This document shows positions 1 to 64,000 of a DNA stretch of 64,000 nucleotides, one piece after another. The position numbers and the translations under genes were made by a program. The stretch comes from Alphaproteobacteria bacterium (lineage in GTDB: Bacteria > Pseudomonadota > Alphaproteobacteria > RF32 > CAG-239). Under the pieces are notes generated by a model, which was not told the DNA's origin, searched no databases, and saw nothing but the letters and a program-made list of their open reading frames with translations. Location of the stretch: contig JBKEEF010000012.1 in the NCBI GenBank assembly GCA_047975765.1, forward strand, positions 84,824 through 148,823, read 5' to 3'. How positions within the stretch are numbered: the stretch's first letter is position 1; every line of letters begins with the position of its first letter.

Positions 1-28
1 ACCCCGACTTAAAAAGTCAGGGTTAAAT

Positions 29-104
29 TGGTGGGCGCTGAGAGGCTCGAACTCCCGACCCTCTCGGTGTAAACGAGATGCTCTACCAACTGAGCTAAGC
101 GCCC
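29..104 (-). tRNA. tRNA-Val (anticodon UAC)
   Basis: Reverse complement folds as a cloverleaf. Acceptor GGGCGCU/AGCGCCC, D-stem GCUC/GAGC, anticodon stem UCUCG/CGAGA with loop UUUACAC (anticodon UAC), T-stem GGGAG/CUCUC with T-loop UUCGAGC, discriminator A and an encoded CCA. Followed on the minus strand by hairpin CCCUGACUU/AAGUCGGGG that runs to the window edge. Confidence 0.85.
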
Positions 105-248
105 GCTTAACTGAGAGTGTTTATACAAAATTAAAAACAATAAATCAAGTAAAAAATTTAAAAAATATCACTTTTTTCAGCATAGACAAACTAACTCCTT
201 GTTTATATAACTAAAAAAGTTTAAATTCACTACAAACAAGGAAATAAA

Positions 249-1505
249 ATGAAGCATAAATATTCTGAAACAACAGTAGCATCTTATGGACAGAGAGTTA
301 AAGCAGGCTTTGTAACAAGCATTGTCGGTCTCGTTTTGTTTTGCCTCTCCTTTGTTGTTCTTTTTTTGAATGAAGGTTCTTATATCAAAACAAAGAAAAT
401 GCTTCAAACTGGGTTACAATCTGTTATATCAATTCCTTCTGATGAAATTGATATAAAAAACAATAAAGCTCTTGTTCACATTTCAAATATGGCTCATTCA
501 AATCAAATGCTTTCTGATGATGATTTTGGCATAAGTATATCAGGTATCAAACTCAAAAGAATCGTCAAAATGTATCAATGGAAAGAATATAAATCTCAAG
601 ACAGTAATGTGAATATGGGTGGAAGCGAAACAACGACAACGACCTATGAATATAAAAAAGTTTGGGAAAAAGATAGAATCGACTCCGATAATTTTAGAAT
701 GAATTCCTATACAAACCCCTATCCTCTTTTCTCATCTAATGAGAAAGTGAATTCGAATATTGAAGTTGGAGTTTTCACCATTTCTTCCAATCATATTAAT
801 CGTTTTAATGAATATATTGAATTTACGATGGAAATGAAAAAAAACACCCCTAAAGGCTTTGTAGTACATGAAAATTTTCTCACAAATTCAGAAGATATCA
901 CTGCCCCTAAAATTGGTGATATTAAAGTTTATTTTGAATATATTCCTCTACAAACCGTTAGTGTAATTGGAGCACAAGATAACAATCTAATTATTCCTTT
1001 TGCTACAGAATATGGTGACATTGTTATTTCTGATGAAGGTAGTGTTACAGCTTATGAAATGTTTAGCAACGAATTGAAGAGCAACCAAATAATCACTTGG
1101 ATTGTTCGTTTCGTTGGCTTTCTGATGATGTTTACTGGTTTGAGAATGTTGCTTGGGGTTATTGGTATTATCGTTTCTGTTTTACCTTTCATGCAAACAA
1201 CATTTGCTTTTATTTCAACACCTGTTGTTTTCTTATTTTCACTAGCTCTTTCCATTTTAACCATTGCTTTATCTTGGTTATTTTATCGTCCGCTGATTTC
1301 TGTTGCACTTTTTGTCGCAATCATCTTCATCTGGAAAAAGATGAAACAAGTTAAGGCTAAAAAAAAGCAAGAAATTGAAGAAGAAATTAAAAAAGAGAGT
1401 GCCTCACCAATTTCTCAAATTCTTGAAAATAGCTATAATGAACTGGAACAAAAAGCAACAGATACAAAAGATAAAATTGTTGGCATATTGAACAAATTTA
1501 AATAA
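249..1505 (+). CDS. hypothetical membrane protein (one N-terminal TM, large soluble domain, three C-terminal TMs; TMEM43/DUF1625-like topology)
   Basis: 418 aa ORF with a hydrophobic segment near the N-terminus and a cluster of TM helices near the C-terminus, ending in a Lys/Glu-rich tail. The family call rests on topology only. Confidence 0.5.
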   Translation: MKHKYSETTVASYGQRVKAGFVTSIVGLVLFCLSFVVLFLNEGSYIKTKKMLQTGLQSVISIPSDEIDIKNNKALVHISNMAHSNQMLSDDDFGISISGIKLKRIVKMYQWKEYKSQDSNVNMGGSETTTTTYEYKKVWEKDRIDSDNFRMNSYTNPYPLFSSNEKVNSNIEVGVFTISSNHINRFNEYIEFTMEMKKNTPKGFVVHENFLTNSEDITAPKIGDIKVYFEYIPLQTVSVIGAQDNNLIIPFATEYGDIVISDEGSVTAYEMFSNELKSNQIITWIVRFVGFLMMFTGLRMLLGVIGIIVSVLPFMQTTFAFISTPVVFLFSLALSILTIALSWLFYRPLISVALFVAIIFIWKKMKQVKAKKKQEIEEEIKKESASPISQILENSYNELEQKATDTKDKIVGILNKFK

Positions 1506-1507
1506 TT

Positions 1508-1535
1508 TAAAGGCTCCTTTCGGAGCCTTTTTTAT
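1508..1535. terminator. rho-independent terminator hairpin (bidirectional position between convergent genes)
   Basis: aaaGGCTCCtttcGGAGCCtttttt immediately after the stop of the 249..1505 gene. Confidence 0.6.
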
Positions 1536-1609
1536 ACTTCAAATTCCATACCATCATAAGAAAGACAGAAACCTTCTGGTAGTTTTGCTTCATCTCTCTC
1601 ATGGTCTAC

Positions 1610-2308
1610 CTAGCTGGAAATGTGATTCAAAATGACTTTTTTTGCTTTCAAAACCTTATTTATTTCAAAAATATGATAAAAGTCACTATGACTTCCTGTC
1701 GGACTTGCTTTATGAAAACCTTCATTCGCATTGATAAGTAACACATCTAAACCTTTAAGATTTTCCATTGCACTTGGTGATAAAATATTGAAATCCGGAA
1801 CATAAGCAAATGCCCCACATCTGAAAGCTGTTGGATTCAAAACACCATGTATCACTTCAAAAAACTTCACTTTTTCACCAGTAAAATCCACACTTCTACC
1901 ATCTTCAACAATTTCAAAATCAAGACGATCATGGGTTCTGTGGTTTTTGACAGGGTTAAATAAATCTGCAAATCTTTGAGTGATAATTTGATGTGTTTCC
2001 TGAGAAAGATAAGTCTTTATCCTATGGTCACTATCTAATCCAAACTCAAGTGTATCTGAAACCCCGTCTATGTGATCGCTATGACCATGGGTATAAAGCA
2101 ATGCATCAATCTTTGAGATGTTATATTTATTCATGTGATATCGGAAATCCGGACCAGTATCTATATAGAAATTCTTTGAGTTTATCTCGATTAGAATCGA
2201 ACTTCTTGTTCTTTTATTTTTTTCATTATTTGGATTTGCCTCTCCCCAAAAACTTCCTGCTTGAGGAATCCCTTTAGAACTCCCCGACCCCAATATTTTC
2301 ACCTTCAT
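1610..2308 (-). CDS. MBL-fold metallo-hydrolase, PhnP-like phosphodiesterase family
   Basis: 232 aa. THGHSDHIDG (HxHxDH) metallo-beta-lactamase motif. N-terminal KVKILGSGSSKGIP...WGE and C-terminal VILNHIS resemble PhnP. Confidence 0.7.
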   Translation of the reverse strand: MKVKILGSGSSKGIPQAGSFWGEANPNNEKNKRTRSSILIEINSKNFYIDTGPDFRYHMNKYNISKIDALLYTHGHSDHIDGVSDTLEFGLDSDHRIKTYLSQETHQIITQRFADLFNPVKNHRTHDRLDFEIVEDGRSVDFTGEKVKFFEVIHGVLNPTAFRCGAFAYVPDFNILSPSAMENLKGLDVLLINANEGFHKASPTGSHSDFYHIFEINKVLKAKKVILNHISS

Positions 2309-2406
2309 TTAATTTATACCTTAGTCTTTTGTTAACCAAATTAAGCCTATAATTAAACTAACAGATAATAATTATCACAATATTAACAACTACAAAGGAT
2401 TTTCTA

Positions 2407-2967
2407 ATGAAAAAAACTCTTCTTCTTGCGAGCATTGCCGCTTCTATTTTCGTGGCAGACGCCAAAGCTTTTGCTATTGAAGCAGATCCTTATGTCGGTT
2501 TCGACTATTCTTCAGCTAGATACACATATGGAAGCAAGTATAATGGGATGTTTAAAAAAGATTATAATGCTTTTGATTTTGTTGGGGGAATTAAGACAGA
2601 CTATTACTTTGGCTTAGAAGCTTTCTTACAAAGATCAAATCGTGAAACTCAATATTCTTCTTTTGGAAAATTTACAACAAATCATGTGGCCTTTGGTGCT
2701 GACTTGCTTGGTTATTTGCCAATTTATGAAGATTTAGACCTCATCGGTGGTGTAGGTTTAGGAAGTTATTACTTCAGAGCAAGAAATGCAACTGCATCAA
2801 ATTCTAACAAACACACTTATGGAACGCGTTTCACACTTGGTGCTCAATATAATCTTGATGAAAACTGGGGCATCAGAACAACATACCGTTATATCCAAAC
2901 AAGCCAATCAGACTTCTTCAAAAGAGGAAGTGAATATTCTGTTGGTATCAGATATACATTTAAATAA
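2407..2967 (+). CDS. small outer-membrane beta-barrel protein (OMP_b-brl / Omp25-Omp31-like)
   Basis: 186 aa. Signal peptide MKKTLLLASIAASIFVADAKA, alternating amphipathic strands, C-terminal YTF (terminal aromatic). Paralogous to 52375..52955. Confidence 0.65.
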   Translation: MKKTLLLASIAASIFVADAKAFAIEADPYVGFDYSSARYTYGSKYNGMFKKDYNAFDFVGGIKTDYYFGLEAFLQRSNRETQYSSFGKFTTNHVAFGADLLGYLPIYEDLDLIGGVGLGSYYFRARNATASNSNKHTYGTRFTLGAQYNLDENWGIRTTYRYIQTSQSDFFKRGSEYSVGIRYTFK

Positions 2968-2990
2968 GATAAAATTAATATAGATTTTAT

Positions 2991-3662
2991 TTACACATCT
3001 GTTTTGAGGGAAATACCAAATTCCCTCAAAATTTGTATGAGTTCAGCGACATAAAATTTTTCATGATAATCAAAAAAACCGTCTGAGGTGGCAATTTTCA
3101 TTGCTTCTTTTACCAATTTTAAAGCCTCTTCTGGTGTTTTAGACTGAATATTATTCAATGCACCATAAAAATCTTCCTCACTTGGATTGAGCGTTGAAAT
3201 ATAGTTTCTGATATAACTTTCACTCAAAATCTTAGCTTCAGGTTTAAGTGCAATGATATAATCCTCTATTGCCTTGATTTTAATTGGAAGGAGTTTTCCG
3301 TCACAAGTTGCAATAAAACTCAAAATGATAATATCATCTTGAAACTCTTTAAGAGAACGAGGAATGTTTTTATTTTCTTCTTTTGTTTCAGGTTGTTTCT
3401 CTGATTGACTATGTATAAATTCTTCAATCACTTCATGTGCATTTGCATAAATCTTATTGCTGTTTAGATTTGAAATGGAGCGAATATAAAACATATCCAA
3501 AACTTGAGATTTTTTTTTGGAATAGATATATAAATCAAAAAATGTAGATTCACCTTTTTTCCAGATATTTTTGATTGCAGCTTCTTCAATATGCATTCTG
3601 CCATTATCCAGAAAGCTAACTTTCATATTATAAAAAGGAAGGTCGGAATATTTCTGATTCAT
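2991..3662 (-). CDS. hypothetical protein with C-terminal TerB-like (tellurite-resistance TerB / DjlA-N-like) domain
   Basis: 223 aa. The C-terminal half (ILSFIATCDGKLLPIKIKAIEDYI ... KEAMKIATSDGFFDYHEKFYVAELIQIL) matches the TerB-fold pattern. The N-terminal half is unrecognised. Confidence 0.45.
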   Translation of the reverse strand: MNQKYSDLPFYNMKVSFLDNGRMHIEEAAIKNIWKKGESTFFDLYIYSKKKSQVLDMFYIRSISNLNSNKIYANAHEVIEEFIHSQSEKQPETKEENKNIPRSLKEFQDDIIILSFIATCDGKLLPIKIKAIEDYIIALKPEAKILSESYIRNYISTLNPSEEDFYGALNNIQSKTPEEALKLVKEAMKIATSDGFFDYHEKFYVAELIQILREFGISLKTDV

Positions 3663-3670
3663 GGCAATTC

Positions 3671-6600
3671 CTATAATAAATCGACAAGTTTGGCGATATA
3701 GTTCTTAATTGTTTCTACTCTGATTTTATAGCTTTCTAAATTTTTTTCAATAAATAGTTTTTGATCAGAGCGAACTTTCACAATACCAAACTGCTTAGAG
3801 ATGAAATCTATGAGTTTTTCAGGTTGCGCAAAAACATTATTTCTGAACATAACCAAAGCTCCTTTGGCTCCGGCATCAATTTTTTCAATATTTGCCATTT
3901 TGCAAAGTTGTTTGATTTCTACTGTTGTAAGCAAGTTTTCAACTTCTTCAGGAAGTTTGCCGAATCTGTCGACCAATTCTTCTTTCATATCCAAAATTTC
4001 TGCTTTGGTTTTCAAATCACCAATTCTTTTATAAAGCCCCAAACGAACACCTAAGTCTTGAACATAAGTTTCTGGAATCATAATCGGAATACCAATGTTT
4101 ATTTGTGGAATCCATTCAGCAACTTCTTCCTCTTTACCATAAGCTCCTGCTTTGATACGAGCAATTTCTTCTTCTAACATATGATGATAGAGAGCAATTC
4201 CTACTTCTTTGATATGTCCTGATTGTTCTTCTCCAAGAATATTCCCGCTTCCTCTGATGTCCATATCGTGACTGGCAAGCGAAAAACCTGCTCCCAAATT
4301 ATCAAGAGCTTTCAAGATATTCAATCTTCTTTCTGCAATCGGATTGATTTTCTTACGCTGAGAAACGGTGAAGTAGCAATATCCCCGAACTTTTGAACGA
4401 CCCACACGACCCTTGAGTTGATACAACTGAGCCAATCCAAACATATCTGCACGATAGATAATCATTGTGTTCACAGTTGGCATATCAATCCCAGATTCAA
4501 TGATTGTCGTTGAAAGAAGCAAGTCAAACTTTCCATCAGCAAAATCATTCATCACGTCTTCAAGATTTTTCACGGGCATTTGCCCATGAGCCACAGCGAT
4601 ACGGATATCAGGAACAAGTTCTTTGAGAATTTTCTCAACATAAAAAATATCAGACACACGAGGACAAACAAAAAATGTCTGACCATTTCTATGTTTTTCA
4701 CGATAAATGGCTTCCTTAACCATCACCGTATCAAATGGCATCACAAAACTTCTAGCTGCAAGTCTGTCTACTGGCGGGGTTGCAATCACACTCAGTTGTT
4801 TCACTCCCGTAAGTGAAAGTTGAAGTGTTCTAGGAATTGGTGTTGCTGTCATCGTCATCACATGAACATCAGATTTGAAAGCTTTCAATTTCTCTTTGTG
4901 AGCAACTCCAAAATGTTGTTCTTCATCAATAATTAAAAGTCCAAGATTGCAAAACTTCATATCTTGAGCCAGAAGAGCATGTGTTCCAATGACAATTTCA
5001 ATAGAACCTTCCGCTAAACCCTGTTTGACTTCTTTGGTTTCTTTAGGCGTCACAAGACGAGAAAGCATTTTAACTTTAATTGGAAAGCCTTCCATACGCT
5101 TTTTAAAATTATAATAGTGTTGACGAACAAGTAAAGTTGTTGGTGCAATAATTGCGACTTGAGCTCCATTTGAAGCCACCGCAAAAGCTGCACGCATCGC
5201 AACTTCTGTCTTTCCAAAACCAACATCCCCACAGATGAGTCTGTCCATCGGTGTTCCCGACCCTAAGTCGCTCAAAACATCATTAATTGCATTTAATTGG
5301 TCATCGGTTTCTTGATATGGAAAACCTGAACAAAATTCTTGATATAAACCGTCTCTTGGTAAAAAGGCTTCGCCTTTTCTGAGGGTTCTTTCCGCTGCAA
5401 TCTTTATCAATTTTTCTGCAATATCTCTGATTTTATTTTTAACTTTTGCTTTTTTGGCCTGCCAAGCAGAGCCCCCCAATGTGTCGAGCTGAACATTTTC
5501 ATTGTCCAAACCATAACGAGAAATGACATCAATATTTTCAACTGGCACAAAAAGTTTGGCATTTCCAGCATATTCAATTTTCACGCAGTCATGTGGTGCG
5601 CCACCTGCAACAACATTTTCAAGCCCAAGAAAACGTCCTACACCATGTTCAATATGAACAACCAATTCTCCAACAGCCAAAGCAGAAACATCGGCAATAA
5701 AATCTTTTGAACTTGCTTTTTTACGTTTGGTTTGTTGTCTTTTTCCTAAAATTTCTTCTTCAGAAATAATAACAAAACCCTCGCCTCTAAATCCTGTTGG
5801 TACAGATAAAACAATCAAAACTATCTTTTTTGAAGCTTTTTGCATTGCTTCTGCCCAAGTTTCCGCAAAAGTCAGATCATCAATGCCATTCTCACTCATC
5901 AAAGAAAATAGTTTTTCTCTGGAGCCTTCTGTTTGGCAACAAATAATTCTTTTAAACTTTCCATTTTCAGAAAGGTAATGATTCAAATCAATATACACCT
6001 GTGCAATGCTCTGGGCTTTAGCATTTGAGAAATCTCTCCCTGGTAAAACACCTTGCATTGTTGAAGGTTCAGAACTTGAAACATTCATATTTGTAAAAGT
6101 TACGGCACCTTTTTTTTGTGCAATTTCTTTGAATTCTTTCTCGCTCAGATAAAATAGCTCTGGCTTAATTGGGCGATAAGTATCGACTTGATTATCTTTT
6201 ACTTGAACTCCTTCTAAACGAGCCTGAAAATAGTCAATGATACTTTCTTCTTTAGACTTAATTGCACTACCGACTTCATTACCAATAATCACTTCTGCCC
6301 AAGGAAGATAATCGAAAAAGGTTGGGAGAGCATCTTCATAAAAGAGCGGAAGCCAGTTTTCAATACCCATATACTTTTGCCCACTGGAAATGGCTTCATA
6401 AATTTCATCTTTATTTGAGTTTAGCCCGAAAGTTTCACGATATTTAGAACGAAATGTTTTGATGGTATTTTCATCTAAAACCACCTCACCCATAACTTGA
6501 AATTCATATCTTTCTAAATTTCCTGTCGTCCTTTGCGAAATAGGATCAAAGGTGCGAATTTTCTCAACTTCATCATCAAAAATATCAATTCTTATTGGCT

Positions 6601-7129
6601 CAACTGAAGATGAAGGAAAAATGTCAAGAATATCTCCACGAACAGCATATTCGCCTCGTTCCATGACTTGTTCAACACGAACATAGCCATTGATTGCAGC
6701 ATAATGAAGAAAATTATTGAAATTGAGCTTTCCTCCAATTTTAACTTCTTGGATGGAATTGATAAAAATTTTCTTCGGTGGCAGTTTTTGCAAAACCGCA
6801 GAAACCGTTGTCACTATAATTCTAGGCTTTTTGGGTGTTGAATTAACAGCCAGTTCCGAAAGAGTCTCAATTCTCTGCCCCATAATATCCGCGTTCGGAG
6901 AAACTCGATCATAAGGCACTGTGTCCCAAGCTGGAAAAGGGAGAACTGTTACATCAGGATTGATATATTGTAGCAAATCAACCGTTTTATTCATTCGAAA
7001 ACCATCGCTAACAATATAAAGAAAATCTTTATCCGATTTTTTATATAATTCGGAAAGTAAAATAGCATCATAACCGTCGACTACTGAAGAAACAACCAAT
7101 CCTTTGATTTTATTTATATCGTTTAACAT
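3671..7129 (-). CDS. mfd: transcription-repair coupling factor Mfd
   Basis: 1152 aa. Superfamily-2 helicase motifs (GDVGFGKTEVA, DEEQHFGV), RecG-like wedge and TRG motif. Length matches Mfd. Confidence 0.95.
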   Translation of the reverse strand: MLNDINKIKGLVVSSVVDGYDAILLSELYKKSDKDFLYIVSDGFRMNKTVDLLQYINPDVTVLPFPAWDTVPYDRVSPNADIMGQRIETLSELAVNSTPKKPRIIVTTVSAVLQKLPPKKIFINSIQEVKIGGKLNFNNFLHYAAINGYVRVEQVMERGEYAVRGDILDIFPSSSVEPIRIDIFDDEVEKIRTFDPISQRTTGNLERYEFQVMGEVVLDENTIKTFRSKYRETFGLNSNKDEIYEAISSGQKYMGIENWLPLFYEDALPTFFDYLPWAEVIIGNEVGSAIKSKEESIIDYFQARLEGVQVKDNQVDTYRPIKPELFYLSEKEFKEIAQKKGAVTFTNMNVSSSEPSTMQGVLPGRDFSNAKAQSIAQVYIDLNHYLSENGKFKRIICCQTEGSREKLFSLMSENGIDDLTFAETWAEAMQKASKKIVLIVLSVPTGFRGEGFVIISEEEILGKRQQTKRKKASSKDFIADVSALAVGELVVHIEHGVGRFLGLENVVAGGAPHDCVKIEYAGNAKLFVPVENIDVISRYGLDNENVQLDTLGGSAWQAKKAKVKNKIRDIAEKLIKIAAERTLRKGEAFLPRDGLYQEFCSGFPYQETDDQLNAINDVLSDLGSGTPMDRLICGDVGFGKTEVAMRAAFAVASNGAQVAIIAPTTLLVRQHYYNFKKRMEGFPIKVKMLSRLVTPKETKEVKQGLAEGSIEIVIGTHALLAQDMKFCNLGLLIIDEEQHFGVAHKEKLKAFKSDVHVMTMTATPIPRTLQLSLTGVKQLSVIATPPVDRLAARSFVMPFDTVMVKEAIYREKHRNGQTFFVCPRVSDIFYVEKILKELVPDIRIAVAHGQMPVKNLEDVMNDFADGKFDLLLSTTIIESGIDMPTVNTMIIYRADMFGLAQLYQLKGRVGRSKVRGYCYFTVSQRKKINPIAERRLNILKALDNLGAGFSLASHDMDIRGSGNILGEEQSGHIKEVGIALYHHMLEEEIARIKAGAYGKEEEVAEWIPQINIGIPIMIPETYVQDLGVRLGLYKRIGDLKTKAEILDMKEELVDRFGKLPEEVENLLTTVEIKQLCKMANIEKIDAGAKGALVMFRNNVFAQPEKLIDFISKQFGIVKVRSDQKLFIEKNLESYKIRVETIKNYIAKLVDLL

Positions 7130-7135
7130 CTGATC

Positions 7136-7858
7136 CTAATCTTTTTCTAAAACTTGAATAACTTCATCTTGTGCTTTTTCTTTTTGAACAACATCTATCA
7201 ACATAATTTCATCTTTGTTTTGAAACTTGCAAAAAGCTGAGGCTCTTTGTTCTTTTTCAAAGACACTGCAAACTCTATCTTCTTTTTGATATTTTACTGT
7301 TTCAACAAAATTCTGTTTTTGATAAAAAGACTGAACAGTCTTTAGATTTATTCTCTTTACAAAAGCCTTATCAACATAAATTTTTCTCACAAGAATTGTC
7401 TTTTCTCTTCCTTGTTGCAATTTGATTTGTGAATATTGTTTTAAGAGTTTATCTCTGAGGCAATCTTGATTTTCCTCACCCTGTTCACATTCTCTTGAAA
7501 TCCAAGGCCTAAAACCACCTTCAACCAAACCGTATTGTGCCAATGCCAAGATAAAATCTTCATAGACAATTGTTTTTAACTGTCCTTTTTCTAAAACAAA
7601 CGCATACTTGAGTGTATTTCCACTTTCATCAGGAACAATATATTTCAAAACCTCAGTTTGACCTTCTTTTATCTCTTCTGAAGGTTTTCCAAAGGTTTCA
7701 ATTATTGCCTGTTTATTATAGTAGTTTGGTGGCAAGAAATTTATATTTTCTTCAAAATATTGAACAACATCTTGTTTCTTTTCAAGAGTCACATATTCAG
7801 GTGCTGACACGCAGCCCAAAAGACCAAATAAAAATATAAACAGCCCTAGTTTTTTCAT
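7136..7858 (-). CDS. hypothetical lipoprotein
   Basis: Start moved to the internal ATG at 7858 (MKKLGLFIFLFGLLGC lipobox). The ORF-track start at 7900 adds 14 residues ahead of the signal peptide. Confidence 0.55.
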   Translation of the reverse strand: MKKLGLFIFLFGLLGCVSAPEYVTLEKKQDVVQYFEENINFLPPNYYNKQAIIETFGKPSEEIKEGQTEVLKYIVPDESGNTLKYAFVLEKGQLKTIVYEDFILALAQYGLVEGGFRPWISRECEQGEENQDCLRDKLLKQYSQIKLQQGREKTILVRKIYVDKAFVKRINLKTVQSFYQKQNFVETVKYQKEDRVCSVFEKEQRASAFCKFQNKDEIMLIDVVQKEKAQDEVIQVLEKD

Positions 7859-7948
7859 CTCAACTTCCGCATAAAACATTAGTTTATTTACTTTGGGCAC
7901 ATCATATAGTATAAAAATGATAGGAGCAATAATTTTGATGAATAAAAA

Positions 7949-10030
7949 ATGAGACCAAGCCTTTTATTTCCCCTTTTTTCTTCAATCACCAACCTAGGAG
8001 GCATTGGTGAAAAAAACGCTAAGCTTGTTGAAAAAATGGCTGGAGGAAAAATTGTCGATTTACTTTGGCACTTGCCTTATAACATCATTGATCGTACTTA
8101 TTCCCCTGCACTTATTTATGCAGAAAGCGGAAAATTGATTACTGTCAAAGTCAAAATTTTAGAACATATTGAACCAAAAAGTAAAAAACAACCTTACAAG
8201 GTGATTGCAACGGACGGTACTGCAGAGATTGAACTTATTTTTTTCAAAGTATATGCACAAACTATTGCAAAGAATCTCCCTCTCTATGGTGAGAGAATTA
8301 TCTCAGGAAAAATTGAAAAGTATAATAATTCAATCCAGATGACCCACCCTGATTATATTGTTCCTGTTTCTCAAGAAAATCTTGTCTTAGGCTTTGAGCC
8401 TGTCTATTCCTTGACAGCTGGAATTTCCAATAAGTTTGCCAATAAAATTTGTAATGAAGCAATTAGCAGATGTCCAAAGATGCCTGAATGGGTGGAAGAA
8501 CATCATCAAAAAGCAATGAACTTTCCAAGCTTCAATCAAGCTTTATTAGAAGCACATAATCCAACCTCTTTAGCGGAAACAGAACCAACTAGTCTCTCAC
8601 ACCAACGCTTGGCTTATGATGAACTTTTGGCAAATCAACTCGCTCTAGCTATCGTGCGTCAACGTGTCAAAAAACAACTGGGTAACAAGCTTCAAGGCAA
8701 TGGTTTACTGCGAAAAAAGATATTAGATTTTCTCCCTTTCAAACTAACATCTTCTCAAGAAAAAGTTTTAAGAGAAATCTATGGAGATATGGCTGGAGAA
8801 TATAGAATGCACCGCCTCTTACAAGGAGATGTGGGTAGTGGAAAAACGATTGTGGCTTTTATGGCAATGCTCAATGCAGTTGAATGTGGGAAGCAAGCAA
8901 CAATTATGGCACCAACAGAAATTCTGGCAAAACAGCATTTAGAAACCTTAAAACCCCTCTGCGATGAAATTGGCATCAGAGTGGAACTGCTAACAGGAAG
9001 AGTTAAGGGTAAGGCTCGAAAAATGATTTTGGAAGACCTAGCCGAAGGAAAAATCGATATACTTGTTGGAACACACGCTCTTTTTGTTGAAGATGTTACT
9101 TTTGAATCTTTGAGCTTTGTTGTAATAGATGAGCAACATCGTTTTGGGGTTCATCAAAGATTAGGTTTGTCCAGTAAAGGAGATAAAACAGACATTTTAG
9201 TCATGACAGCAACTCCTATCCCAAGAACATTGGTTTTAACAGCTTATGGTGATATGGAATATTCTAAAATCGACCAATCTCCAGAAGGCAGAAAACCGAC
9301 AGAAACAAGGGTGATGCCTATCACGAAAGCAGACGAAATTATCTTTGCGCTTCAAAAACAAATCAAAGAAGGTAGAAGGGCTTACTGGGTTTGCCCTCTC
9401 GTGGAAGAAAGTGAAAAAGTTGACCTTGCTGCGGCAATTGGACGTTTTGAAATTTTGCAAAAATTCTTTGGCAAAGAGGTTGGACTTGTTCATGGTCGGA
9501 TGAAAGAAAAAGAAAAAGATGACGTTATGGAAAAATTTAAAAAGGGCGAAATAAAAGTCCTTGTTGCCACAACTGTTATTGAAGTTGGTGTCAATGTTCC
9601 TGAAGCAACCATTATGATTATTGAGCATGCTGAACGCTTTGGTCTAGCACAACTGCATCAACTCAGAGGAAGAGTTAAACGTGGCTATGAAGCCTCAAAC
9701 TGCATTCTGCTTTATGCTTATCCTCTTTCTGAAACTTCTAAGTCTCGACTTAATATTATGAGAGAAACGGAAGATGGATTTCTCATTGCAGAAGAAGATT
9801 TGAAACTTAGAGGTGGAGGAGAAATTCTTGGCACAAAGCAATCTGGTTTTTCAGAATTTAGAATTGCGGATATGAATGTTCATCAAAATTTGCTTTTGAC
9901 AGCGAATAAAGATGCAAAGATGATTTTGGAACTTGACCCTAATCTAAAAACGCCAAGAGGAGAGGCTTTAAGAACCTTGCTCTATCTTTTTGAAAAAGAT
10001 GATTCCGTTCGAACCTATCTTGCTGGATAG
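7949..10030 (+). CDS. recG: ATP-dependent DNA helicase RecG
   Basis: 693 aa. The N-terminal wedge region aligns with E. coli RecG. Helicase motifs GDVGSGKT, DEQHRFGV, TATPIPRT. Length is identical to E. coli RecG. Confidence 0.95.
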   Translation: MRPSLLFPLFSSITNLGGIGEKNAKLVEKMAGGKIVDLLWHLPYNIIDRTYSPALIYAESGKLITVKVKILEHIEPKSKKQPYKVIATDGTAEIELIFFKVYAQTIAKNLPLYGERIISGKIEKYNNSIQMTHPDYIVPVSQENLVLGFEPVYSLTAGISNKFANKICNEAISRCPKMPEWVEEHHQKAMNFPSFNQALLEAHNPTSLAETEPTSLSHQRLAYDELLANQLALAIVRQRVKKQLGNKLQGNGLLRKKILDFLPFKLTSSQEKVLREIYGDMAGEYRMHRLLQGDVGSGKTIVAFMAMLNAVECGKQATIMAPTEILAKQHLETLKPLCDEIGIRVELLTGRVKGKARKMILEDLAEGKIDILVGTHALFVEDVTFESLSFVVIDEQHRFGVHQRLGLSSKGDKTDILVMTATPIPRTLVLTAYGDMEYSKIDQSPEGRKPTETRVMPITKADEIIFALQKQIKEGRRAYWVCPLVEESEKVDLAAAIGRFEILQKFFGKEVGLVHGRMKEKEKDDVMEKFKKGEIKVLVATTVIEVGVNVPEATIMIIEHAERFGLAQLHQLRGRVKRGYEASNCILLYAYPLSETSKSRLNIMRETEDGFLIAEEDLKLRGGGEILGTKQSGFSEFRIADMNVHQNLLLTANKDAKMILELDPNLKTPRGEALRTLLYLFEKDDSVRTYLAG

Positions 10031-10110
10031 TATGTTTTTTATTCTTAAATACTTATATAAAACACTCCCTTTCCTATCATTCCCACCATATAACCTGTCA
10101 AGGATAGACT

Positions 10111-10210
10111 GAGGATGACAGAAAAAAGAACCAGAGGATGACTAAGATAAAAAGAGTGAATATAACAATAAAAAACACTTAAGCATGACTAAAAAATAAG
10201 AGTGAACATA
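10111..10210. repeat. imperfect direct repeats in the recG/aas intergenic region
   Basis: gaggatgaca (10111-10120) and gaggatgactaag (10134-10146). About 28 nt units gatgactaagataaaaagagtgaatata (10137-10164) and catgactaaaaaataagagtgaacata (10184-10210). Confidence 0.35.
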
Positions 10211-10216
10211 CTCAAA

Positions 10217-10248
10217 GAAAAAGCTCCCAAATTTCAGGAGCTTTTTTT
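10217..10248. terminator. bidirectional rho-independent terminator (recG / aas convergent)
   Basis: aaaaAGCTCCcaaatttcaGGAGCTttttttt. Confidence 0.7.
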
Positions 10249-10261
10249 GACTTATTGAAGT

Positions 10262-12439
10262 TTAGTTATTCTTACTCAATTCTTCAATCACTTCTCTTTT
10301 CAAACTTACGTTATCTGTTTTGCCTGTTGCAAATACAGGAATATGATCTTTGAAAAGAATTGTTCTTGGCAAATAGAGTTCAGACATACTATTTTTCTTG
10401 ATATATTCATGGATTTTAGATTGTGTAACATCTTTGTTATTTGTTACCAAAACAATCTGTTCACCCTTGCTTTCGTGAGGAATTGAAACAACACCATAGT
10501 TATATTCATCTCCACCTTCACCTTTGTAAGCACTGCGAACCAATTCATCAACAGCATTCAAAGAAACCATTTCGCCGCCAATTTTGGCAAAACGTTTGAT
10601 TCTGTCTTTGATGTAGAAGAAACCAATTTCATCCATTTCAACCACATCACCAGTGTTATACCAACCATTTTTAAGTGGAACTAAGACTCCTGGTTTGTCA
10701 GAAAGATAATACCCCAACATCACGTTTGGACCTTTAACATGGAGTTCACCACCTTTTTCAATTCCCTCAACTGGAACAATTTTATATTCCATTCCAGGAA
10801 GAAGTTTTCCAATTGAACCAAAATGGTTGAAAATTCTATTGTTTGCAGTAACGACAGGGGAACATTCTGTACTTCCATAAGCTTCCATAACGCGAATACC
10901 CAATCTTTCCATCCACATATCTCTAGTGTCGCTCTTAACAGCTTCTGCACCCGCAAACATGAAACGAATATTATGAAAATCCATTGGGTGAGCAATTCTT
11001 GCATAGCCACGGAAGAATGTATCCGTTCCAAACATAATTGTTGCACCAATTTCATAAACGATTTCTGCAACAACACGGTAGTGCAATGGAGAAGGATACA
11101 AGAATAATTTAGCCCCTTCAAAAAGTGGGAAAATTGTTCCAATTGTCAAACCAAAGCTATGGAACATCGGCAATGCATTAAACACCACATCTTGAATATT
11201 GATTGTTTCAATTGCTGAAACTTGTTTAATATTTGAAATGAGGTTCGCATGGCTCAAAACAACTGCTTTTGGTGTCCCTTCAGAACCAGATGTGAACAAG
11301 ATAACAGCTTTCTTATCGCCACCATCTCTGTGTGGAACTCTTTTGAGCTTATATCTAATCAATGCACCAAGTTTTTGTTTCAAACTAATTTCTTTAGCCA
11401 ATGATTCCAAGTAAACAACTTCGAATCCGTTTTCTTTCAATACTTTTACTTCTTCTTCAAGCTTAGCTTGTCTCACAAAATTGAGCGATGTAACAACCTT
11501 TTTCACAACAGCCGTTTTGCACATTGAAACTAAGTTTGTCGCACCCGTTGAGAAATTGAGCATAACAGGAACACGTTCATAAGCTGAAAGTCCAAAGAAA
11601 GTGCAAACAGTTGCAATTGCATTTGGCATTAAGACACCGACATTTTCAAAATGAGCTGTTCTTTTTTGAAAATATTTTCCCAAAACAAAAGACTTTATCA
11701 TAATGTCTTTATAAGAATTTGGTTCTCTTTTAATGTCCTCAACAAACTTAGGTCTTCCTGTGATAAATCCTTGTTTAGAGTGAATTTTTGAAGCTTTCAT
11801 CAATTGACCAAACAGAGAAATATTCGGATTATACATTGATTCGAAATGCATTTCTCTGAGAATGGTGTAAACCTCATTACTAATGTGGTCACGTTGACGA
11901 CGCAAATTATCTTTCAATTTGAACTTACGAGGAGCTCCAACTCTTACCATAACTCTCGGAAGCGGACGGTGAGGAATTTTTCCTTTTGTTTTTGAAAAAT
12001 AACTATATTGAAGACCACTAATCCAAATCGGAATCAAAGGTGCACCAGATTTATCAGCAACCAAACCAGGAGCTTCATAAATTTTCATCAAGCCACCATT
12101 TTCAGTGATTCTTCCTTCTGCAAAAATCATACAAAGGCGACCATTGTCAACTTTCGCGATAAGTTCTTTAATATCTGCTGGTTCAATTGGGTTAAACGGC
12201 ATAATGTCTGCAGTTTTCATAAAAAATCTAATCCACTTATTGCGGAAAAGGTGACCGTTTAATGCAAAAACAGGATTTCCCGGAAGAAAAGCAAAAAGAA
12301 TGAGTGGATCGAGATAGGAAACGTGATTAGAAACATAGACACCTTTATTAGGCAATTTATTTTCACTAAAATTTACAGTACATCTAATTTTGAATGTTCT
12401 AAACACAACTCTTAAACAAAATCTAACAAAGTTCCTCAA
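10262..12439 (-). CDS. aas: bifunctional 2-acylglycerophosphoethanolamine acyltransferase / acyl-ACP synthetase (Aas), standalone copy
   Basis: 725 aa. N-terminal PlsC-type acyltransferase HX4D (NHVSYLDPLIL) and C-terminal AMP-binding motif (ILFTSGSEGTPKAVVLSH). Length close to E. coli Aas (719 aa). Confidence 0.85.
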   Translation of the reverse strand: MRNFVRFCLRVVFRTFKIRCTVNFSENKLPNKGVYVSNHVSYLDPLILFAFLPGNPVFALNGHLFRNKWIRFFMKTADIMPFNPIEPADIKELIAKVDNGRLCMIFAEGRITENGGLMKIYEAPGLVADKSGAPLIPIWISGLQYSYFSKTKGKIPHRPLPRVMVRVGAPRKFKLKDNLRRQRDHISNEVYTILREMHFESMYNPNISLFGQLMKASKIHSKQGFITGRPKFVEDIKREPNSYKDIMIKSFVLGKYFQKRTAHFENVGVLMPNAIATVCTFFGLSAYERVPVMLNFSTGATNLVSMCKTAVVKKVVTSLNFVRQAKLEEEVKVLKENGFEVVYLESLAKEISLKQKLGALIRYKLKRVPHRDGGDKKAVILFTSGSEGTPKAVVLSHANLISNIKQVSAIETINIQDVVFNALPMFHSFGLTIGTIFPLFEGAKLFLYPSPLHYRVVAEIVYEIGATIMFGTDTFFRGYARIAHPMDFHNIRFMFAGAEAVKSDTRDMWMERLGIRVMEAYGSTECSPVVTANNRIFNHFGSIGKLLPGMEYKIVPVEGIEKGGELHVKGPNVMLGYYLSDKPGVLVPLKNGWYNTGDVVEMDEIGFFYIKDRIKRFAKIGGEMVSLNAVDELVRSAYKGEGGDEYNYGVVSIPHESKGEQIVLVTNNKDVTQSKIHEYIKKNSMSELYLPRTILFKDHIPVFATGKTDNVSLKREVIEELSKNN

Positions 12440-12723
12440 AATTCATATCTCCATAGTTGAATAATAGACGAAATTTAATACTTTTGATATGTTTTTGTAA
12501 AGGTATATTTTCGATTAGTTAACAGTTTGTTAAACTTTACCCTATGGGTATATAGACTATCCTATTGAATATATATAAAAAAACCTCTTTTATCCAGAGG
12601 CAAATTAAATTGATATTGAATCTTAAATTTAAATACACTAATAGTTTTCTGTAACATATTGTCATAAAATGTTATCAAAAAGGCGGTATGTTGCTCTTGG
12701 ATTAACTATAAAAGTGAAAACTA

Positions 12724-13959
12724 ATGAAAAAAAAGATACTAACCTTAACAGCACTCAGTGCTATTCTTGTTGCCTCAAATGCTCATGCATCTGGCTTTCA
12801 TCTTAAAGAACAATCAGTTTCAGGTTTAGGAACAGCATTTGCGGGTTCATCTTCAGGTGGTCAAGACATTTCTGCGTCTTATTTCAACCCTGCAGTATTA
12901 ACAAGATATAAAGGATCTCAAATTGTTTTCGGTGCAACTTATGTTGCCCCAACAGCAAAGCTTAAATATGCAAGATCAACAGCTGCACCAGCTCAAGTAG
13001 ATGGTCCATCAAGTGATGTGGTAAGCAATGCTGTTGTTCCAAATTTTTATGCTTCTAAACAACTAAATGACGACATTTTTCTTGGAATTTCTTTCAACGC
13101 ACCTTTTGGTTTGGTCACAAAATATGATGATAACTGGGCTGGTCGTGACCATGGCACATTGTCTGATTTAAAAACCTACACAATGACTCCAATGCTTGCT
13201 TATAAAATGGATGATAAAATGTCTGTGGGTGTTGGTGCTCAAATTCAACACGTTAAAGCAAGATTGAGAAATGGTGTTGTTGCAGGACAAGGACAAGCTG
13301 TATTAGAGGGTGATACAACTGATGCAGGATATGTTTTTGGTGCACAATATGAATGGCGAAAAGACACACGTTTTGGTGCCGGTTATAGAAGTCGTATTCA
13401 CCACAAACTCAAAGGTGACATTGACCTTACAAATGTTACACCTATGCCAGCAATGAATGGCTCATACCCAATCAATGCAGAATTAACAACACCTGCAGTT
13501 GCCAGCTTTGGTATCACACATGACCTCAATGAAAAAGTGTCTTTGATGGCTGAATTTCAAAGAACATATTGGAGTGTCTTTGATGAACTTCGCATTAAAG
13601 GTGTTCCTGGAGGCGACAGTGTAACTCCTGAAAAATGGAAAAATACAAATTTCTACTCTATCGGTGCTTCATATCAATTAAACGATGAGTGGAAGCTTCG
13701 TGGTGGTCTTGGTTTCGATAAATCTGCAGTTAAAAAAGAATATCGCACTCCAAGAATTCCTGATTCAAATCGTAACTGGTATTCACTTGGTGCTCAATAT
13801 AAACCAAATGAAAAGATGGCGATTGATATGGGTTATACTTTCATCAGAGCTGCTGACGGAGCTAAAATCAATTTAGCTAATAAGGTAGGCGGTTCTTTGC
13901 AAGCTGACTATAAATCTTACGTTCACATCATTGGTGTAGGCGTAACTTATAACTTCTAA
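12724..13959 (+). CDS. fadL: long-chain fatty acid outer-membrane transporter, FadL family
   Basis: 411 aa. Signal peptide. N-terminal SGFHLKEQSVSGLGTAFAGSSSG resembles the FadL hatch-domain N-terminus ([20 protein letters not shown] in E. coli). C-terminal YNF. Confidence 0.85.
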   Translation: MKKKILTLTALSAILVASNAHASGFHLKEQSVSGLGTAFAGSSSGGQDISASYFNPAVLTRYKGSQIVFGATYVAPTAKLKYARSTAAPAQVDGPSSDVVSNAVVPNFYASKQLNDDIFLGISFNAPFGLVTKYDDNWAGRDHGTLSDLKTYTMTPMLAYKMDDKMSVGVGAQIQHVKARLRNGVVAGQGQAVLEGDTTDAGYVFGAQYEWRKDTRFGAGYRSRIHHKLKGDIDLTNVTPMPAMNGSYPINAELTTPAVASFGITHDLNEKVSLMAEFQRTYWSVFDELRIKGVPGGDSVTPEKWKNTNFYSIGASYQLNDEWKLRGGLGFDKSAVKKEYRTPRIPDSNRNWYSLGAQYKPNEKMAIDMGYTFIRAADGAKINLANKVGGSLQADYKSYVHIIGVGVTYNF

Positions 13960-13977
13960 GAAGTTAAAACTCAGAGA

Positions 13978-14010
13978 AAAGCTAGGATAGAAATATCTTA
14001 GCTTTTTTTT
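13978..14010 (+). terminator. rho-independent terminator after fadL
   Basis: AAGCTAGGAtagaaatatCTTAGCTT followed by T8. Confidence 0.7.
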
Positions 14011-14061
14011 GTTGAAGATATTTTAACTCCTCTAATATAGAATAGAATAAAGGAGAAAAAA

Positions 14062-15348
14062 ATGAAAATAGTTGGTGTGATGACAGGAAATTCCCTAGAT
14101 GCTGTTGATGTTGTTTTGACAGAATTTGAGCAAGACAATATGAAAGACATTGCCTATTTTTCAAAATCATACCCTGAATCACTAAGAAATAATTTTCTCT
14201 CTCTTCGAAAAAAAATTAAGGAATCTGGTTTTAGAAATGTTATTAAAACAATAGATTTTGAGTCTACTGTTCAAACTTATACTGAACTCGTTGCCCAAAC
14301 TGTGAACGAGCTTTTAAAAGATTATGATAAGAAAGAAATTGCGGCTATTGGATTTCACGGACAAACCTTAGACCACTTTCCCCCTTCTATTGCAGGACAT
14401 AAAAAACCATATACACTCCAAGTGGGAGATGCTCTTCTCTTGGCTACTCTGACACAAATTCCAGTAATTTATGATTTTCGCTCTGATGATATGATGGCTG
14501 GTGGTGAAGGCGCACCTCTTGCACCAATGCACAATTTTCACATTGCTAAAAACTTTCAAAATAAGAATATTTTCCCCGTTGCTTTTTGTAATGCAGGAAA
14601 CACTGGAAATATTTCTATCATTTCTCAAAACTCAAAAAATGAAACCAATGTATTAGGTTGGGATATTGGACCTTTCAATCACTATACTGATTATCTTGTT
14701 CGAAAATTCAAAGGAGAATCCTGCGACTTTGGTGGTAAATTTGGAGAAAAAGGTGAAATTTCCCTCGAAATTTTAGAATATTTATTTGATAATGTTGCAA
14801 TCAATGCAGAAGGTGAAAATTTTTATCTACAATCTCCTCCAAAATCCTCCGATCCGAGTTGGTATAAACTATTGGACATATTAAATTGTGAAGAACATCT
14901 TTTCTATGATGTTTTAAGAACTGTGGAATATTTGAGTACATATAGCTTTGTTTATAATCTTAAATATATTTCCGAAGATGTCCAAATGCCAAAATATTTT
15001 CTCTTATTTGGTGGTGGTTGGAAAAATCCAATTTGTTTTTCAGATTTCAAAGCTATCTTTGAAAATAAAATGCCTCTTCTAGAAAAACATAGAAAAATTT
15101 TTGAAAAAATTTTTAATAGATTTGAAAAAAAACCAATCATTGCTTGGGCAGATGACTATGGATATAGTGGTGAATTTATGGAAGCTCGAATTTTTGCCGA
15201 TTTAGCTTATTGTAAAATCAAGAATATTCTGTTCACAACACCAGAAATCACTAATTGCAAAAGTCCGACAATTTGTGGAATATGGGCATATCCTAATGAT
15301 GAACACAAAAAACACGCACTTATTAGCAGAATTGCTTTAGAACAATAA
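14062..15348 (+). CDS. anmK: anhydro-N-acetylmuramic acid kinase
   Basis: N-terminus MKIVGVMTGNSLDAVDVVL matches the AnmK signature (G-x-M-S-G-T-S-x-D-G-x-D). 428 aa, longer than typical at the C-terminus. Confidence 0.8.
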   Translation: MKIVGVMTGNSLDAVDVVLTEFEQDNMKDIAYFSKSYPESLRNNFLSLRKKIKESGFRNVIKTIDFESTVQTYTELVAQTVNELLKDYDKKEIAAIGFHGQTLDHFPPSIAGHKKPYTLQVGDALLLATLTQIPVIYDFRSDDMMAGGEGAPLAPMHNFHIAKNFQNKNIFPVAFCNAGNTGNISIISQNSKNETNVLGWDIGPFNHYTDYLVRKFKGESCDFGGKFGEKGEISLEILEYLFDNVAINAEGENFYLQSPPKSSDPSWYKLLDILNCEEHLFYDVLRTVEYLSTYSFVYNLKYISEDVQMPKYFLLFGGGWKNPICFSDFKAIFENKMPLLEKHRKIFEKIFNRFEKKPIIAWADDYGYSGEFMEARIFADLAYCKIKNILFTTPEITNCKSPTICGIWAYPNDEHKKHALISRIALEQ

Positions 15349-15381
15349 AAAAAACTCTTCGTTTTGAAGAGCTTTTAAAAA

Positions 15382-15846
15382 TTACATTGGAGCGCCGGAG
15401 CTTCCCATTCCAACTGGACTATATTGATTTACCCCACCGAAATATTGTTCAAAGAAACCAAGCTCTTTACCTACATCTGGTGTATAAGCACTACTAATTT
15501 TGATGTCTTTACCATTTTGAAGATCAAGTTTTCTGATACCACTTACCTGACCATAATCGTCAAATTTCAAGAGTAATATATTCCTTTTAAGTTCTGTTGG
15601 ACGCATAAAAGCAATTTGCTCAACTTCTGAAGACATGTAAAGCCAAGTATTTTTATCCAGAGAGATAACATTTGAAGGTGCTCCAAGCAAGCTGATAACC
15701 TCTTGCTGAGACAATCCTTTTTCAAGTTTTGCAACTCTTTCAGGTGTTGGCATGTTCCCATTATAAGTCGTGAACCACTCCTTTGAACAGCCTGTTGTCA
15801 TTGTTAAGACAAGTAGTCCTGATAATATTACTTTGTTTATTGACAT
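15382..15846 (-). CDS. bamE: outer membrane protein assembly factor BamE (SmpA/OmlA lipoprotein)
   Basis: Start set to ATG 15846 (MSINKVILSGLLVLTMTTGCS lipobox), preceded by an AGGA SD. LSQQEVISLLGAPS...NTWLY...LLLKFDDYGQV matches the BamE fold pattern. Confidence 0.6.
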   Translation of the reverse strand: MSINKVILSGLLVLTMTTGCSKEWFTTYNGNMPTPERVAKLEKGLSQQEVISLLGAPSNVISLDKNTWLYMSSEVEQIAFMRPTELKRNILLLKFDDYGQVSGIRKLDLQNGKDIKISSAYTPDVGKELGFFEQYFGGVNQYSPVGMGSSGAPM

Positions 15847-15903
15847 TCTCTCATCCTTACCATTATATAAATCTAAGAAATATATAACATAAGGAAAAGA
15901 TAT

Positions 15904-16416
15904 ATGCAAAAAGATTTTTCATATCCCCTACTCGTTGCAGATTTGCCTAACGTCGAAAATAAATATAGTCTATGTGCAACAGAGGAAAATCTGGAGTATA
16001 TTAAAGAAGTGCTAGGTGTTGAAAAAGTGAGAAGTTTTTCAACAGAAATCAAAGTCAAACTGAGCCATAAGAGTGGCATCATGAAAGTTCGTGGCACCGT
16101 TGATGCAGAACTTGACCTTGAAAGTGTTATAAGCTTAAAACCTTTCACAAAAAAATATCACCAAAATTTTGAGGTAGACTATGATATTAATGCAACTCAA
16201 GAAAATTTAGATGGTGCCAAATTTGGTCTTGATGACAAAGTTTATGATACTATTCAAAATGGAAAAATCGACCTTGTAGACATTGCCATAGAACATCTAG
16301 CTCTTGGAATTGAAGACTATCCACGCAAAGATGGTGAAACATTTTCTTTTAAAAGTGAGTTCACTGAAGAAGAAAAACCAAATCCATTTGCGGTTTTATC
16401 TGCTTTGAAAAAATAG
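15904..16416 (+). CDS. YceD-like DUF177 protein (Cys-less variant) upstream of rpmF
   Basis: 170 aa, acidic. Sits at the conserved yceD-rpmF-plsX-fabH position. C-terminal IDLVDIAIEHLALGIEDYPRK resembles the DUF177 C-terminus but lacks the usual Cys pairs. Confidence 0.45.
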   Translation: MQKDFSYPLLVADLPNVENKYSLCATEENLEYIKEVLGVEKVRSFSTEIKVKLSHKSGIMKVRGTVDAELDLESVISLKPFTKKYHQNFEVDYDINATQENLDGAKFGLDDKVYDTIQNGKIDLVDIAIEHLALGIEDYPRKDGETFSFKSEFTEEEKPNPFAVLSALKK

Positions 16417-16460
16417 TTTAAATTTTATGAAAAAAAGACTTGCCAATAAGTCAAAAATTC

Positions 16461-16489
16461 TATAAAATTCAATAAACTTTGAGTAGAGG
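16461..16489 (+). promoter_or_regulatory. candidate sigma70 promoter upstream of rpmF
   Basis: TTGCCA, 17 nt spacer, TAAAAT, about 95 nt upstream of the rpmF start. Confidence 0.35.
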
Positions 16490-16584
16490 TATTAATTATT
16501 TTTATTTAGTTGCTTTTTAAAACTAGATGATGTATTAATGCGTCTGAAATTTGTATATGTAACTGTTAAAAAGAGTATAAGAAG

Positions 16585-16773
16585 ATGGCTACACCTAAGA
16601 AGAAAACTTCTAAATCACGTCGCGACATGCGCCGTTCACACCACGCTTTGGGTGGAAATTCATATCATGAATGTCCAAATTGTGGAGAATTGAAAGCCCC
16701 TCACAATGTTTGTGCAGCTTGCGGACATTATGATGGCAAGGAAGTTGTTGCTAAAAAAACAACTGAAGAATAA
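16585..16773 (+). CDS. rpmF: 50S ribosomal protein L32 (zinc-ribbon form)
   Basis: [22 protein letters not shown] matches the bL32 N-terminus. CPNC...CAAC C4 motif. Confidence 0.9.
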
Positions 16774-16794
16774 TAAAACTTTATATGGAGCAGG

Positions 16795-17850
16795 TTGATT
16801 TTGTCTGATAATCTGGTCATATCAATAGACGCTATGGGGGGAGATAATTCCCCCCGAGTAGTGATTGAAGGGTTAGCGATTGCTGCCCAGAAGAATCCTG
16901 ACGTTAAGTTCTTACTTTTCGGCGATGAAGGAAAAGTGAATGAAATTCTTAAAGAATTTCCCGACCTTCAACAAGTCTGTGAAGTTCGCCATTCCTCAGA
17001 TGTTGTCTCAAACGACGACAAACCATCCCAAGTCATTAGAAACCGTAATACAAGTATGTTTATGGCAATTTCGGCTGTAAAGTCGGGGGAAGCCAAGGCT
17101 ATTGTTTCTGCGGGAAATACTGGTGCTTTGATGGCGATTTCAAAACTTACACTGAAGACAATTCAAAAGATTCACCGTCCAGCTATTGTTAGTATGATGC
17201 CACATAGAAATGGCAACTACATCATGCTTGACCTCGGTGCCAACACTGAATGTGATGCCATCAACTTAGCAGAATTTGCTTTGATGGGAAATGTTGTTGC
17301 AAAAACAACGCTTGGCATTGAAAAACCTAAAGTCGCTCTCCTCAATATTGGGGCTGAAGAGATGAAAGGTAAAGACGAAATTAAAGAAGCTGCCCAAATC
17401 ATTAAAAATTCTAGACTCGACTTGAACTTCATTGGCTATATTGAACCACACCAAATTGGTGAGGGTGTTGCTGATGTTATTGTTGCTGATGGATTTACTG
17501 GTAACATTGCCCTCAAAACAACTGAAGGCACAGCGAAGCTCTTTATGAGAATCCTCAAAGACCGTGTTAAAAAATCTATCTTCGCAAAAATCGGTGTTTT
17601 ATTTATGCTTGGTGTTATCTTCAAAGTGAAGAAAATTCTTGATCCAAGACTTTATAATGGCGCAATGTTTGTTGGACTTAACGGTCTCTCAATTAAAAGT
17701 CATGGTGGCACAGATGCTCTGGGCTATTATGTTGCTGTTAATAATGCCATTAAAATGGTCAGACATGATTTTGTTGCAACAATTAAATCTGAAATTGAAA
17801 AAGTTGACCTAGAAGAACTCTCTCAGGAAATTATCTATGACTCATATTAG
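16795..17850 (+). CDS. plsX: phosphate acyltransferase PlsX
   Basis: TTG start 6 nt after a GGAG SD. ISIDAMGGDNSP matches the PlsX N-terminal signature. 351 aa. Confidence 0.9.
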   Translation: MILSDNLVISIDAMGGDNSPRVVIEGLAIAAQKNPDVKFLLFGDEGKVNEILKEFPDLQQVCEVRHSSDVVSNDDKPSQVIRNRNTSMFMAISAVKSGEAKAIVSAGNTGALMAISKLTLKTIQKIHRPAIVSMMPHRNGNYIMLDLGANTECDAINLAEFALMGNVVAKTTLGIEKPKVALLNIGAEEMKGKDEIKEAAQIIKNSRLDLNFIGYIEPHQIGEGVADVIVADGFTGNIALKTTEGTAKLFMRILKDRVKKSIFAKIGVLFMLGVIFKVKKILDPRLYNGAMFVGLNGLSIKSHGGTDALGYYVAVNNAIKMVRHDFVATIKSEIEKVDLEELSQEIIYDSY

Positions 17851-18817
17851 ATCAGAAATTATTGGATGTGGACATTATCTACCATCCAAGATTTTGACCA
17901 ATGACGACTTGTCAAAAATTGTTGAAACAAGCGATGAATGGATTTCTGAACGTACAGGAATTAGAGCTAGACATGTTGTTGCAGAAGGTGAAAGCACTTC
18001 TGACCTTTGTTTTAATGCCGCACAAAACGCTCTGAAGCATGCGAATGTTGATGCTAGTGAAATTGACTTAGTGATTGTTGCAACAATCACACCAGACAAC
18101 CTCACACCTGCTGTTGCAACAAAAGTTTCTGCAAGACTCGGTGTTCCTGCAGGTAAGCCTGCTTTTGATATTTCTGCAGCTTGCTCTGGTTTTGTTTATG
18201 CAATGACATTAGCTGATAATATGATTCGCCTTGGACAAGTTAAAAAAGCTATTATTATTGGTGCTGAAAGCCTTTCAAGAATCACAGATTGGACAGACAG
18301 AAATACTTGTATTTTGTTTGGTGACGGAGCTGGAGCTGTCGTTTTACAAGCTCGCGAAGGTAAAGGAACAATCGAAGATACAGGTGTTTTAGCAACTAAA
18401 ATATATTCAGATGGAAATTATTACGAATCGCTCAAAACAACGGGCGGACCTTCTACAACTCAATCCACTGGCTTCCTTTGGATGAATGGAAAAGAAGTCT
18501 TCAAATATGCAATTCCAGCAATGGCAAGTAGTATTGAAGCAATTGTAGAAGAAACAAAAATCACTTTGGATGATATTGATTGGGTTATTCCACATCAAGC
18601 AAACATCAGAATTATTGATGGAGTCGCTAAAAAACTTGAAATTGACAACAGCAAAGTAATTGTTACTGTTGCGAATCAAGGAAACACTTCAGCCGCAACA
18701 ATTCCTCTTGCTTTGTCAGAGAGTGTTGCATCAGGTAAAATCAAAAAAGGTGACCTAGTCGTTTTAACAGCTATGGGTGCTGGATTTACTTGGGGCGGAG
18801 CCTTAGTTAGATTCTAA
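17837..18817 (+). CDS. fabH: 3-oxoacyl-ACP synthase III (FabH)
   Basis: 326 aa. Active-site region AACSGFVYAM (Cys), HQANIRII (His), ANQGNTSAA (Asn). 14 nt overlap with plsX. Confidence 0.92.
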   Translation: MTHIRSEIIGCGHYLPSKILTNDDLSKIVETSDEWISERTGIRARHVVAEGESTSDLCFNAAQNALKHANVDASEIDLVIVATITPDNLTPAVATKVSARLGVPAGKPAFDISAACSGFVYAMTLADNMIRLGQVKKAIIIGAESLSRITDWTDRNTCILFGDGAGAVVLQAREGKGTIEDTGVLATKIYSDGNYYESLKTTGGPSTTQSTGFLWMNGKEVFKYAIPAMASSIEAIVEETKITLDDIDWVIPHQANIRIIDGVAKKLEIDNSKVIVTVANQGNTSAATIPLALSESVASGKIKKGDLVVLTAMGAGFTWGGALVRF

Positions 18818-18917
18818 TTTTTTTTGAACAACTTATTTTGAGACTTGTTTTTAGTTCCAGAATATTGTAGGTTCTACTTGTAATATTATATAGTTTATGA
18901 AGATTAGAGGAGATAAA

Positions 18918-19202
18918 ATGAAAACCGTTACTCGTGCAGACATAACAGAAGTTATCTGCAAAGAAGTTGGCCTATCTAGAAAAGATGCTAGCGATATTTT
19001 AGATAACGTATTAGATGAAATTGTACAAGAACTTGCGACTGGAAATGATGTTAAATTATCATCATTCGGAACCTTTTCTTTGAGAGATAAAAAGGCAAGA
19101 ATTGGTAGAAACCCTAAGACGGGAATTGAAGCTGAAATTTCATCACGTAGAGTAATCTCTTTCAAACCTTCTCAAACGATGAGAAAAATTATCAACGCAT
19201 AA
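18918..19202 (+). CDS. ihfA: integration host factor subunit alpha (HU/IHF family)
   Basis: Start at ATG 18918 with a [32 protein letters not shown] ... [23 protein letters not shown] is the HU/IHF fold. Followed by a MerR regulator, as in the conserved pheT-ihfA-merR arrangement. Confidence 0.8.
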
Positions 19203-19216
19203 GAGAAAGAAAAGAC

Positions 19217-19621
19217 ATGGTTGTAAATAAACCGAAATCAGCTTTTAGGACTATTTCGGAAGTTGCAGAGGAACTAGGTGTTGCAACACATGTTTTGAGG
19301 TTTTGGGAAAGCAAATTTTCTCAAATTAAACCAATGAAAAGGAACGGTGGTCGCCGTTACTATCGCCCTGATGATGTTGAGCTTTTGAGCAAGATTAAAT
19401 TTTATCTTTATGACGAAAGATATACAATTGAAGGCGTTCAAATCCTTATCAAAGAAAAAGGTATCAAGGCTCTTATTGGTGAAGATATTCAAAAAGATTT
19501 AATAGATATGATTGAAGAAAAAACAGAACTTGACGACAATAGTCGAAAGGTTCTGTGTTTTCTTTCTTCTGAGCTTAAAACTCTCAAAAATAAGCTCGAA
19601 AACTTGCTTAAGGCAATCTAA
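19217..19621 (+). CDS. MerR-family transcriptional regulator
   Basis: [25 protein letters not shown] is a MerR HTH. 134 aa. Confidence 0.8.
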
Positions 19622-19807
19622 ATAAATCAGATTTCTCTGGTTTATTTTTTTATTTACGTTTTATAAAGACAATAAGGTGTATGATTTAGCCCTTAGTTAG
19701 TCTTGAAAAAAAACATACTATTCGTAATATATCTATTGTGAGATAGATAGTGCGAATAGGATTTTGTATTGTGTATCTAAAATGATTATATATTGAAAGA
19801 ATGGAAG

Positions 19808-21598
19808 ATGTTGAATTTAATTAGAAGATTTTGTGATTTTTATGGAAGCAATTTTGCGCCAAAATTGCTAGAGATTGTTAAATTAGGTTACCACAAAGAA
19901 CATTTCAAAAGAGACGTAGCATCGGGGCTAACTGTTGCTATCATCTCCTTGCCTTTGGCTATGGCTTTTGCAATTGCCTCTGGTGTTTCTCCTTCACAAG
20001 GTCTCTACACTGCAATTGTTGCAGGCTGTTTTATCTCTCTATTTGGTGGCAGTAGATATCAAATTGGTGGACCAACAGGTGCCTTTGTTATTATCATTTT
20101 CAATATCATTCAGCAACATCAATATACTGGACTTCTAATGGCGATGATGATTGCAGGTGTGATTTTACTTTTCGCTGGTTTTCTTAGACTTGGAAATTAT
20201 GTTAAATATATCCCTTTCCCTGTTATTATTGGCTTGACCTCAGGAATTGCTGTTTTACTTTTTTCAACTCAAATCAAAGATTTATTTGGGCTTCAAATTG
20301 AATCTGTTCCAGCAGAATTTTTGCCTAAGTGGCGCTCATATTTGAGTAATTGGCATAGCTTTACGATTGCGTCAATTGCCGTAACTCTAATCACTTTTGG
20401 TGTTATCTTTTTTATTGAAATTAGAAAAATAAAACTTCCAGCCTATTTGATTGCTCTATCTTTTGCAACAATTGCAGTAATTGGCTTTTCAATGTTCAAT
20501 ATAGATATTGACACGATTGGTAACAAATTTGGTGGACTCCCTCTCTTTTTGCCAATGCCAGAATTTCCTGCTTTCGACCTTGATCTCGCCTTAAGAGTTT
20601 TTCCAAGCGCACTCACAATTGCTTTTTTGACAGCTGTAGAATCACTTCTCAGTGCCACTGTGATTGATAGTATTAGTGGTGACAACCACAATCCTAATGC
20701 TGAAATCATTGCTGGTGGTTTAGCAACGATTGCTTCTGCTGCCTTTATGGGTCTGCCTGCAACGGGTGCTGTGGCTCGTACTACTGCAAATTATAAAGCG
20801 GGTGCATATTCTCCACTATCAGGTGTGATGCATGCAATATTCTTACTCTTATTCATGCTTTTGCTTTCACCTATTTCAAAATATATTCCGCTTGCGGCTC
20901 TTTCTGCAGTGTTGATGATTATTGCATTTAATATGTTTGGCTTCTCAAAATTTATGCGCATTTTGAAAGGTGCAAGAGGCGACAGATGGGTTTTGCTTTC
21001 AACTTTTGTTTTGACTGTTTTTGTAGACTTAAACGTAGCAATTAGTATCGGCTTTATCCTTGCTAGTATTATCTTTATGCATTCTATGAGTGAAGAAATT
21101 GAAGTTGAAGCTGACGATGCTCTTGAAGTTTACAAACAAGGTTATGATGTAAAAGGTTCTGACATTGATGAAAAACTATCTAAAAAAGGTGTAATGTCCA
21201 TCCGTTTTTCAGGACCTCTCTTTTTTGGAGCAACGGCAACGATTGCTGGATTTTTTAGAACCATCAATCCTCCAAAAGTTCTCATTTTAAGAATGTCTCG
21301 TGTGAGCATTGTTGATGCAAGTGGTGCAAATGCCTTAGTCGAATTTTTAAAGAGAATGAGAGAATACAATACTAAAATAATTATTTCCCATATCAGAAAA
21401 CAGCCACAACGTGTTTTGACCCCAATTTTGAAAGAAGAAGGTCTCTATAAAGAAATTTCTCAAGCGGCAACTTTTGAAAATGCAATCAACATTGCCAAAA
21501 AGCATATTCGAGAACTTGAGAAAAACAAACAAGAAGAAGAGAAGAATGAGGACACTGGTAATAAAGACATAAAACAGTTGATTAATGAGCTGATTTAG
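19808..21598 (+). CDS. SulP-family anion transporter with C-terminal STAS domain
   Basis: About 596 aa. Multiple TM segments, the sulfate-transporter family motif region, and a C-terminal STAS-like domain. ATG at 19808 preferred over the TTG at 19793. Confidence 0.85.
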   Translation: MLNLIRRFCDFYGSNFAPKLLEIVKLGYHKEHFKRDVASGLTVAIISLPLAMAFAIASGVSPSQGLYTAIVAGCFISLFGGSRYQIGGPTGAFVIIIFNIIQQHQYTGLLMAMMIAGVILLFAGFLRLGNYVKYIPFPVIIGLTSGIAVLLFSTQIKDLFGLQIESVPAEFLPKWRSYLSNWHSFTIASIAVTLITFGVIFFIEIRKIKLPAYLIALSFATIAVIGFSMFNIDIDTIGNKFGGLPLFLPMPEFPAFDLDLALRVFPSALTIAFLTAVESLLSATVIDSISGDNHNPNAEIIAGGLATIASAAFMGLPATGAVARTTANYKAGAYSPLSGVMHAIFLLLFMLLLSPISKYIPLAALSAVLMIIAFNMFGFSKFMRILKGARGDRWVLLSTFVLTVFVDLNVAISIGFILASIIFMHSMSEEIEVEADDALEVYKQGYDVKGSDIDEKLSKKGVMSIRFSGPLFFGATATIAGFFRTINPPKVLILRMSRVSIVDASGANALVEFLKRMREYNTKIIISHIRKQPQRVLTPILKEEGLYKEISQAATFENAINIAKKHIRELEKNKQEEEKNEDTGNKDIKQLINELI

Positions 21599-21624
21599 TT
21601 ATATATTGTTTCATAGAAAAATGT

Positions 21625-22167
21625 ATGAAAGGAAAAACAATGTTTTTATTACTTAGTTTAGTGTTTGTTTTGGTTCTGACAACTCAAGCTTTTGCTAATC
21701 CTGCTTGTGCAGTTTGCACAGTTGCTGTTGGCGCTTCTCTCGAGATTGCACGCCGTCTTGGAGTTGATGATTGTGTAGTTGGTGTTTGGGCTGGAGCTCT
21801 TTTAGCACTCCTCGGCTTTTGGATGCTCAAATGGTTTGAAAAAAAGAATATAAACTTCTGGGGTAGAGATTTTATCTCTGTTTGGGGCTCTGTTGCCATG
21901 ATTGGGTTTATGTATGTTTCACAAATTCCATATGCTCCTAAACCAATTTTGTTTTTCTATATGGATCCTCTTTTGTTTAGCACTATTGTTGGTGCTTTAG
22001 GTTTCATCTGGTCTTCTGATTTTTATCAATGGATGAAAGCAAAAAATGGTGGAAAGGCTCACTTTCCTTTCGAAAAAGTAGCTTTACCAATCGTAACTTT
22101 GCTTATTTTGAGTCTAATTTTCAATTATGTGAAAATCGGAACAGCTGCTGACCCATTCAACTTATAG
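21625..22167 (+). CDS. hypothetical membrane protein (signal peptide plus about 3-4 TM)
   Basis: 180 aa. N-terminal hydrophobic leader, CAVCTVAV motif, several TM helices. Tight 10 nt spacing to the next gene. Confidence 0.5.
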   Translation: MKGKTMFLLLSLVFVLVLTTQAFANPACAVCTVAVGASLEIARRLGVDDCVVGVWAGALLALLGFWMLKWFEKKNINFWGRDFISVWGSVAMIGFMYVSQIPYAPKPILFFYMDPLLFSTIVGALGFIWSSDFYQWMKAKNGGKAHFPFEKVALPIVTLLILSLIFNYVKIGTAADPFNL

Positions 22168-22176
22168 GAGAATAAA

Positions 22177-22773
22177 ATGAAAAAAGCAGAAAATGTTAAA
22201 GAATTTGTTGAACAATATGATAATGCGAAAAAGGTCAATCCAAAAGATTTATCTTCTGATCAGGATTTAACAATTGCGATAATGAATTTGATTTCAATTG
22301 AAGAACACCTTGTATTTTCTGGTGCCAAAACAGGAAAGACTTCTTACTATGACCTCATCGAAGATGTGAGAGAAACTAGAAAGAATTTGATGCAAACTGT
22401 TATTCCTAAATATGAAGGTGAAGTTTGGTGTATTTCAAAGCATTTGCTTGCAACTTCTATGCGTTTGATGGAAGTTGGGACAAAGCAACAGAGTTTGGGC
22501 AACCAAGAGGAAGCATATAGTTTATTTAATAAAGCTTATGATATGTATTGCTTGTTCTGGGGCTTGAATATGAATATGCTCAATATCGAAAATGTAAATT
22601 GGATTGAAGACAAAACAGAAGATGTTAAGAAAACTGCTCTTAAAGCGGAAAAGAGTGTCTCTGTTAAAGAAGCTACAACTTCTGAAAAAACAGAAAAAGA
22701 AACAGAACCAACAAGTGCCCTCTCAAAGATGAAAGCCTTTGTAAAAAAAGCCGTTGATTGCTGTATCGAATAG
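22177..22773 (+). CDS. hypothetical soluble protein
   Basis: 198 aa. Good RBS (aggagaataaaATG). No recognisable domain. Confidence 0.5.
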   Translation: MKKAENVKEFVEQYDNAKKVNPKDLSSDQDLTIAIMNLISIEEHLVFSGAKTGKTSYYDLIEDVRETRKNLMQTVIPKYEGEVWCISKHLLATSMRLMEVGTKQQSLGNQEEAYSLFNKAYDMYCLFWGLNMNMLNIENVNWIEDKTEDVKKTALKAEKSVSVKEATTSEKTEKETEPTSALSKMKAFVKKAVDCCIE

Positions 22774-22778
22774 TTCTT

Positions 22779-22815
22779 AAAGCCCTGAAAAAAAAAAATT
22801 CAGGGCTTCAATTTT
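22779..22815 (+). terminator. rho-independent terminator (A-rich loop)
   Basis: AAGCCCTGAA a9 TTCAGGGCTT followed by a T-rich run. Confidence 0.6.
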
Positions 22816-22894
22816 ATTTTATTGCATAATTTTCAAAAAAAAAAAAATAGAATATATTTTGATATATTATCATTAACTAATTATTTTATAATTT

Positions 22895-23545
22895 ATGGAA
22901 ACACCTCAATTTATTGTTCTCTTATTCATCTTTATTGTATTTGCAACCATTGCAGCTCGAATTTATCTTTCGACACAGCTCAAGAATGCTAAATCTATTG
23001 CAGACAAATGGGAGATTGACTTTCATGATGTTTTTACCAAAGCACATGAAGCTGAGCGGATTCTTAAGTTGCTTGACATTCTTAAAAAAGTTCAATTAAA
23101 CAAAGGCTCTGGTATTTTAGCTGTTATTGAAACACAGCTTTATCAAGACTATTCTCTTTCATTAGCTGAAAAAAAGATGGCTCAATTTCGAAACAAAGAA
23201 ATTGAACTCTCAGAATTTCAGCAAAGAAAATTCTTGATGAAAATTGTTGAAAGAAAAGCATTGGATACAAGTATTGTCTATCAGGGGCTTGCCGAAGATC
23301 TTCTTTCTTTGCAGTTTTATACTCAAAAACTAGATTCCTTAACGGAAACTTTTGGAGACTACCTCAAACTTCATTCAAAAATCACTCTAGATGACATTTT
23401 GAATTATAGCGAAGGAAAGAGTTCTTTTGTTGATAAGGTTTATGAAAGAGTGGAAAGCCGTGTTGATGCTTATGAAACACTTAAGCAAAACATGGAAAAT
23501 GCAACCAATCGATTTCTAGAAGTCAGAAAAATTTTTGATGAATAA
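22895..23545 (+). CDS. hypothetical membrane-anchored coiled-coil protein
   Basis: 216 aa. N-terminal TM (FIVLLFIFIVFATIAARIYL), then coiled-coil-like heptads. Confidence 0.5.
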   Translation: METPQFIVLLFIFIVFATIAARIYLSTQLKNAKSIADKWEIDFHDVFTKAHEAERILKLLDILKKVQLNKGSGILAVIETQLYQDYSLSLAEKKMAQFRNKEIELSEFQQRKFLMKIVERKALDTSIVYQGLAEDLLSLQFYTQKLDSLTETFGDYLKLHSKITLDDILNYSEGKSSFVDKVYERVESRVDAYETLKQNMENATNRFLEVRKIFDE

Positions 23546-23568
23546 ATTTAGAGATTATAAATTTAGTA

Positions 23569-23610
23569 AAAGAGTGCTCCCTAACCAGAGCACTCTTTTT
23601 TTTATTTTTT
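23569..23610. terminator. bidirectional terminator between convergent genes
   Basis: AAGAGTGCTCcctaaccAGAGCACTCTT followed by T8. Confidence 0.6.
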
Positions 23611-23841
23611 AGAAACACGATATTCATTGTTTGATGATTTGACGATTTTTGCAAATTCTGCAAAAGACTCCACAGAAAGCTTTGATTGAAATATCTTCTC
23701 TTCTCCAATTTCTTGAAGATTAACCTTTCCATAGCCATCTTTTAAATGTTCGTAAACAAAAGCAAGCTCTTTGAATGTGAGCTCAGAGCTAACTTTTCTA
23801 GACTTGATTGGTTTTCTGATTACGATTGCTTTTGTTTTCAT
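23602..23841 (-). CDS. hypothetical small basic protein (79 aa)
   Basis: ORF with a perfect hairpin in its 5' leader. No recognisable domain. Confidence 0.4.
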   Translation of the reverse strand: MKTKAIVIRKPIKSRKVSSELTFKELAFVYEHLKDGYGKVNLQEIGEEKIFQSKLSVESFAEFAKIVKSSNNEYRVSKK

Positions 23842-24107
23842 TATTTTATTCCTTTTAGTAAAAATCTGGGGTTGTAATTTCTTACAACCCCAAATCTAAA
23901 AAGAATAAATAACCGATATGTGTTGTAAGTGTTAGAATTTAGTGAGTGGCAACGATGTGCACACGGTCTGATTATCCGCTTGCATCATTCGATTGACATT
24001 ACAAATTCGTTTACACTTAAACATAAAAAATTTCCTAAAAAATTTTAATAACTTCTCAAAGTCTAAAATTAAAAAAATTTCTTGTCAATTATTTTTTTCA
24101 AATAAAA

Positions 24108-24137
24108 TATTGACAGTTCCTTAAAAAAGAAAATATA
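24108..24137 (+). promoter_or_regulatory. candidate strong sigma70 promoter in a 630 bp gene-poor region
   Basis: TTGACA, 18 nt spacer, TATACT (24108-24113 and 24132-24137). Confidence 0.4.
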
Positions 24138-24469
24138 CTGAATTCAGATTAATTTTATTGGAAGCACAATGAGCATAACTCAAAAGACTTTTTCTTTCGT
24201 TATCTCCCCTGAACAAACAAATTCAGTTATTTTTGTGTGTCCTCTTGTTTCTTCTCATCTTTTTGTTTGTATGTGTATGTAATTTAACACATTCCTTGAG
24301 CCTTCAAATAGCTCTTCAACAAAATAATTTACGACGAGAAGTAACCATGAAAAAACAAAAAACACCATTTATATGAAAAAATTTATTCTCAAGACACCTC
24401 TTTGTCTTGTGCTTTGACCTATTTAGAAAATTATTATAAAATTATTGTTTAACAAAATAAATTAAAATT

Positions 24470-24823
24470 ATGAAACAGTTTATTAAAATCAACGATGAAA
24501 AAAGCAAAGCCTCTTTTCACAAGTTCTCTAAAAACAATGAAGAAAAAGTTTTGTTAAAAACCGTTCTTGATGCGTTTTTTTTGGGTGAAAACATTGCTTA
24601 TATTGATGCTGATGAAGACATAAAATCAAATTTTAAAGTCATCACAAATTTTGTTGAAAAGAAAGGATGCATTGTGAATGTTTTTCCTGTCTATTTTGAG
24701 GAAAATGAAATTGGAGCTGTTGTTTTTGAGAAAAGCAAATGTCTGCTTGTTGGGAAAGATCAGCTTTCCAACTTTCGTCGAACATATGCAAGCCAGTGTA
24801 AGGCCTTTGACTGGGTAATCTAG
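24470..24823 (+). CDS. hypothetical protein (117 aa)
   Basis: ORF only. No recognisable motif. Confidence 0.45.
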   Translation: MKQFIKINDEKSKASFHKFSKNNEEKVLLKTVLDAFFLGENIAYIDADEDIKSNFKVITNFVEKKGCIVNVFPVYFEENEIGAVVFEKSKCLLVGKDQLSNFRRTYASQCKAFDWVI

Positions 24824-24888
24824 TTTTTATTTATTCAAAAAAACACCCGCATTTTTACAAATGCTGGTGTTTTTTTGTGTGAGATAGT

Positions 24889-26088
24889 TTAGAAAAGAAG
24901 TGTTGCTCTCAGACTATATACAAAAGCAGTATCACTATCGCTTTGAGCAGGTTTAATGTACATTTGAACATCTGGTGTCAACAAAAGATTATTTCCAATT
25001 CCAAAGTTGAGGTAAGATTCCAAAACACTTTCTCTTTTGCGAGAATCTGGATAAATATCTTTGTTAATTTTATTAATTCCACCCGCAAAACCAATACCAT
25101 CTAGAGAATTTCCTCTATCAAATGGATCTTTGTAAACAGCACCTAAGACATAAGACTGTTTCAAACCAGATGAATGCGAAGAGGAATTGATACGGCTAAA
25201 TACTGCCCATTTTTTCCCAATATCTTGAGCAAGATTCAATGACCAGCCATAACTATTTTCAGGTTGTGCTTTCACACTTGGTTGATAATAAACCATAGCA
25301 GAATAATAACCTTGTCCTAAACCAGAGATTTTTGGCATAAAGGCAACCTGACCAAAGCTTGTGTATTTTCCTGAAGTCATTGTGCCTGTTTTGATTTCTG
25401 TTCCTGAGATATTTTGTGCGTCTTGATAACCCACTGTTGCACTCCACTCATCCGTTGGAGCAACTGTTACAAAAGCACCAATACCTGCTGAAGGATATGT
25501 GTCTGTTGCATTTTGAGAAAACGAATCGTTAACAAACTGTGTTTGTTGATTGGCGGCATAGGGATTCCCGTCAAAAAGATAAAGAGGAAACTGACCAAAT
25601 GTTGCAGACAGCCATTTCATATCATCTGGCAATTGGTGTGTATAAGTGAGTTGATTGAAATAGTTATGATTTGAAGTATAATCATTAATACCACTCACAA
25701 CACCAATGTTTCCACCTAAAGCATCTCCATCTCTTTTGTGTTTCATATATCTATTACTTGTATATGAAACTTGGAATGAGCCGGTTCCAATATCTTCACT
25801 TTGAAAAGCTTCCCAATCTGCTTCACCATAATATTGGACTTGAAAAGGTGTGATTTGACCACTTGGAGACCCTCTTTGCCCCAAAATGCTAATTACTCCG
25901 TCATAAGTTATGCCGGCATCTTTTTGCAAATCATTCTTGAAATCTTGATAATCATCTTCAGATTTTTGATATCCATTTTCTGCTGTTTTGAAAACATTAT
26001 TGACTTTGCTGTAATATTTTGCTTCTGCACCATCAATAAAGCCAAAAGCAAGAATTGTTGATAGTCCATAAATAAGTTTTTTATTCAT
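24889..26088 (-). CDS. outer-membrane porin-like beta-barrel protein
   Basis: Start moved to ATG 26088 (perfect AGGAGA SD). Signal peptide MNKKLIYGLSTILAFGFIDGAEA. About 400 aa, Gly/Tyr/Ser-rich with alternating pattern, C-terminal LLF. Confidence 0.6.
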   Translation of the reverse strand: MNKKLIYGLSTILAFGFIDGAEAKYYSKVNNVFKTAENGYQKSEDDYQDFKNDLQKDAGITYDGVISILGQRGSPSGQITPFQVQYYGEADWEAFQSEDIGTGSFQVSYTSNRYMKHKRDGDALGGNIGVVSGINDYTSNHNYFNQLTYTHQLPDDMKWLSATFGQFPLYLFDGNPYAANQQTQFVNDSFSQNATDTYPSAGIGAFVTVAPTDEWSATVGYQDAQNISGTEIKTGTMTSGKYTSFGQVAFMPKISGLGQGYYSAMVYYQPSVKAQPENSYGWSLNLAQDIGKKWAVFSRINSSSHSSGLKQSYVLGAVYKDPFDRGNSLDGIGFAGGINKINKDIYPDSRKRESVLESYLNFGIGNNLLLTPDVQMYIKPAQSDSDTAFVYSLRATLLF

Positions 26089-26294
26089 GAAGTTTCTCCT
26101 AAATTTATATTCATCATATGACCTAATCATTCTTTTTGTTTTTTAAACAAGCAAAGCTTTTACAATGAAAATTTTTATTTTGACCTTATATAATTATACG
26201 TTATCATGTTTTTTTAGTCCTTAAGCGTTCCTTAAGTTGGCAATGATTAACTCTCTCTTGTAAGTTGATAAAAATAATTTAATGGAGAAATAAT

Positions 26295-26654
26295 ATGAAA
26301 AAAACTTTAACTGTTTCTGCTTTAGCTCTTTTGCTTGGTCTTTCTGGTCAAGCTTTAGCACAAACAAATAATGCTGGTGGATATACAGGACCAGGAATCG
26401 AAAAAATCACTGTTGTTGAAGCTCAAAAACTTAGTGATGACACCCCTGTTGTTCTTGTTGGAAAAATTGAAAAAAGCCTCGGTGGTGAAAAATATATTTT
26501 TACAGACTCTACAGGAAGTGTGACCATTGAAATCGACGATAAAGACTGGAAAGGTTTAACTGTTGGAGCAGATGATACTGTTGAAATCAGAGGAGAAGTT
26601 GATAAAGACTTCACAAGTTTTGAAATTGATGTCGACACTGTCATCAAAAAATAA
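26295..26654 (+). CDS. ygiW: BOF (YgiW/YdeI, DUF388) periplasmic OB-fold stress protein
   Basis: 119 aa. Signal peptide. GYTGPGIEKITVVEAQKLSDDTPVVLVGKIEKSLGGEKYIFTDSTGSVTIEID matches the BOF-family pattern. Sits upstream of a QseBC-like two-component system, as ygiW-qseBC does in E. coli. Confidence 0.75.
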   Translation: MKKTLTVSALALLLGLSGQALAQTNNAGGYTGPGIEKITVVEAQKLSDDTPVVLVGKIEKSLGGEKYIFTDSTGSVTIEIDDKDWKGLTVGADDTVEIRGEVDKDFTSFEIDVDTVIKK

Positions 26655-26674
26655 AACAAGGAAAAGCGAACAAA

Positions 26675-27334
26675 ATGCGCATTCTTATCATTGAAGATGA
26701 CAGACTCATTGGAGACGGCTTAAAGATTGGATTAGAGAAACTTGGTTTCATAACCGACTGGTTCACAGATGGGCTTGAAGGAAAAGAAGCGCTCCTTCAA
26801 ACAGCTTATGATGCTGTTGTTCTAGACTTAGGCCTCCCTGGTGAGGACGGAATTTCAATTTTGAGACAGTGGCGCAACAAGGCTCTAAAAACCCCTGTGC
26901 TAATCTTAACAGCACAGGGAGACCTTGAGCAAAAAATTTTGGGTCTTGAAAGTGGAGCTGATGACTATTTAACCAAACCTTTTGCTCTTACTGAAGTTTC
27001 TGCTCGACTAAAAGCATTGGTTAGAAGACATCATGACACATTTGAATCTCTTTTAAAACATGGTGAAGTTGCTTTCGACCCTCAAAAAAGAAAAGTGATG
27101 CTAAAATCTCACGAAATTGTACTTTCACCAAAAGAACTTCTACTTCTTGAACTTTTTCTTCTCAATAAAAACAAGGTGCTATCAAAGCCTCAAATTGAAG
27201 AAAAAATATATAATTGGGATGACGAAGTTTCAAGTAATGCGGTCGAGGTTCACGTTCATAATCTGCGAAAAAAATTAGGAAAGAACATCATAAAAACGCT
27301 CAATAAAATTGGTTATATGATGGAAGATAAATGA
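26675..27334 (+). CDS. qseB: OmpR-family response regulator (QseB/BasR-like)
   Basis: 219 aa. MRILIIEDDRLIGDGLKIGL...VVLDLGLPGEDG receiver domain. Winged-helix C-terminus ...EVHVHNLRKKLG. High similarity to the QseB pattern. Confidence 0.8.
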   Translation: MRILIIEDDRLIGDGLKIGLEKLGFITDWFTDGLEGKEALLQTAYDAVVLDLGLPGEDGISILRQWRNKALKTPVLILTAQGDLEQKILGLESGADDYLTKPFALTEVSARLKALVRRHHDTFESLLKHGEVAFDPQKRKVMLKSHEIVLSPKELLLLELFLLNKNKVLSKPQIEEKIYNWDDEVSSNAVEVHVHNLRKKLGKNIIKTLNKIGYMMEDK

Positions 27335-28680
27335 AAAAATTAAGCCTACATCTCAGACTTGCTCTTTCTTTTTTATGCCTCACCATTTTGGTTTGGTTAG
27401 CTTCTGCTGTTTTATCTTGGCATGAAACAAAAGAACAAATGGACGAGTTCTTTGACACCTATCAACTCAGTCTTGCCAAACAACTTGCTTCAGCAGACTG
27501 GAGCGACATATCACCTGAAACACAAAAGAAAACAAATCAACTGATAAAAAACCTTGATGATGACGGTGAGGAAGAAGATGAAGCTCTTGGCTTTGCTGTT
27601 TTTTCCAAAAAAGGGGAAATGATTTTTAATGATGGTGAAAATGGAATGAACTTTCACTTTTCTCCAGTTTCTGGTTTTGACAATCAGCATATTGGACATA
27701 AGAAAAAAAATCTATGGCGAATGCTCTGGATCGAAACAATTGATAAGAAATTTTATATTGTCGTCGGACAAGAACTAGATTTTAGACAAGAAGCTTCTCT
27801 TGAAATGGTTTTCCAAAGCTTAACACCTTGGTCTATCGGTTTGCTTATTCTTATTCTTCTTTCTCTAGGTGTGATTTATCAAGAACTTAAGCCAATCAAA
27901 TCCATAACAAAAAATCTGTCTCAAAGAAATGCTAATGATTTTTCAGAAATCACTATGGAAAATGTACCAAACGAAATCTCCCCACTTATAAAGGCTATTA
28001 ACACGCTTTTTATTCGAATCGATAAGATGCTTAAAAAAGAAAGAAGTTTCATTTCTGACGCAGCACATGAGCTCAGAAGCCCTCTTGCTGCTTTGAAGAT
28101 CCAACTAGAAGTAGCTTTACTTGCAGAAGATGATAAAAAAATGCGTCTTCACGCTTTTGAAAAACTTTCCGAAGGCATTGAACGTTCCAGTCACCTCGTT
28201 GAACAACTTTTAGCACTTTCCAAAGTTGAAGCTAAGGAAAAAGAGATAATTGAACTTGAAAAAATTGAGTGGAAAAAAGTTATTCAGAGCTTAGTTGAAG
28301 AATATAACTCAAAAATCAAAACAAAGAATCTCAAGATAAACATAAATATCTCCGAAAAATCTCCAATTGAATTTGGTAATCCTCTTCTCTGCACATTACT
28401 TTTTAGAAACCTATTGGATAATGCTATTCGCTATTGTCCTTCAAATTCAGAAATCTTAATTGATATTAATGAAACTAGAATTCTGATTGAAAATATAGCC
28501 CATCTTGAAGAAAAAAATATTGATAAGCTAGGTGAAAGATTTTATCGTCCAGCAGGTCAAACAGAAAATGGAAGTGGTTTGGGACTTTCTATTGTTTCAA
28601 AGATATCTGAAATTCATAATGTTTTGCTCAAATATGAATATAAAAATGATAAATTCTGCATAAAACTTGAAAAAGATTAA
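27331..28680 (+). CDS. qseC: sensor histidine kinase (QseC-like)
   Basis: 449 aa. Two TMs flank a periplasmic domain. H-box ISDAAHELRSPLAAL. HATPase region. 4 nt overlap with the regulator gene. Confidence 0.75.
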   Translation: MKKLSLHLRLALSFLCLTILVWLASAVLSWHETKEQMDEFFDTYQLSLAKQLASADWSDISPETQKKTNQLIKNLDDDGEEEDEALGFAVFSKKGEMIFNDGENGMNFHFSPVSGFDNQHIGHKKKNLWRMLWIETIDKKFYIVVGQELDFRQEASLEMVFQSLTPWSIGLLILILLSLGVIYQELKPIKSITKNLSQRNANDFSEITMENVPNEISPLIKAINTLFIRIDKMLKKERSFISDAAHELRSPLAALKIQLEVALLAEDDKKMRLHAFEKLSEGIERSSHLVEQLLALSKVEAKEKEIIELEKIEWKKVIQSLVEEYNSKIKTKNLKININISEKSPIEFGNPLLCTLLFRNLLDNAIRYCPSNSEILIDINETRILIENIAHLEEKNIDKLGERFYRPAGQTENGSGLGLSIVSKISEIHNVLLKYEYKNDKFCIKLEKD

Positions 28681-28764
28681 AAAAATTGTCAAAAGACTTT
28701 AAACCTCTTTTTTTTCTACCTATATTTATAGAAGACAATAAAATAACTATGAAAGGAAACGAAT

Positions 28765-29199
28765 ATGAGTTTACACGAAAAAATGAATCGCTACCTAGCG
28801 AATCAACAAGTATCTTACATTAAGTTGCACAATCTTCATTGGTACGTTGAAGGTTCTTCTTTCTTCACACTCCACCCAAAATTGGAAGAGCTTTATGACC
28901 AAACAGCTGAAATCATTGACGAAGTTGCAGAAAGACTTTTGGCAATGGGCCACAAACCAGTTGCAAGTTTCAAAGAAGCTTTAGCTTTGGCAACGATTAA
29001 AGAATTGGAAAGCAAGCCAATTTCTGGAAAAGACGTTTTGAGTAACCTTGAAAAAGATGTTGATTGGTGGGTTAAAGACACTAAGGAGCTTATTGCTTTA
29101 GCTGAAAAAGAAGGTGATGTTGTTTCCGCAGATATTTTCACAGGATATCTCAAAGAATATGAAAAATTGAACTGGATGCTCAAAGCTTATTCTAAATAG
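28765..29199 (+). CDS. dps: Dps (DNA-binding ferritin-like protein)
   Basis: 144 aa. KLHNLHWYVEGSSFFTLHPKLEELYDQ...DEVAERLLAMG ferroxidase-site pattern. Confidence 0.8.
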   Translation: MSLHEKMNRYLANQQVSYIKLHNLHWYVEGSSFFTLHPKLEELYDQTAEIIDEVAERLLAMGHKPVASFKEALALATIKELESKPISGKDVLSNLEKDVDWWVKDTKELIALAEKEGDVVSADIFTGYLKEYEKLNWMLKAYSK

Positions 29200-29214
29200 T
29201 TCCCCAAGAACAAA

Positions 29215-29248
29215 AATAAAACCTCCTAAACAGGAGGTTTTATTTTTA
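29215..29248. terminator. bidirectional rho-independent terminator
   Basis: AAAACCTCCTaaaCAGGAGGTTTTatttttat. Confidence 0.7.
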
Positions 29249-29254
29249 TAATCT

Positions 29255-30448
29255 TTATTTAAATTTGATTTTCCACATTTGTTTATTTTTTCTTTTCATT
29301 ACATATATAGAAACAAAATATGCTCCCGCCAAAACAAGGATGCCACCCACAAAACCAATATTTTGAACGCCCATTTTCTTAATTGCAAGACCACCAAAAA
29401 ATGCCCCTGCCCCAATTCCCACATTGAACAAAGCAGAATATATTGACATTGCAGTATCTCTATCTTTTGGAGCAAGTTTCATAATCCAATTTGCCATTGA
29501 TGGATAAACAACACCTGCAAAAATACTCCAAATTACCAATAAGAAAGTCATAATAATGACATTACTACCGAAAAGTCTCAAACTAAACAAGCAGACTGCA
29601 ACAGCCAAAAGACCATATAGTATTAATCCGATCATATTTTTTACAACAAGTTTTGCAGCCATCAGCACACCAAATAGTCCTGCCAAACCAAAAACAAACA
29701 GCATAGAAACAACAGCATCATCATTTAAAAGCGTAATCTTATTAAGGAAAGGTACAATATAGGTATAAGTCAAGAAGTTCCCTGTTACAAATAGCACAAC
29801 CATCAAATAAGCATTCATCAAGGCTTTGTTTTTGAAAAGTTTAGTAAGCCCCTTAATATTTCCACTATTTTGACTTGGCATCTTAGGAAGCATATATCCG
29901 AGGATAAGCACAGATAAGACACCAAAGAAGGAAATGATAAAGAATGCACTATGCCACCCCATTTTATGTCCAATAAATGTGCAAAAAGGAATTCCAATTA
30001 CGCCAGAAAGTGATGAGCCTGCAGAAATTAGAGCAACAGCTTGCGGACCTTTTCCTTCAGGTGCAACTCTAGCTGCCATTGGTGCCATAATTGACCAATA
30101 AATTGCATGGGAAACAGCAACAATAATTCTTGAAAAAAGAATTTGTGAAAATGTTGTTGAGAATCCAACTAACAAATTACCAACTGAAAAGATGCATAAA
30201 ACAATAACAATAAGTTTTTTTCTATCGACTTTTGAAACAAGCAGCGTCAATGGTAAAGAAAGAAGTGCAACAGCCCAAGCATAGTAAGTTAAGAGAACTC
30301 CTGTATCAGCCTCTGTTCTACCAATTGCTTCGGAAATTTCAGGAAGAAGACCGACTGGTGTGAATTCCGCTGTTCCCATAATGAATGCAGAAAATGCTAA
30401 AATTGCAACCAAAAACCATTCTTTTAAATTCTTATATATAACTGTCAT
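29255..30448 (-). CDS. MFS transporter
   Basis: 397 aa. 12 predicted TMs. MFS loop motif (GxxxDRxGRK-like: VSKVDRKKLIVI). Confidence 0.8.
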   Translation of the reverse strand: MTVIYKNLKEWFLVAILAFSAFIMGTAEFTPVGLLPEISEAIGRTEADTGVLLTYYAWAVALLSLPLTLLVSKVDRKKLIVIVLCIFSVGNLLVGFSTTFSQILFSRIIVAVSHAIYWSIMAPMAARVAPEGKGPQAVALISAGSSLSGVIGIPFCTFIGHKMGWHSAFFIISFFGVLSVLILGYMLPKMPSQNSGNIKGLTKLFKNKALMNAYLMVVLFVTGNFLTYTYIVPFLNKITLLNDDAVVSMLFVFGLAGLFGVLMAAKLVVKNMIGLILYGLLAVAVCLFSLRLFGSNVIIMTFLLVIWSIFAGVVYPSMANWIMKLAPKDRDTAMSIYSALFNVGIGAGAFFGGLAIKKMGVQNIGFVGGILVLAGAYFVSIYVMKRKNKQMWKIKFK

Positions 30449-30524
30449 TTCATCCCTACCCTTTTTACAAACCTTAAGGGTTTTAATACATATTCAGAAA
30501 AAAGCAAGCTTCTTTTAGATATAT

Positions 30525-32876
30525 TTATTTTGCTTTATGAACAACCATTTGTGGGAATGGAATATCAATATTTTCAGCATCAAATCTTTCAACAATTTTT
30601 TCTCTGATTTCATTAGAAATAAGCCCTTTATTTGACACATCAGCAGTATAGCATCTGACCACAAAATCAAGGCTACTTGCACCAAGTTCTGCAAAAGTTA
30701 CAAAAGGTTCAGGAGTTTTCAAAACAAAATCTTGTGTCTTTGCAATATCCAGTAAAATTTCTTTCACTTTTTTGATATCACTTCCATAAGCCACACCAAC
30801 CGCAATATCAACGCGAGCTGTTTTGTTATGGTGAGTCCTGTTGATTAAACTGCTAGAAAGAATCGTTCCATTAGGAATAATTACACTTGATTTATCAAAA
30901 GTCTCAATTTCTGTTGCACGAATATTAATTTGCTTCACAATTCCTTCTTGTCCACCAATGATAACCCAATCCCCAATTTTGAATGGACGTTCAAACAAAA
31001 TGATAATTCCTGAAACCAAATTACTTACAATATTTTGGAAACCAAGACCAACCCCGAATGATAATGCACCAGCAATGAGTGCAAGATTTCCCATACTTCC
31101 GCCCATCACTGAGATTGCAAACAATGCAGATGAAACAAAACCAATAAAACCAAAACCAGAAGAAAGTGAATTCTTAATGCCATCATCTATATCTGTTTTG
31201 GAAAGCACATTATTCAAAATATGTCTTTTCAAGAGTTTGAAAATATAAAGCGATGCAAAAAATACAAATATACCAAATGCAATTGAGATAATTGATACCT
31301 TAATTCCACCAACATAAAATTCTGTCAAAAATCTTTTAATATTATTCAGAAGTAGATCTACGGAGACACCCCAAAGTCCTAGAACAATCATAACACAAAG
31401 GAATGCCATAACAGGCGTAAGGAGTAATCCAAGCCAAAAATTCATCTTAGAAAGGGTTTTACGACCAATTCCAAAACTTCTATTCCAAAATCTCAATGTA
31501 AAAATTCGGCAAAAAATTTCTCTGATTGCTTTATTTAGGATATAAAATGTAATTAATGTTATAGCTGATAAAATCAGACGATTAAAAATAAACTCGGCAA
31601 GATTGACATAACCAAACAAAGAAAGTGAAAAAGCACCTACCACAAACAAAGACAATAATAAGATTATTTGAGATGCCGCAGTTGTTTCAATTTCTGCATC
31701 ACCTTCATCTTCTTCAGTTGGACTAGGTAAAAGACTATCACCCGCAAACCGATGAGATACGATGATGATTGAAAAAGCTTTCACAGCTGATGAAAGCATT
31801 GAGAGATAGTTTTCTAATTCAACAGAAAGTTTTGCTTCTTCTGCAACCATTTCCAAAAAAGAAACAATACATATCATTATGATTGAAAAAAGCATTGCAC
31901 GGCTCAGAGACCTTGCCTTTTTGCTTCTGACTTCAATGAGCCTCCACTTGCTATTTTCTGGAACAAACAAAACACGGACAATTGCCTGAGCTAAAAAAGC
32001 AAAAAGAGAATATAACAAAGCATAGTAAAGTGAAATAGTGAAAAGCCCATTGTCAACAATTCCAAATTGTTTCATCCAAAGAATAAACCCTCCAATGATT
32101 GTTGAAGGAATAACACCATAAGAGGTGAAAACAGCAATAGCCGCAAAGACTTTTGAACTGTAATCGGGCTTTTCGTTATTCACCTTATATCCATATCTTT
32201 TTCTGATAAACAAACTCAAGCCCACTGCAATCAAAAGACTAATGAAAACAGCAGAGAAAACTTTATATAGATTTTTCTGAACTTCAAATTTACTTTCTTG
32301 GCTCAATTCTTGATACCAACTAAATGGAGATAAAACCACATCATATATGAACTCTGCAAAAACAATTGTTGAGTTCATAAAATTTGTTGGATAAATCAAT
32401 GGACCTTTCTTATCCAAGATACTTCCCAAAAGTTCTTGGTTTCGAAGGTTCAAAATCATATTGTCAAGTTCATCAATTTTTGCCAAAACAACATCTGCTT
32501 CAGCAATTTTAGACTTAAGTTTAGAAGATTCTTCTTTGACTTCTTTTCTTTTTTGAACAATTGAATATGGCTCTGTTGTTCCGTCTGTTGGAGCTTCACC
32601 CAGAGCTTCAATTCTCTTTTGAACAAAACTCAAATCTTGTTCAATTGCTTTTTTATCCACACTGATAAGTGTTCTTGTCTCATTGAGCTGTTGAATATCA
32701 ATAACAGATTGCTCCGTTGTTACACTTCCTTTTTTCAAAGAAGTTTCTAAAACTTCGAGTTCCTTGGTAATTTTTGTATAGCTCACAGGAACTGGTGCAA
32801 CAATAGAAGGTGTTTGCGAAAAAGCATTACAAGAAAAAAAGAACACAAGCAAAAATGACAAGCAAATTTTTTTCAT
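30525..32876 (-). CDS. mechanosensitive ion channel, MscS family (large YbiO/MscK-like form)
   Basis: 783 aa. Signal peptide. Coiled-coil periplasmic N-domain, about 8 TMs, C-terminal MscS pore/beta domain (GDWVIIGGQEGIVKQINIRATEIETFDKSSVIIPN). Confidence 0.8.
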   Translation of the reverse strand: MKKICLSFLLVFFFSCNAFSQTPSIVAPVPVSYTKITKELEVLETSLKKGSVTTEQSVIDIQQLNETRTLISVDKKAIEQDLSFVQKRIEALGEAPTDGTTEPYSIVQKRKEVKEESSKLKSKIAEADVVLAKIDELDNMILNLRNQELLGSILDKKGPLIYPTNFMNSTIVFAEFIYDVVLSPFSWYQELSQESKFEVQKNLYKVFSAVFISLLIAVGLSLFIRKRYGYKVNNEKPDYSSKVFAAIAVFTSYGVIPSTIIGGFILWMKQFGIVDNGLFTISLYYALLYSLFAFLAQAIVRVLFVPENSKWRLIEVRSKKARSLSRAMLFSIIMICIVSFLEMVAEEAKLSVELENYLSMLSSAVKAFSIIIVSHRFAGDSLLPSPTEEDEGDAEIETTAASQIILLLSLFVVGAFSLSLFGYVNLAEFIFNRLILSAITLITFYILNKAIREIFCRIFTLRFWNRSFGIGRKTLSKMNFWLGLLLTPVMAFLCVMIVLGLWGVSVDLLLNNIKRFLTEFYVGGIKVSIISIAFGIFVFFASLYIFKLLKRHILNNVLSKTDIDDGIKNSLSSGFGFIGFVSSALFAISVMGGSMGNLALIAGALSFGVGLGFQNIVSNLVSGIIILFERPFKIGDWVIIGGQEGIVKQINIRATEIETFDKSSVIIPNGTILSSSLINRTHHNKTARVDIAVGVAYGSDIKKVKEILLDIAKTQDFVLKTPEPFVTFAELGASSLDFVVRCYTADVSNKGLISNEIREKIVERFDAENIDIPFPQMVVHKAK

Positions 32877-32948
32877 AAGAGAATATCCTTTGACTAATTT
32901 TTTAAATTTAATCCATTCTACTCTTTCTTTATTAAAAATCTCTGAAAT

Positions 32949-32983
32949 AAAAAAAGAGGAATAAAATTATTCCTCTTTTTTTA
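32949..32983. terminator. bidirectional terminator
   Basis: aaaaaGAGGAATaaaattATTCCTCttttttt. Confidence 0.65.
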
Positions 32984-32998
32984 TTGTTATTATATTAA

Positions 32999-34171
32999 TT
33001 ATTTTCCTATTGTTTTCACATTCAACTGCACAATTTTTTTTACAGCTTTTGGAGGGACAACAGGAATTTGTTGTGGTTTGCTGTCTATAAGATTCAAGTT
33101 TGTAATATCTCTAATATAAGTTCTATTAAAAGCATTGATTGTATCTTGAGGCAAAATATGAAAAACTTCTCTCATTTCAGGTTTAGCACTTTTTATATCT
33201 TGAATAAACCCTTGAATTGTTTTGTCATCAGTCTTTGGTGTCAATCTGCCTCTTCTCGTTGCTAAAACAAACCTTTCTCTTGTCGAAACATCTTCCTTGA
33301 AATAATCATTGATGTTTGTCAAATAACAAGCACCAACTTTAAGATCAGGGAAAGTAGACATAAATTCTGGTCTTTCAGACATTGTGAATTCAAAAAATCT
33401 TCTTGCTGCTAAACCTCTGTTTGGTTTTCCACCAGCATAGATATGCTTCATAAATGCCTTACCAAGTTCCTCTCCTTTGATTCCTTTATTAATTGCTATG
33501 AATACAGGAGATGGTGGTATGACTTTTCCATTTTTCTTATTGGTATAACCCAAAAAGTTTCCTTTTCCAGTGTTATAAATCAAAGAAGAAATTGCAGCCA
33601 TCTGATTAGGTTCTAATTTTTGTGTCACATTATCCAAGATAACAGGATAAACATGCTCAGCTAAATACTCAGAGACATATTCCATCCCTTTAGAAAGAAT
33701 AGCATCACGACGTTGATCTTCATCCATATCATCTGTAATTTCTGTAAATTTTGAAATACTATCGCTTTTTCTCAATGGTCTGCCAATATTGGTGATTCCA
33801 TACCCAAATGTTCTCACTTTGGCAGCACAAAGATATGTTTCATCTCTAAAATCTTCTGTCATCGCAATCAAAACCTTTACCGCAGCATCAGCTTTTTTGA
33901 TAGATTGCTCATTATATTCTCGAACAGAGAGGGTATCTCTTTTTTGAACGTCCAAAGTGTCCATTCTGAATGCTTTATCATCATTCTCAGATTTCAAATG
34001 TGCTTTGACTTCTTTTTTATGCTTAATATCATTTGCTGTATCGGAAGATGTATCAACTTCAGCAGCCTGTGCTTTTCCTGCAACAAGTGCCGAACTCAAG
34101 AGGGTACCTACGAGTACTTTATTTTTGAATTTTTTGATTCTTTCAAGTATTGCTTTTTGTTTATCGTTCAT
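32999..34171 (-). CDS. secreted hypothetical protein with possible lysozyme-like (GH108/GH24-like) domain
   Basis: 390 aa. Signal peptide. DETYLCAAKVRTFGYGIT and NQMAAISSLIYNTGKGNF...LAARRFFEF resemble muramidase motifs (E..Y..T.YGIT and N.G.G). Weak call. Confidence 0.4.
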   Translation of the reverse strand: MNDKQKAILERIKKFKNKVLVGTLLSSALVAGKAQAAEVDTSSDTANDIKHKKEVKAHLKSENDDKAFRMDTLDVQKRDTLSVREYNEQSIKKADAAVKVLIAMTEDFRDETYLCAAKVRTFGYGITNIGRPLRKSDSISKFTEITDDMDEDQRRDAILSKGMEYVSEYLAEHVYPVILDNVTQKLEPNQMAAISSLIYNTGKGNFLGYTNKKNGKVIPPSPVFIAINKGIKGEELGKAFMKHIYAGGKPNRGLAARRFFEFTMSERPEFMSTFPDLKVGACYLTNINDYFKEDVSTRERFVLATRRGRLTPKTDDKTIQGFIQDIKSAKPEMREVFHILPQDTINAFNRTYIRDITNLNLIDSKPQQIPVVPPKAVKKIVQLNVKTIGK

Positions 34172-34250
34172 ATTTTTGCCCTCCTTTCTTATATATAGAC
34201 ATAATAATCTAAATTTGTATAAGAGTAAACAAAAAATAAGCTAAAAATTC

Positions 34251-35363
34251 TTATTTTTCTAAATATTTTTCAACTTTTTGGATTCGATACAACCTGTACA
34301 AGTCCTTGAGTTCTTTACTATTTTTTAACGATTCAAAATTAGACATATCCGAAGCTTTTATGCTAGACAAAATATTGTATATTCGTCTAATATATCCCTT
34401 AAAAGATTTTAAACCACTTTTTACATCAATTAAAGGATGAGCCTTTTTAATAGAAAAAACATCAAAAATCTCTTCCATATCATCAAAAGATTTTCCTTTC
34501 GTAATACTGTCTATGAAATCTATTAAATCTGGCAAATCAGCTTTTATGAGCTCATCAATTTTGTTCTGATATTTAAAAGACATAGTGGCAAAGTTTTTAT
34601 AAAGGTTGGGAACTTTCAAGCGATTGCATATATTTTTCACTTCGTATTCATCTTTTGCAACACTTAAAAACAGAGCAAACTTAATTTTTGCTGAAAAATT
34701 TTCCGCTTTGGAAAAAAATTTGAAAGAATTTTCTGAAATTTCAGGAAAAAGATATGATAAAGCATTGCATTTCTTTGCTGCTTCAATAAATTTATAAAAA
34801 TGCTGGCTTTGAAGCGCCTTTTCGGTTTCTTTCCAAATACGCTCAGCAGATAAATTTTCAAGCATCCCCTCTTGAACCATTTTTTTTGTAAGGGAAATTG
34901 TTTCTTCGTCAATATCAAAATCAAGTTGTGCCGAAAACCGGCACATTCTGAGAACCCGTAACGGATCTTCAACAAAATGTTTTGCATTCACATGACGAAG
35001 AATTTTCTTTTCAATTGCCTCTTGCCCATGATTATAGTCGATAAGCTCATTTGTTGTTTCATCATAAGCTAATGCATTACAAGTGAAATCTCTTCTCTGT
35101 AAGTCTTCCTTAAGCGTGATATCTGGCGTAAAGATAAATTTGAAGTCGGTATGCTTATCTCCTATTTTTATTTCTTTTCTAGCCAGCGCATACTCTTCTT
35201 TAGTTTGAGGATTTATGAAAACAGGAAAATTCTTTCCAACTTGGAGATATCCAAGAGAAAGCATTTTCTCAATGGTAGCGCCGACCACGACGTAATCTAC
35301 ATCTTGAGGATTAATCCCCAAGAGTTTATCACGAACAGCTCCTCCAACTTGATATATTTTCAT
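34251..35363 (-). CDS. cca: CCA-adding tRNA nucleotidyltransferase / poly(A) polymerase family
   Basis: MKIYQVGGAVRDKLLGINPQDVDYVVVG N-terminal polymerase-beta-like head motif. 370 aa. Confidence 0.85.
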   Translation of the reverse strand: MKIYQVGGAVRDKLLGINPQDVDYVVVGATIEKMLSLGYLQVGKNFPVFINPQTKEEYALARKEIKIGDKHTDFKFIFTPDITLKEDLQRRDFTCNALAYDETTNELIDYNHGQEAIEKKILRHVNAKHFVEDPLRVLRMCRFSAQLDFDIDEETISLTKKMVQEGMLENLSAERIWKETEKALQSQHFYKFIEAAKKCNALSYLFPEISENSFKFFSKAENFSAKIKFALFLSVAKDEYEVKNICNRLKVPNLYKNFATMSFKYQNKIDELIKADLPDLIDFIDSITKGKSFDDMEEIFDVFSIKKAHPLIDVKSGLKSFKGYIRRIYNILSSIKASDMSNFESLKNSKELKDLYRLYRIQKVEKYLEK

Positions 35364-35412
35364 CTTTTTCCTTAAAAAAAAGACGACCCGACAAGGCCGC
35401 CTTAGTTCTTCA

Positions 35413-35988
35413 TTATATTCCGAAGTTCAACTGAACAACCTGAGTTACAATTCTGTCAAACACTCGTTTGTGCATATCTCTAACATTATCATAAGTGAAA
35501 GGCATTCCCAAAGCTAAGAGTAATTCTTTGACTTCCACAGATGTTTCATAATATTGATGGCTATATGTTCTCTTTGTTCTTAAATCAGTAATTCTGACAT
35601 CATATTGATATCGGTCATTCGTCCAAGAAGGAACGATGAACAACGTTCCGTAAGTTGCATAATTACACCATTTACATTCAGTATAAGTTCCTCTAACAAC
35701 GACATCTACTTTATATTTTGGTGCATAGACATTGTGAGAAACTTCTCCGAAAGTTCCTGCATCATAAAAACTTCCTGTAATTTCTCTTTCAAAGGCTCTT
35801 TTAAGCTCTGCATTTTTTTGCATATCAGCAACGCCTTCATAAGTTGTGAAGACTTGAACTGTCAACAACACATCTGGTCTGTTTGTACCAACAATTTCAT
35901 TTTTTGGCGTATTACCAACATTATTACTCGTGAAGCTCACGCATCCACTTAAAAAAACAGTTAAAACTAGGGCAAGTGCTTTTTTCAT
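35413..35988 (-). CDS. hypothetical lipoprotein
   Basis: 191 aa. MKKALALVLTVFLSGC lipobox. Confidence 0.55.
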   Translation of the reverse strand: MKKALALVLTVFLSGCVSFTSNNVGNTPKNEIVGTNRPDVLLTVQVFTTYEGVADMQKNAELKRAFEREITGSFYDAGTFGEVSHNVYAPKYKVDVVVRGTYTECKWCNYATYGTLFIVPSWTNDRYQYDVRITDLRTKRTYSHQYYETSVEVKELLLALGMPFTYDNVRDMHKRVFDRIVTQVVQLNFGI

Positions 35989-36078
35989 TTCAAAATCCTA
36001 TATAGTTCAATTAGAATGATTCATTATTATGCTTATTTATTTTAAGTCAACTATTTATCTACAAAATCCCCCAATTGA

Positions 36079-36396
36079 TTAGGAAATTTTTAGGCAAACA
36101 ATTCCTCCAACGATTAAAACAATTCCAAACCAACTCAAAAGTGTAGCTGTGTCATTAAAATAATATATTCCAAGAAGAAATGTTCCCACAGCTCCAACTC
36201 CTGCCCAAGCAGCATAAGCTGCTCCAATTGGAATTGTTCTTTGCGCCAAATATAATAAGAAACCACTAATTGTCATCCCAACTGCAGAGAAAACAACCCA
36301 TGCCACATTATGTTCAGGATTAACCTGTGCCATCTTAAATCCTGTTGGCCAAGAAACTTCGAAAAGTCCTGCTAAAATTAAATATACCCAAGCCAT
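36079..36396 (-). CDS. SMR-family small multidrug/quaternary ammonium efflux protein (SugE/EmrE-like)
   Basis: 105 aa. Four TMs. MAWVYLILAGLFEVSW with the conserved membrane Glu. Confidence 0.8.
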   Translation of the reverse strand: MAWVYLILAGLFEVSWPTGFKMAQVNPEHNVAWVVFSAVGMTISGFLLYLAQRTIPIGAAYAAWAGVGAVGTFLLGIYYFNDTATLLSWFGIVLIVGGIVCLKIS

Positions 36397-36534
36397 TCAT
36401 TTTCCTTTCTTTATTAAATTCACTTAAAAATAAAAGGAAAACGAAAAAAATTCAAGAATTTTCCAATATTTTAATGAATTTATAAAATACAAACACTATA
36501 TTCGAGGTAAGATAAATTAACTCGGAGAATAAAA

Positions 36535-37698
36535 ATGAAAGAATTTGTTTTTCATAACCCAACCAAAATTATTTTTGGAAATGATTCAACTGCCAAATTT
36601 GGCGAACATGCCAAAGACTTAGGAAAAAAGGCACTTTTTGTGTATGGGCAAAATAGCATCAAGAAATCTGGGCTATATGATGAAATTGTTCGCCAACTTA
36701 ATGAGCATAATATTTCATTCATTGAACATGAAGGTGTTAAATCCAATCCAACTTTGGAACATACGAGAGATGGTGTAAAGAAAGTTTTAGAAAACGGAAT
36801 TGATTTCATTGTTGCGATTGGTGGTGGAAGTGTTCTAGATGAAGCTAAAGCCATCGCAGCTTCTTCAGCCTCCAAAGTTGATGCTTGGGATATTTTTACG
36901 CAAAAAGAAAAAATCACCAAAGCGCTTCCACTCATCACCGTTTTAACTTTACCTGCAACGGGAAGTGAGATGAATGGAAATATGGTCATCACCAATACTG
37001 AAACGAAGGAAAAATTTGGACTTGGGAACCCTCTCCTTTATCCTAGAGTTTCCATTCTTAACCCTGTTTTGACCAATACAATTCCTTTGAAAAATACAGC
37101 ATATTCTGTTGTTGATATTGTTTCCCATCTCACCGAAAGCTATTTCAACAATGAAGGTGGAGATACATCTCTTCAGGAAAGATATGTCCAAGGTTTGAGC
37201 AAAACCATCATAGAAGCTTCTTATAAAGTGATGAAAAACCCTGAAGATAATGAAGGTAGAGCAACGATCATGTGGGGAGCAACACTTGGTTGGAACGGAC
37301 TAAATACTGCGGGTATTGGACATTTCTCCATGCCTTGCCACATGTTAGAACATCCTTTGAGTGCAATTTATGATATTGCTCATGGTGCTGGACTTTCTAT
37401 TGTTACCCCTGCTTGGCTTTCAAACCATGTTGAAACAAAGACAAAAAAAATCGCTCAGTTTGGTCGAGAAGTTTTTGGTGTTGAAGAAAAAGATGACAAG
37501 AAAGCGGCAATTAGTGGAATTGAAAAACTTAAAGCTTGGTACAAAGATATTGGGGCACCAACATCTTTCAATGAAGCTGGAATTTCAAACCCTGATGTTG
37601 ATTTCATTGTTAAACTTGTGATGGAATCTGTCCGCTTGCGTGGGACAAAAGGTTTAGATGAACCATTAATCCGAAAAATCTATCAAGATTGCCTCTAG
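36535..37698 (+). CDS. iron-containing alcohol dehydrogenase (YqhD/BdhA-like)
   Basis: 387 aa. GGGSVLD NAD(P)-binding motif. Metal-binding His cluster (HFSMPCHMLEHPLSAIYDIAHGAG). Confidence 0.85.
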   Translation: MKEFVFHNPTKIIFGNDSTAKFGEHAKDLGKKALFVYGQNSIKKSGLYDEIVRQLNEHNISFIEHEGVKSNPTLEHTRDGVKKVLENGIDFIVAIGGGSVLDEAKAIAASSASKVDAWDIFTQKEKITKALPLITVLTLPATGSEMNGNMVITNTETKEKFGLGNPLLYPRVSILNPVLTNTIPLKNTAYSVVDIVSHLTESYFNNEGGDTSLQERYVQGLSKTIIEASYKVMKNPEDNEGRATIMWGATLGWNGLNTAGIGHFSMPCHMLEHPLSAIYDIAHGAGLSIVTPAWLSNHVETKTKKIAQFGREVFGVEEKDDKKAAISGIEKLKAWYKDIGAPTSFNEAGISNPDVDFIVKLVMESVRLRGTKGLDEPLIRKIYQDCL

Positions 37699-37705
37699 AA
37701 AAATG

Positions 37706-37737
37706 AAGAGCCCCAATTTTTAGAAATTGGGGCTCTT
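37706..37737. terminator. bidirectional terminator hairpin
   Basis: AAGAGCCCCAATTTttagAAATTGGGGCTCTT. Confidence 0.55.
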
Positions 37738-37893
37738 ACTTAAAGATATGTTTCACGTTGCTTGTTGATAATTTGGTACATTTCTTCTTGAACTTTGACC
37801 TTATCAATGACTTTCTTGATAATTTCTTCGGCTTGAGAAAAAAGTGAATAATCTGCAGGAGCAATAAAACCCACTCTTTTATCTTTAAAAAGT

Positions 37894-38598
37894 TCAACAG
37901 CCATTTTTTTTTGAAGAAGGTTTTCTTTCTTCAAAAACAGCTAGTGCATGTCCGCCTTGTTGTCTCACAATTTTCATACATGGAACATCTGTTTCACCAT
38001 CACCAATATAAATCATCTGCGAAAAATGAATATATTTCTCTTCATGAGGAACATATTGGTTTACTCTGGTGTTCTCATAATAATTAAAAATACCTTTGTT
38101 AATTCTGAACAAATGTTGTGTTTTGTTTGTGTAGTTCACAGCAGTTGCTGTCCCAATAGCTTTTCCTTCATCATCATACAAGAAACTACTTGCAAAAATA
38201 TGTTTGAAGTTTTCAGCAATTTCTGTTCCCCGAATCATCTCTTCAAGCCCGGAGGAAATGATATAATGTTCGACTTCTACACCAACTTCTTCACCATATT
38301 GATTGATTCTATCGAACCAAGTATCAAGTCCGTTAAAGAGTGGAATTTCTCGTCCAAAATCAATCATATCCTCTTGGGTCAATGAAAGTCCTCTTTGTTT
38401 TACCTCTTCAAGCATAAGATACATATAGGAAATGATACTGTCCATATTATGTTTCTTTGCAAAATCATTGTTCTCTTTCCAAAATTCTTGAGGATTAATC
38501 CCAAATTTGGGAAAGAAAGAGAACTCCTGCATATAGCCTGAAGATAAAGTTCCGTCAAAATCATAGCAAATTGCTATTTTGGTATTCATTTTTTTCAT
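37894..38598 (-). CDS. HAD-superfamily phosphatase-like hydrolase, probably frameshifted at an A9 run (full length would extend to about 37740)
   Basis: Motif I DFDGTL. Motif IV IYIGDGETD. The ORF stops just after an A9 homopolymer (plus-strand T9 at 37904-37912). The alternate frame continues 54 codons with only a TTG start. Confidence 0.65.
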   Translation of the reverse strand: MKKMNTKIAICYDFDGTLSSGYMQEFSFFPKFGINPQEFWKENNDFAKKHNMDSIISYMYLMLEEVKQRGLSLTQEDMIDFGREIPLFNGLDTWFDRINQYGEEVGVEVEHYIISSGLEEMIRGTEIAENFKHIFASSFLYDDEGKAIGTATAVNYTNKTQHLFRINKGIFNYYENTRVNQYVPHEEKYIHFSQMIYIGDGETDVPCMKIVRQQGGHALAVFEERKPSSKKNGC

Positions 38599-38634
38599 AT
38601 CAAAATAATTTAAATTAATAATTTTCTAAAATTT

Positions 38635-39714
38635 TCAACGTCCGCCGTTTCTGCCTTTTCCAAATTTTATAAAGCTTGGCTGAACATATTTTTGCGCAGG
38701 TTCGTGAGCCTTTGTCTTTTTAAAGATTGCCATATCTTCTTTCATTTCTTCTCTATGGCTAACATAAATTTCGCTCACATCAACAACACCTAGTCTTGGA
38801 TGCACCATAAACAATGTTTGGCTTGGATATTCAGCTTCCAATTTCAAGTCTCTGGCATACTGATTATAACCAGGCATATTCGAATTGACAATAGTATGTT
38901 CTAGTTTCAAATGTCTATGGAAATGCCCCATCAAAACCCAATCAATATATTTACCTTCCTGTGCATATTTCTGACGTGTTTTATATTGCCCTTTTGCAAT
39001 TGTTGCACTTACACCAATGAAACCTGTTCCGCCTTTTGCTCCTATTCTGTCACCATGAATTGCTAAGAAATTTGTTCCATAAACTGGGAAGAAAGCTTCC
39101 CCTGATTTTGGAGTTAGAAAACTGACATTCTTTGCTTTTTCAAAATGTTTTTCAATGAACATTGTTGAAATTGAATCATAACTTGTTTCAACAAAATTTT
39201 TAGATTCCGGTTTTTTGGTTGTTCTTCCATGATTTCCAGGAACAGAGACTATCCAAACATTTTTGAACTCTTTGCGAAAAGTTTCAATCATTCTGCATTC
39301 CTGCTTAGCACATTCAACGGCTGCTGCAATTGGACCCAGAGCATTTGTCTTATCTAGCTCATTATGAATGTCTCCTGAAACAGTATCTCCCAGACGGCAG
39401 ATGACAATTCCAGGTGCTTTTTTGCCTCCCTTACCACGAAGTTTGAGAATTGTATTATTCGTTAAACGCTCAATTCTCTTATTCGCAACTTCAACATTGC
39501 AATTGACACCATCTATTTCAACAGGGTCCACAACTTCGCCATAGTGAATATCACTTGTGAGCAAGACAGGAATATTTGGCAACCCAGTCACAAGAGCTTC
39601 ATCTTGTCCAACTTCTGACCATTCTGGAAGGTTGAACGGCTCCTCGCTCAAATGAAAGATTTCTTCTCTCAAGTTTTGTGCATGGTATAGTTCATCGTGA
39701 ACATCCTGCAACAT
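38635..39714 (-). CDS. calcineurin-like metallophosphoesterase. True start probably the ATG at 39868, lost by a 1-nt frameshift in an A8 run
   Basis: Motifs SDIHYGE (DxH), GDTVSGD (GDxxD), GNHG, HGD, GHFHRH (GHxH). The in-frame ATG at 39714 has no SD. An ATG at 39868 has an AAGAGGA SD but is +1 out of frame across the A8 run at 39854-39861. Confidence 0.7.
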   Translation of the reverse strand: MLQDVHDELYHAQNLREEIFHLSEEPFNLPEWSEVGQDEALVTGLPNIPVLLTSDIHYGEVVDPVEIDGVNCNVEVANKRIERLTNNTILKLRGKGGKKAPGIVICRLGDTVSGDIHNELDKTNALGPIAAAVECAKQECRMIETFRKEFKNVWIVSVPGNHGRTTKKPESKNFVETSYDSISTMFIEKHFEKAKNVSFLTPKSGEAFFPVYGTNFLAIHGDRIGAKGGTGFIGVSATIAKGQYKTRQKYAQEGKYIDWVLMGHFHRHLKLEHTIVNSNMPGYNQYARDLKLEAEYPSQTLFMVHPRLGVVDVSEIYVSHREEMKEDMAIFKKTKAHEPAQKYVQPSFIKFGKGRNGGR

Positions 39715-39991
39715 TTGTGCATAGTGTTTGATTTTGTTTTCATATACTTTTTTTTCGCTAGCTCCTAGTCCTATTTTTCCATCATATTTTGCTAGCTCAT
39801 CTTTTAATTTTTCTCTTAGTTTATCCTCTTTTGCTTCGACATCGCTAACTTTCTTTTTTTTCGCTCATTTTTATTTTCCTCTTGATACAAATTCAAATTA
39901 AAAAAAATCGCGAATAATATTTCATCAATAGTATATCAAGTGGCAAATCCGGATTGTCACTTCAAGGTTATAAAAATTTTCAAAATAATCA

Positions 39992-40030
39992 TGAAAAAAG
40001 GCTACTGAATTTTCAGTAGCCTTAAAAAAC
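39992..40030 (-). terminator. terminator-like hairpin with T-run on the minus strand
   Basis: Minus strand: AGGCTACTGAAaatTCAGTAGCCttttttt. Confidence 0.45.
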
Positions 40031-40294
40031 TTAAAAAAGTTCCTTATCTAATCTCTTACCGTCTTGTATGATACATAATTTTTTCATTATATGTTCCCTA
40101 ACAGTTACAACTAAATCTATATCAATTTTTATATAGTTTAAATATTTTATTTATTTTTTTACACAGGCAAAAAAGATGCCCCGATACATGAAAAAATCGG
40201 GACATCCATTTAAGGAACTATAATAATTTTGGCAGTTTTACTAAAAATGCACATGACAACATTTTTAAAAAACTCTCGAACATCCAAATTTTTT

Positions 40295-40520
40295 ATTCAA
40301 AAAAAACCCACCAATATCAAGAGGCGGGCGGATGTTCGAAAACCGTATAAAGCTGGACGGCTCGGCTTATTTGGCAAAGCCTTATTCACCGACATCCGCC
40401 CATAAAGACAGAAATCGGCAACTTTTTTTAGGTCGCATGCACAACGACCAGCCTTATTTTAAGGGTTTTCGAAGCCCTGAGCAGAAAAACACTCTGCCTA
40501 GCTGGAAGCATATTTGAATT
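40295..40520 (-). ncRNA. candidate structured small RNA or GC-rich palindromic repeat cluster ending in a rho-independent terminator (identity unknown)
   Basis: Local GC well above the surrounding non-coding DNA. Several stems (GGGCGGAUGU/ACAUCCGCCC, GGUCG/CGACC, CCAGC/GCUGG). Minus-strand terminator CCCGCC-loop-GGUGGG followed by U8 at about 40295-40325. Confidence 0.3.
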
Positions 40521-40676
40521 TCACCTATTTTACAAGCACTTATTTATATATTTCATTTCTTGTGTGCTTTCTTAAAAAGTTGCGATAATTCATCATAACC
40601 CAAAGCTATCCTTCTATGGTATCTAGCAAAGAGAGTTAGTTATTTTGAATATACTACCTAAAAGAATATATACCTA

Positions 40677-43022
40677 TTAGTCTATAAGTTTGATCTTTAT
40701 AATAGATTTTGCACTACGCCCAAGATTGTCGGTCGCTATAATTTCAATTTCACCAACTTCTGTTTTCATTTCTAATGTTTCTTCTGCTTTGCTACTTCCA
40801 ATAAGCTTTCCATTAGCATACCAAAAAAGCGTGGTCGCATCTGAATCCATACTTCCTTTAAGAATAATTTTTTCGTCAGCCAATTGATGAGAACGGACAA
40901 TATAGGTGCTTTCATTGGTTGGATATTGAATGATAGGAGGCTTTCCCTGATTGAAGATACCAATTTCATCACAGTCTTCAAGAAAATCTGGCGGTCCTTT
41001 TTTGCTAATACCTGCCTGTTCATAAATTTTCAAAACATTTGAAGGCCAGAAATTATAAGTTTCCATTCTAGTCGTTGGTGGAGTGTGTTTACACGCTCTT
41101 TTGCCTGTGGCAATATCCACAGGAATTTGCCTTGTGATATTTGAGAGCTTTATACTTGTGACACCAGAAATGAAATATGACTTTTTAGTGTTTTTGCAAT
41201 TTCCATTATCTATATCTCCCGTTTCTGTACAAACATCAACTTTAGAGAGCTTTAAACCATAAGGCTTAATATCTTCTAGTTTTTGAGTTTTTCCAAGCAT
41301 TCTAACAATTCTAAAGAACAATGGAGCAGCAGCTGTTCTGCCCACAAAATGATTATTCGAAGTGCTGTCAAAATTTCCAACCCAAACCACAATCACATAA
41401 TCTCCAGCAATACCTGCTGTCCAAGCATCTTTATAACCATAAGAAGTTCCAGTTTTCCAATAAACTAAATATTCTTTGGCTCTTGCCTTAGCAAACTGCA
41501 CTTTAACTCTGTCTGGTTCAGGTGCTTTTGAAAGCATATCTAGCGTCATAAAAGAAGCCTCAGAAGAAAGAAGTTGTTGTGGTTCGCAGGTCGGACTACC
41601 TTTCACAAAATTCAAATCACAACTTTTTCCCAAATTTGCTAAAGTAGAAAAGGTTTTAGCAATATCTAATGGGGAAAGCTCAAAAGCACCAAGTGCCAAT
41701 CCAAGCCCATAATAATCAGGACTTTTCATATTTTGAACACCACTTTTTTGCAAAAACTTATAAAATGAATCTTTTTCAATTTGACTCATCAAATCAATAA
41801 CTGGTAAATTTCGACTCAAATTGAGTGCTGATGTTGCATTAACCAGACCAAGATATCCTCTATCGAAGTTTTCTGGCGTGTAAAAGCTATAGTTTTTAGG
41901 CACATCTTTGAGCATTGACATTGGATGAATGATACCTTGTTGCAAAGCCAGTGCGTAGATAAAAGGTTTCAATGTTGAACCTGGCGAACGATAAGCTCTA
42001 AGACCATCCACCTGCCCTTGTATTTGAGCATTCCAAAAATCCTTAGATCCAACATAAGCCAAAATTTCATTCGTTTTATGATTCATAATGACTGCTGCAG
42101 CATTATAAACTCCTTTGGTTTCGTTTTGTTCAACATATTTCACCAAAATTTCTTCAAGAGAATTTTGCAAACCTAAATCCAAAGTTGAAAAAATTTCTCC
42201 ATAATATTGATTTTGTAAATTTCTAACAAAATGAGGCGCAAAGCTTGGAATTTTCTTTTGGGCAAATAAAGGTAAATTGAGATTATTTTTCTCCTTGTCA
42301 CCAAACTTCAAAAACCATATTTCTTTCAACCTTGAAACAGCTTTCACAACTTCTTCAACGCCTTTTTTTCTACCTAAATTTCTTTTGCTAGGATTTTGTG
42401 GAATAACAGCTAATGACATTGATTGTTGCAAATTGAGGTTCTGAGCTCTTGTATCAAAATAGATAATGCTTGCGGCTCCAATTCCTTCAATATTTCCGCC
42501 ATAAGGAGCTAAATTAAAATAAGCTTCAAGAATATCTTTTTTAGAATAGAACATTTCAATTTGAACCGCTCTCAAAATTTGTTCAATTTTTCCAAAAATG
42601 GTGGTGCTATCAATATGATAAACAATTCTTGCAAGTTGCATAGTAATTGTTGAAGCCCCTTGAACACGGCTTCCTTTCGCCATATCAAAAACAGCTCTGA
42701 AAATACTTAAAGGATTAAATCCTGCATGAGCATAAAACCAATTATCCTCATAAAGAATCAATGCGTTCTGTAAATCTGCGGGGATTTCTTCGATTGGAAC
42801 AAAGAGACGATATTTATCGTCTAGACTTAAGCCAATTTTTAAAAGCTTATTATTTCGATCATAAACAGCAGAAGAATAGCTATATTTTTCAAGAAGTCGA
42901 GGCTTAGGAAGAACAATGTATAGCAATGCAAAACCCATTGCTATACATAGAACTATCCTAAAAAACTTATTCTTGAACAGTGAAAGTGCTTGCTTTCGTA
43001 TTCGCTCTAACATCTGTGTCAT
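40677..43022 (-). CDS. pbpC: penicillin-binding protein 1C (transglycosylase plus transpeptidase, PbpC)
   Basis: 781 aa. GT51 motifs EDNWFYAHAGFNP and GASTITMQLAR. Transpeptidase SxxK (SPGSTLKP), KTG (WKTGTSYG). C-terminal PbpC-specific domain. Overlaps the A2M gene by 56 nt. Confidence 0.9.
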   Translation of the reverse strand: MTQMLERIRKQALSLFKNKFFRIVLCIAMGFALLYIVLPKPRLLEKYSYSSAVYDRNNKLLKIGLSLDDKYRLFVPIEEIPADLQNALILYEDNWFYAHAGFNPLSIFRAVFDMAKGSRVQGASTITMQLARIVYHIDSTTIFGKIEQILRAVQIEMFYSKKDILEAYFNLAPYGGNIEGIGAASIIYFDTRAQNLNLQQSMSLAVIPQNPSKRNLGRKKGVEEVVKAVSRLKEIWFLKFGDKEKNNLNLPLFAQKKIPSFAPHFVRNLQNQYYGEIFSTLDLGLQNSLEEILVKYVEQNETKGVYNAAAVIMNHKTNEILAYVGSKDFWNAQIQGQVDGLRAYRSPGSTLKPFIYALALQQGIIHPMSMLKDVPKNYSFYTPENFDRGYLGLVNATSALNLSRNLPVIDLMSQIEKDSFYKFLQKSGVQNMKSPDYYGLGLALGAFELSPLDIAKTFSTLANLGKSCDLNFVKGSPTCEPQQLLSSEASFMTLDMLSKAPEPDRVKVQFAKARAKEYLVYWKTGTSYGYKDAWTAGIAGDYVIVVWVGNFDSTSNNHFVGRTAAAPLFFRIVRMLGKTQKLEDIKPYGLKLSKVDVCTETGDIDNGNCKNTKKSYFISGVTSIKLSNITRQIPVDIATGKRACKHTPPTTRMETYNFWPSNVLKIYEQAGISKKGPPDFLEDCDEIGIFNQGKPPIIQYPTNESTYIVRSHQLADEKIILKGSMDSDATTLFWYANGKLIGSSKAEETLEMKTEVGEIEIIATDNLGRSAKSIIKIKLID

Positions 43023-46000
43023 ATAATGCCTCTACATAAGTCGCCGGTGCAACAAATTTTCCTTTTGCAATGACTTTAACATTATATGTTGCTTCACTCA
43101 TTTCGCTTGAAGCTGTCACATAGATTAAAGCTCTGTCTTCTCTCTCTTCTTTATAGTCAAGTGAAGCATTGGTTTCAATAGAGCCACTTTCAATTTCAAA
43201 GCATCCTGGCATCAAATCAACAATTGCCACATCGTTAATATAATCTCTGCCACCTGTTGCTTTGAATCTGATGCGAACAGTTAACTTGTCACCAACATTT
43301 GCTTTAGAAACAGCTGAGCCTTTCTCATTGATATATTCTTTGGTCACTTCAATGAAATTACTTGCTGCTTTTTGAGCACTTTCTTTAGCAAAACCTTGTT
43401 CTTCAATCACATAGAAGAAAGGATTTGGAGAAATTGCTTCAAATGTTTTGTCTTCACTAGAAAGCTCTGTTCTTGCAAAAGTTTTATATGTTGAAGATTT
43501 TCCAACAAAATCAATTTTTTTATCTGCTTTTTTATCAAACTTATAATTGCTCAATGCTAATAGTGAGAAAGCTGCTGAATTTGTATTATATCTTTGTTCT
43601 TTAAGCGGTTTCAACAAAGTTTTCACAGCTGTTGCATCAATTTCAGCCAAATCTTCAGGGAAATATTTAGACATCAAATCAATATACATTGCATTTGTTG
43701 TATCTCCGTTGTCTTTGAACTTATATGCTCCGATTAAGCCTCGTGCTTTTGGTTCATTTTTCAACATTTGATAACTTGCTGCCATGTATGTTGCACTGAT
43801 TTTAGATTTCCAGTCATCTTTAGAACTCACTGCAAATTTGAGCGCATCTTTCCAATTATCACCTTTTGGTTTGTTCAACTCTTCATAATATTTCTCAATA
43901 TTAATCAAATAGTTTGTTGTAACTTCACCATTTTTAGTGAGAAGATAAATTGCATAAGCAACTTTTGTATCTCCCAAACCATTAGGATCTCTTCCTGCAA
44001 CTGATTTTGCATAAGTGATTGACTTATTCAAAAGTGAATTCGGAACATTAAAGCCTTTGTTTTTAGCAAACAACATAAAGTCTAGTGCATAAAGAGAAGC
44101 ATATTCATCAACTGAAGACCAACTTCCGCTCCAAGCTGAGAAACCACCATTAGACTTTTGACGTTCCATCAATTTTGAGATGGTATCATCATACAAAGCA
44201 TAGACATCAATCCCCTTAACCAATTCTGGATATTTGAAGAAAATGTCCATAGTTGGATAAATTTTACTGATAGTTTGCTCTGTGCAAGCATGAGGGAACT
44301 TATCCAAGAATGCAATAAGACCTTCGCTCAACACAAGTGGAGAAGTTGAAGCAATTGCTTCTTGATTGCGATATTCCTCAAACATTGGTGTCACAAAGTT
44401 TTTCAATTTCAATTTTGAAGGCTCATATCCCATCATAAGTTTTGTGATATATGGACTAGATGGTCTGACTCCAATATGATATGGCATTTCAAAGTTCTTG
44501 GACGCATCACTCACTGCCTCAACCTTGTATGTAAGTGTTGATGAACCAAGCTGTTCTAGTGCCTTGATTTGGTATTTCACACTTTTTTCACCATTTTCAT
44601 CAATTCTAAGGGTCTGAACTTTTTCACCAGCAACTTCAAGCCCACCTTCAATATCCAAAGTTACTTTAACTTCATAACCTTTACCTGAATTTTCAACCAA
44701 GTTAGCAATACTCACGCCCACTTCAAATTCATCTTTAGGTGAAACATTAAATGGACCACTTGGAACCAAAGCAAAATCTCCACGAATATAAGTCGATTTC
44801 TGAGCACTTCCCATAGCTTCTTCGGAAACAGCAACCGCCATCACACGAATTTGACCATTGAAGATTGCTGGAACCTTATATTTATATTCCTGAACATCTG
44901 TGGATGTATCGATAACTCCACTCCAGAAAGCCACAACTTCATTCTGCTTTCTAGCGAATGGATTTTGCTGAGCCAAGAGTTCATCTGCTGAATATTCATC
45001 ATCACCACCCGTTGCCTTATAAAGTTGTAGTAACTTCATATCTGGCATAATCAAATCCATAATTTGAGAACTTGAAACACGTAAAGCCTTTTTCTTGATG
45101 AACTCTGACAAAGGATCTGGTGTTTGATATTTTGCCACCTGCAAAATGCCTTCATTCACACCATAGACAATGATTTTTCCTGCCTTTGCAGTCTTATATT
45201 TAACAACCAATTCATCTCCTGGTTTGACAACTTCAGGAACATCAAGCTCAATTTTGATGTCTCTTTTGTCCTTATTAATTTCAAAAGGAACAACGGAATA
45301 TGCCAAAGGAGACATAAAGATTTCTCTTGAATTTGCATCTCTGACAAAAGCTACATTGATATAAGCATTTCCTTCAACAGTATAAGGTAAGCGAATTTCT
45401 TCTGTTGTTGTTTTGCTTGATGTCTTAAACCATTTATAGCTATATACTTCATCTCTTTCAATTGTAATCAAGCCATAACCTTCGTATGGAGCAACAATTT
45501 TCATCGAAATCATATCGCCATTATTATATTGTTTTTTATCTAAAGTAACTTTCAAGTTTGCGTCTTTATCAAGCATAAAGTCTGTGTTTCCACCACCTGC
45601 AATATCATAGGAGACTTTTGAAAGCACAACACCTTCCTTATCTGCAATTTCAACATAAAACTTACCAGATGTTTTTGTGTCAATCACATAGTTATTGCCT
45701 GTTGCAGGAATAGAAATTTTGCTTGTATTCAATACATCTTCTTTTTCAATTTGCATATATTTATAAGTTCCGTTTGGCATTTCGACCAAGCTTGGAACAT
45801 ATTTAATTTGAACCAATTTCAAAGATAAATCTTCTTTGGCAATTTTATTCAAATTGTTATCAATCGCAATAAAATTGATGCTTCTTTCAGCATTTTTAGA
45901 AATATTATATAAAGCTCCATCTCCCTTATATCCAACAATATAAGTTGCTGGAGAAACAAGAGCCGATTCAGATGTATAAACGCTACGTCCACCTTCAAGT

Positions 46001-48642
46001 TCAAAGCCTTCAACATTTAGTGTAAAATTATATGTTCCACGAGAAAACTTATCCAAATCCACTTTGAATTCTGTTTTTCCTTCTTTATCTGTTGTTTGCT
46101 CAGAAAGAACCTCATTATAATATCTTGTTGCACCAGAAATTTTTGGATCTTTGAAATTATATCCTTTAAATTCTTGGAAAGAAAAACTTGCTGGATACAA
46201 ATTGAAGTTTGCCTTTACATTATGGTCAATAGAAGGGTTTCCATAAAGGTTTTGTAACAATACATTACCTTTAATTTCTTTTTCAATGTACCAACCTTTT
46301 TTCTTAACACCTTCAAGTGCTAATTTGATTTTCATTGTATCTGGCTGAAATTCTTCAACTCTGAAACTCACATCTGTAAGATAGTTTTTGTAGCTTCCAC
46401 TCACATCATGAACGGTCAAGCGATAATCGCCAATTTTTGCTGATGCAGGAATTTTATATTCATAATCAGCAAAGCCAAACTCGTCTGTGATAATTTTTTT
46501 GGAAGCAACCTCATCTCCTTGAGAGTTCATCACACTCACAGATAGAGGGAATTTCTTTGGTGCTAAAAGATCAACATTTCGAAGCATAACACCAAATGAA
46601 GCTTTTTCATTAGGTCTGTAAATTCCACGATCTGAAAAACCATAGGCTTTCATTTCTTTTTTATTGGTACTGTCATAAACACCACCGACATCAAACGTAG
46701 ATAAATCAAGTTTTCTATCACCTCTATTCACAGGCATAAAAGAAATATCACTTCCCTTAGTCACAACATAAACTGTTGGAGATTTCTCTGCTCTAAAATC
46801 ATCAAAATTTGGAATTTTTGCCATTCCTGCAGAATTTGTATAAGCAGTTAAAATAGCCACACCATTTTTGCCAAGCACTTCAACTTTTGCATCAGCAACA
46901 GGGCGTCCTTCAGAAAAACTTGAAATGAAGACATCATGAGATTTGTTCAAATTATCTTTGACCATAATTGCTAAATCTGTAATCACAATCAGTCTTCTAT
47001 CTTCTGATGTATTATAAGAATTTTGATAATTTCCTCTCACTTTAACAATGAATGTTCCACGTTTAGACTTGAAATATTCATTCAAGTTAACTGAAGAATA
47101 ATCTTGTTTTGCAGGATGTTGCGTATTGATTGTGAGTTTTTTTCTAAAGATTTCAGAAATATTTTCTTCTGTAAAATTATAATTTCTGAAATATGGATTG
47201 GTAAAATCACCTGATGTTTGACTAATAAGGTGATTCAAATCATTGCTTTCAATTCTTGCTACTTCAACATTAATTGTGTCAATTCCTTGTGAAGAAAGCG
47301 TCAAAGTCTTATCACCATTCAATGAAAGGATTGAACCTTGAAAAGCAATGCTCGCTTCCATTGGATAGTTTGAAGAACTTGTCATTCTTATCTGATCATC
47401 TGAGAAAATAAATCCATCAACAGAGCCTAACCCTTTTTTGATATATGTGATGACACAAGCATTTCTTTTCGGAATATCATATTTAAACATATGAACCTTA
47501 CCAGCTTCTGTTGCCAAAGGAACAACATCAAGAGATGTTACACCAGCCACACTAGATGGTAGACCAGCTTTCTTGACCTTAGATTCAATTTTACTGCAAT
47601 AGTCATTATATTGGTAGAAATTTACATATTGTGAAAATTCTTTTGGATCAACAGATGTTGAAAAACTAACAAATAAAACTTGCTCTGGCTCATTATTTTT
47701 TAGTTCGTTTCTAATAATTTGACTTGAAACCGAATTGAGCTTGAAGAAAGTTGATGAACTTGGAATTTTCACTTTTACTTTCACACTGTCTTTGATTTTT
47801 TCTTGATTATATGCATTTTTAACACCAGAAAGCATAATTTCTGCAAAATCTTCGTCTTTTTTAATTTTTACAGGAGAAGATAAAACATGAAGTTTGCTAT
47901 TATTGTTTTCTAGTTTGTAAGTGAAGTCATATTTATCTCCACTATGTGTTTTGATTGAGATACTATCTTTGACAGATTCAACATCGACAGGATAGTTGAA
48001 ACTGAATGTTGCAACAACTTGTTTGATTTTAACATCACGAGGATCTTCATAAAATTCTGAACTTTGTGATCTTGCTACGAAGTTTGGAGAACTGAAAGAA
48101 AATTCTTTAGCACCTTTTTTAACTTCAACATTTGGACTGAAAATATCATCGCTCAATGAGACAGAATATTTTGTGTTAGGAATCCAATCTTTCTCAGGAG
48201 TAAAAGCCAAATTCCTATCGTCAATCCAACGCCATTCACCACGAATATCAGGAAAGATTGTCGCCCCTTGTGATACAACATTATAAACAAGTTCTGATTT
48301 TGCAACGGAATATGGAAAAGAAATTTTTACAAAGTTTGGAGTGACTTTTGAAGATGAGATATATGAATTATCAGGTTCTCTTACATAACCATAATCAATG
48401 ACTGTTTTTTCAGCTGTTTCTGAAACCATATAGGCTTTTGGAGAAAGGAGATAATAAACAATTCCTGTGATCGCTACAACCAAAAAGATAAAAATCGACA
48501 AGATTTTCTTTTTGTGGTTCAAGAAAATTCCCTTAAAATCGGATTTAAAGAAATGAACTAAATTAACTTTAGAAAATAACATACTAAAAAATGTTTTAAT
48601 CTTATTTGTAGAAACAGGTTTACTCATCAGAATCTTCTCCAT
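42967..48642 (-). CDS. alpha-2-macroglobulin family protein (YfhM-like), membrane-anchored
   Basis: 1891 aa. N-terminal TM anchor. Intact thioester motif CTEQ (PHACTEQTISKIYP). Conserved genomic pairing with pbpC. Confidence 0.9.
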   Translation of the reverse strand: MEKILMSKPVSTNKIKTFFSMLFSKVNLVHFFKSDFKGIFLNHKKKILSIFIFLVVAITGIVYYLLSPKAYMVSETAEKTVIDYGYVREPDNSYISSSKVTPNFVKISFPYSVAKSELVYNVVSQGATIFPDIRGEWRWIDDRNLAFTPEKDWIPNTKYSVSLSDDIFSPNVEVKKGAKEFSFSSPNFVARSQSSEFYEDPRDVKIKQVVATFSFNYPVDVESVKDSISIKTHSGDKYDFTYKLENNNSKLHVLSSPVKIKKDEDFAEIMLSGVKNAYNQEKIKDSVKVKVKIPSSSTFFKLNSVSSQIIRNELKNNEPEQVLFVSFSTSVDPKEFSQYVNFYQYNDYCSKIESKVKKAGLPSSVAGVTSLDVVPLATEAGKVHMFKYDIPKRNACVITYIKKGLGSVDGFIFSDDQIRMTSSSNYPMEASIAFQGSILSLNGDKTLTLSSQGIDTINVEVARIESNDLNHLISQTSGDFTNPYFRNYNFTEENISEIFRKKLTINTQHPAKQDYSSVNLNEYFKSKRGTFIVKVRGNYQNSYNTSEDRRLIVITDLAIMVKDNLNKSHDVFISSFSEGRPVADAKVEVLGKNGVAILTAYTNSAGMAKIPNFDDFRAEKSPTVYVVTKGSDISFMPVNRGDRKLDLSTFDVGGVYDSTNKKEMKAYGFSDRGIYRPNEKASFGVMLRNVDLLAPKKFPLSVSVMNSQGDEVASKKIITDEFGFADYEYKIPASAKIGDYRLTVHDVSGSYKNYLTDVSFRVEEFQPDTMKIKLALEGVKKKGWYIEKEIKGNVLLQNLYGNPSIDHNVKANFNLYPASFSFQEFKGYNFKDPKISGATRYYNEVLSEQTTDKEGKTEFKVDLDKFSRGTYNFTLNVEGFELEGGRSVYTSESALVSPATYIVGYKGDGALYNISKNAERSINFIAIDNNLNKIAKEDLSLKLVQIKYVPSLVEMPNGTYKYMQIEKEDVLNTSKISIPATGNNYVIDTKTSGKFYVEIADKEGVVLSKVSYDIAGGGNTDFMLDKDANLKVTLDKKQYNNGDMISMKIVAPYEGYGLITIERDEVYSYKWFKTSSKTTTEEIRLPYTVEGNAYINVAFVRDANSREIFMSPLAYSVVPFEINKDKRDIKIELDVPEVVKPGDELVVKYKTAKAGKIIVYGVNEGILQVAKYQTPDPLSEFIKKKALRVSSSQIMDLIMPDMKLLQLYKATGGDDEYSADELLAQQNPFARKQNEVVAFWSGVIDTSTDVQEYKYKVPAIFNGQIRVMAVAVSEEAMGSAQKSTYIRGDFALVPSGPFNVSPKDEFEVGVSIANLVENSGKGYEVKVTLDIEGGLEVAGEKVQTLRIDENGEKSVKYQIKALEQLGSSTLTYKVEAVSDASKNFEMPYHIGVRPSSPYITKLMMGYEPSKLKLKNFVTPMFEEYRNQEAIASTSPLVLSEGLIAFLDKFPHACTEQTISKIYPTMDIFFKYPELVKGIDVYALYDDTISKLMERQKSNGGFSAWSGSWSSVDEYASLYALDFMLFAKNKGFNVPNSLLNKSITYAKSVAGRDPNGLGDTKVAYAIYLLTKNGEVTTNYLINIEKYYEELNKPKGDNWKDALKFAVSSKDDWKSKISATYMAASYQMLKNEPKARGLIGAYKFKDNGDTTNAMYIDLMSKYFPEDLAEIDATAVKTLLKPLKEQRYNTNSAAFSLLALSNYKFDKKADKKIDFVGKSSTYKTFARTELSSEDKTFEAISPNPFFYVIEEQGFAKESAQKAASNFIEVTKEYINEKGSAVSKANVGDKLTVRIRFKATGGRDYINDVAIVDLMPGCFEIESGSIETNASLDYKEEREDRALIYVTASSEMSEATYNVKVIAKGKFVAPATYVEALYDTDVRANTKASTFTVQE

Positions 48643-48710
48643 ACTAAAAAATTATGGCGAATCATACCAAATTAGGTTGTAAAAATAAATCTCAGATATC
48701 CTAACTTTAG

Positions 48711-48902
48711 TTAGTATTCTTCGTCAGAATAAGTAAGCGCTTTTTCTAATTCTTCAACTTGAGTATCATCAAGTTCGACCGCAGGAACAGCATATTTTTC
48801 ACCAAACCAATTTCCAAGATCTATATCGGCACATCTTTTTGAGCAAAAAGGTTTATATTTTTCTTCAGAAAGCTCTTTACTGCAAATTGGACATCTACTC
48901 AT
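48711..48902 (-). CDS. yacG: DNA gyrase inhibitor YacG (zinc-binding)
   Basis: 63 aa. CPIC(x16)C..RC zinc ribbon, matching the YacG signature. Start overlaps the rng stop. Confidence 0.8.
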   Translation of the reverse strand: MSRCPICSKELSEEKYKPFCSKRCADIDLGNWFGEKYAVPAVELDDTQVEELEKALTYSDEEY

Positions 48903-50068
48903 TATTCACAAAATCTTCCTGTTCCCTGACAAGTTTCGCACTCAGCTGTGAGTAAATCTCTCAAACTTGGACGACGACGGCTACGCAAAATTTCAACATT
49001 TCCAGCTCTACTCAAACCAACCAAATATCCCATATTAGAGTCTCTCTTCATTTCTTCCGCCAAAACATCCAGTACAGGTTTCAAATATTTATAATCTGAT
49101 GAACCAGCGAAGTCGATAATGATTTTTCCTGAAAGATTACGAAGTCGAATTTGTTTAGCTATTTCAATAGCTGCATCAGCATTCAGACGAGAAATTGAAC
49201 CATTTCCCCTATCATCTCCACTATCCACATCAATAGCCACACATGCTTTGGTCTCTTCGATTGTAATTCTACCACCATTTTTGAGTCTCACTTCTTTCAT
49301 CAAAGCATCATTAATTGCTTCTTCAATACCATATTCCTCAAAAGGCTCTGCTTGATATTCAACTTCAAACTCATCACCATAAGTTTCTTGAATCTCTTTT
49401 TCAACATTGTGTGAATTAACAACAATCTTTTTTAAAGATTTTTTATATGCCTCAATATATGAAAAAAGAACATTTCCTTTGGAATAGAGAAGATAAGGTG
49501 CTTTGTTTTTCTTTGCCTTGTTTCTGATATCTTCATAAATAGCACGAAGCTCAGCCATTTCTTCTTTCAAGTCTTCTAAAGGAGCTTCAACACTAGAAGT
49601 TCTCAAAACCCAACCTTCTTGCCCAGTGGTATGCTCCACAACAAAATCTTTATATTCAGAAGCATTTTCATGTTCTTTGATTTTTGAAGACACAAAAACG
49701 CCCATGGAATATGGTGAATAAACCAAATATTTTCCAGCAAGTTTGATACCGCGAGCAACTTTAGCTCCTTTTTCTTCTCTTGCTTCTTGTAAAACTTGAA
49801 CAATTAGACTCTGACCTTCGGTTAAGTTCTTTTCTTCAATTCCTTGCTCTTCCAAGTTTAAGAAAGCATCTTTATCATCTTTAATGTCAACAAAAAAGCC
49901 AATTTTTCCATTCGCAAGTTCCAATTTATGCGTCAATCTACCAAGGTAAACATCACCTTCAGATACCCTCTTACTGTCACTAAATTCAAGCTCACGCATA
50001 TCTCCGTCTATAAGACAAGCTATTGCTGAAAGACTATCTTTTTTCTCAAATACTAAAGTATCAATCAT
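48902..50068 (-). CDS. rng: ribonuclease E/G family protein (RNase G-like, short form)
   Basis: 388 aa. S1 domain GDVYLGRLTHKLELANGKIGFFVDI. Catalytic DNase-I-like region with acidic residues. Sits at the maf-rng position. Shorter than E. coli RNase G (489 aa). Confidence 0.75.
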   Translation of the reverse strand: MIDTLVFEKKDSLSAIACLIDGDMRELEFSDSKRVSEGDVYLGRLTHKLELANGKIGFFVDIKDDKDAFLNLEEQGIEEKNLTEGQSLIVQVLQEAREEKGAKVARGIKLAGKYLVYSPYSMGVFVSSKIKEHENASEYKDFVVEHTTGQEGWVLRTSSVEAPLEDLKEEMAELRAIYEDIRNKAKKNKAPYLLYSKGNVLFSYIEAYKKSLKKIVVNSHNVEKEIQETYGDEFEVEYQAEPFEEYGIEEAINDALMKEVRLKNGGRITIEETKACVAIDVDSGDDRGNGSISRLNADAAIEIAKQIRLRNLSGKIIIDFAGSSDYKYLKPVLDVLAEEMKRDSNMGYLVGLSRAGNVEILRSRRRPSLRDLLTAECETCQGTGRFCE

Positions 50069-50641
50069 TTATTTTACTCCTGCTCCAATTAACAGATTTC
50101 TGGCTTCAAAGAGGGGCAAACCCACAACACCGGAATATGAACCAATAATTTTTTTCACGAAAGCAGCTAAGCACCCCTCAACTTTATACCCAACAGCACC
50201 TACCCATTCGTGTGTTGCAACATAATCTAAAATTTCCTGTTGTGAGAGTTTTTTCATCAAAATTCTAGTTGCAACAACTCGAACAGACGGCTTTCCACTT
50301 TTATCAATAACACAAACTGAAGTTATAACTTTATGGGCTTTTCCTGAAAGAAGCTCCATCACCTTAGTTTGCTCTTCATCGTTTTTTGATTTATGAAGAA
50401 TGGTTCTACCAACGACAACAATTGTATCGCTTCCCAGAACCACTTCATTTGGATTTTTTTGAGAAATTTTCAAAGCTTTCTCAATAGACATTCGTTTCAC
50501 ATAAGCCGTTGCAGCCTCCCCCTTTTTGACGCTTTCATCGATATCTGCAGGGTCAATTTTTTTTGGAGCATATCCTATTTGTTCAAGAAGATGCTTTCTC
50601 TGAGGAGAGCCTGAGGCTAATATAAAGTCTTTGACTGGCAT
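50069..50641 (-). CDS. maf: Maf-like nucleoside triphosphate pyrophosphatase
   Basis: 190 aa. ILASGSPQRKHLL...VLGSDTIVV is the Maf signature. Confidence 0.85.
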   Translation of the reverse strand: MPVKDFILASGSPQRKHLLEQIGYAPKKIDPADIDESVKKGEAATAYVKRMSIEKALKISQKNPNEVVLGSDTIVVVGRTILHKSKNDEEQTKVMELLSGKAHKVITSVCVIDKSGKPSVRVVATRILMKKLSQQEILDYVATHEWVGAVGYKVEGCLAAFVKKIIGSYSGVVGLPLFEARNLLIGAGVK

Positions 50642-50644
50642 ATC

Positions 50645-51079
50645 CTATATCTTCATAACCTCATCGTCATAAGTTTTTTCCATTCTTTCATGACGTTCTT
50701 GAGCTTCCAAAGAGAGTGTTGCAACCGGTCTTGCTTCAAGTCTTGCCAAACCAATAGGTTCGCCAGTATCTTCGCAAAAACCATATTCACCTTCTTCAAT
50801 TCTTTTCAGAGCAGAGTCAATTTTAGAAATGAGTTTTCTTGCTCTATCTCTTGTTCTGAGTTCCAAAGCTTTATCTGTTTCGACAGAGGCTCTATCATTC
50901 GGGTCTGGTTGATTTAGACCACCCTGACGTAAATCATCTAATGTGTCTTTAGATTGATTAAGCAAAGATTTTTTCCAATTTTCAAGCTTTTGACGAAAAT
51001 ACTCTAAATGAGTTTCGTTCATATATTCTTCATCTTCCGATGGTTGATAATCTGGTGGAAGAATAATTGCTACGCTCAT
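50645..51079 (-). CDS. dksA: DksA/TraR-family RNA polymerase-binding protein (Cys-less zinc-finger variant)
   Basis: Start set to ATG 51079 (AGGAGAGAGG SD). Coiled-coil with conserved DxxDxA tip region (DPNDRASVETD). The C-terminal region GEPIGLARLEARPVATLSLEAQE aligns to the DksA zinc finger but with no Cys. Confidence 0.7.
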   Translation of the reverse strand: MSVAIILPPDYQPSEDEEYMNETHLEYFRQKLENWKKSLLNQSKDTLDDLRQGGLNQPDPNDRASVETDKALELRTRDRARKLISKIDSALKRIEEGEYGFCEDTGEPIGLARLEARPVATLSLEAQERHERMEKTYDDEVMKI

Positions 51080-51175
51080 GCCTCTCTCCTTAAATTTATA
51101 AAAATTAATAAAATGATTTATGAAAAAATAAACATTTACCTCATTAACTGCAAGCAAAAAAACGTACTTATTAAG

Positions 51176-51595
51176 CTATTTCATCAATTTGGCGAGTTCC
51201 ACCTCAACTCTCAGCTCTATTTCTTCAACAATCTCCAATAATCTATCATCTGACGTGCTTGTTTTTTGCTCTTTGACAAACCTTGAAATCTCTACAAGTT
51301 TATCTCTTGAAATATAGCCATCCAACAAAGCATCTCTAATGTTTTCCAATTTTTCAAGCAATGTATTTGCTCTTTTTATTAGCTTTTTCTTTTTTTCTTT
51401 CTCTTCTTCTTCACCCACCATTTGAGTCGCAAAAAGAGCTTCATTCATAGCTAATCCTGAAGATTTAGCTGTCACAGAAATGCCTTCTTTTTTCTCAACA
51501 CCTGTTAAATAAGATGAAAAACCTTCTCCACCTGAAGATTTTTTAACTTTTCCAGTAGCAACATCTGTTGATTTATTGATTTCTTTCACAAACAT
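51176..51595 (-). CDS. hypothetical protein (139 aa) upstream of dksA, adjacent to a pilin-like gene
   Basis: ORF. Glu/Lys-rich central region. No confident family. Confidence 0.45.
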   Translation of the reverse strand: MFVKEINKSTDVATGKVKKSSGGEGFSSYLTGVEKKEGISVTAKSSGLAMNEALFATQMVGEEEEKEKKKKLIKRANTLLEKLENIRDALLDGYISRDKLVEISRFVKEQKTSTSDDRLLEIVEEIELRVEVELAKLMK

Positions 51596-51600
51596 TTCAT

Positions 51601-52167
51601 TTACTCAAAAGTCAGAACAAGTTTATTTGTATTTTCAGTTGAACACTTTGCCATTGCTTCATTTATCTGAAGTGGAAGTGTATTTTGTGCAGCCGTTTGG
51701 CTCCATCCATATGTTGTTCCTGAAGCACCTGTTGTTCCTGCAACAGCAATTGACACAAGTGTAGTTGTTTCATCCACACGCCAATCCATTGTTGCCAAGT
51801 CAGTGCAAACAACCTTGGGAAGATTTGTAATTGTCAAAACATAATAAGCATTGGTTCCTGAGATTTTCATCTCACCACCAAAAGCATGATAAAACTTGCC
51901 ACCAGACACCATTTCTGTCGGTACGACTTTATCATCTATCAACGCCTGATTAGTTATCCCAGAATAGGACCCTACAGCCAAATATCTTGCTGAAATCCTC
52001 TTTCTAATTTCGCTAACTTGTTGGATGACCTTACTAATTTTATATTTTTTGTAGGCACCATTCACTGCAGACATAAGTGAAATTGCAATAACAGAAATAA
52101 CAGAGAGAACTAAAATTGTTTCCAACATTGTTCTACCAAGCTCATTTATCTTTTTATGCTTAATCAT
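51601..52167 (-). CDS. prepilin-type N-terminal cleavage/methylation domain protein (type IV pilin / pseudopilin-like)
   Basis: Start at ATG 52167 (GAGGA SD). Leader MIKHKKINELG followed by RTMLETILVLSVISVIAISL. Gly at -1 and Glu at +5 fit a prepilin peptidase site. Confidence 0.5.
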   Translation of the reverse strand: MIKHKKINELGRTMLETILVLSVISVIAISLMSAVNGAYKKYKISKVIQQVSEIRKRISARYLAVGSYSGITNQALIDDKVVPTEMVSGGKFYHAFGGEMKISGTNAYYVLTITNLPKVVCTDLATMDWRVDETTTLVSIAVAGTTGASGTTYGWSQTAAQNTLPLQINEAMAKCSTENTNKLVLTFE

Positions 52168-52374
52168 GCTATCCTCAATAAAAACAATAAATTCTTTATT
52201 TTCCATAATTTAGCCAAGAGTAGCATTAATTTATTAGCAAAACAATAATATTATGTTTTTTTTAATTATTCTGTTATAACTATTTTTTTCTAAAAGGTTT
52301 CTTTAAAAACCAAAATCAGGTCTTATATTATGTCTTGTTAACTTTAAGATATTAACTTTTAAGGAGTAATAATT

Positions 52375-52955
52375 ATGAAAAAGACTATTGGCGCTTTGAT
52401 GGTTGCTGTTTCCGCTCTTGCTTTGTCTGCTGATGCAAAAGCAGCTCCAAATTTTGAGCATAATTTCAAACCTTATGTTGGTTTTGACTATTCATATACA
52501 ACGACATCTGTTAAAAATACGGCTAGACCATATTTTAACTCTGGTAAAATCAACGTTGGTACAGATTACAGCAAATATTTTGGTACAGAATTATTCTACC
52601 AATATTCAGACAAATACAAAAAAAGCGAAGCTGGAAACAAATATAATAATAAATTCCAAGCTTATGGTTTAGACTTGTATGGCTACCTCCCTATTAAACT
52701 GAAACACTTGGTGTTCACACAAACTTCAGTTTGATTGGTACAACAGGTTTTGGGTTCTATAAATTAACCTCTAAAACTCACACAACATCTAAAGCGCATG
52801 ACAATGGATATGGCTTCCGTTTTGGTACTGGTATTCAGTATGATATCAACGAAAAACTCGCAGTTAGAGCTCTTTATCGTCAAATCCAAACAGATCAGCT
52901 TTATCACATTAACCACTTCGCAGAATATTCAGTTGGTCTTAAATATTCATTCTAA
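52375..52955 (+). pseudogene. paralog of the 2407..2967 small OMP, split by a +1 frameshift near 52696-52734
   Basis: ORFs 52375..52734 and 52731..52955 together align end-to-end with the 186-aa OMP (signal peptide, YVGFDYS, LYGYLPI, C-terminal GLKYSF). A single A insertion at aaa (52696-52698) restores one roughly 193-aa ORF. Confidence 0.55.
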
Positions 52956-53025
52956 GCGAATGGAATTCATAAAAGGAAGAGAATTTCTCTTCCTTTTTTC
53001 TTTTTTAAATTCTATAAATTGAAAT

Positions 53026-54192
53026 ATGAAAAAATTTGATGTTGTCATTATCGGAGGAGGAGCTTCCGGATTTTCCTGTGCTGCTCAAGCTTTAAAGCTT
53101 GGCAAAACAGTGGCTATTCTGGAACATAACCTTCAACCATTGAAGAAAGTGAAAATATCTGGTGGTGGAAGATGCAATTTTACAAACCTAAATACAGCTC
53201 CTGAAAAATATTTATGTTCAAAAGGTGATTTTGTTAAACATGCTTTGCAAATATTTTCACCTCAAAAAATAATTTCTCTCATGCAAAAACATCACATTCC
53301 TTTTGCCGAAAAAGAACTAGGGCAACTTTTCACAAAAACTTCTTCACAAGATATTATTGATGCACTTATCAAAGAAGCTGAAAAAGCAAAAACATTCTAT
53401 GGAATTGAAATTGAAACTGTTGAAAAAAGTGATGGCATCTTCAAAATTAGAACAAAGATTGACCTTTTTGAAGCTAAATCACTTGTCATTGCCACAGGAG
53501 GAATGTCCTATCAAAATATTGGAGCAGGAGATTTGGGATATCGTATTGCAAAACAATTCGGCCTGAAAATCATTCCATACCGCCCTGCACTTGTACCTTT
53601 TAACTTAGATAATGAACTGATGAAAAAAACCATCAAACTCAAAGGAATTGCTTTAGATTGTCTCGTGGAATGTGATGATAGAAAATTTAGAAACAACATC
53701 TTATTTACACACTTCGGAATTTCTGGACCAGCGATCCTTCAAGCATCTCTCTATTGGCTCAAAGATATGCCTGTTCGTTTGAACTTTTTACCTGAAACAG
53801 ATTTGTTTGAATTCTTAAAACAACAAAGAGAAACTGCAAAGAAGAAAAAAATCAGTTCAATTCTCAAGCAATTTTTTCCTGAAAGATTTGTCGAATTTCT
53901 TGTTGAGGAAAGAGATATATTCATTTCAGAAACATCCAATAAACAACTCAAAGAAATATCTCAAAAAGTCAATCAATTCACTTTCACACCGATTGGCACA
54001 CAAGGCTTCAAATTAGCAGAAGTCACCGCAGGTGGGGTCGACACAGATGAAATTGATACAAAAACTTTTGAGTCAAAGAAAATAAAAGGCTTGTATTTTA
54101 TTGGGGAAGTGCTAGATGTTGCAGGACAATTAGGAGGATATAACCTCCAATGGGCTTGGGCAAGTGGCTTTTGTGCTGGCGAAAATTTATAA
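53026..54192 (+). CDS. NAD(P)/FAD-dependent oxidoreductase, HI0933/BaiN-like flavoprotein family
   Basis: 388 aa. MKKFDVVIIGGGASGFSCA dinucleotide-binding motif. KISGGGRCNFTN family signature. Confidence 0.8.
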   Translation: MKKFDVVIIGGGASGFSCAAQALKLGKTVAILEHNLQPLKKVKISGGGRCNFTNLNTAPEKYLCSKGDFVKHALQIFSPQKIISLMQKHHIPFAEKELGQLFTKTSSQDIIDALIKEAEKAKTFYGIEIETVEKSDGIFKIRTKIDLFEAKSLVIATGGMSYQNIGAGDLGYRIAKQFGLKIIPYRPALVPFNLDNELMKKTIKLKGIALDCLVECDDRKFRNNILFTHFGISGPAILQASLYWLKDMPVRLNFLPETDLFEFLKQQRETAKKKKISSILKQFFPERFVEFLVEERDIFISETSNKQLKEISQKVNQFTFTPIGTQGFKLAEVTAGGVDTDEIDTKTFESKKIKGLYFIGEVLDVAGQLGGYNLQWAWASGFCAGENL

Positions 54193-54210
54193 AAAAACAA
54201 GGAGTTTATA

Positions 54211-54747
54211 ATGAAAAAAACTTTATTAATTGTGATTATTTTAGCAGTAGCAGGATTTTTCTTTCAAAAGCACTATAAAATCGAAATATTCCCTCAGGCA
54301 CCAATGAATGAATCCGAGAAAGCTGCCGAAGAAAAACCAGTGGCTTATGTCAATGAAAATAAGTTTGTTCCTGAAGTTAAGTTTGATAGCAATGTTCGTT
54401 CATTCAAAACTCAAGAACTCAATGCTGATTGTGAGGGTGACCCTGCAATTTGCGCTGTTGACTTAGCTGTTAAATGTAGTGTGAATCCAAAACTTGATTT
54501 TTGTGACAAGAAACGACTCCCACGCTTTGTTTTCATGGAAGACGAGAGTCTTGGCCGCCCAACTTATGTGAATTATAAAGTTTTGAAAATTCATCCTATT
54601 GATGCATCCACCGTTGAAGTTCAAACAGAAAGCACTTGTGACGGCCTCTGGTTTGGTCTTTGCAATGGTAATATCATTTATGTTGTAAATAAAGATTCAA
54701 AAGGTTGGAAAGTCAATGAAATCTATGCCTTGGAACGCTATATCTAA
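54211..54747 (+). CDS. hypothetical secreted/membrane-anchored Cys-rich protein
   Basis: 178 aa. N-terminal hydrophobic segment. Eight Cys in the mature part. Confidence 0.45.
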   Translation: MKKTLLIVIILAVAGFFFQKHYKIEIFPQAPMNESEKAAEEKPVAYVNENKFVPEVKFDSNVRSFKTQELNADCEGDPAICAVDLAVKCSVNPKLDFCDKKRLPRFVFMEDESLGRPTYVNYKVLKIHPIDASTVEVQTESTCDGLWFGLCNGNIIYVVNKDSKGWKVNEIYALERYI

Positions 54748-54844
54748 TTGAAATTGATAGACTAAATTTATATTGACTTAGGAACCTAGTTTTTGTTAAA
54801 CTGGATGTTGGACTGCAATTCTCATAAACATAAGGGATTTATAT

Positions 54845-55528
54845 ATGTTTGAAAAAAAAGTTATCATTTGGGATTTAGATAATACGCTTTATAGAGTCAC
54901 TGAAGAATTTGGACACAGACTCGATGAAACAATGGCAAAAGTTTCCATTGAAGAGCTTGGGCTAGATCTTGACTTTGAAACTGCTCTAGAAAAAGTGAAG
55001 GAATCTTTTGCAAAGTATCGTGATGGTGGAGAGATTTTTTATCGAGACCATGGCATTAGCATTGAAGACTTCTATCATGCCTACCATAACAATGTCCCAT
55101 ACGAAGAAATCGTTCCTTATGATGGTCTATATGAGCTTCTTTCAAAGATCGAAGTTGAACAATATATCTTCACATATAGCAGTAGAGATTTAGCAGAAAA
55201 AATTCTCAAGAAAATTGGTCTTTATGAAATTTTCAAAGACAGATTCTATTCTGTTGAAGACTTTGGATCTTTCAAAAAAAATGAAAGCTGCGATATTTAT
55301 CATGATTTATGTGTAGCAATCAAACATGACCCTAAAGATTGCCTCTTTGTTGATGACAGTTATTCCAATCTGGAATTTGCAAAAGAAGCTGGTATGACAA
55401 CCGTTCGCCTCTTCTATAACAGCAATTCATCAAAAGACAAAGAATATATTGATCATGCCTATAAAGGGATTTTTGCTTTCTTAAAAGACTATGAAAAAGC
55501 GTGTCCAAGTAAAAAAAGAGCAGGATAA
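54845..55528 (+). CDS. HAD-superfamily hydrolase (subfamily IA, pyrimidine 5'-nucleotidase-like)
   Basis: 227 aa. Motif I IIWDLDNTLY. Motif IV FVDDSYSN. Confidence 0.7.
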   Translation: MFEKKVIIWDLDNTLYRVTEEFGHRLDETMAKVSIEELGLDLDFETALEKVKESFAKYRDGGEIFYRDHGISIEDFYHAYHNNVPYEEIVPYDGLYELLSKIEVEQYIFTYSSRDLAEKILKKIGLYEIFKDRFYSVEDFGSFKKNESCDIYHDLCVAIKHDPKDCLFVDDSYSNLEFAKEAGMTTVRLFYNSNSSKDKEYIDHAYKGIFAFLKDYEKACPSKKRAG

Positions 55529-55551
55529 TTAAAAGTGAGACCAAATATTTT

Positions 55552-56250
55552 TTATTTGGTTTCTTTTTTGCAAATTTCGCCCTCCATTTGGTAGTTTTCC
55601 ATATTATCTAGTTTGCTTTGTTCTTTTTTTAGCTCTGCTTTGAAAACTTTAACCATTGGTTCAATTTGAGCGATATATGCTTTGGTGATTTTATTATTCA
55701 CCTCGACAAGCTCTCTCAAACTTGTTGTTTTTTCCGCACCAACCTCTTTAGAAACCTCAGGAAGAACATCTCTAATTTTAGCAACAAAATGCTCCAGAGC
55801 TGTTACGTTGATTTGCTGATGAGCCTGCTCATGTCTTAAGACCATATTATATTCACAAGTGTTTTCTTGAAGCCCTTTTGATATATATATGACAGGGTCT
55901 TCATAACCGATATAAAGATTGAGTTTCATTGGGATAATACAAACTTCTCCCCCTTCATTTGAAACTCTATTGATGGTATCAACCGAGATTTCCCAATTGA
56001 TTTTAACTGTTGACAGTCCTGCTGCAAAAAGTCCTTTTTCAACCACACCAAATTCACCACCAACTTCTGTCAATTCTTCTTTAGTTTTTGATCTGTCATA
56101 GACTAAATTTCCATAAGATGTTTGAAAATTGATTTCTGGTTGAGGTACAATATCTTCACAAGAAACTTCTTCTGCAAAAACACTATTTGATTTTATGCAA
56201 AAAAGTGATAAAAATATAAATGTTGAAACAATTTTTGTCATAGAATTCAA
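55552..56250 (-). CDS. secreted hypothetical protein with HExxH motif (putative zinc peptidase, DUF922-like)
   Basis: 232 aa. Signal peptide. LRHEQAHQQI contains HEQAH. Confidence 0.4.
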   Translation of the reverse strand: MNSMTKIVSTFIFLSLFCIKSNSVFAEEVSCEDIVPQPEINFQTSYGNLVYDRSKTKEELTEVGGEFGVVEKGLFAAGLSTVKINWEISVDTINRVSNEGGEVCIIPMKLNLYIGYEDPVIYISKGLQENTCEYNMVLRHEQAHQQINVTALEHFVAKIRDVLPEVSKEVGAEKTTSLRELVEVNNKITKAYIAQIEPMVKVFKAELKKEQSKLDNMENYQMEGEICKKETK

Positions 56251-56288
56251 TATAAAAAACGTTAAACACTCTAGGAATATTAAGATAA

Positions 56289-56807
56289 ATGAAAAAAAGC
56301 ATTTTTACAACATCCATTTTCATCTTTTTGACACTTATTTCCTCGTTTGCACTTGCGCAAGGAAGATATGTTAGAAAACAAATCAAACCAAGTGTTTATA
56401 TTCCAAATTCAGCTTTGGATAAACAAGAGAAACTTCCTGAATTTTATTATCCAACTCAAAACAATCTTAAAGAGGCAATTAAAGATTTTTCTGATGAAGA
56501 AACAAAAGTTATTGAGGTAAAGACAGAATATGTTCCTGCACCAGAAAAGACTGTAAAAGTTAATAAAGAATCAGTTGAAACACCAACTCCCGTTGAAAGC
56601 AACAAGTTTTCAGAAATGATTTTGGCTCAAAATTCTGATATCCCCCCTCTTTACACTCTGAAATATGATGAATATATTAGTGACCTAAAAATTATTGCAG
56701 AAACAAGTAATATTCCTGATAATCAGCTTCTTAAACAAGATTTAGCAAAAATGAGTTCCAATGAAAAAATCAAGGTAGATAAAAAATTTGGCAATTTACC
56801 AAAATAA
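56289..56807 (+). CDS. hypothetical secreted protein
   Basis: 172 aa. Signal peptide MKKSIFTTSIFIFLTLISSFALA. Confidence 0.45.
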   Translation: MKKSIFTTSIFIFLTLISSFALAQGRYVRKQIKPSVYIPNSALDKQEKLPEFYYPTQNNLKEAIKDFSDEETKVIEVKTEYVPAPEKTVKVNKESVETPTPVESNKFSEMILAQNSDIPPLYTLKYDEYISDLKIIAETSNIPDNQLLKQDLAKMSSNEKIKVDKKFGNLPK

Positions 56808-56971
56808 AGGTTTGACAAAAACTCAAAATAAGATAGATTTTTATCAGAGGTTTTAAATATGAATGAATTAAATTTTAACATTTTAACTAAATTGGGCCGA
56901 CGCCTTCGTACTCGTGGATATAATCTGCGACGATAATTTGTGCCTTTTTCACAAGACAACAATATCGTAGC

Positions 56972-57002
56972 AGAGGTTTGAAAATTCAAGCCTCTTTTTT
57001 TG
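56972..57002 (+). terminator. strong rho-independent terminator
   Basis: GAGGTTTGAAaaTTCAAGCCTC (one G-U) followed by T7. Confidence 0.7.
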
Positions 57003-57009
57003 CCCAATT

Positions 57010-57777
57010 TTGAAAGATGATAAAATTATGACACAACTTAAAGCTAAAAAGCTCACAGAACAAAATATTAAAGACATTATGGCGCTTCAAAAGACCATTA
57101 CTGAAAACTTGCATCCTGATGAGCAACATTTCATTTGCAAAAAGTCTGAGCAAGAATTTATGAAAACACTCAAAAGTGAAGAAAACTATGTACTTGGTGT
57201 TTTTGATCAAGACAATCTCATTGCGCAATCCACACTTTATATGCCTAAAAATGGCAAAGAGAGAGAGATGAGTGAATATGAAGATCAACTAGCCAATGAA
57301 GATGTTGCCATTTATAAAACAATTTTGGTTAGCCCTCATTACAGAAAACATGGCTTGATGAAAAAAATGTTGGAAACATTTGAAACACTAGATGAAGTCA
57401 AAGCAAAGAAAGCTGCTTTAATTCAAATTGCTGTTGAAAATCCTTCAAGCTGGGTCAACGCACTTAAGCATGGCATGAAAATCACAAAAGTTGCCAAGGA
57501 CCCTGAAGATGATGCTATGGTTTTATATATGAAAAAAGCATTTGATACAAAACATGAGGAAAAAGTTGTTGCTGGGGAAGGATATGCTTTAAATATAAAT
57601 GAGCAACTCTTAAAGCACCCACAAATTCTCTTCAACAAAATGACCCTTGTCTCAGAAAATATGGTTGGCGGAATCTGGGACAAAGAAACTAAATCAATCA
57701 TTTGGCAACAAAAAGCCAAACAAAATACCAACCAACACCAATATACATATATTAAGGAGAAAGCTAATGCTAGATAA
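57010..57777 (+). CDS. GNAT-family N-acetyltransferase
   Basis: 255 aa. Motif A region VSPHYRKHGLMKKML. Confidence 0.6.
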   Translation: MKDDKIMTQLKAKKLTEQNIKDIMALQKTITENLHPDEQHFICKKSEQEFMKTLKSEENYVLGVFDQDNLIAQSTLYMPKNGKEREMSEYEDQLANEDVAIYKTILVSPHYRKHGLMKKMLETFETLDEVKAKKAALIQIAVENPSSWVNALKHGMKITKVAKDPEDDAMVLYMKKAFDTKHEEKVVAGEGYALNINEQLLKHPQILFNKMTLVSENMVGGIWDKETKSIIWQQKAKQNTNQHQYTYIKEKANAR

Positions 57778-58312
57778 GCTAAATCTTCCCGAGATTGTGG
57801 AAACAAAAGACTGCGTTGCTGTTCGCAGAATTCATAAATATAACAAAGAAATGTTTGAAGCCGTTGATAAAAACAGAAATTTCTTAAGAGAATATCTCTT
57901 TTGGGTAGATGGCACAAACGCACTTGAAGATGTGGAGAAAACAACAGATTTTTTCATATCTCAATGGGATGAAGGTATAAATTATGCCTATATCATCACA
58001 GATAAAAATGACAAACTTTTAGGAATGATTGACCTTCATGCTGTAGATTATAAAAATAGAAATGCAGAATTTGGATATTGGCTAAGCCAAAATGTAAATG
58101 GGAAAGGCTATATCAGTCAGATTTTACAAGCTTTAGAAAAGCTGGCTTTTGAACAAGGTTTAGTCAGAATTTATATTCGTTGCGATGTTGCAAACACATC
58201 TTCAAATAATGTATGCATTAGAAATGGATATGAATTTGAAGGTTGCATGAAAAAACTTCTAAATACTTATGGTGAATTTCACGACTGCAATATTTATGCA
58301 AAAACAATCTAA
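57767..58312 (+). CDS. GNAT-family N-acetyltransferase (RimJ/RimL-like)
   Basis: Start ATG 57767 with an AAGGAG SD, 11 nt overlap with the upstream GNAT. NAEFGYWLSQNVNGKGYISQIL is the GNAT core. Confidence 0.7.
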   Translation: MLDKLNLPEIVETKDCVAVRRIHKYNKEMFEAVDKNRNFLREYLFWVDGTNALEDVEKTTDFFISQWDEGINYAYIITDKNDKLLGMIDLHAVDYKNRNAEFGYWLSQNVNGKGYISQILQALEKLAFEQGLVRIYIRCDVANTSSNNVCIRNGYEFEGCMKKLLNTYGEFHDCNIYAKTI

Positions 58313-58341
58313 AAAAAGCCCCGATTTCTCGGGGCTTTTTG
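58313..58341. terminator. bidirectional terminator
   Basis: aaaaaaAGCCCCGAtttcTCGGGGCTttttt. Confidence 0.7.
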
Positions 58342-58944
58342 TTATTTCTTTGGAGCCACTTTTTTTGCAGCTGTCTTCTTTGGGGCTGCTTTTTTCTTTG
58401 TGACTTTTTTTGCTTTTGGCTCAGTGTAAGTTTTAGAAATTGTCAAAGCATTTTCCAAATCTTTTTCATTACAAAGACCAACAGCAACTGGATTTTTCGG
58501 ACGAAGATAATTCATATCTCTATATGTACCATTGCGAATTGTTTCGATTGTTGGTTTTGTTGTTCCAATCAATTTGCAAATTTGAGAGTCAATGATTTGT
58601 GGATAGTTCTTAACAACCCACAAAATTGCTGCAGGTTTGTCTGCTCTTTGTGAAGGAGAAAGAACTTTTTTAGATTTTGCATTTTTCGCTTTAACATTTC
58701 TTTCCAAAAGGGAAGCTTCCAAATTTGTTCTTGGGTCTGCTTCACATCTTTTGATTTCTTCCAAGCTCAATTGACCGTTCATCACTGGGCTAATACCAAC
58801 GATATTATAAGCAACGTCGCCATCAGCAATCGCTTGAATTTCAAGTTCATGAAGTTCGCAAAAAACGGCAATTTGTCTAAATGTCAAAGTTGTGTTTTCA
58901 ACCAACCAAACCGCTGTTGCTTTTGGCATCAATGGTGCTGTCAT
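58342..58944 (-). CDS. DUF1013-like conserved protein with Lys/Ala-rich histone-H1-like C-terminal tail
   Basis: 200 aa. N-terminal MPKATAVWLVENTTLTFRQIAVFCELHELEIQAIADG resembles the alphaproteobacterial DUF1013 family. C-terminal KKVTKKKAAPKKTAAKKVAPKK. Confidence 0.55.
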   Translation of the reverse strand: MTAPLMPKATAVWLVENTTLTFRQIAVFCELHELEIQAIADGDVAYNIVGISPVMNGQLSLEEIKRCEADPRTNLEASLLERNVKAKNAKSKKVLSPSQRADKPAAILWVVKNYPQIIDSQICKLIGTTKPTIETIRNGTYRDMNYLRPKNPVAVGLCNEKDLENALTISKTYTEPKAKKVTKKKAAPKKTAAKKVAPKK

Positions 58945-59077
58945 AATTTATTCCCCTTAAACTGAATTTTTAATTTTCATAAGAATAGTGAATATTCTTG
59001 GATTATACAAGAGTTTTTTTTAGTTATTTTAAGTTTTTGTTTTTAAGTGATAAACCCTCTTTTTAGGAGGTGTTTTT

Positions 59078-59281
59078 TTAATAATGTGGAGGTGGTGTTT
59101 CCTCACTTTGAGGCTTCAATTCATTATCTGCAAGAACACTAGCAATATATTTCCCTTGCTTTACTAAAACATCAATTAGTTTTCCTTGTTTAATAATCAC
59201 CTGATTGAGATCTTCAATTGTTTTTTCACAATTCGCAAGAGACATCTCAATATTCATCAACCTTTCATCATTTTCAGTCAT
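59078..59281 (-). CDS. slyX: SlyX-family protein
   Basis: 67 aa coiled-coil ending in ETPPPHY, the SlyX C-terminal signature. Confidence 0.75.
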   Translation of the reverse strand: MTENDERLMNIEMSLANCEKTIEDLNQVIIKQGKLIDVLVKQGKYIASVLADNELKPQSEETPPPHY

Positions 59282-59387
59282 TTATTTATCCTCAAAATTT
59301 AACACCTGTATATAATTTACAAAACAATAGTTGACAGGTCAATAATTATTTTGTATTACTATAACATAAATTATGTGGAGAAAAAAG

Positions 59388-59861
59388 ATGACTGATTTTA
59401 GACAATATGGAATTTTGGAAGAAAAAGGCAGAGAATATGAAAATATTGCCTATGTTATGGCACTTATTTATAACATCTGCGAAAAGAGAATCTCCAAAAT
59501 TTTGACGAACCACAATCTTTCAACAGCACAATTTAATGTTCTTCTTATGGTCAATCTATATGCCGAAAAAGAAGGCATTAGTCAAGTGGAAATCAGCAAA
59601 CACTTAATTGTCACCCCTGGAGGAATTACGCGTTTGATTGACAAGCTGGCAAAAGAAAAAATGCTCGTTGTCAAACAAAACAAAAACAACAGAAGAGAAA
59701 ATTTGGTCAACATCACCCCTAAAGGTGTTGAACTCATTGACTTAGTCTGGCCTGAATATAACAAGGAAGTTGAAAGTCTCATCAACCTTGTTCCACAAGA
59801 AAAACAAAATGATCTTGCTGAGATTTTAGCAAACTGGTTCACAAAACTTCAAGAGGTATAA
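59388..59861 (+). CDS. MarR-family transcriptional regulator
   Basis: About 157 aa. Winged-helix region LSTAQFNVLLMV...ISKHLIVTPGGITRLIDKLAKEKMLV. 1 nt gap before the LplT-Aas gene. Confidence 0.75.
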   Translation: MTDFRQYGILEEKGREYENIAYVMALIYNICEKRISKILTNHNLSTAQFNVLLMVNLYAEKEGISQVEISKHLIVTPGGITRLIDKLAKEKMLVVKQNKNNRRENLVNITPKGVELIDLVWPEYNKEVESLINLVPQEKQNDLAEILANWFTKLQEV

Positions 59862-59862
59862 A

Positions 59863-62800
59863 ATGGGTAAAATTTTATCAATTCTAAAACAAAGAGCCTT
59901 CATTTCCGTTTTCATTACGCAATTTTTAGGCGCTTTCAACGACAACTTATTCCGTGCTGCAATGTCTGGTTTTGTGACATATAAAATCACAACAATCGCA
60001 GAAGGTGATAAACAAATCATTGTCACAATGGCAGTTGGTTTATTCATGCTCCCTTTCTTCCTTTTCTCAGCAATTGCAGGAGAAATGGCTGATAAATTTC
60101 GCAAAGATGTTATCTTCAAAATCACAAAATTTTTAGAAGTTGTCATTGCTGCTTGTTCCATTACAGGTTTTTATTTCCATAACCCATATATTTTGCTTAT
60201 TTCTTTGACTCTTATGGGAACACAGGCTGCTTTTTTTGGCCCTGCAAAATATAGTATTCTTCCAGATATTTTGAAGAAAGATGAACTCATTGCAGGTAAT
60301 GGACTTTTTGAAGCTGGTACTTATTTAGCAATTCTCCAAGGAATTATTATCGGTGGCTTGATTATGTCTGGTGAAAGCTCTGGACTCCTAGCAACTGCAA
60401 TTTGGATTATGTCTGTTGCACTTATAGGGTTCATTGCCAGTCTTTTCATTCCAAAAGTTGAAGCTGTTGATCCAACTTCCAAAGTGCAACTCAATTTTTT
60501 GAAATCCACTTGGGAAAATATGAAGTTTGCAACAATTAAGAGAGATATTTTTCTTTGTATCTTAGGAATTTCATGGTTTTGGTTAATTGGCGCATCCCTC
60601 ATTTCTCAAATTCCGAGCTATGCTGACCAAGTTTTGAAAGCTGATGGCAATGTATATACTTGGTTGCTCACTTTGTTTTCATGTGGTGTTGGTGTGGGGG
60701 CGATTGTTTGCCAATCTTTACTCAAAGGTGAAATTACACCTAAATATGTTCCAATTAGTGCGGTTTTGATGACACTTTTCTTAGCTGACTTGGCACTTGC
60801 TAGTCTTCACATCAATCCAGACCACGCACAACAAACACTCATAGAATTCATTAGCTCCGTTAAAGGCATTAGAATTTCCATTGATTTATTTATGTTAGCG
60901 GCTTGTGGTGGCGTTTATATGGTTCCACTGAATGCATTACTCCAAACCCTTTCAAGTTCAAAAATTCGTTCACGAGTGATTGCTACAAACAACATCATCA
61001 ACTCTTTGTTTATGGTTGTTGGTTCCATTATGTGTGTTTTATTGCTCACATTGAAAGTTGGAATTGCGGGAATTTTTGTAGCAATGGCCGTTGCAAATGC
61101 TTTTGTTGCACTCTACATTTGTGGGCTTCTTCCTGCCCCAATTGCTAAAGCTGCTGCTAAGAAAATTGTTAATATTTTCTACAAAGTTGAAGTTAAAGGC
61201 ATTGAAAATTTGAAGAAAATTCGCGGCAGAACAGTTGTCATTTGTAACCACACTTCTTTCTTGGATGCTGTTTTGCTTTGGGTTCACCTCCCTGACAATG
61301 TATTCTTTGCAATTAACACCTATGTTGCTAAAGTTTGGTGGATTAAACCCCTTATCAACTTGTGCAAATATGTTACGCTTGATCCAACTAATCCAATGAG
61401 TGTAAAACATATTATTGAAGAGGTTAAGAAAGGCAAAAAAGTTGTTATTTTCCCTGAAGGTAGAATCACAACAACGGGAAGTCTGATGAAGGTTTATCCT
61501 GGACCTGCTGTGATTGCAGACAAAACTGGTGCAAATCTTTTGCCAATTTGTATTGAAGGTTCACAATATTCTATTTTTGCAAAGTTTTCTGATAAGTTCA
61601 AAAAACGTCCAAAGTGCAAAATCATAATGAATATTTTACCTCCTCAAAAACTTAATGTTGATGAAAAACTCAGTGGTAAAAAACGCAGAATTGAAGCGGC
61701 TAAAAAGCTCTATGATATGATGTGTGATATGAAATTTAAGACTTTTGACTACAACAAAACACTTTTCACAAGCTTGGTTGATGCATACAATTTGGTTGGT
61801 AAAGATAAACCTATTGTTGAAGATTCAAACAGAAAACCAATCACTTTCAAAAAACTTATTCAAACTATTTTTGTTCTTGGTGATGCTTTCAAAAAGCAAA
61901 CATCAAGAGGTGAATATGTTGGGGTTTTATTGCCAAACTCCGTAGCTGCTGTTTCGACTTTGTTTGGACTTCAGGTATATGGTCGTGTTCCGGCAATGCT
62001 CAACTTCTCCGCTGGTGTGAAAAGTTTAATTACTTGTTGCAAAACAGCAAATGTCAAAACGGTTTACACTTCAAAAATTTTTATCAAAAAAGCTAAACTT
62101 TCTGAAACAGTTGAACAGATTGAGGCTGAAGGAATTAAAGTTATAAATCTTGAAGACTTAGCAAGAGATATCTCACTTCGTGATAAAATTTCTGGAGCTA
62201 TCAAGGCACTTAATCCACTCAAGCATATGTCCAAGGTTGACCCTAGTGAACCAGCAGCTGTTTTATTCACTTCAGGATCTGAAGGGACGCCAAAAGGTGT
62301 TGTTCTGAGTCATATTAACTTGAATGCAAACAGATGCCAACTTGTTGCGGTGATGCCAATTGGGGTTTTAGATAGTGTCTTTAATGCAATGCCAATGTTC
62401 CACTCTTTTGGTTTAACTGCTGGTGTCTTGGTTCCGCTCCTCAGTGGTTTGAAGGTGTTCCTCTACCCAACTCCTCTACACTACCGCATTGTCCCTGAGC
62501 TTGTTTATGATACAGACTCAACAATCATGTTTGGTACGGATACTTTCTTGACAGGATATGCAAAAGTGGCTCACCCATACGACTTTCACTCTATTCGTTT
62601 TGCTGTTGCTGGTGCAGAAAAAGTGAAAGATGAAACTTTCAAAACTTGGTATGACACTTTTGGTGTGAGAATCTTTGAAGGTTATGGTGCGACTGAAACA
62701 TCTCCTGTGATTTCTGTGAATACACCAATGAATTTCAGAAGAGGAACTGTAGGAAGACTTCTGCCAAGCATTACTTCTAAACTTGAAAATGTTCCCGGTG

Positions 62801-63258
62801 TTGAAACTGGTAAAAGACTTTCTGTTAAAGGTCCAAATGTAATGTTAGGATATCTTCTTGCAGACAAACCAGGTATTTTACAACCAACAAAAGATGTTTG
62901 GTATGACACAGGTGATATTGTTGATATCAATGACGGCTTTATCTCTATTGTTGGACGTGCAAAACGTTTTGCTAAAGTTGGTGGAGAAATGGTCAGTCTT
63001 TCTGCTGTGGAAACAGAAATCAGCAAAATTTGGAAAGACTTCGCACACGCTGTTATCTCTGTTCCTGATGAAAAGAAAGGCGAACAACTGATTTTGTTTA
63101 CAACAAATAAAGATGCTAAAAGACAAGATATTGTTGCCTTTTTCAAAGAACACGGTGTGAGTGAAATTTCAATTCCTAAGACGATTAATGTTTTGGATAG
63201 TATTCCACTCATGGCAACAGGAAAAACTGACTACGTCAAGCTTTCTGAAATGGTATAA
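59863..63258 (+). CDS. tri-domain fusion: MFS lysophospholipid transporter (LplT) plus PlsC-type acyltransferase plus acyl-ACP synthetase (Aas)
   Basis: 1131 aa. N-terminal roughly 420 aa with 12 TMs (MFS). HX4D acyltransferase motif VICNHTSFLDAV with FPEGR. AMP-binding motif LFTSGSEGTPKGVVLSH. Paralogous to the standalone aas at 10262..12439. Confidence 0.85.
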   Translation: MGKILSILKQRAFISVFITQFLGAFNDNLFRAAMSGFVTYKITTIAEGDKQIIVTMAVGLFMLPFFLFSAIAGEMADKFRKDVIFKITKFLEVVIAACSITGFYFHNPYILLISLTLMGTQAAFFGPAKYSILPDILKKDELIAGNGLFEAGTYLAILQGIIIGGLIMSGESSGLLATAIWIMSVALIGFIASLFIPKVEAVDPTSKVQLNFLKSTWENMKFATIKRDIFLCILGISWFWLIGASLISQIPSYADQVLKADGNVYTWLLTLFSCGVGVGAIVCQSLLKGEITPKYVPISAVLMTLFLADLALASLHINPDHAQQTLIEFISSVKGIRISIDLFMLAACGGVYMVPLNALLQTLSSSKIRSRVIATNNIINSLFMVVGSIMCVLLLTLKVGIAGIFVAMAVANAFVALYICGLLPAPIAKAAAKKIVNIFYKVEVKGIENLKKIRGRTVVICNHTSFLDAVLLWVHLPDNVFFAINTYVAKVWWIKPLINLCKYVTLDPTNPMSVKHIIEEVKKGKKVVIFPEGRITTTGSLMKVYPGPAVIADKTGANLLPICIEGSQYSIFAKFSDKFKKRPKCKIIMNILPPQKLNVDEKLSGKKRRIEAAKKLYDMMCDMKFKTFDYNKTLFTSLVDAYNLVGKDKPIVEDSNRKPITFKKLIQTIFVLGDAFKKQTSRGEYVGVLLPNSVAAVSTLFGLQVYGRVPAMLNFSAGVKSLITCCKTANVKTVYTSKIFIKKAKLSETVEQIEAEGIKVINLEDLARDISLRDKISGAIKALNPLKHMSKVDPSEPAAVLFTSGSEGTPKGVVLSHINLNANRCQLVAVMPIGVLDSVFNAMPMFHSFGLTAGVLVPLLSGLKVFLYPTPLHYRIVPELVYDTDSTIMFGTDTFLTGYAKVAHPYDFHSIRFAVAGAEKVKDETFKTWYDTFGVRIFEGYGATETSPVISVNTPMNFRRGTVGRLLPSITSKLENVPGVETGKRLSVKGPNVMLGYLLADKPGILQPTKDVWYDTGDIVDINDGFISIVGRAKRFAKVGGEMVSLSAVETEISKIWKDFAHAVISVPDEKKGEQLILFTTNKDAKRQDIVAFFKEHGVSEISIPKTINVLDSIPLMATGKTDYVKLSEMV

Positions 63259-63264
63259 GTTGCT

Positions 63265-63297
63265 AAAAAAAGAGCCTCAAACTGGGGCTCTTTTTTT
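63265..63297. terminator. bidirectional terminator
   Basis: aaaaaAGAGCCTCaaactGGGGCTCTttttttt. Confidence 0.7.
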
Positions 63298-63355
63298 ATT
63301 TTATATTTAAAGATATTCATCAAAATCTATCTTCTTGGGAATCGAACGACTTTTT

Positions 63356-63973
63356 TTAGTTTGACTTCTCTTTTTCTTTTGCACCTTTTTTTGATTTTTC
63401 CGGTTTCAAATCTTTACGAAGAATTTTCTCAACCATAAGGGCATATTTCAATTTTTCTGAATTTCGTCTTTTTTCTTTAACTTCAACTTCTGAAAAAGTT
63501 CTTTGTTGAAGAACATCTTTCATCAAGAGAAGCATTTCCAAAAAGTTTCCCACATCACTATGTGAGAAAACCACAGTCTCAGATTTTTTTGAATTTGTTG
63601 AGCGAGACTTTGCTGCATAGCTTTCTCCTCTTTCACTAAGGAGAATATAATTTGAAATTCGTTTAGTGACTTCATCCTCAAGAATCTGAAACCAATATTC
63701 AATGCTATTCACATCTTGAGTGGAAACTCCAGCAGCTGTCAAAGCCTGAAGAATTTTGATGATATCTTGATGAGAAAATTCCGAAACTTTGTCTTCTGCC
63801 AAACGCAAAAACTCAACCGCATATTTTCTACGACTAAGATTATAAATTCTTTCTGACTCTATTTTTGTTTGGTAATTATTATATCCAAGACACAAAATTT
63901 CTCTTTCGGTTTTATTTTTATTGATAAAAGCGAAAAGAAGTTCTTCGTCCTGATTATAAAAAGAATCACTCAT
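63356..63973 (-). CDS. hypothetical protein (205 aa, Lys/Glu-rich C-terminus)
   Basis: ORF only. No recognisable domain. Confidence 0.4.
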   Translation of the reverse strand: MSDSFYNQDEELLFAFINKNKTEREILCLGYNNYQTKIESERIYNLSRRKYAVEFLRLAEDKVSEFSHQDIIKILQALTAAGVSTQDVNSIEYWFQILEDEVTKRISNYILLSERGESYAAKSRSTNSKKSETVVFSHSDVGNFLEMLLLMKDVLQQRTFSEVEVKEKRRNSEKLKYALMVEKILRKDLKPEKSKKGAKEKEKSN

Positions 63974-64000
63974 AATAAGTCACTACAACTTGTTGATATA

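Follow-up and report, generated by a model that had tools for sequence, protein, structure and literature searches.

Metallophosphoesterase (MPE) domains, as in CthPnkp and lambda phosphatase, and HAD domains, as in T4 Pnkp, both heal RNA ends. Two further families are relevant here: the phage family phrog_284, whose name 'exonuclease' is an annotation of a putative activity, and PDC-S34, a single-gene candidate among the PDC systems, which are guilt-by-embedding predictions of defense functions. The latter family is listed by PADLOC because some of its members are embedded in type I restriction-modification (R-M) operons. In the window, which denotes here the whole stretch of 64,000 nucleotides that was analyzed, an MPE gene and an HAD-IB family phosphatase gene are neighbors on the minus strand. 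These probably are two accessory genes that were acquired independently, now adjoin each other within a small variable interval and do not constitute a conserved module.

The MPE gene occupies positions 38635–39868 of the minus strand and, as sequenced, comprises an ORF of 359 aa (38635–39714) and a 5′ part in another frame (39715–39868). The HAD gene on the same strand (37740–38598) consists of a main ORF of 234 aa (37894–38598) and a C-terminal fragment of 64 aa (37740–37934) that continues the same protein in a different frame. Exactly 36 bp separate the stop codon of the MPE gene from the HAD start codon, and the sequence confirms the adjacency, co-orientation and spacing reported in the initial annotation. 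As the gap is this short and contains no terminator-like site, co-transcription of the two genes is plausible. A hairpin with a perfect 14-bp stem and a T-run behind it (inverted repeat I6; 37706–37737, minus strand) lies after the HAD gene, which is arranged tail-to-tail with Fe-ADH, and is likely to be the terminator of the MPE-HAD transcript. A second terminator-like hairpin (39998–40023, minus strand) is positioned upstream of the MPE start and sets the pair apart from an upstream RNA region and an 18-aa ORF. The proposal that the genes are likely to form one operon is therefore sustained as far as plausible co-transcription is concerned, but not in the sense of an operon that is conserved elsewhere.

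The neighbors of the pair are pbpC and A2M at one end and Fe-ADH at the other, as described previously, and the island comprises the MPE and HAD genes, the 18-aa ORF and non-coding sequence, and nothing else. Two loci with pbpC orthologs of 66% identity (L210 and L211) retain the order RNase G-YacG-A2M-pbpC-Fe-ADH-lipoprotein-lysozyme-MscS with pbpC and Fe-ADH spaced by 95 bp and 398 bp, respectively, and possess neither MPE nor HAD genes. The L209 locus (73% identity) also is devoid of both genes, as well as of Fe-ADH and the SMR gene. Because three related genomes with the surrounding gene order lack both genes, the pair is, as judged from this synteny, an insertion in a variable spot between pbpC and Fe-ADH. 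No tRNA was found near the pair and no meaningful direct or inverted repeats were detected at its borders, so integration beside a tRNA or between flanking repeats was rejected. The GC-rich structured RNA that adjoins the pair had been noted beside it in the initial annotation. This RNA is conserved in L209, which has neither gene, and therefore is not part of the same unit. None of the MPE loci resembles the RNA island in sequence.

The superfamily assignments that were made initially, to calcineurin-like MPEs and HAD hydrolases, are borne out by motifs and folds. The motifs DxH, GNHG, GHxH, DFDGTL and GDGETD are present as listed, but the supposed GDxxD is really GDxxxGD. The MPE ORF carries SDIHYGE, GDTVSGDIH, PGNHGR, HGD and GHFH which, with GNHGR as the shared part of the third motif, are invariant among 34 homologs. 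These five metal-binding motifs and fold matches to MPE enzymes place the protein in the PF00149 superfamily; the Pfam PF00149 score of 18.3 bits is below the cut-off of 21.5. The claim that no family signature could be named was not upheld for either protein: the MPE is a member of phrog_284 (E 5.6e-40, 138.5 bits, profile positions 132–396 of 398) with a DP1-like fold, and the HAD protein belongs to PDC-S34 within HAD-IB. A structure model built on the 359-aa window ORF was nearest to DP1 of archaeal PolD, followed by other polymerase B-subunits and SbcD/Mre11. TM-scores against solved structures were modest for the MPE and HAD models (0.47 and 0.6, respectively), and no PDB chain matched the MPE at the sequence level. 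The N-terminal region is a coiled coil, and other members of the family have a helix-turn-helix. The protein does not group with the Mre11/SbcD nucleases: SbcD and Mre11 rank below DP1 as structural matches, the island contains no SbcC-like gene, and an SbcC-like family was present in only one of 131 neighbors of bacterial MPE homologs. Nor does it display the class III cNMP phosphodiesterase signature, with top similarity to Rv0805/CpdA, that characterizes Icc/CpdA proteins. The modeled fold suggests that the MPE would be an Mn2+/Mg2+-dependent nuclease acting on DNA ends.

Homologs of the MPE were matched by tblastn in 109 phage records, and the closest homologs (~50% identity) are on phage contigs of 227–279 kb. 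Homologs are found in replication modules of the arrangements DUF2800-DUF2815-MPE-PolA-helicase and DnaB-MPE-NrdD. Bacterial chromosomes also harbor solitary, intact homologs without an HAD gene. The family is patchy in distribution and consists of lone genes in variable positions in phages and bacteria, often antisense to their neighbors. Association with tRNA genes was considered as a general rule for the family, but is confined to a single jumbo-phage clade (5 of 109 loci).

The HAD protein possesses the motifs YDFDGTL, SSG, NYTNKTQ and GDGETD, which correspond to motifs I–IV and are invariant in a sample of 36 sequences. Membership of the HAD superfamily is evident from these motifs, from a PF12710 score of 38.5 bits (cut-off 27) and from matches to HAD folds. 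Scores against the curated models TIGR01488 (HAD-IB; 32.7 bits, cut-off 45) and TIGR00338 (serB equivalog; 11.6 bits, cut-off 144) are below threshold, and despite these values the fold is of the capped, SerB-like type: the model (pLDDT 93.7) best matched SerB-type phosphatases and cytosolic 5′-nucleotidase III (Foldseek E 7e-9 to 1e-7, TM ~0.55–0.6). The main ORF matches the PADLOC profile PDLC05002 (PDC-S34) with an E value of 1.6e-103 and the 64-aa fragment matches positions 225–280 of the same profile (E 1.4e-08). The family numbers more than 7,900 homologs, has a mean column identity of ~51% in the 36-sequence sample, and shares an extra conserved C-terminal segment of ~60 residues. A search of the PDB with the family profile returned no sequence at E ≤ 0.01, and a single phage record matched the protein. 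The family is very large, strongly conserved and bacterial, with no solved or characterized member. The substrate of the enzyme is probably a small phosphorylated metabolite or a nucleotide, from which it would remove the phosphate. On two alphaproteobacterial plasmids a homolog with 44–46% identity is situated within the arrangement hsdM-rhuM-hsdS-(Shedu)-HAD-hsdR. Of 111 genes that adjoin HAD homologs, most have housekeeping roles (AMP-binding, nitroreductase, Ham1, Mur ligases) and few belong to R-M systems. These predominantly housekeeping contexts of PDC-S34 weaken automatic 'defense' calls.

Linkage of the two genes was tested from both sides in loci from genome, viral and metagenome sources. 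No HAD homolog was detected by tblastn (E ≤ 1) in 116 loci with MPE homologs (1.37 Mb) and no MPE homolog was detected in 89 loci with HAD homologs (0.93 Mb). Profile HMM searches (E ≤ 0.01) of the ORFs in both sets of loci also revealed no partner gene; the profiles recovered the genes for which they were built in 109 MPE and 80 HAD loci. None of the loci sampled exceeds ~57% identity to the genes of the window, and a closer relative with the pair may exist. No fused MPE-HAD architecture appeared in the lists of homologs, and in none of these loci were the two families adjacent, as they would be in several unrelated genomes if the operon were conserved. The conserved gene neighborhood that had been proposed as a check failed to materialize: the pair was absent elsewhere, and when all neighboring ORFs were clustered no family occurred in more than ~15% of the loci of either gene, which eliminated a recurrent partner for the MPE or the HAD protein. 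The initial annotation had stated that it would be refuted if each protein belonged to an unrelated housekeeping family, such as SerB or Icc/CpdA, with no conserved linkage. The linkage indeed is missing, but the genes are accessory rather than housekeeping.

Independent acquisition of two accessory genes accommodates these observations as follows. The first gene would be a phage-derived di-metal phosphoesterase of phrog_284, with an N-terminal coiled coil and a DP1-like catalytic domain, of a putative MPE nuclease type that phages would employ in replication or recombination. The second would be a capped HAD-IB phosphomonoesterase in which the Asp of DxDGT acts as the nucleophile. Their co-orientation and probable co-transcription may simply reflect the manner of insertion. 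The comparative data do not support the operon that adjacency and co-orientation suggest, and as a pair the genes are of little importance and do not qualify as a candidate system; a lineage-specific functional coupling of the two enzymes would nevertheless be compatible with the comparative data alone. The MPE and HAD genes are ordinary accessory genes that are new members of known but uncharacterized families. The unusually scattered placement of the phrog_284 'exonuclease' family, which has a DP1-like fold and often is solitary and antisense in jumbo phages and bacterial chromosomes, merits a closer look in studies of mobile nuclease genes or of accessory functions in phage replication.

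The initial annotation correctly noted that both genes are disrupted at homopolymers, and the same breaks are present in a second assembly. In the MPE gene an A8 run (39854–39861, minus strand; T8 on the plus strand) contains one A too many. Deletion of one A yields a protein of 410 aa that starts at ATG 39868, preceded by an AAGAGGA ribosome-binding site, both of which are separated by the run from the remaining frame; residues 1–51 of the repaired protein align with the N-termini of homologs. In the HAD gene the frameshift site is an A9 run (37904–37912, minus strand; T9 on the plus strand), and deletion of one A generates a 285-aa protein whose C-terminal part matches both the end that is conserved in the family and positions 225–280 of the PADLOC profile. 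All catalytic residues are retained in both proteins, with a single lesion per gene. Since each gene bears a poly-A slip with its catalytic residues intact, the breaks are best read as +1 slips in genes that probably lost function not long ago or were turned off by slippage, and not as features of a working pair. Expression of the two genes may occur by transcriptional or translational slippage on the A8 and A9 runs, or be subject to phase variation.

Sequencing or assembly artefacts in two genes that are intact and ordinary are an unlikely source of the frame problems, but form the best of the alternatives. Consensus errors classically arise at homopolymers, and the location of both breaks in such runs, as well as the single lesion per gene with every catalytic motif intact, would fit with errors of this type. 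This explanation is countered by base-for-base agreement over 17 kb with an independent Logan assembly (SRR30067233, L208), which shows 100% identity across 17,164 bases, both poly-A runs among them, with the qualification that a systematic read error is possible if both assemblies derive from the same reads. Moreover, by our own count none of ~57 other A/T runs (at least 7 bases) that fall within open frames in the window breaks the frame, whereas two of four such runs within the pair do so. The chance that two random errors both strike the pair was calculated, by hand, as ~0.003.

It is also rather doubtful that the locus is a miniature anti-phage islet in which the HAD protein (PDC-S34) and the MPE each act as single-gene defense or superinfection exclusion systems that are switched off at the poly-A runs. 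The strong match of the HAD protein to PDC-S34, the homologs that accompany RhuM and Shedu within type I R-M operons, and the experimental validation of other PDC candidates are consistent with this scenario, as are the lone, patchy occurrence of MPE genes at variable positions, often on the strand opposite to their neighbors, and the restriction of frame breaks within the window to precisely the slippage-prone A8 and A9 runs. However, the MPE has no PADLOC match at E ≤ 1, the 131 neighbors of bacterial MPE loci gave nine PADLOC family matches that were each single-member, and the neighbors of HAD homologs are mainly housekeeping genes, with few R-M genes among 111. A defense-island context accordingly was discarded after PADLOC and Pfam scans of these 111 HAD and 131 MPE neighbors, which mostly are housekeeping or prophage genes. 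Within the window there is no further defense gene close to the pair, the literature searched contains no mention or experimental validation of PDC-S34, and tracts of A8 and A9 length fall short of what is usual in classical phase variation.

By analogy with homing endonucleases, but on a metallophosphoesterase fold, the DP1-like MPE might be a free-standing, self-mobile nuclease gene that moves between phages, where it would enter tRNA arrays and structural or replication modules, and bacterial chromosomes; its adjacency to the HAD gene would then point to a hotspot of insertion, or to an emerging two-gene defense or end-processing unit with poly-A on/off switches. We regard this as improbable. 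The least probable reading is a lineage-specific two-enzyme operon for nucleic acid end healing or for nucleotide or cyclic nucleotide turnover, in which a phosphodiester or cyclic phosphate would be opened or removed by the MPE, leaving a phosphomonoester for removal by the HAD enzyme: the co-orientation, the 36-bp spacing without an internal terminator-like site, the terminators outside the pair, the involvement of both superfamilies in RNA end healing, the resemblance of the HAD fold to cytosolic 5′-nucleotidase III, and a phage in which the gene of a kinase-MPE-ligase fusion lies 6 kb from that of an MPE homolog are outweighed by zero co-occurrence in 205 loci (BLAST) or their ORFs (profile HMM), an island with neither kinase nor ligase genes, an MPE fold nearest to DNA exonucleases with CthPnkp and lambda phosphatase unnamed among the top matches listed, an HAD family that is near-absent from phages set against a mainly phage-borne MPE family, and broken frames in both genes. 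The functional pair that the initial annotation had envisaged for these same roles consequently finds no backing in the 116 and 89 loci.

In comparison with known systems, the pair draws on the same two superfamilies as the Pnkp end-healing enzymes (the HAD domain of T4 Pnkp and the MPE domain of Clostridium thermocellum Pnkp). Unlike the Pnkp module, in which it cannot be included, the island is without a P-loop kinase, ligase or Hen1, and the kinase-MPE-ligase fusion in the phage locus L216 is a gene separate from the MPE homolog there. The MPE shares only ~17% identity with the PolD small subunit DP1, a 3′–5′ proofreading exonuclease, and the eukaryotic replicative polymerase B-subunits. 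Members of the DP1/B-subunit family have an OB fold before the MPE domain and bind a catalytic polymerase subunit. The window protein begins with a coiled coil and, unlike for PolD DP1, no partner polymerase gene adjoins its gene. Named members of phrog_284, gp26 of Bacteroides phage BU2-1 and gp18 of Staphylococcus phage 6ec, are 24–33% identical to the MPE; unlike these phage proteins, the window MPE is solitary, chromosomal, outside any prophage and frame-broken. The HAD protein has a Rossmann-like core and motifs I–IV in common with SerB-type phosphatases and cytosolic 5′-nucleotidase III at identities of 12–18%. In contrast to the PDC-S34 homologs embedded in R-M operons, it is neither within nor beside a defense system, but in common with PDC-S34 it covers the whole PDLC05002 profile once the frameshift is bridged.

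The metallophosphoesterase (MPE) and HAD-IB-type hydrolase (HAD) genes lie in a low-GC alphaproteobacterial MAG. As sequenced, the minus-strand open reading frame for MPE spans positions 38635-39714 (359 aa; motifs SDIHYGE, GDTVSGDIH, GNHGR, HGD, and GHFH) and that for HAD spans 37894-38598 (234 aa; motifs YDFDGTL, SSG, NYTNKTQ, and GDGETD), with a 64-aa HAD C-terminal fragment at 37740-37934 on the same strand. Identical proteins on a 362-kb contig are named by NCBI as "hypothetical protein ACK5N8_04885" and "HAD family hydrolase." The MPE stop and HAD start are separated by 36 bp in which no terminator-like site was found, and terminator-like hairpins are located outside the pair at 39998-40023 and 37706-37737. 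The reading frames, motifs, and spacing bear out the co-oriented gene pair described in the initial annotation.

Frame problems at homopolymers in both genes, also noted at the outset, were substantiated. With the A8 run at 39854-39861 shortened by one A, the MPE frame becomes continuous with an ATG at 39868 that is preceded by a good ribosome-binding site (AAGAGGA), and the 51 residues gained align with the N-termini of homologues. Equally, the HAD frame runs on into the 64-aa fragment once an A is deleted from the A9 run at 37904-37912; this fragment corresponds to the family's conserved C-terminus and to PADLOC profile positions 225-280. Across 17,164 bases that span both A-runs, the Logan assembly of SRR30067233 showed 100% identity, and the frame problems genuinely belong to the assembled sequence. 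Two of the four A/T runs of ≥7 bases within the pair break the frame; by our count, none of about 57 such runs inside open frames elsewhere in the window does so. As every catalytic residue is retained and each gene bears a single lesion, the pattern is compatible with recent inactivation, with slippage-prone tracts caught in their off-state, or with rescue through slippage.

The contigs of three pbpC orthologues were read: L209, L210, and L211 (73, 66, and 66% identity, respectively). The gene order in L210 and L211 is RNase G, YacG, A2M, pbpC, Fe-ADH, lipoprotein, lysozyme, and MscS, with a pbpC to Fe-ADH spacing of only 95 bp in L210 and of 398 bp, including an 85-aa ORF, in L211. The L209 order is the same except for genes missing there. 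MPE and HAD were absent from all three loci, and the borders of the inserted genes carry neither repeats nor a tRNA. The two genes are inserted at a variable site. Gene content between pbpC and the gene for a 191-aa lipoprotein (window 35413-40677) differs among all four related genomes: RNA only; Fe-ADH and SMR; the 85-aa ORF and Fe-ADH, in which genome a NUDIX gene follows the lipoprotein gene; and RNA, MPE, HAD, Fe-ADH, and SMR. At this small hotspot, genes have been gained and lost.

The RNA in this interval, at 40295-40525 on the minus strand, folds well (z -4.9) and comprises a structured element of ~190 nt plus a terminator; its score of 39 bits against sRNA-Xcc1 is below the gathering score of 53. 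In L209 (MAG GCA_028706255.1, 11461-11770) it is kept downstream of pbpC: 320 nt align at 79% identity, conservation is far higher in the core, and two pair changes are compensatory. The RNA is absent from L210 and L211. As L209 carries the RNA without MPE, HAD, Fe-ADH, or SMR, inclusion of the RNA-like island in a unit with MPE and HAD is rejected; the RNA belongs to the lineage and not to the pair. Between the RNA and the MPE start is an 18-codon ORF, MKKLCIIQDGKRLDKELF (40031-40087, minus strand), followed directly by the strong terminator hairpin at 39998-40023. A weak csRNA-like Rfam match (31 bits) on the strand opposite to this ORF is probably just the hairpin.

HAD matched the PADLOC candidate PDC-S34 (E 1.6e-103) and exceeded the cut-off for Pfam HAD, fell below that for TIGR01488, and did not match SerB. 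The family is very large (>7,900 clusters) and strongly conserved (51% mean column identity in a 36-sequence sample), with one record only in the phage collection. No PDB chain matched the family profile (E ≤ 0.01); the HAD model (pLDDT 93.7) is similar in fold to SerB-type phosphatases and to cytosolic 5'-nucleotidase III. The safest mechanistic statement is that HAD is a predicted small-molecule or nucleotide phosphatase. PDC systems are "guilt-by-embedding" candidates, and no mention of PDC-S34 was found in the literature searched. HAD copies are embedded in type I R-M operons (hsdM-rhuM-hsdS-(Shedu)-HAD-hsdR-sprT) on two alphaproteobacterial plasmids, Methylocystis rosea pGW6_2 (1848-11061) and Rhodobacter xanthinilyticus pEJ01 (2254-10061), which appear to be embedded cases of the sort that gave rise to the PDC-S34 label. 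These operons have three embedded genes, with stop and start codons that overlap, and Shedu is a nuclease. A defence role for HAD is possible. The immediate neighbors of 80 metagenomic HAD homologues are mostly housekeeping genes (AMP-binding, nitroreductase, Ham1, Mur ligases, and NUDIX), and R-M genes are few among them. The suggestion that MPE and HAD form a "mini defence islet," which the plasmid operons favor and these neighborhoods oppose, is improbable.

Linkage was assessed in 116 MPE-homologue loci from phage contigs, species-representative genomes, and IMG/VR, and in 89 HAD-homologue loci from metagenomes and look-ups. By tblastn (E ≤ 1), HAD was detected in none of the former and MPE in none of the latter. 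Profile HMM searches of the ORFs (E ≤ 0.01), which recovered the cognate genes in 109 and 80 loci, respectively, also revealed no cross-linkage. When all neighboring ORFs were clustered, no family reached beyond about 15% of the loci of either gene, and the hit lists included no MPE-HAD fusions. The functional pairing initially proposed, in nucleotide turnover or RNA-end healing, has the 36-bp spacing in its favor and, given the absence of linkage in all 116 and 89 loci, is very unlikely. The initial annotation had itself named unrelated families lacking conserved linkage as grounds for refutation, and for linkage this is what the loci show. Instead, MPE and HAD are real but unrelated accessory genes, brought side by side by insertion and both now frame-broken, and each is a new member of a known, uncharacterised family. 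As a pair they hold little interest.

MPE matched the phage family phrog_284 ("exonuclease"; E 5.6e-40), scored below threshold with Pfam Metallophos, and had no match in NCBIfam or PADLOC. Its nearest relatives share 45-54% identity, and some are lone genes antisense to their neighbors on 227-279 kb phage contigs, one in a baseplate/sheath region and five within tRNA gene arrays. Other relatives are solitary and intact between core genes of bacterial chromosomes. Distant members occur in a DUF2800-DUF2815-MPE-PolA-helicase module of temperate Bacteroides phages and, with an N-terminal helix-turn-helix, in early regions of alphaproteobacterial prophages. In view of the phrog_284 match and these phage and prophage contexts, we infer that MPE is a putative DNA-end nuclease for phage replication or recombination. 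A distant homologue (25% identity) in Staphylococcus phage 6ec (L047, 3863-7106) is flanked by a vWA-domain gene annotated "RNA-binding protein" and a tRNA-Pro gene, with terminase genes adjoining, a context that differs from the replication modules.

The closest jumbo-phage homologues (49-54% identity; L003 6000-17400, L128, L129, L130, and L131) reside within arrays of 11-24 tRNA genes and are invariably encoded on the opposite strand; in L001/L002 the homologue runs antisense within the baseplate/sheath module, with a NUMOD3 gene nearby. Free-standing mobile nuclease genes are placed in a similar way. The scattered and often antisense position of the DP1-like MPE in jumbo phages is the only side observation that is mildly unusual. 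In locus L216 (entry spans 1-1002 and 7001-8167) a phage replication module has the MPE homologue between DnaB and NrdD, and a CthPnkp-like kinase-Metallophos-RNA ligase fusion (AAA_33, PF00149, and RNA_lig_T4_1) is encoded 6 kb upstream. As the fusion and the MPE homologue are separate there, the MPE family is distinct from the Pnkp-type healing phosphoesterase.

Follow-up and report, generated by a model that had tools for sequence, protein, structure and literature searches.

The window analysed here is a 64,000-nt stretch (34.4% GC) of the 362-kb contig JBKEEF010000012.1, covering positions 84,824–148,823 of the forward strand in assembly GCA_047975765.1, a MAG that derives from a single sample and is labelled Alphaproteobacteria bacterium. 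The interval between PBP1C and Fe-ADH holds two minus-strand genes separated by a gap of 36 nt: a metallophosphoesterase (MPE) gene and, downstream of it, a HAD-family gene that matches the PADLOC model PDC-S34. Both reading frames are interrupted at a run of adenines, an A8 tract in the first codons of the MPE gene and an A9 tract towards the 3′ end of the HAD gene. The features of the locus are collected in Table 1.

Table 1. Features of the MPE and HAD genes and their surroundings (window positions).
Feature	Position	Strand	Remark
Intrinsic terminator, 14-bp stem	37706–37737	−	Immediately follows the stop codon that ends the stranded HAD C-terminal frame; probable original 3′ end of the unit
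Stranded HAD C-terminal 54 codons, +1 frame (MAVELFKDKRVGFIAPADYS...)	37740–37904	−	Full-length relatives have homologous C-termini
HAD-family / PDC-S34 gene as annotated, 234 aa, MFV0626663.1	37894–38598	−	Frameshift-truncated; C-terminus ...KPSSKKNGC, then stop
A9 tract (plus-strand T9)	37904–37912	−	Second +1A frameshift site; A8 restores a 285-aa protein
MPE ORF in GenBank, 359 aa, MFV0626664.1, ACK5N8_04885	38635–39714	−	Starts at an ATG that lacks an SD and maps midway along predicted helix 2
MPE reading frame, 409 codons and stop	38635–39864	−	The stranded N-terminal extension spans residues 1–50, with predicted helix 1 and some of helix 2
13-mer AGCGAAAAAAAAG, second copy	39747–39759	−	Its A8 is in frame; first copy at 39865–39853, 106 nt away (35 codons + 1)
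Residual 7-codon ORF, MSEKKES and TAG (39847–39845)	39845–39868	−	What the good RBS would now translate
A8 tract (plus-strand T8)	39854–39861	−	Most likely +1A frameshift site; codons 3–5; A7 or A10 restores the frame
Probable ancestral MPE start codon, ATG	39866–39868	−	Homologue N-termini align downstream; no other MPE-frame start before 39714
Shine-Dalgarno AAGAGGA	39877–39883	−	8 nt between SD and ATG 39868
Intrinsic terminator, 11-bp stem and T-run	39998–40023	−	Upstream of the unit; separates it from the PBP1C operon

The Shine-Dalgarno sequence, the ATG, the frame MSEKKES with its stop and the A8 run, all of which an earlier note on this DNA had read from the minus strand, lie at the positions given in Table 1, and the mini-ORF reads ATG AGC GAA AAA AAA GAA AGT TAG. 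The MPE frame is indeed open far upstream of the annotated gene; its limit is 39864 and not 39865, as the note had it, since a TGA at 39867–39865 closes the frame. Within this frame ATG 39714 is the first ATG, GTG or TTG, giving the 359-aa product, and the 22 nt upstream of it (caaaatcaaacactatgcacaa) hold no SD, again as had been claimed. No alternative ATG, GTG or TTG occurs in the MPE frame between 39864 and 39714, and the in-frame ATA and ATC codons of that stretch, read from the sequence, have no convincing SD. The 150 nt that stand open before the first MPE start are the longest such stretch among the 53 large ORFs in the window. SD motifs carry information about starts in this genome: an SD-like motif precedes about half of naive gene starts in the window, compared with 7% of all its ATGs, and a 5-mer SD at the right spacing is found at only 3.1% of all window ATGs. 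The frame break lies between 39868 and ~39835, an interval in which no other site is nearly as mutable as the A8 tract. Deleting one A from the tract yields a protein of 410 aa with the N-terminus MSEKKKVSDVEAKEDKLREKLK, in line with the length of roughly 410 aa previously projected. Full-length translation of the two genes would produce the junction peptides SEKKKVSDVEAK and KPSSKKMAVELFK, and initiation at the internal start would produce the N-terminus MLQDVHDELYHAQNLR.

The window contains exactly two copies of the 13-mer AGCGAAAAAAAAG, which includes the A8 tract, against 0.04 expected. They both fall within the 5′ portion of the MPE gene, and S-E-K-K is encoded by each in its own frame. 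Were the first copy to have A7, the two would stand in register but would no longer match perfectly. The second copy could thus have served as template for the A7-to-A8 change, as an alternative to simple slippage.

Comparison with relatives bears directly on whether the stretch ahead of ATG 39714 is coding. The MPE protein has 729 homologues, the best non-self match being 53% identical, and the closer ones (44–53% identical, 377–432 aa, mostly from phages) are contiguous. Their N-terminal helices and segments align to the proposed extension, for example MSDQDRLSKKIEETIEKVYDKNNPYIEIYKNKLNQLIKNY with KEDKLREKLKDELAKYDGK...KVYENKIKHYAQML, and homologue P0017 has the N-terminus MSKKTTVSKEPESELQQLEQKLA where the repaired MPE has MSEKKKVSDVEAKEDKLREKLK. 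A family profile built from 21 homologues, with the window sequence left out, aligns from residue 13 of the repaired MPE, and scores 513.6 bits with the extension versus 497.1 bits without it (+16.5). The match to PHROG 284 (E 6.2e-41) covers residues 16–370 of the frame translation on profile positions 60–396 of 398, and begins ~35 residues upstream of the Met encoded at 39714. At the DNA level, the six homologous loci inspected each have an uninterrupted ORF with an in-frame start at its head and no separate mini-ORF. In the AF2 model, computed on the 409-residue frame translation (pLDDT 83.6), long N-terminal helices are predicted at residues 2–29 and 35–70, and the second of these has the Met encoded at 39714 near its midpoint.

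From the contiguity of the homologues, the alignment of the profile from residue 13 and the bits contributed by the extension, we infer that the ancestral MPE gene started at or very near ATG 39868. The proposal in the earlier note, that the gene is frameshifted at the A8 run with its true start one frame off, is therefore borne out, and the comparison with orthologues that it suggested, here at the family level (best 53% identical), likewise shows a contiguous protein in relatives. Closer MPE orthologues were sought among GTDB species representatives, which are at most 45% identical, and in JGI metagenomes, where no MPE relatives were found; among ~5.8 billion protein clusters, none exceeded 53% identity to the MPE protein or 61% to the HAD protein. 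Without a sister-strain orthologue the comparison rests on the family level, and the ancestral states of the two tracts (A7 in the MPE gene, A8 in the HAD gene) are reconstructed rather than observed.

The rest of the MPE gene is intact. All PF00149 motifs are present (numbering of the repaired protein): SDIHYGE (D106/H108), LGD (G160 D161), GNHGR (N212 H213), HGD (H271) and GHFH (H315 H317). The motif residues are invariant in a 30-sequence alignment, with the exception of H108. The protein deviates at none of the 57 columns that are conserved at 90% or more, and the gene body is thus without decay. Its Pfam PF00149 score of 17.7 bits (E 0.005) falls under the gathering threshold of 21.5; the family is too divergent for the Pfam sequence model. 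The fold itself is that of the metallophosphoesterases, which all top Foldseek PDB matches of the AF2 model share: Mre11 4tug (E 2e-6), acid sphingomyelinase 5jg8, and DNA polymerase epsilon / replisome entries 7pfo_A and 6hv9_B. Searches of NCBIfam and PADLOC with the MPE protein gave no matches, and a PDB sequence search nothing meaningful.

Phage records name the MPE relatives 'exonuclease', 'DNA repair exonuclease' or 'DNA polymerase II small subunit', names that are based on similarity and not on assays. The resemblance to the PHROG 284 phage 'exonuclease' family, with its Mre11/SbcD-like fold, comprises the PHROG match itself, the complete set of metallophosphoesterase motif residues and Mre11 as the best structural match. 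The protein differs in its Pfam Metallophos score below threshold, in its N-terminal two-helix extension, in its modest structural similarity to Mre11 (TM 0.35–0.43) and in having no adjoining Rad50/SbcC partner. The function of PHROG 284 is likewise assigned by similarity, with no assayed member in the records. No gene for a Rad50/SbcC-type ATPase lies beside the MPE gene, which is flanked on one side by the HAD gene and on the other by an ORF-free gap that leads to PBP1C, and no SbcC-like gene was seen adjoining MPE in the homologue contexts. These contexts are replication modules of large phages, an opposite-strand insert among tail genes, and solitary chromosomal genes. On a 227-kb phage contig (L004, 8001–9170), the MPE homologue is the lone plus-strand gene among minus-strand tail and baseplate genes; on two bacterial contigs (L006 and L009) it is solitary, with a terminator and ~700 nt of non-coding DNA upstream. 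The layout at these three loci is reminiscent of a free-standing mobile or moron-type gene. Among more distant MPE homologues are proteins with N-terminal HTH-like regions, one of which is named 'transposase-like' by its source.

Beyond what the earlier note described, the adjoining HAD gene carries a lesion of the same type at its A9 tract. Past this tract the +1 frame reads MAVELFKDKRVGFIAPADYSLFSQAEEIIKKVIDKV... and aligns to the C-termini of HAD homologues, which are 277–310 aa long compared with 234 aa here. The match to PADLOC PDC-S34 improves from E 1.6e-103 and 344.1 bits (profile positions 1–229 of 284) for the protein as annotated to E 2.4e-115 and 382.8 bits (1–280 of 284) once repaired, a gain of 38.7 bits. 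The gene accordingly resembles PDC-S34, a single HAD-family gene, in its strong match to the model and its full profile coverage upon repair, and differs in being frameshifted; PDC-S34 is itself only a candidate defence system, and a literature search found no paper naming it. The best HAD relatives are at most 61% identical, with variable neighbours (NUDIX, AbiEii or NrdD genes). A conserved pairing of the MPE and HAD genes was considered and rejected, as homologues of each sit in different contexts. In the gene calls of the Logan assembly (see below), the stranded HAD C-terminus appears as a separate 54-aa gene.

Because intrinsic terminators lie both upstream of the MPE start and after the stranded HAD frame, the two broken genes look like one bicistronic unit, presumably with a shared transcript. 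Both genes also look accessory, given the variable contexts of their homologues elsewhere and their lack of close relatives in databases. Most likely, the MPE and HAD/PDC-S34 genes form a small, horizontally acquired and presumably dispensable two-gene unit. A compositional island signal was not found at 37.9–40.7 kb, and exact look-ups with the MPE, HAD and Fe-ADH proteins returned matches in one sample only.

The region upstream of the unit has features of its own. Between the stop of PBP1C and the start of the MPE gene, ~800 nt (39869–40676) hold no ORF longer than 61 aa, an exceptional length of such sequence in so gene-dense a window, and include the strong terminator (40023–39998) as well as an sRNA-Xcc1-like element; they may be remnants of a degraded gene or contain unannotated RNAs. 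The element, at 40318–40401 on the minus strand, is a sub-threshold match to Rfam sRNA-Xcc1 (RF02221), with 39 bits against a gathering score of 53 and E-values of 1.3e-5 to 4.4e-5. It covers the full model (1–87), has a long closing stem, and is 55% GC in a 34% GC genome. As the sRNA-Xcc1 family has been reported from integrons, genomic islands and the APSE phage (PMC7313666, PMC12189769), the element hints that the interval is derived from a mobile element. No sRNA-Xcc1-like hits were obtained near MPE homologues in five other loci.

To place the two tracts among the homopolymers of the window, every homopolymer was scanned for ±1 indels that merge ORFs. No other homology-supported homopolymer frameshift was found in the window. 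The remaining candidates were rejected, since the merged extensions were low-complexity junk or the indel joined two clearly separate genes; AnmK was checked and is intact, as are long genes of 1152, 1891 and 1131 aa. The 64 kb contain 27 A8/T8 runs, the majority of which lie in frame within ordinary genes. An A8 at 12727–12734 directly follows the ATG of a full-length FadL-type porin, another at 54852–54859 lies at codon 3 of a second, full-length HAD-like hydrolase, and a plus-strand T9 at 3510–3518 places an A9 within ORF 3662..2991, which has a TerB domain match. All three are in frame and are potential hot spots for future slippage. The longest homopolymers of the window, an A11 (22788–22798) and an A13 (22835–22847), are intergenic and lie upstream of ORF 22895–23545, where they could affect promoter spacing or transcription.

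The interpretation that we favour, and consider reasonably probable, is that the two tracts represent real +1A slippage alleles within a two-gene unit that was acquired and is dispensable, and that these OFF or attenuated alleles are nascent pseudogenes, with slippage as the presumed cause. The MPE gene would first have begun at the SD-preceded ATG 39868 and encoded a protein of ~410 aa with an N-terminal pair of long helices. Expansion of its tract by one base, from A7 to A8 in codons 3–5, would have shifted the MPE frame, such that ribosomes loading at the good RBS would halt after seven codons and the catalytic domain could be made only from the SD-less internal ATG 39714 or by rare slippage. 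In the HAD/PDC-S34 gene, expansion from A8 to A9 would have stranded the last 54 codons. Both expansions are most economically attributed to recent replication slippage; the lesions are taken as recent because neither gene shows other decay, although this absence of further decay is equally compatible with continued function via the internal start or slippage. A pseudogenising or phase-variable slip was among the three causes offered in the earlier note, and fits best.

The phenomenon is an ordinary one, a homopolymer frameshift in accessory genes, for which the 5′ poly(A) tract of Listeria monocytogenes inlA offers the closest comparison (Orsi et al. 2010, PMC2831843). There the gene is in frame at A7 and runs into a stop after amino acid 8 at A6; insertions in this tract are ~10-fold more frequent than deletions, and the measured switching rates are ~5.5e-7 for A6 to A7 and ~4e-8 for A7 to A6 (PMC2831843). 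The two cases share a poly(A) run in the first codons, a one-base change, an otherwise intact gene, a tiny residual product (8 aa in inlA, 7 aa here) and the attribution to slippage. They differ in that both inlA alleles occur in natural isolates, with rates measured, whereas only the out-of-frame A8 is seen here, in one sample. Moreover, inlA encodes a surface protein, whereas the gene here encodes a phage-type nuclease (by similarity) and is accompanied by a second lesion in the neighbouring gene.

The inlA comparison also bears on reversible phase variation, under which the poly(A) tracts would serve as contingency switches, turning the nuclease and the PDC-S34 candidate ON and OFF in the population, and the consensus would have caught both genes OFF. 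An A8 tract in codons 3–5 of the MPE gene has the classical architecture of such a switch, as in inlA (PMC2831843), both genes are intact otherwise, and the lesions sit in neighbouring genes, one of which matches a candidate anti-phage model. Phase variation is frequent among defence genes. However, A8 runs are common in this 34% GC genome, as counted above, and the MPE tract is not specially long; the poly(A) switching rates measured in Listeria are low; and the HAD tract lies at the 3′ end of its gene, an atypical position for a switch. Tract-length polymorphism would not be observable in one sample. On balance we regard reversible switching as unlikely. A related idea, that the MPE nuclease and PDC-S34 form a functional anti-phage or otherwise costly module gated by poly(A), through ON/OFF switching or trace-level slippage of a toxic nuclease, strikes us as quite doubtful. 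A shared function of the two genes is unproven, their pairing not being conserved elsewhere.

It is likewise improbable that the lesions are artefacts of sequencing or assembly, the genome being in truth A7 and A8 with both genes intact. Such an explanation would draw on the fact that homopolymers of at least 8 nt are the commonest sites of indel error, that the MAG comes from a single sample, that both lesions would be +1 over-calls in the same direction, and that both genes are otherwise flawless. Against it, run SRR30067233 was also assembled separately with a de Bruijn graph (Logan), and the result agrees with the window at 100% of 21,080 bases without gaps, both tracts included; as this assembly probably derives from the same reads, it excludes assembler error and remains compatible with read error. 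Furthermore, 16 other A/T runs of at least 8 nt inside reading frames, including the A9 of the TerB-domain gene, are unbroken, and two random lesions among 53 genes would fall in neighbouring genes only ~4% of the time.

If the slippage alleles are genuine, full-length proteins might still be made routinely from A8 and A9 by transcriptional slippage or +1 ribosomal frameshifting, a functional recoding that we judge very unlikely. Slippage on A-runs can rescue interrupted genes, as in Citrobacter rodentium tssM1 (A11), with ~20% rescue (PMC4256274), and A8 appears productive in some IS elements, with ~10% rescue reported for the apoB A8 run (PMC1088944); the lack of further decay in either gene would also suit recoding. 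However, the two-frame layout is not conserved, as the six homologous loci inspected are uninterrupted and the homologous proteins are full-length. No stimulatory RNA structure follows the MPE tract, the stretch 39900–39800 being unstructured (MFE −2.9 kcal/mol, z +1.37), and the codon after the tract is an ordinary GAA. Both lesions need a −1 or +2 change, whereas single-base additions predominate in A/T-run slippage (PMC5574713). The MPE tract is also shorter than the ~9 nt from which selection against slippage is usually evident (PMC1088944). Transcriptional slippage sites are typified by a run of ~9 or more at a conserved position; the MPE A8 is absent from that position in homologues, and at the position of the HAD A9 the aligned homologues are diverse in sequence. 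The locus thus shares with documented 'pseudo-pseudogenes' (Baranov et al. 2005, PMC1088944; tssM1, PMC4256274) the interruption at an A-run, the intact downstream part and the homology to full-length relatives, and differs from these cases, which involve 9–11 A and mainly insertions, in having A8 and A9 that both call for −1 (or +2) and are unconserved. Low-level rescue of the MPE and HAD genes by slippage may nonetheless occur.

Finally, the leader-peptide arrangement raised in the earlier note, in which MSEKKES would be a regulatory mini-ORF (uORF) and the real gene would start at ATG 39714, is extremely improbable: although a strong RBS does drive a 7-codon ORF upstream of the 359-aa ORF annotated in GenBank, the reading fails because the supposed spacer, 150 nt open in the MPE frame, is coding sequence homologous to the N-termini of relatives, and it is further opposed by the SD-less ATG 39714 inside a predicted helix, by the six homologous loci that start at the ORF head without a mini-ORF, and by the 131 nt between the mini-ORF stop and ATG 39714, probably too far for coupling.

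The annotation of the locus can be corrected accordingly: MFV0626664.1 (359 aa) and MFV0626663.1 (234 aa) are truncated readings of genes whose ancestral products were probably ~410 and 285 aa. Genes without close relatives can slip past frameshift detection in MAG annotation, and their truncated proteins then reach large catalogues. If the reads had mixed tract lengths, the locus would illustrate on a small scale how homopolymers can switch accessory or defence genes in an alphaproteobacterium that is uncultured. In the interpretation favoured here, slippage towards nascent pseudogenes, it would capture gene inactivation at its first step in an AT-rich genome, with single-A expansions confined to an acquired two-gene unit.

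Follow-up and report, generated by a model that had tools for sequence, protein, structure and literature searches.

A candidate bistable leader RNA related to sRNA-Xcc1 that precedes surface-protein genes in gut Alphaproteobacteria, with an orphan copy downstream of pbpC

Leader RNAs in which a terminator competes with an anti-terminator include the pbuE adenine riboswitch, an ON switch, and the c-di-GMP-I (GEMM) riboswitches, which occur in multiple copies before pilus and adhesin genes. Processive antitermination RNAs such as put of phage HK022 and EAR of Bacillus are also structured leaders with terminators downstream of them, and their operons encode surface or secreted products. REP elements and Rickettsia RPE are imperfect palindromes of ~20-40 nt (RPE ~100 nt) that are highly repeated and have no fixed relation to gene starts. 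The RNA closest to the one described here, sRNA-Xcc1 (RF02221), was first found in an integron cassette of Xanthomonas campestris. In Xcc 8004 it is a discrete 88-nt RNA, as determined by Northern blots and end mapping (PMC2996969). Classical sRNA-Xcc1 is located just 5' of same-strand symE (bioRxiv 10.1101/2025.06.18.660453), and in the APSE phage just 5' of a same-strand ORF6N protein gene.

We analysed a stretch of 64 kb from an alphaproteobacterial contig (the window), for which a GC-rich island packed with hairpins had been predicted between pbpC and a phosphoesterase gene. The base composition agreed with this prediction at 40300-40499 (GC 0.465 versus 0.25-0.28 in flanking intergenic DNA) but not at 40170-40300 (25% GC); the GC-rich part is limited to ~220 bp (40300-40520), and its minus strand carries the RNA. 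All three minus-strand hairpins with T-runs were found, at 40328..40307 (followed by U8; −12.0 kcal/mol), 40206..40175 (U6; −18.8 kcal/mol) and 40023..39998 (U6; −16.8 kcal/mol). The sequence also contains the long-range 10-bp helix GGGCGGATGT (40326-40335)/ACATCCGCCC (40392-40401), the competing 10-bp complement TCGAACATCC (40276-40285)/GGATGTTCGA (40330-40339), which is backed as a genuine alternative pairing, and the recurrent motif, as ACATCC at 40202, 40280 and 40392 and as GGATGT at 40330. The hairpins do not form a loose cluster but belong to a single ~205-nt minus-strand RNA (~40505..40299), beyond which two more terminators lie.

The prediction of a structured non-coding RNA on the minus strand, ending at a terminator near 40300, was supported. 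Minus-strand RNA from 40530..40290 folds at −82.9 kcal/mol, compared with −62.2±4.2 kcal/mol in shuffles (z −4.96; 0 of 200 shuffles equal), and the z-score of the plus-strand fold at the same locus is only −2.7. RNA structure and not coding accounts for the GC composition, as proposed: the 61-aa ORF has no Pfam match and is not conserved in homologous copies. Candidate genes of 61 aa and 58 aa were rejected on these two grounds. Three minus-strand terminators do lie downstream of pbpC and the plus-strand ORF 40332..40517 does exist, but it is highly improbable that the region is simply a set of tandem pbpC terminators, or that this ORF is a real gene, given that the same RNA was found at ~100 loci without pbpC, that an antisense ORF of at least 60 aa is present in 1 of 160 homologous copies and that the covariation pattern described below fits RNA, not codons.

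We interpret 40505..40299 of the minus strand as a ~205-nt bistable, switch-like 5' leader with a promoter-like site and a terminator, present here as an orphan copy (probability roughly 0.65; Table 1). A sigma-70 promoter before the leader is weakly indicated: the −35 region AAGTGCTTG is kept in a syntenic locus (L050), and in the family as a whole the best sigma-70-like sites concentrate 0-11 nt ahead of hairpin H1, weakly above shuffles (7.0 versus 6.0 of 12). The 5' hairpin H1 itself has a mean energy of −7.0 kcal/mol in 134 copies, compared with −2.2 kcal/mol in shuffles, and 84% are at or below −5 kcal/mol. The last 3 nt of the segment that we call the hub are shared with the terminator stem.

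Table 1. Parts of the leader RNA and neighbouring features in the window (positions in the 64-kb stretch)
Feature	Position	Strand	Remarks
Whole leader RNA, ~205 nt	40299..40505	-	Presumed start from promoter-like site; end at end of U-run
Promoter-like site	40507..40535	-	−35 TTGTAA 40535..40530; 17-nt spacer; −10 TATGCT 40512..40507; putative, from sequence
H1, 5' hairpin, variable sequence (GGCAGAG..UUCUGCU)	40480..40498	-	
AGGGCU and segment a (UCGAAAACC)	40464..40478	-	Partner a'
Segment b (AUAAGGCUGG), variable	40448..40457	-	Partner b'
H2 hairpin (GGUCGU..GCGACC)	40431..40449	-	
Segments c and d (UUGCCGAU, UCUGUCU)	40406..40421	-	Hairpin with 40401..40387, sequestering P1 5' strand
GGGCGGAUGUCGGUG	40387..40401	-	Either Xcc1-type P1 5' strand (40401..40392) or 3' strand of c/d hairpin; Rfam alignment
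H3 hairpin (AAGGCUUUGCC..AAUAAGCC) and GAGCCGU (5' strand of Rfam hairpin 4)	40357..40383	-	
Segment b' (CCAGCUUUAU)	40347..40356	-	'Loop' of Rfam hairpin 4; partner b
Hub GGUUUUCGAACAUCCGCCC	40326..40344	-	a' 40344..40336; anti-SD ACAUCC 40335..40330; P1 3' strand 40335..40326
Intrinsic terminator: CCCGCC, 10-nt loop, GGUGGG, U8	40299..40328	-	−12.0 kcal/mol
SD-like box GGAUGUUCGA	40276..40285	-	Complementary to 40339..40330
17-mer UAUUAUAGUUCCUUAAA, then second terminator	40170..40225	-	17-mer 40225..40209; terminator 40206..40175 and U6

Using Rfam 15, with E limits of 10 for 39500-41000 and of 0.5 for the full 64 kb, sRNA-Xcc1 was the only family that overlapped the element, and no riboswitch, 6S RNA, tmRNA, RNase P or other Rfam family matched there. 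The overlapping sRNA-Xcc1 match was sub-threshold, with 39.0 bits against a gathering score of 53 (E 6.4×10−5 over 1.5 kb, 2.7×10−3 over 64 kb), and the other family copies tested gave 37-40 bits for RF02221 or no match. The covariance model was matched over its full length (positions 1-87), and the family shares with sRNA-Xcc1 the junction ACGGUUUUCGAAC (GGUUUUCGA as conserved junction), AAUA motifs and GCCGU; all helices of the sRNA-Xcc1 core, a closing P1 that encloses two hairpins, can form in it. A bona fide sRNA-Xcc1 member (L055; 73 bits for RF02221), which has an ORF6N-like ORF ~40 nt downstream, was matched by the HMM of our family. In its 3' half the family is homologous to the three-way-junction RNA sRNA-Xcc1, though diverged from it. 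The 5' half adds a domain, the segments a, b, c and d of which are complementary to strands of the Xcc1-type core.

The family differs from sRNA-Xcc1 by this extra ~110-nt domain (H1, a, b, H2, c, d), by a hairpin-4 loop that is enlarged to 10-11 nt and paired with segment b, by a P1 that is imperfect in most copies, and by the predicted size of the transcript (~205 nt versus 88 nt). It is chromosomal and multi-copy in low-GC gut Alphaproteobacteria, and the genes behind its leaders encode envelope proteins, whereas sRNA-Xcc1 is found on integrons, phages and plasmids of beta- and gammaproteobacteria. Unlike sRNA-Xcc1 with its carriage on integron cassettes, transposons, plasmids or prophages, the window copy lies between pbpC and a phosphoesterase-like gene, in synteny with L050. 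A plasmid collection yielded no match to the element, and IMG/VR no exact match of one 20-mer. A phage-borne origin by way of the single 'phage' hit, MT836653, was considered and rejected; this is an unverified 9-kb contig, and the compared stretches are identical to MAG contigs. Our literature search retrieved no account of this leader family, nor of a cis role for sRNA-Xcc1.

Homologous copies were gathered with fixed-word patterns, by which the segments AGCCGT, TACGGTTTTCGAAC and AAATAAGCCGAGCCGT are fixed; the invariance of GAGCCGU carries no weight because the word is contained in both search patterns. The scan of genome contigs produced 106 stretches, ~100 of them true copies and nearly all in MAGs of gut Alphaproteobacteria, with up to 5-6 leader copies per assembly. 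More than 120 further stretches came from gut metagenomes, and the two scans together comprise ~155 unique copies. The unit consists of a promoter-like site, ~200 nt of RNA and an intrinsic terminator, and is consistently oriented toward a downstream gene; in ~85 of 100 loci, a same-strand ORF starts 41-64 nt past the conserved ACAUCC. The downstream products form 23 sequence clusters and include autotransporter (PF03797), OMP_b-brl/Opacity, PEGA lipoprotein and phage-tail-collar proteins, as well as prepilin-like products that carry GRSMIEMLGVLAI. These data demonstrate that the element belongs to a large family of structured leader RNAs, present in multiple copies in gut Alphaproteobacteria and with a fixed position before genes for exported or surface proteins. 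The original prediction that the RNA travels with the 3' end of pbpC did not hold, as most of the 100-odd homologues are at unrelated loci, typically with a promoter-like site just upstream, and pbpC adjoins the element at only one other locus, L050. An exact-protein look-up of pbpC gave no match.

Another predicted identity was a cluster of REP/RPE-like selfish palindromic repeats in an AT-rich genome, with no dedicated RNA function. Like REP/BIME and Rickettsia RPE, the family is dispersed, multi-copy, hairpin-forming intergenic DNA that is GC-richer than its surroundings, with copies spread over related genomes. However, blastn-short, motif counts and nhmmer with the family HMM found no second copy within the 64-kb window, and we therefore dropped the idea. 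The units are ~200 nt and not 20-40 nt long, they keep a fixed orientation and distance to the downstream ORF, and they come with a promoter-like site, a terminator and an SD box. In helices b and H1 the sequence varies freely but pairing is retained, G-U pairs are strand-specific, and neither terminal repeats nor target duplications were seen in the copies examined. The REP/RPE reading is thus already contradicted, and we give it next to no weight. The opposition of dispersed copies to a dedicated ncRNA, which had been set as the rule for refuting the prediction, does not apply to an element that is both multi-copy and strongly covarying.

An alignment of 97 copies (A2) showed that the leader is conserved over its full length, and RNAalifold recovered the long fold from the family alignment. 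The homologues covary strongly in this long-range fold: 95.8% of its cells are paired, compared with 88.5% in shuffles, the cells with changes on both sides number 387 versus 119 (0 of 500 shuffles reach 387), and the covariation score is 0.270 versus 0.126 in shuffles and at most 0.055 when the partners are slid. The a/a' pairs (66-74:228-236) are 99% paired; among the 155 unique copies the combinations are CGA/UCG (122), CAG/CUG (21), AGC/GCU (1) and AGU/ACU (1), with ~6 mismatched. In b/b' (columns 85-91:217-224) all four Watson-Crick pair types occur, and each of four pairs is changed on both sides in 58-69 of 97 copies and unpaired in at most two. H2 has both sides changed in four of its five pairs, with 99% of cells paired. 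Compensatory variants of the c/d hairpin were found in L084 (AUUUGU/ACAAGU) and L022 (UUCGCUU/GAGCGGA), and the second copy of L101 has the pair A135-U171. The terminator pairs 246:268 (CG 90, UA 7) and 247:267 (GC 55, GU 27, AU 15) covary as well, and a U-run follows the terminator stem in every aligned copy. G-U pairs are abundant (at 129:178 and 144:167, and at 63:240 in all 97 copies), which identifies the minus strand of the window as the transcribed strand. We conclude that the long fold and the terminator are genuine features of the family.

A second state, in which P1 and the Xcc1-type fold would form, is supported by a handful of variants. The 19-nt hub has four possible partners, namely a 5' segment of the leader, the P1 5' strand, the terminator and the region around the Shine-Dalgarno sequence of the gene behind the leader. 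L101 has a second copy in which column 171 has gone from G to U and the two columns that pair with it have changed as well, to A135 in the c/d hairpin and to A238 in P1. A short form in L107 has the P1 pair G167:C242 replaced by A:U, and a change of column 246 from C to U is accompanied by A268 in the terminator and by A or G at column 163 in P1. Columns 171, 246 and 233-235 change jointly with partners from two different helices. Such simultaneous compensation in two partners, seen in rare variants, fits a bistable attenuator, in which mutually exclusive helices are each under selection; for the second fold, this selection is visible in few sequences. P1 is a perfect 10 bp in the window, and 95.3% of cells in the P1/core helices of the family are paired. 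These helices are nearly invariant, partly through the way in which copies were collected, and compensatory events are few (171:238, 167:242 and 163:246). At P1 pair 165:244, ~65-70% of copies carry an A.C mismatch (64 of the 97 in A2, 108 of the 155 unique copies), and three copies (L084, L030 and L040) break P1 pairs yet keep the c/d hairpin. The energies computed for the window were −78.7 kcal/mol for the long fold and −69.2 kcal/mol for the P1-forced fold. A gap of ~10 kcal/mol is large for a simple equilibrium switch.

In the family, the gene behind the leader has the box AGGAUGUUYGAA as its ribosome-binding site. Pairing of the hub with the 70 nt past the terminator reached −10.9 kcal/mol, compared with −4.8 kcal/mol in shuffles (z −3.7). 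With its own downstream region the hub paired at −8.3 kcal/mol, versus −4.0 kcal/mol with the starts of other ORFs from these loci, and pairing at −9 kcal/mol or lower was obtained with 40% of own regions but with 1.4% of other ORF starts (p 8×10−49). At the level of base complementarity, these comparisons demonstrate a match between leader and SD box. In the CAG/CUG subfamily, no general covariation of the SD box with a' was found, so that only the 8-9-bp core GAACAUCC/GGAUGUUC is supported; three-way covariation of a' and SD box is clear in a single case, the second copy of L101, and may also be present in that of L081.

Taken together, these data point to the following mechanism. In the long fold, the helices a/a' and b/b' and the pairing of c/d to the P1 5' strand would leave ACAUCC-GCCC free; the terminator could then form, ACAUCC could pair with the Shine-Dalgarno box, and the gene would be off. 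In the Xcc1 fold, P1 (GGGCGGAUGU/ACAUCCGCCC) would take three nucleotides from the terminator stem and hide the anti-SD, and the gene would be on. As the long fold is ~10 kcal/mol more stable, off would be the default state. The balance would be shifted by an effector, conceivably a ligand, a protein or a second RNA, or by the kinetics of co-transcriptional folding; the gene context of the family offered no ligand, protein partner or coherent metabolic theme that points to an effector. Start, termination and read-through of transcription in this scheme are presumed, and so are the switching of the RNA, the identity of its on state and its trigger.

The family resembles riboswitches and attenuators in being a 5' leader whose helices exclude each other, in having an intrinsic terminator in every copy and immediately before the regulated ORF, in SD occlusion, and, as with GEMM, in its many copies per genome before surface or adhesion genes. 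In contrast to riboswitches, the family matches no Rfam 15 riboswitch family in sequence or structure and has no known ligand; its alternative fold is an sRNA-Xcc1-like junction, and the difference in stability between the folds is unusually large. With put and EAR it shares the position of a structured leader upstream of terminators and the surface or secreted products, but covariance-model searches found no similarity. The terminator overlaps the structure itself in the leader, which argues for attenuation and not for modification of RNA polymerase. More tentatively, and at somewhat less than even odds, the family could represent a bistable riboregulator of a new class, perhaps even a riboswitch, which co-ordinates a whole set of surface genes (autotransporters, porin-like OMPs, lipoproteins and type IV pilin-like proteins) in uncultured gut Alphaproteobacteria, with the sRNA-Xcc1 family acting as a switch in cis.

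Alternatively, the element may be a gene for a trans-acting small RNA, the product being the ~205-nt terminated RNA, which might for example use ACAUCC/UUCGAAC as anti-SD on the AGGAUGUUYGAA boxes that surface-protein paralogues share; its adjacency to genes would be incidental or reflect dual use. The discrete 88-nt sRNA-Xcc1 on Northern blots (PMC2996969) is in line with this explanation, as are the strong terminator at the end of every copy and the window and L050 copies, which have no conserved ORF behind them and still keep their structure by compensatory changes. Since the SD box is common to all copies, pairing in trans is possible in principle. However, the fixed distance of 41-64 nt to a same-strand ORF in ~85% of copies leaves no space for a separate promoter, and the anti-SD segment UUUUCGA is buried in a/a' in the long fold. 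We consider a trans-acting gene unlikely; such an activity would also be compatible with the cis model.

The window copy of the proposed leader is an orphan, as decay has left only 21 codons of the ORF downstream of it (40283..40218, headed by the SD-like box). A conserved small peptide after this box was considered and discarded, because eight residues into it a frameshifting indel separates the window from L050. Here the copy is without a gene to regulate. It might be a non-functional relic, the slowly decaying 5' region of a deleted surface-protein gene. Besides the truncated ORF, which is shared with L050 for eight residues only, such a fate is suggested by orphan or tandem copies elsewhere that decay, such as the first copy of L150, in which a no longer matches a'. 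The comparison with L050, where pbpC is 72% identical in amino acids, gave a different picture. Counted by hand on the alignment of the two loci, the element is ~88% identical (96 of 100 in the core block), compared with 72.8% for the whole aligned locus. The H1 sequence is wholly different in L050 and the hairpin is retained; at the base of H2, the window has a G-C pair where L050 has A-U; and both loci have an intact P1, a/a', b/b' and terminator and an intact complementarity to the SD box. A relic is quite unlikely in view of these findings. By its pattern of substitutions, the orphan RNA is still under selection for structure and may therefore now act as a free-standing RNA.

For the window alone the result is modest, a single orphan copy with no gene behind it. 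The family has escaped annotation, as the Rfam gathering score misses every copy tested, yet numerous genes for surface proteins in a widespread, uncultured group of gut bacteria have it at their 5' ends. With its clear structure it poses a problem of the orphan-riboswitch type. If the two-state model holds, the leader provides a handle on the control of adhesins, pilins and outer-membrane proteins. If the broader proposal is true, sRNA-Xcc1, for 15 years annotated as a trans-acting sRNA of mobile elements, would be a cis leader, and the genes that it regulates would include symE toxins and ORF6N antirepressor-like proteins.

The 17-mer downstream of the leader is identical in L050, and the hairpin of the second terminator is kept there through compensatory changes. 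The segment 40170..40225 could be either the tail of a read-through transcript or the 3' end of a separate small RNA.

Part of the GC-rich, hairpin-dense island placed at 40170-40520 by the original prediction proved real: GC content was 0.465 at 40300-40499, compared with 0.25-0.28 in the adjoining intergenic DNA. The island is shorter than claimed, 40170-40300 being AT-rich. All the sequence features listed in that prediction were found in place, and each of the three minus-strand hairpins followed by a T-run has a genuine terminator-like structure (table). Minus-strand RNA (40530..40290) folded far better than shuffled sequences (z=−4.96; 0 of 200 shuffles as good), with z=−2.7 for the plus strand of the same stretch.

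A permissive scan against all 4227 Rfam families gave a single match in the island, sRNA-Xcc1 (RF02221; E=6.4e-5 in a 1.5-kb search, 2.7e-3 for the whole window), and no family matched the 110 nt upstream of it. In the Rfam alignment, the 10-bp long-range helix noticed earlier is P1, the closing helix of the sRNA-Xcc1 model.

We then collected relatives. Among phage records, blastn gave a single hit, 78% identical over 190 nt, in an unverified 9-kb contig from human faeces labelled 'Bacteriophage sp.'; this hit delimited the conserved unit. A pattern scan of one genome per species (GTDB) yielded 106 stretches with ~100 true copies, almost all in 'Alphaproteobacteria' MAGs from the guts of humans, ruminants, rabbit and mouse (Azospirillum sp. 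51_20 and Acetobacter sp. CAG:977 are among the record titles); CAVGVF01 holds six copies, CAKQLP01 and CALXTY01 five each. An independent pattern on metagenomes, predominantly human gut, added >120 stretches, giving 155 distinct copies after pooling and de-duplication. No second copy was found in the 64-kb window, and a REP-type element, one of the identities proposed, was rejected in classification.

From an alignment of 97 copies (A2), we read the unit as a promoter-like site (a weak call), a hairpin of variable sequence (H1), AGGGCGUCGAAAACCC (segment a), a variable segment b of 8-10 nt, hairpin H2, AUGCCGAYUUCUGUC (segments c and d), GGACGGAUGUCGG, hairpin H3, GAGCCGU, a variable segment b', ACGGUUUUCGAACAUCCGCCCGCC, and the remainder of the terminator hairpin with its U-run. 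A box AGGAUGUUYGAA with a start codon follows ~25 nt past the U-run, and in ~85 of 100 loci an ORF starts 41-64 nt after ACAUCC. The downstream products fall into 23 unrelated sequence clusters, almost all with signal peptides: autotransporters (PF03797; 26 copies), prepilin-like proteins (GRSMIEMLGVLAI; 25 copies), several clusters each of PEGA-type and other lipoproteins and of OMP beta-barrel/Opacity-type proteins, a phage-tail-collar protein (4 copies) and Cys-rich secreted proteins (3 copies). In JAGAZZ01 the leader precedes an autotransporter, a pilin-like protein and an OMP within one genome. The element is classed neither as a coding ORF nor merely as tandem terminators, an identity also offered, or the end of pbpC.

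RNAalifold and explicit pair counts agreed on one nested long fold: a/a', b/b', H2, the c/d hairpin, H3 and the terminator. Its cells were paired in 95.8% (88.5% in shuffles), 387 had changed on both sides (119 in shuffles; none of 500 reached 387), and the covariation score was 0.270, compared with 0.126 in shuffles and ≤0.055 with partners slid. H1 folds as a hairpin in 84% of the copies. The decisive element is helix b, where four positions each commonly carry any of the four Watson-Crick pairs and at most 2 of 97 copies are unpaired. Segment b' is modelled by Rfam as the loop of hairpin 4, and because a 10-bp helix is impossible inside this 11-nt closed loop, the two folds are mutually exclusive. 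Since a' belonged to the first search pattern, a/a' was checked on copies collected otherwise; among 155 copies the combinations were CGA/UCG (122), CAG/CUG (21), AGC/GCU (1) and AGU/ACU (1), with about six mismatched. Frequent G-U pairs, which on the opposite strand would read as A.C mismatches, identify the window's minus strand as the transcribed one.

Nearly all copies are able to adopt the Xcc1-type fold (P1, H3, H4), which is almost invariant, although the fixed search patterns imposed part of this invariance. Within P1, 64 of 97 copies carry an A.C mismatch at pair 165:244. Rare variants of three kinds modestly favour this second fold. In the second copy of L101, G171 is replaced by U, with both alternative partners altered (A135 in the c/d hairpin, A238 in P1); in the L107 short form, which lacks the 5' domain, one P1 pair changed from G:C to A:U; and a C-to-U change at column 246 is accompanied by A268 in the terminator plus A or G at P1 column 163. 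Three other loci (L084, L030, L040) have broken P1 pairs and keep c/d. We read these data as a dominant long fold and a weaker alternative still under selection, the evidence for the alternative being modest.

The hub, a 19-nt segment, can pair with segment a, the 5' strand of P1, the terminator 3' arm (via the hub's last 3 nt) or the box after the terminator; the last corresponds to the competing complement of the original prediction (40339..40330 with 40285..40276). Family-wide, hub pairing with the post-terminator region reached −10.9 kcal/mol (−4.8 in shuffles), in a duplex that spans the Shine-Dalgarno (SD) sequence and ends at the start codon. With start regions, the hub paired at −8.3 kcal/mol for 141 element-adjacent ORFs versus −4.0 for 1534 others from the same loci (p=8e-49). 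Minimum-energy folds of read-through transcripts retained a/a' in 70 of 80 copies, and in several of these 70 ACAUCC pairs with GGAUGU of the SD box.

We propose that the unit functions in the manner of a terminator/anti-terminator leader. The long fold would lock the 5' strand of P1 in the c/d hairpin, the terminator would form and ACAUCC could cover the SD, turning the gene off. Formation of P1 would instead take 3 nt from the ~6-bp terminator stem and hide ACAUCC, so that transcription would read through with the SD free. Off would be the default state, because the long fold of the window RNA is favoured by ~10 kcal/mol (−78.7 versus −69.2 kcal/mol); to switch, the RNA would require either an effector or kinetic control while it is being transcribed. 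We infer this on/off assignment as a model.

The leader scores below the Rfam cut-off, and its architecture, host and context are unlike those of sRNA-Xcc1; we do not file it under RF02221 and regard it as a diverged relative that carries an additional regulatory domain. Searchable literature yielded no description of this leader family. Classical sRNA-Xcc1, originally described as an 88-nt sRNA (PMC2996969), likewise sits just 5' of genes, for example symE (bioRxiv 10.1101/2025.06.18.660453) and ORF6N proteins (at L055 an ORF6N-like ORF begins ~40 nt downstream), so a cis role may hold for the family as a whole.

Tandem leader copies occur at L150 (130-330 and 400-600) and L107 (3177-3283, the short form, then a full copy at 3346-3580), and L084 has two ~1.8 kb apart; the first L150 copy lacks a following ORF, and its segment a has ceased to match a'. 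They recall the five tandem sRNA-Xcc1 copies, ~381 nt apart, in a Xylella genomic island (PMC12189769). The 'Bacteriophage sp.' record (MT836653.1, L001; 9264 bp) combines the leader with an 890-aa autotransporter, a pair of serine-recombinase-like ORFs and one tRNA. Over the stretches compared, the 130-nt core of its element is exact in MAG loci L077 and L014, as are the first 40 autotransporter residues in L014. The record resembles a contig of bacterial or mobile-element origin rather than a phage.

Coordinates of features in the window
Feature	Position	Strand	Details
Conserved unit	40488..40299	minus
sRNA-Xcc1 match	40401..40318	minus	model positions 1-87; 39 bits (gathering score 53)
Hub	40344..40326	minus	GGUUUUCGAACAUCCGCCC
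Terminator-like hairpin 1	40328..40307	minus	U8; −12.0 kcal/mol
Terminator-like hairpin 2	40206..40175	minus	U6; −18.8 kcal/mol
Terminator-like hairpin 3	40023..39998	minus	U6; −16.8 kcal/mol
17-mer	40225..40209	minus	UAUUAUAGUUCCUUAAA
18-codon ORF	~40030-40086	minus	MKKLCIIQDGKRLDKELF
359-aa ORF	38635..39714	minus	weak Metallophos match
Upstream ATG	39868..39866	minus
A8 run	39861..39854	minus
TAG	39847..39845	minus
pbpC	40677-43022	minus	Transgly, Transpeptidase, BiPBP_C (Pfam)
1891-aa ORF	42967-48642	minus
rimP leader match	58286-58366	plus	46.4 bits (cut-off 47)
Phe leader match	29175-29247	plus	32.7 bits, sub-threshold
Thr leader match	24815-24877	plus	27.7 bits, sub-threshold

The syntenic locus L050 (MAG JAQWBS01) is collinear with the window over 5.3 kb, with the element likewise behind pbpC (72% protein identity); the window itself belongs to the gut alphaproteobacterial group that holds the other copies. 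The window copy retains every helix, with a perfect P1, a terminator and an SD-like box; this box heads just a 21-codon ORF that is unconserved in L050. The element is ~88% identical between the two loci (own count on the alignment) versus 72.8% for the whole aligned locus. H1 differs in sequence but retains its hairpin, and at the base of H2 a G-C pair in the window is A-U in L050. On these sequence grounds, the window copy is an orphan whose structure remains under selection. It may act as a free-standing RNA, or its read-through product, predicted to end at the second terminator, may matter.

Directly before that terminator, whose stem survives via compensatory changes, lies the 17-mer, identical in both loci despite diverged surroundings; it contains UUCCUU, an anti-SD-like motif. 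Together they might supply the seed and 3' end of an independent small RNA. The 18-codon ORF, after an AGGGAAC box and ahead of the third terminator, aligns roughly at the start of a 191-aa lipoprotein gene of L050 (MKKIYLLAVSLFLSGC) and may be what is left of a lipoprotein gene that was deleted.

Downstream, the frame of the 359-aa ORF is open upstream to an ATG, yet interrupted: after the A8 run, the frame from this ATG meets TAG, and the long ORF carries on in another frame. A homopolymer frameshift could explain this, which would mean phase variation, a pseudogene or a sequencing error. The sub-threshold Rfam leader matches elsewhere in the window (rimP, Phe, Thr) are gammaproteobacterial, which is odd for a genome syntenic with an alphaproteobacterial MAG; the rimP-like match may be a real leader. 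An alpha-2-macroglobulin-type gene is the usual companion of pbpC, and the 1891-aa ORF, upstream on the same strand with a slight overlap, may be one by size and position (of the two, the Pfam scan covered pbpC).

What the first reader, a model, noticed from the sequence alone, without database searches (positions are those of the whole stretch)
59373..63258. MarR regulator immediately upstream of a fused LplT-acyltransferase-acyl-ACP-synthetase gene, plus a second unfused aas next to fadL
In E. coli lplT and aas are separate adjacent genes for lysophospholipid flipping and re-acylation. Here a single 1131-aa ORF carries a 12-TM MFS domain, the HX4D acyltransferase and the AMP-binding synthetase. 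It is preceded, with only a 1-nt gap, by a MarR-family regulator (fatty-acid/lipid-responsive MarR regulators are known). A second, standalone 725-aa Aas lies at 10262..12439, divergent from a FadL-type outer-membrane fatty-acid channel. Two Aas paralogs plus FadL suggest strong investment in scavenging or repair of exogenous or host lipids. That fits a host-associated AT-rich bacterium.
Basis: partly seen in the sequence, partly recalled or inferred. Interest (0 to 1): 0.5.

Follow-up and report, generated by a model that had tools for sequence, protein, structure and literature searches.

The report
Repressor-controlled membrane-lipid repair operon
A gut-type alphaproteobacterium carries an already-catalogued fused lysophospholipid flippase/re-acylation enzyme; the modestly new point is that a small, uncharacterized MarR-family regulator with a conserved palindromic operator travels with this gene across bacterial phyla.

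Summary
A MarR gene (true start probably 59388, not 59373) lies 1 nt upstream of a 1131-aa ORF with a 12-helix LplT-like MFS domain, an HX4D acyltransferase and an acyl-ACP synthetase. A second, unfused Aas (45% identical) lies divergent from a FadL-family gene.

The fusion is not new. It passes the curated NCBIfam equivalog NF005291, has more than 5,000 full-length homologs, is mentioned in the literature, and was assembled identically twice.

The useful result concerns the MarR. It belongs to a compact subfamily (79 clusters) that is directly adjacent to the fusion in 12 of 17 lineages from gut Alphaproteobacteria and Elusimicrobiota. Each unit starts with a conserved promoter whose -35/-10 region is dyad-symmetric. 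The window's 38-bp palindrome (59318-59355) recurs in a relative with two compensatory arm substitutions and decays where MarR has been lost.

The best reading is an autorepressed, ligand-inducible marR-lplT/aas operon for lysophospholipid re-acylation. The fadL/aas2 pair is the conserved fatty-acid uptake and activation route. The ligand, DNA binding and enzyme activities are all untested.

This is an ordinary architecture with a modestly novel regulatory pairing.

The parts
59318..59355 (.). 38-bp palindrome (18-nt arms, 2-nt spacer; core TTGAC-AG-GTCAA), the candidate MarR operator, spanning the -35 box and reaching the -10 box
   Evidence: 83% complementary; P=0.003 in shuffles of this intergenic region; the only such repeat in the window centred on a promoter -35 box; L033 17/18 with two compensatory changes; MarR-less L001 13/18, L004 7/18
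59331..59359 (+). Putative sigma-70 promoter: -35 TTGACA (59331-59336), 17-nt spacer GGTCAATAATTATTTTG, -10 TATTAC (59354-59359)
   Evidence: Read. The spacer matches the cross-phylum consensus AATAAACAATTTATTTG at 11/17 (P about 0.005 for random 17-mers of the window). The same architecture heads every MarR-containing unit aligned (L013 and L015 have no TTGAC[AGT] -35)
59388..59861 (+). MarR-family regulator, 157 aa (the ORF opens at 59373 but the likely start is 59388, with GGAG at 59377-59380)
59863..61158 (+). Fusion ORF, residues 1-432: LplT-like MFS domain, 12 TM helices (6+6)
   Evidence: (best MFS match is LplT NF008397, E 1.5e-35); 29% identity to E. coli LplT
61183..61752 (+). Fusion ORF, residues about 441-630: PlsC-type lysophospholipid acyltransferase domain (HX4D at H463-D468, FPEGR at 530)
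61762..63258 (+). Fusion ORF, residues about 634-1131 plus stop: adenylate-forming acyl-ACP synthetase domain
63264..63298 (+). Intrinsic terminator (16-bp stem, T-run) closing the two-gene operon
10262..12439 (-). Standalone Aas paralog (acyltransferase plus acyl-ACP synthetase; start codon uncertain)
12440..12723 (.). Divergent aas2/fadL control region with two small palindromes (TTAACAGTTTGTTAA about 12519-12533; TAACAT-N11-ATGTTA about 12653-12675). It has no copy of the MarR core motif
12724..13959 (+). FadL/OMPP1/TodX-family outer-membrane channel
   Evidence: the divergent pairing with aas2 is conserved in L028, L029 and L030

Best explanation
The locus is a two-gene operon, marR then lplT-aas, bounded by one promoter and one terminator. 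Inferred: a MarR dimer binds the dyad-symmetric DNA that covers the -35/-10 region of its own promoter and represses both genes. Inferred, ligand unknown: an envelope- or lipid-derived small molecule, most plausibly a free fatty acid, an acyl-thioester, a lysophospholipid or another hydrophobic anion, releases it. By homology: the induced 1131-aa protein flips lysophospholipids from the outer to the inner leaflet of the cytoplasmic membrane through its N-terminal LplT-like MFS domain. Its tethered cytoplasmic Aas module then re-acylates them, first activating a free fatty acid to acyl-ACP with ATP and then transferring it through the HX4D site. The separate fadL/aas2 pair is the lineage's conserved route for importing and activating exogenous fatty acids and is not under this MarR.
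For: Operon structure: 1-nt gap, AGAGG 6 nt before the fusion ATG, no internal terminator, strong terminator at 63264-63298. Enzyme identity: NF005291 equivalog 1523.7 bits against a cutoff of 1349, aligned over residues 5-1131; all catalytic motifs intact; AF2 model with a 6+6 MFS bundle and a linker helix leading into cytoplasmic domains. Regulator: Pfam MarR above threshold; confident MarR fold, pLDDT 90.4, TM 0.7-0.83 to MarR, HucR, PecS and HpaR. Linkage: MarR orthologs (40-68% identity, only 79 clusters in 5.8 billion proteins) are directly adjacent to a fusion gene in 12 of 17 lineages and within 3 kb in a 13th. These span Alphaproteobacteria and Elusimicrobiota, always with a gap of 15 nt or less or an overlap, and once in reversed order. 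Cis-element: a palindrome that is rare by chance; conserved -35/spacer/-10 architecture at the head of every MarR-containing unit aligned, whether MarR or a CPBP gene comes first (L013 and L015 lack a recognisable TTGAC[AGT] -35); two compensatory arm substitutions between the window and L033; decay of the dyad in MarR-less L001 and L004. Ligand rather than redox sensing: 30 of 63 subfamily members have no cysteine and six aromatic positions are conserved.
Against: Nothing here is experimental: DNA binding, repression, inducer and enzyme activities are all inferred. The closest relative (84% identity, same slyX synteny) has no MarR at this locus, and no MarR more than 68% identical was found anywhere. 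Half of the six nearest fusion loci inspected lack it, so the regulator is dispensable. The most symmetric element differs between clades: a long palindrome centred on the -35 box in the Alphaproteobacteria, and a 9-3-9 dyad in the spacer in the Elusimicrobiota. The exact operator is therefore unresolved, and the window matches the spacer consensus at only 11/17. Four MarR orthologs are not next to a fusion (L009, L013, L023, L035). No similarity to a MarR with a known lipid ligand reaches significance at family level (FabT 25.7 bits against a cutoff of 200).
Confidence: 0.6

Rival explanations
1. The MarR autoregulates only itself, or mainly controls other genes (for example the CPBP protease found upstream in relatives, or slyX here). 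Its position next to lplT-aas would then be a passenger effect of cassette inheritance rather than functional control.
For: MarR occurs with CPBP but without a fusion in L009. It sits next to an unrelated 1407-aa ATPase in E. posterum and next to a CdsA-like gene in Omnitrophota. The fusion does without MarR in L001, L004 and L005.
Against: Direct adjacency in 12 of 17 lineages across phyla, with gaps of 15 nt or less or overlaps and no intervening terminator, means the fusion is necessarily co-transcribed from the MarR promoter wherever they are adjacent. There is no promoter-like site between the genes in the window.
Confidence: 0.12
2. The palindrome is not an operator. It would be two back-to-back -35 boxes serving the divergent slyX and marR promoters.
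For: The minus-strand half reads TTGACC-17-TAAATT and points at slyX. slyX starts at 59281 and is divergent from marR.
Against: L033 and L006 carry the same palindrome (17/18 and 11/18) although their upstream gene is co-directional (an MS channel), so no divergent promoter is needed there. The compensatory changes lie in the outer arms, outside both -35 boxes.
Confidence: 0.1
3. The physiological role is nutrient scavenging: import of exogenous host or dietary lysophospholipids and fatty acids to build membrane. Repair of the cell's own damaged membrane would then be secondary.
For: Relatives come from gut metagenomes. The genome has two Aas copies and a FadL-family channel. The genome is AT-rich at 34.4% GC.
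Against: plsX and fabH are present 4 kb from aas2, so de novo synthesis is probably intact. In E. coli the LplT/Aas system is described as envelope repair and phospholipase defence (PMC11416262). The biochemistry is identical in both readings, so sequence cannot separate them.
Confidence: 0.3
4. The fused ORF is an assembly or frameshift artefact.
For: None found.
Against: The full-length curated profile match has no break. The top 120 of more than 5,446 homologs are all about 1,077-1,196 aa with the same three domains. Residues at the junction are invariant (L422, P424, G446). An independent second assembly is identical. The domain order is the opposite of the E. coli gene order, so read-through cannot create it.
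Confidence: 0.01

Closest known systems
E. coli LplT (YgeD) / Aas lysophospholipid transport and re-acylation system
   Same: Same three activities: MFS flippase, HX4D 2-acyl-GPE acyltransferase and acyl-ACP synthetase. The Aas module is 44% identical and the MFS domain 29% identical. The two E. coli proteins form a functional complex (PMC11416262).
   Different: E. coli has two proteins encoded in the order aas-lplT. Here there is one polypeptide in the order LplT-Aas. An engineered Aas fusion to the C terminus of E. coli LplT disrupted expression (PMC11416262), so the natural fusions are not trivially equivalent. No dedicated transcription factor for the E. coli operon turned up in the papers searched.
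NCBIfam NF005291 (PRK06814) 'acyl-[ACP]--phospholipid O-acyltransferase', the roughly 1140-aa fused family
   Same: The window protein is a member: 1523.7 bits against a cutoff of 1349, aligned end to end.
   Different: Nothing distinguishes the enzyme itself. Family members are functionally uncharacterized according to PMC11416262.
Classical MarR-type autorepressed operons (E. coli MarR-marRAB, EmrR-emrAB, S. aureus MepR-mepA), from my own knowledge of the family
   Same: A small wHTH dimer is encoded at the head of the operon it represses. A palindromic operator overlaps the -35/-10 region, and the cargo includes an MFS-type membrane protein.
   Different: Sequence identity is 25% or less. 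There is a conserved N-terminal extension (DFRQYGI..GR.YENIAYVMAL). The cargo is a lipid-repair enzyme rather than a drug-efflux pump, and the ligand is unknown.
FabT, the MarR-family fatty-acid synthesis repressor of streptococci that senses acyl-ACP (role recalled from my own knowledge)
   Same: It is a MarR-family protein tied to membrane-lipid homeostasis, so it is a conceptual precedent for a lipid-sensing MarR.
   Different: It scores 25.7 bits against a cutoff of 200 for the FabT equivalog, and PDB 6jbx matches at only E 3e-5. This MarR is not a member of that family.
Standalone acyl-ACP synthetases used for exogenous fatty-acid incorporation (Chlamydia AasC, Neisseria AasN, Vibrio AasS), from my own knowledge; review PMC6167442 appeared but was not read
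   Same: aas2 next to fadL fits this role: outer-membrane fatty-acid entry followed by ATP-dependent ligation to ACP.
   Different: aas2 keeps the N-terminal acyltransferase domain, like E. coli Aas. It is only 38% identical to E. coli Aas and falls below the NF005959 cutoff.

Membership tests
Fused LplT-Aas (NCBIfam NF005291 / PRK06814) | Full-length match to the curated equivalog HMM above its cutoff | tested here: met
   1523.7 bits against 1349; residues 5-1131 align to profile positions 5-1130 of 1140
Fused LplT-Aas (NCBIfam NF005291 / PRK06814) | N-terminal 12-TM MFS domain, then an HX4D acyltransferase, then an adenylate-forming domain, in one polypeptide | tested here: met
   Pfam domains, motifs, AF2 model with 12 TM helices plus a linker helix
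LplT/Aas lysophospholipid remodelling system (function) | Lysophospholipid flipping and ATP/ACP-dependent re-acylation activity | not testable with these tools
   Needs spheroplast lyso-PE uptake/acylation assays or complementation
Standalone LplT (NCBIfam NF008397) | Equivalog score above cutoff for the MFS domain | tested here: not met
   123.1 bits against a cutoff of 297. It is still the best-scoring MFS model, so the domain is LplT-like but divergent (29% identity to E. coli LplT)
MarR family transcription regulators | Pfam MarR/MarR_2 domain above the gathering score | tested here: met
   PF01047 30.9 bits against 24.6; PF12802 27.1 against 27
MarR family transcription regulators | Winged helix-turn-helix fold with N- and C-terminal dimerization helices | tested here: met
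   AF2 pLDDT 90.4; Foldseek TM 0.7-0.83 to MarR, HucR, PecS, MftR and HpaR
MarR family transcription regulators | Palindromic operator overlapping the promoter of its own operon | tested here: met
   In silico only: palindrome 59318-59355 over the -35 box, conserved and co-varying in relatives
MarR family transcription regulators | Sequence-specific DNA binding relieved by a ligand | not testable with these tools
   Needs EMSA or footprinting and a ligand screen
FabT (fatty-acid synthesis MarR regulator) | Equivalog HMM NF050133 above cutoff | tested here: not met
   25.7 bits against 200
OhrR/MgrA-type redox-sensing MarR | Conserved sensing cysteine | tested here: not met
   30 of 63 subfamily members have no Cys; the only recurrent Cys column is present in 19 of 63
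E. coli-type Aas (NCBIfam NF005959) for aas2 | Equivalog score above cutoff | tested here: not met
   614.7 bits against 886. Same two-domain architecture, aligned 4-720 to profile 5-714 of 719; 38% identity to E. coli Aas
FadL long-chain fatty-acid channel | OMPP1/FadL/TodX beta-barrel family membership | tested here: met
   PF03349 330 bits, full length
FadL long-chain fatty-acid channel | FadL equivalog NF007988 above cutoff (substrate-level assignment) | tested here: not met
   169.7 bits against 585. It is a family member, but its substrate is not established

The most novel reading that the evidence does not exclude
This MarR subfamily is the first dedicated transcriptional sensor of lysophospholipid or free-fatty-acid stress in the bacterial envelope. 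It would bind a lysophospholipid or fatty-acyl ligand in a pocket lined by its conserved aromatic residues and so switch on lysophospholipid recycling. It would travel with its target, and sometimes a CPBP membrane protease, as a mobile cross-phylum cassette whose repressor is repeatedly lost to give constitutive expression. A 2026 E. coli study states that the receptor for the lysophospholipid signal is unknown (PMC13170283), so a cognate sensor would be a useful handle.
Probability: 0.2. Interest if true: 0.55.

Novelty: new member of a known kind. Interest (0 to 1): 0.3.

Why it matters
Lysophospholipid recycling by LplT/Aas protects Gram-negative envelopes from phospholipase attack and has recently been tied to outer-membrane homeostasis signalling, but how the system is regulated is largely unknown. 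A small MarR subfamily genetically locked to the fused LplT-Aas gene, with a recognisable operator, gives a directly testable candidate regulator and a route to finding its inducer. The natural MarR-plus and MarR-minus sister loci (window against L001; L006 and L033 against L004) are ready-made comparisons. The fused enzymes themselves remain biochemically uncharacterized, and this compact operon would be a convenient one to express. None of this changes current concepts: the architecture and the regulatory logic are both of familiar kinds.

Tried and rejected
1. Assembly or frameshift artefact: rejected.
2. Recent duplication of aas: rejected. The copies are 45% identical, and aas2, the fusion Aas module and E. 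coli Aas are three roughly equidistant lineages.
3. A shared MarR regulon covering aas2/fadL: the core motif TTGACNNGTCAA occurs exactly once in the window, at the marR promoter, and not in 12440-12723. The only other promoter-consensus-like hits (5120+, 34912-) lack a -10 box, and the hit at 34912 lies within the span of the minus-strand ORF 34251-35363.
4. A standalone LplT partner for aas2: the other MFS gene in the window (29255-30448) is sugar-efflux type (NF002921) and is unrelated to the fusion MFS domain. The MFS near aas2 in L028 is not LplT either.
5. A CPBP homolog in the window: none.
6. The exact TTGACNNGTCAA match inside the L002 marR coding region arises from the codons ATT GAC CCG TCA. 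I treated it as coincidental.
7. Closest characterized MarR by sequence (PDB profile search) and by fold: only generic family-level matches, so no ligand could be inferred.
8. Literature search for a MarR regulator of lplT/aas: none found. The apparent hit was the author name 'Marrakchi'.
9. Fold search with the full fusion model returned only adenylate-forming enzymes. No solved full-length analogue exists.
10. The first anchoring of the L002 promoter on the wrong TTGAC gave 6/17. The correct upstream TTGACG gives 13/17.


Full report
OBSERVATION. A 162-aa MarR-family ORF (59373-59861) is followed after one nucleotide by an 1131-aa ORF (59863-63258). A 725-aa ORF on the minus strand (10262-12439) lies divergent from a 411-aa ORF (12724-13959).

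Pfam confirms the domain content. The long ORF has MFS_1 at residues 16-315, Acyltransferase at 441-564 and AMP-binding at 647-998. The 725-aa ORF has Acyltransferase and AMP-binding. The 411-aa ORF matches the OMPP1/FadL/TodX family at 330 bits.

The catalytic signatures are intact in both Aas copies: HX4D, (F/I)(P/A)EGR, TSGSEGTPK, YGxTE, TGD and the C-terminal GKTD lysine. Hydropathy gives about 12 hydrophobic segments in residues 1-431. An AlphaFold2 model built on 43 homologs (mean pLDDT 82.9) shows a 6+6 helix MFS bundle (residues 11-421) with a central loop. A short linker helix (425-439) then leads into the acyltransferase and adenylation domains. An MFS protein with 12 helices ends in the cytoplasm, which is where acyl-ACP chemistry must happen, so the topology is coherent.

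Two small corrections apply.
- The MarR very probably starts at ATG 59388, not 59373. GGAG sits 7 nt upstream of 59388, every ortholog begins M-x-DFR at that position, and the NCBI protein is 157 aa. ATG 59373 would lie about at the transcription start of the promoter described below.
- The aas2 start is uncertain: TTG at 12439 gives 725 aa, while NCBI aa.

THE FUSION IS REAL BUT KNOWN. The 1131-aa protein matches the curated NCBIfam equivalog NF005291 (PRK06814, 'acyl-[ACP]--phospholipid O-acyltransferase') end to end, at 1523.7 bits against a cutoff of 1349. A database search returned more than 5,446 homologs. The best 120 are all about 1,077-1,196 aa with the same three domains. The identical protein is already deposited for an alphaproteobacterial MAG, and it was assembled independently from another sequencing run with the same neighbours. 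Residues at the MFS/acyltransferase junction are invariant across 43 homologs.

A 2024 paper on the E. coli system notes that in some bacteria the two genes are fused into one ORF and that these proteins remain uncharacterized (PMC11416262). The E. coli operon order is aas then lplT, the opposite of the LplT-Aas domain order. Neither a read-through nor an assembly error of an E. coli-like operon could therefore produce this ORF. The artefact hypothesis is rejected, and so is the idea that the fusion itself is unusual.

THE TWO AAS COPIES. The copies are 45% identical over 694 residues. In an alignment with E. coli Aas the three are about equidistant: E. coli against the fusion module 44%, E. 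coli against aas2 38%, and aas2 against the fusion module 45%.

The standalone copy is the conserved one in this lineage. More than 120 database clusters are at least 75% identical to it. Its divergent pairing with the FadL-family gene is kept in relatives at 90% and 76% identity. It sits about 4 kb from plsX and fabH.

The fusion falls to about 65% identity in related gut Alphaproteobacteria, then to 57-59% in Elusimicrobiota and a Campylobacter MAG. Its chromosomal position also differs among relatives:
- after slyX in the window and L001;
- after a lysozyme/MS-channel block in L004, L006 and L033;
- near recG in L005.

This suggests the cassette moves. That is an inference, and several MAG taxon labels in these hits are probably binning errors. 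No other LplT-like MFS exists in the window.

THE MarR AND ITS LINKAGE. The regulator passes Pfam MarR but falls far below every curated equivalog cutoff, including FabT (25.7 against 200) and MarR itself. Its AlphaFold2 model is confident (pLDDT 90.4) and has a canonical MarR fold. TM scores are 0.7-0.83 to E. coli MarR, HucR, PecS, MftR and HpaR, at 25% identity or less. A profile search of solved structures finds nothing better than E 1e-12.

A profile search of 5.8 billion proteins finds only 79 clusters at E ≤ 1e-15. They come from gut alphaproteobacterial MAGs, Elusimicrobiota/Endomicrobia and Omnitrophota. The subfamily shares a conserved N-terminal motif (DFRQYGI..GR.YENIAYVMAL) and a QNxxNRREN wing.

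I inspected gene neighbourhoods for 17 distinct MarR lineages.
- In 12 the fusion gene is directly adjacent. Eleven have the order MarR then fusion, with a gap of 15 nt or less or an overlap, including two more cases of exactly 1 nt. One has the reverse order.
- In one more the fusion is 3 kb downstream.
- Four lack it nearby: L009, L013, L023 and L035.

In the Omnitrophota case (L035) the neighbour is a CdsA-family phospholipid-synthesis gene. In five lineages from both phyla an orthologous CPBP/Rce1-like membrane protease gene immediately precedes the MarR. The window has no CPBP gene.

Conversely, of the six nearest fusion homologs examined from the fusion side, three lack MarR. One of these is the closest relative (84% identity, same slyX and acetyltransferase synteny). 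Each MarR-plus locus has a MarR-minus sister in the Aas tree. The simplest history is therefore an ancestral marR-fusion unit with repeated loss of the repressor.

THE CIS-ELEMENT. The 106-nt region between slyX and marR holds a promoter: TTGACA (59331-59336), a 17-nt spacer, then TATTAC (59354-59359). A 38-bp palindrome spans 59318-59355, with 18-nt arms pairing at 15/18 and the core TTGAC-AG-GTCAA on the -35 box.

Palindromes of this quality occur at 10 places in the window against 0.55 expected. Seven of the other nine lie just after an ORF end and look like intrinsic terminators, one lies inside the first ORF (422-458) and one is an AT-only repeat (36400-36441). In shuffles of this intergenic region the probability of one arising is 0.003.

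When anchored on the -35 box, the heads of the MarR-containing units aligned share the same architecture, whether MarR or CPBP comes first. Two MarR loci, L013 and L015, have no TTGAC[AGT] -35 and fall outside this pattern. The architecture is TTGACA, a spacer close to AATAAACAATTTATTTG, then TATACT. The spacer is itself dyad-symmetric (ACAAATAAA-N3-TTTATTTGT) in Elusimicrobiota. Sigma-70 spacers are not normally conserved in sequence, so this points to a protein-binding site.

The window matches the spacer consensus at 11/17 (P about 0.005). MarR-less L001 and L004 score 8/17 and 6/17, which is at or near the background level of random window 17-mers (mean 5.3; P(≥8) = 0.13).

The strongest single piece of evidence comes from L033, an alphaproteobacterial relative whose MarR is 63% identical. 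It carries the same long palindrome at 17/18. It differs from the window at arm positions 6 and 7 by fully compensatory double changes (A:T to C:G and A:T to T:A). The palindrome decays to 13/18 and 7/18 in the MarR-less loci.

The element includes the -35 box and lies upstream of the transcript, so the symmetry is selected at the DNA level, as expected for a dimeric repressor. The alternative that the core is just two back-to-back -35 boxes for slyX and marR fails. L033 and L006 have a co-directional upstream gene, and the compensatory changes lie outside the hexamers.

The exact operator is not resolved. The most symmetric element sits over the -35 box in the alphaproteobacterial loci and within the spacer in the Elusimicrobiota.

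MECHANISM. Shown by sequence: a promoter, a dyad element, marR, a translationally coupled fusion gene and a strong terminator (63264-63298) form one compact unit.

Inferred from family knowledge: the MarR dimer occludes the promoter and is released by a small molecule. Thirty of 63 subfamily members have no cysteine, and six aromatic positions are conserved. This argues against OhrR-type oxidation sensing and for a hydrophobic ligand. Which ligand is unknown. Given the cargo, the obvious candidates are fatty acids, acyl-thioesters and lysophospholipids.

Inferred from homology to E. coli LplT/Aas: the product flips lysophospholipids inward and re-acylates them using acyl-ACP that it makes from free fatty acid and ATP. 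The fadL/aas2 pair most likely provides uptake and activation of exogenous fatty acids. It shows no copy of the MarR motif but has its own small conserved palindromes. Sequence cannot decide whether the inducible system serves self-repair or scavenging of gut lipids.

VERDICT. The headline feature, the fusion, is already known and curated.

The new information is a compact, uncharacterized MarR subfamily genetically locked to the fused LplT-Aas gene across phyla, with a conserved, co-varying operator-like element and repeated repressor loss. I found no description of such a regulator in the literature searched. This is a new member of familiar kinds (a MarR autorepressor and an LplT-Aas fusion) and is of moderate-to-low general interest. 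It does offer a clean, testable handle on how lysophospholipid recycling is regulated.

Noticed in passing
L002 4859-5521, L009 2489-3154, L011 5291-5989, L023 16-606, L025 393-1043: An orthologous CPBP/Rce1-like (PF02517) membrane protease gene (41-53% identity between phyla) sits immediately upstream of the MarR in five lineages, and the shared promoter element then precedes CPBP instead of MarR. In L009 the CPBP-MarR pair occurs without any fusion gene. The window has no CPBP homolog. What links an intramembrane protease to this regulator is unexplained.
   Followed up: partly
L001 5890-6000 (GCA_028706255.1), compared with window 59282-59387: The closest relative (fusion 84% identical, same slyX/GNAT synteny) has no marR. 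The fusion is driven directly by a promoter that keeps TTGACAGGTCAA and a 13/18 palindrome but has lost the spacer dyad. No MarR more than 68% identical to the window's was found in the protein database, which suggests a real deletion in that lineage. L004 is a second MarR-less locus syntenic with the MarR-plus loci L006 and L033.
   Followed up: partly
L034 1575-5477: In a MAG labelled Syntrophobacterales the gene order is reversed (fusion, then MarR after a 15-nt gap). The promoter-like element TTGACA-TATAAACTGTTAATATG-TGTAAT precedes the fusion.
   Followed up: partly
L035 5001-6714; L013 6001-11009: Distant MarR orthologs sit next to other cargo. In Omnitrophota the neighbours are an 84-aa ORF plus a CdsA-family (CTP_transf_1) gene. 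In Elusimicrobium posterum the neighbour is a 1407-aa ORF that I read, without running a domain search, as a BadF/BcrA-type ATPase / CoA-dehydratase-activase-like protein, and the fusion is elsewhere on the chromosome.
   Followed up: no
window 59314-59342 (minus strand) and slyX 59078-59281: The minus-strand half of the palindrome reads TTGACC-17-TAAATT and points at the divergent slyX gene, so MarR binding could also affect slyX in this genome and in L001.
   Followed up: no
window 12519-12533 and 12653-12675: The aas2/fadL divergent intergenic region has two small palindromes (TTAACAGTTTGTTAA; TAACAT-N11-ATGTTA) that are conserved in L030. At the position of the first, the more distant L028 has a different palindrome (TCAAAATTTTGA). 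These may be operators for a different, unidentified regulator.
   Followed up: partly
window 40677-48642 (minus strand): A bacterial alpha-2-macroglobulin (1891 aa; MG2, bMG3, bait-region and bMG10 domains) is followed by a PBP1C-type bifunctional penicillin-binding protein (781 aa). To my knowledge this is the known A2M-PbpC pairing.
   Followed up: no
Elusimicrobiota loci L010, L011, L012, L014, L024, L026, immediately upstream of the -35 box: A second, near-perfect 18-bp palindrome TAGTTTCTAAAGAAACTA abuts the -35 box in the Elusimicrobiota units. The corresponding window sequence (AATTTACAAAACAATA) keeps part of it but is not itself palindromic. This could be a second operator or a site for another factor.
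   Followed up: no
window 58342-58944 (minus strand): A TrcR-family (PF06242) cell-cycle regulator gene lies two genes upstream of marR. Together with the MAG label, it is consistent with an alphaproteobacterial origin for the window.
   Followed up: no
window 29255-37698 compared with L004, L006 and L033: The Fe-ADH / lysozyme-like / MS-channel block that flanks the (MarR-)fusion cassette in L004, L006 and L033 is present in the window, but there it has no cassette beside it. The cassette therefore occupies different chromosomal sites in related genomes.
   Followed up: partly
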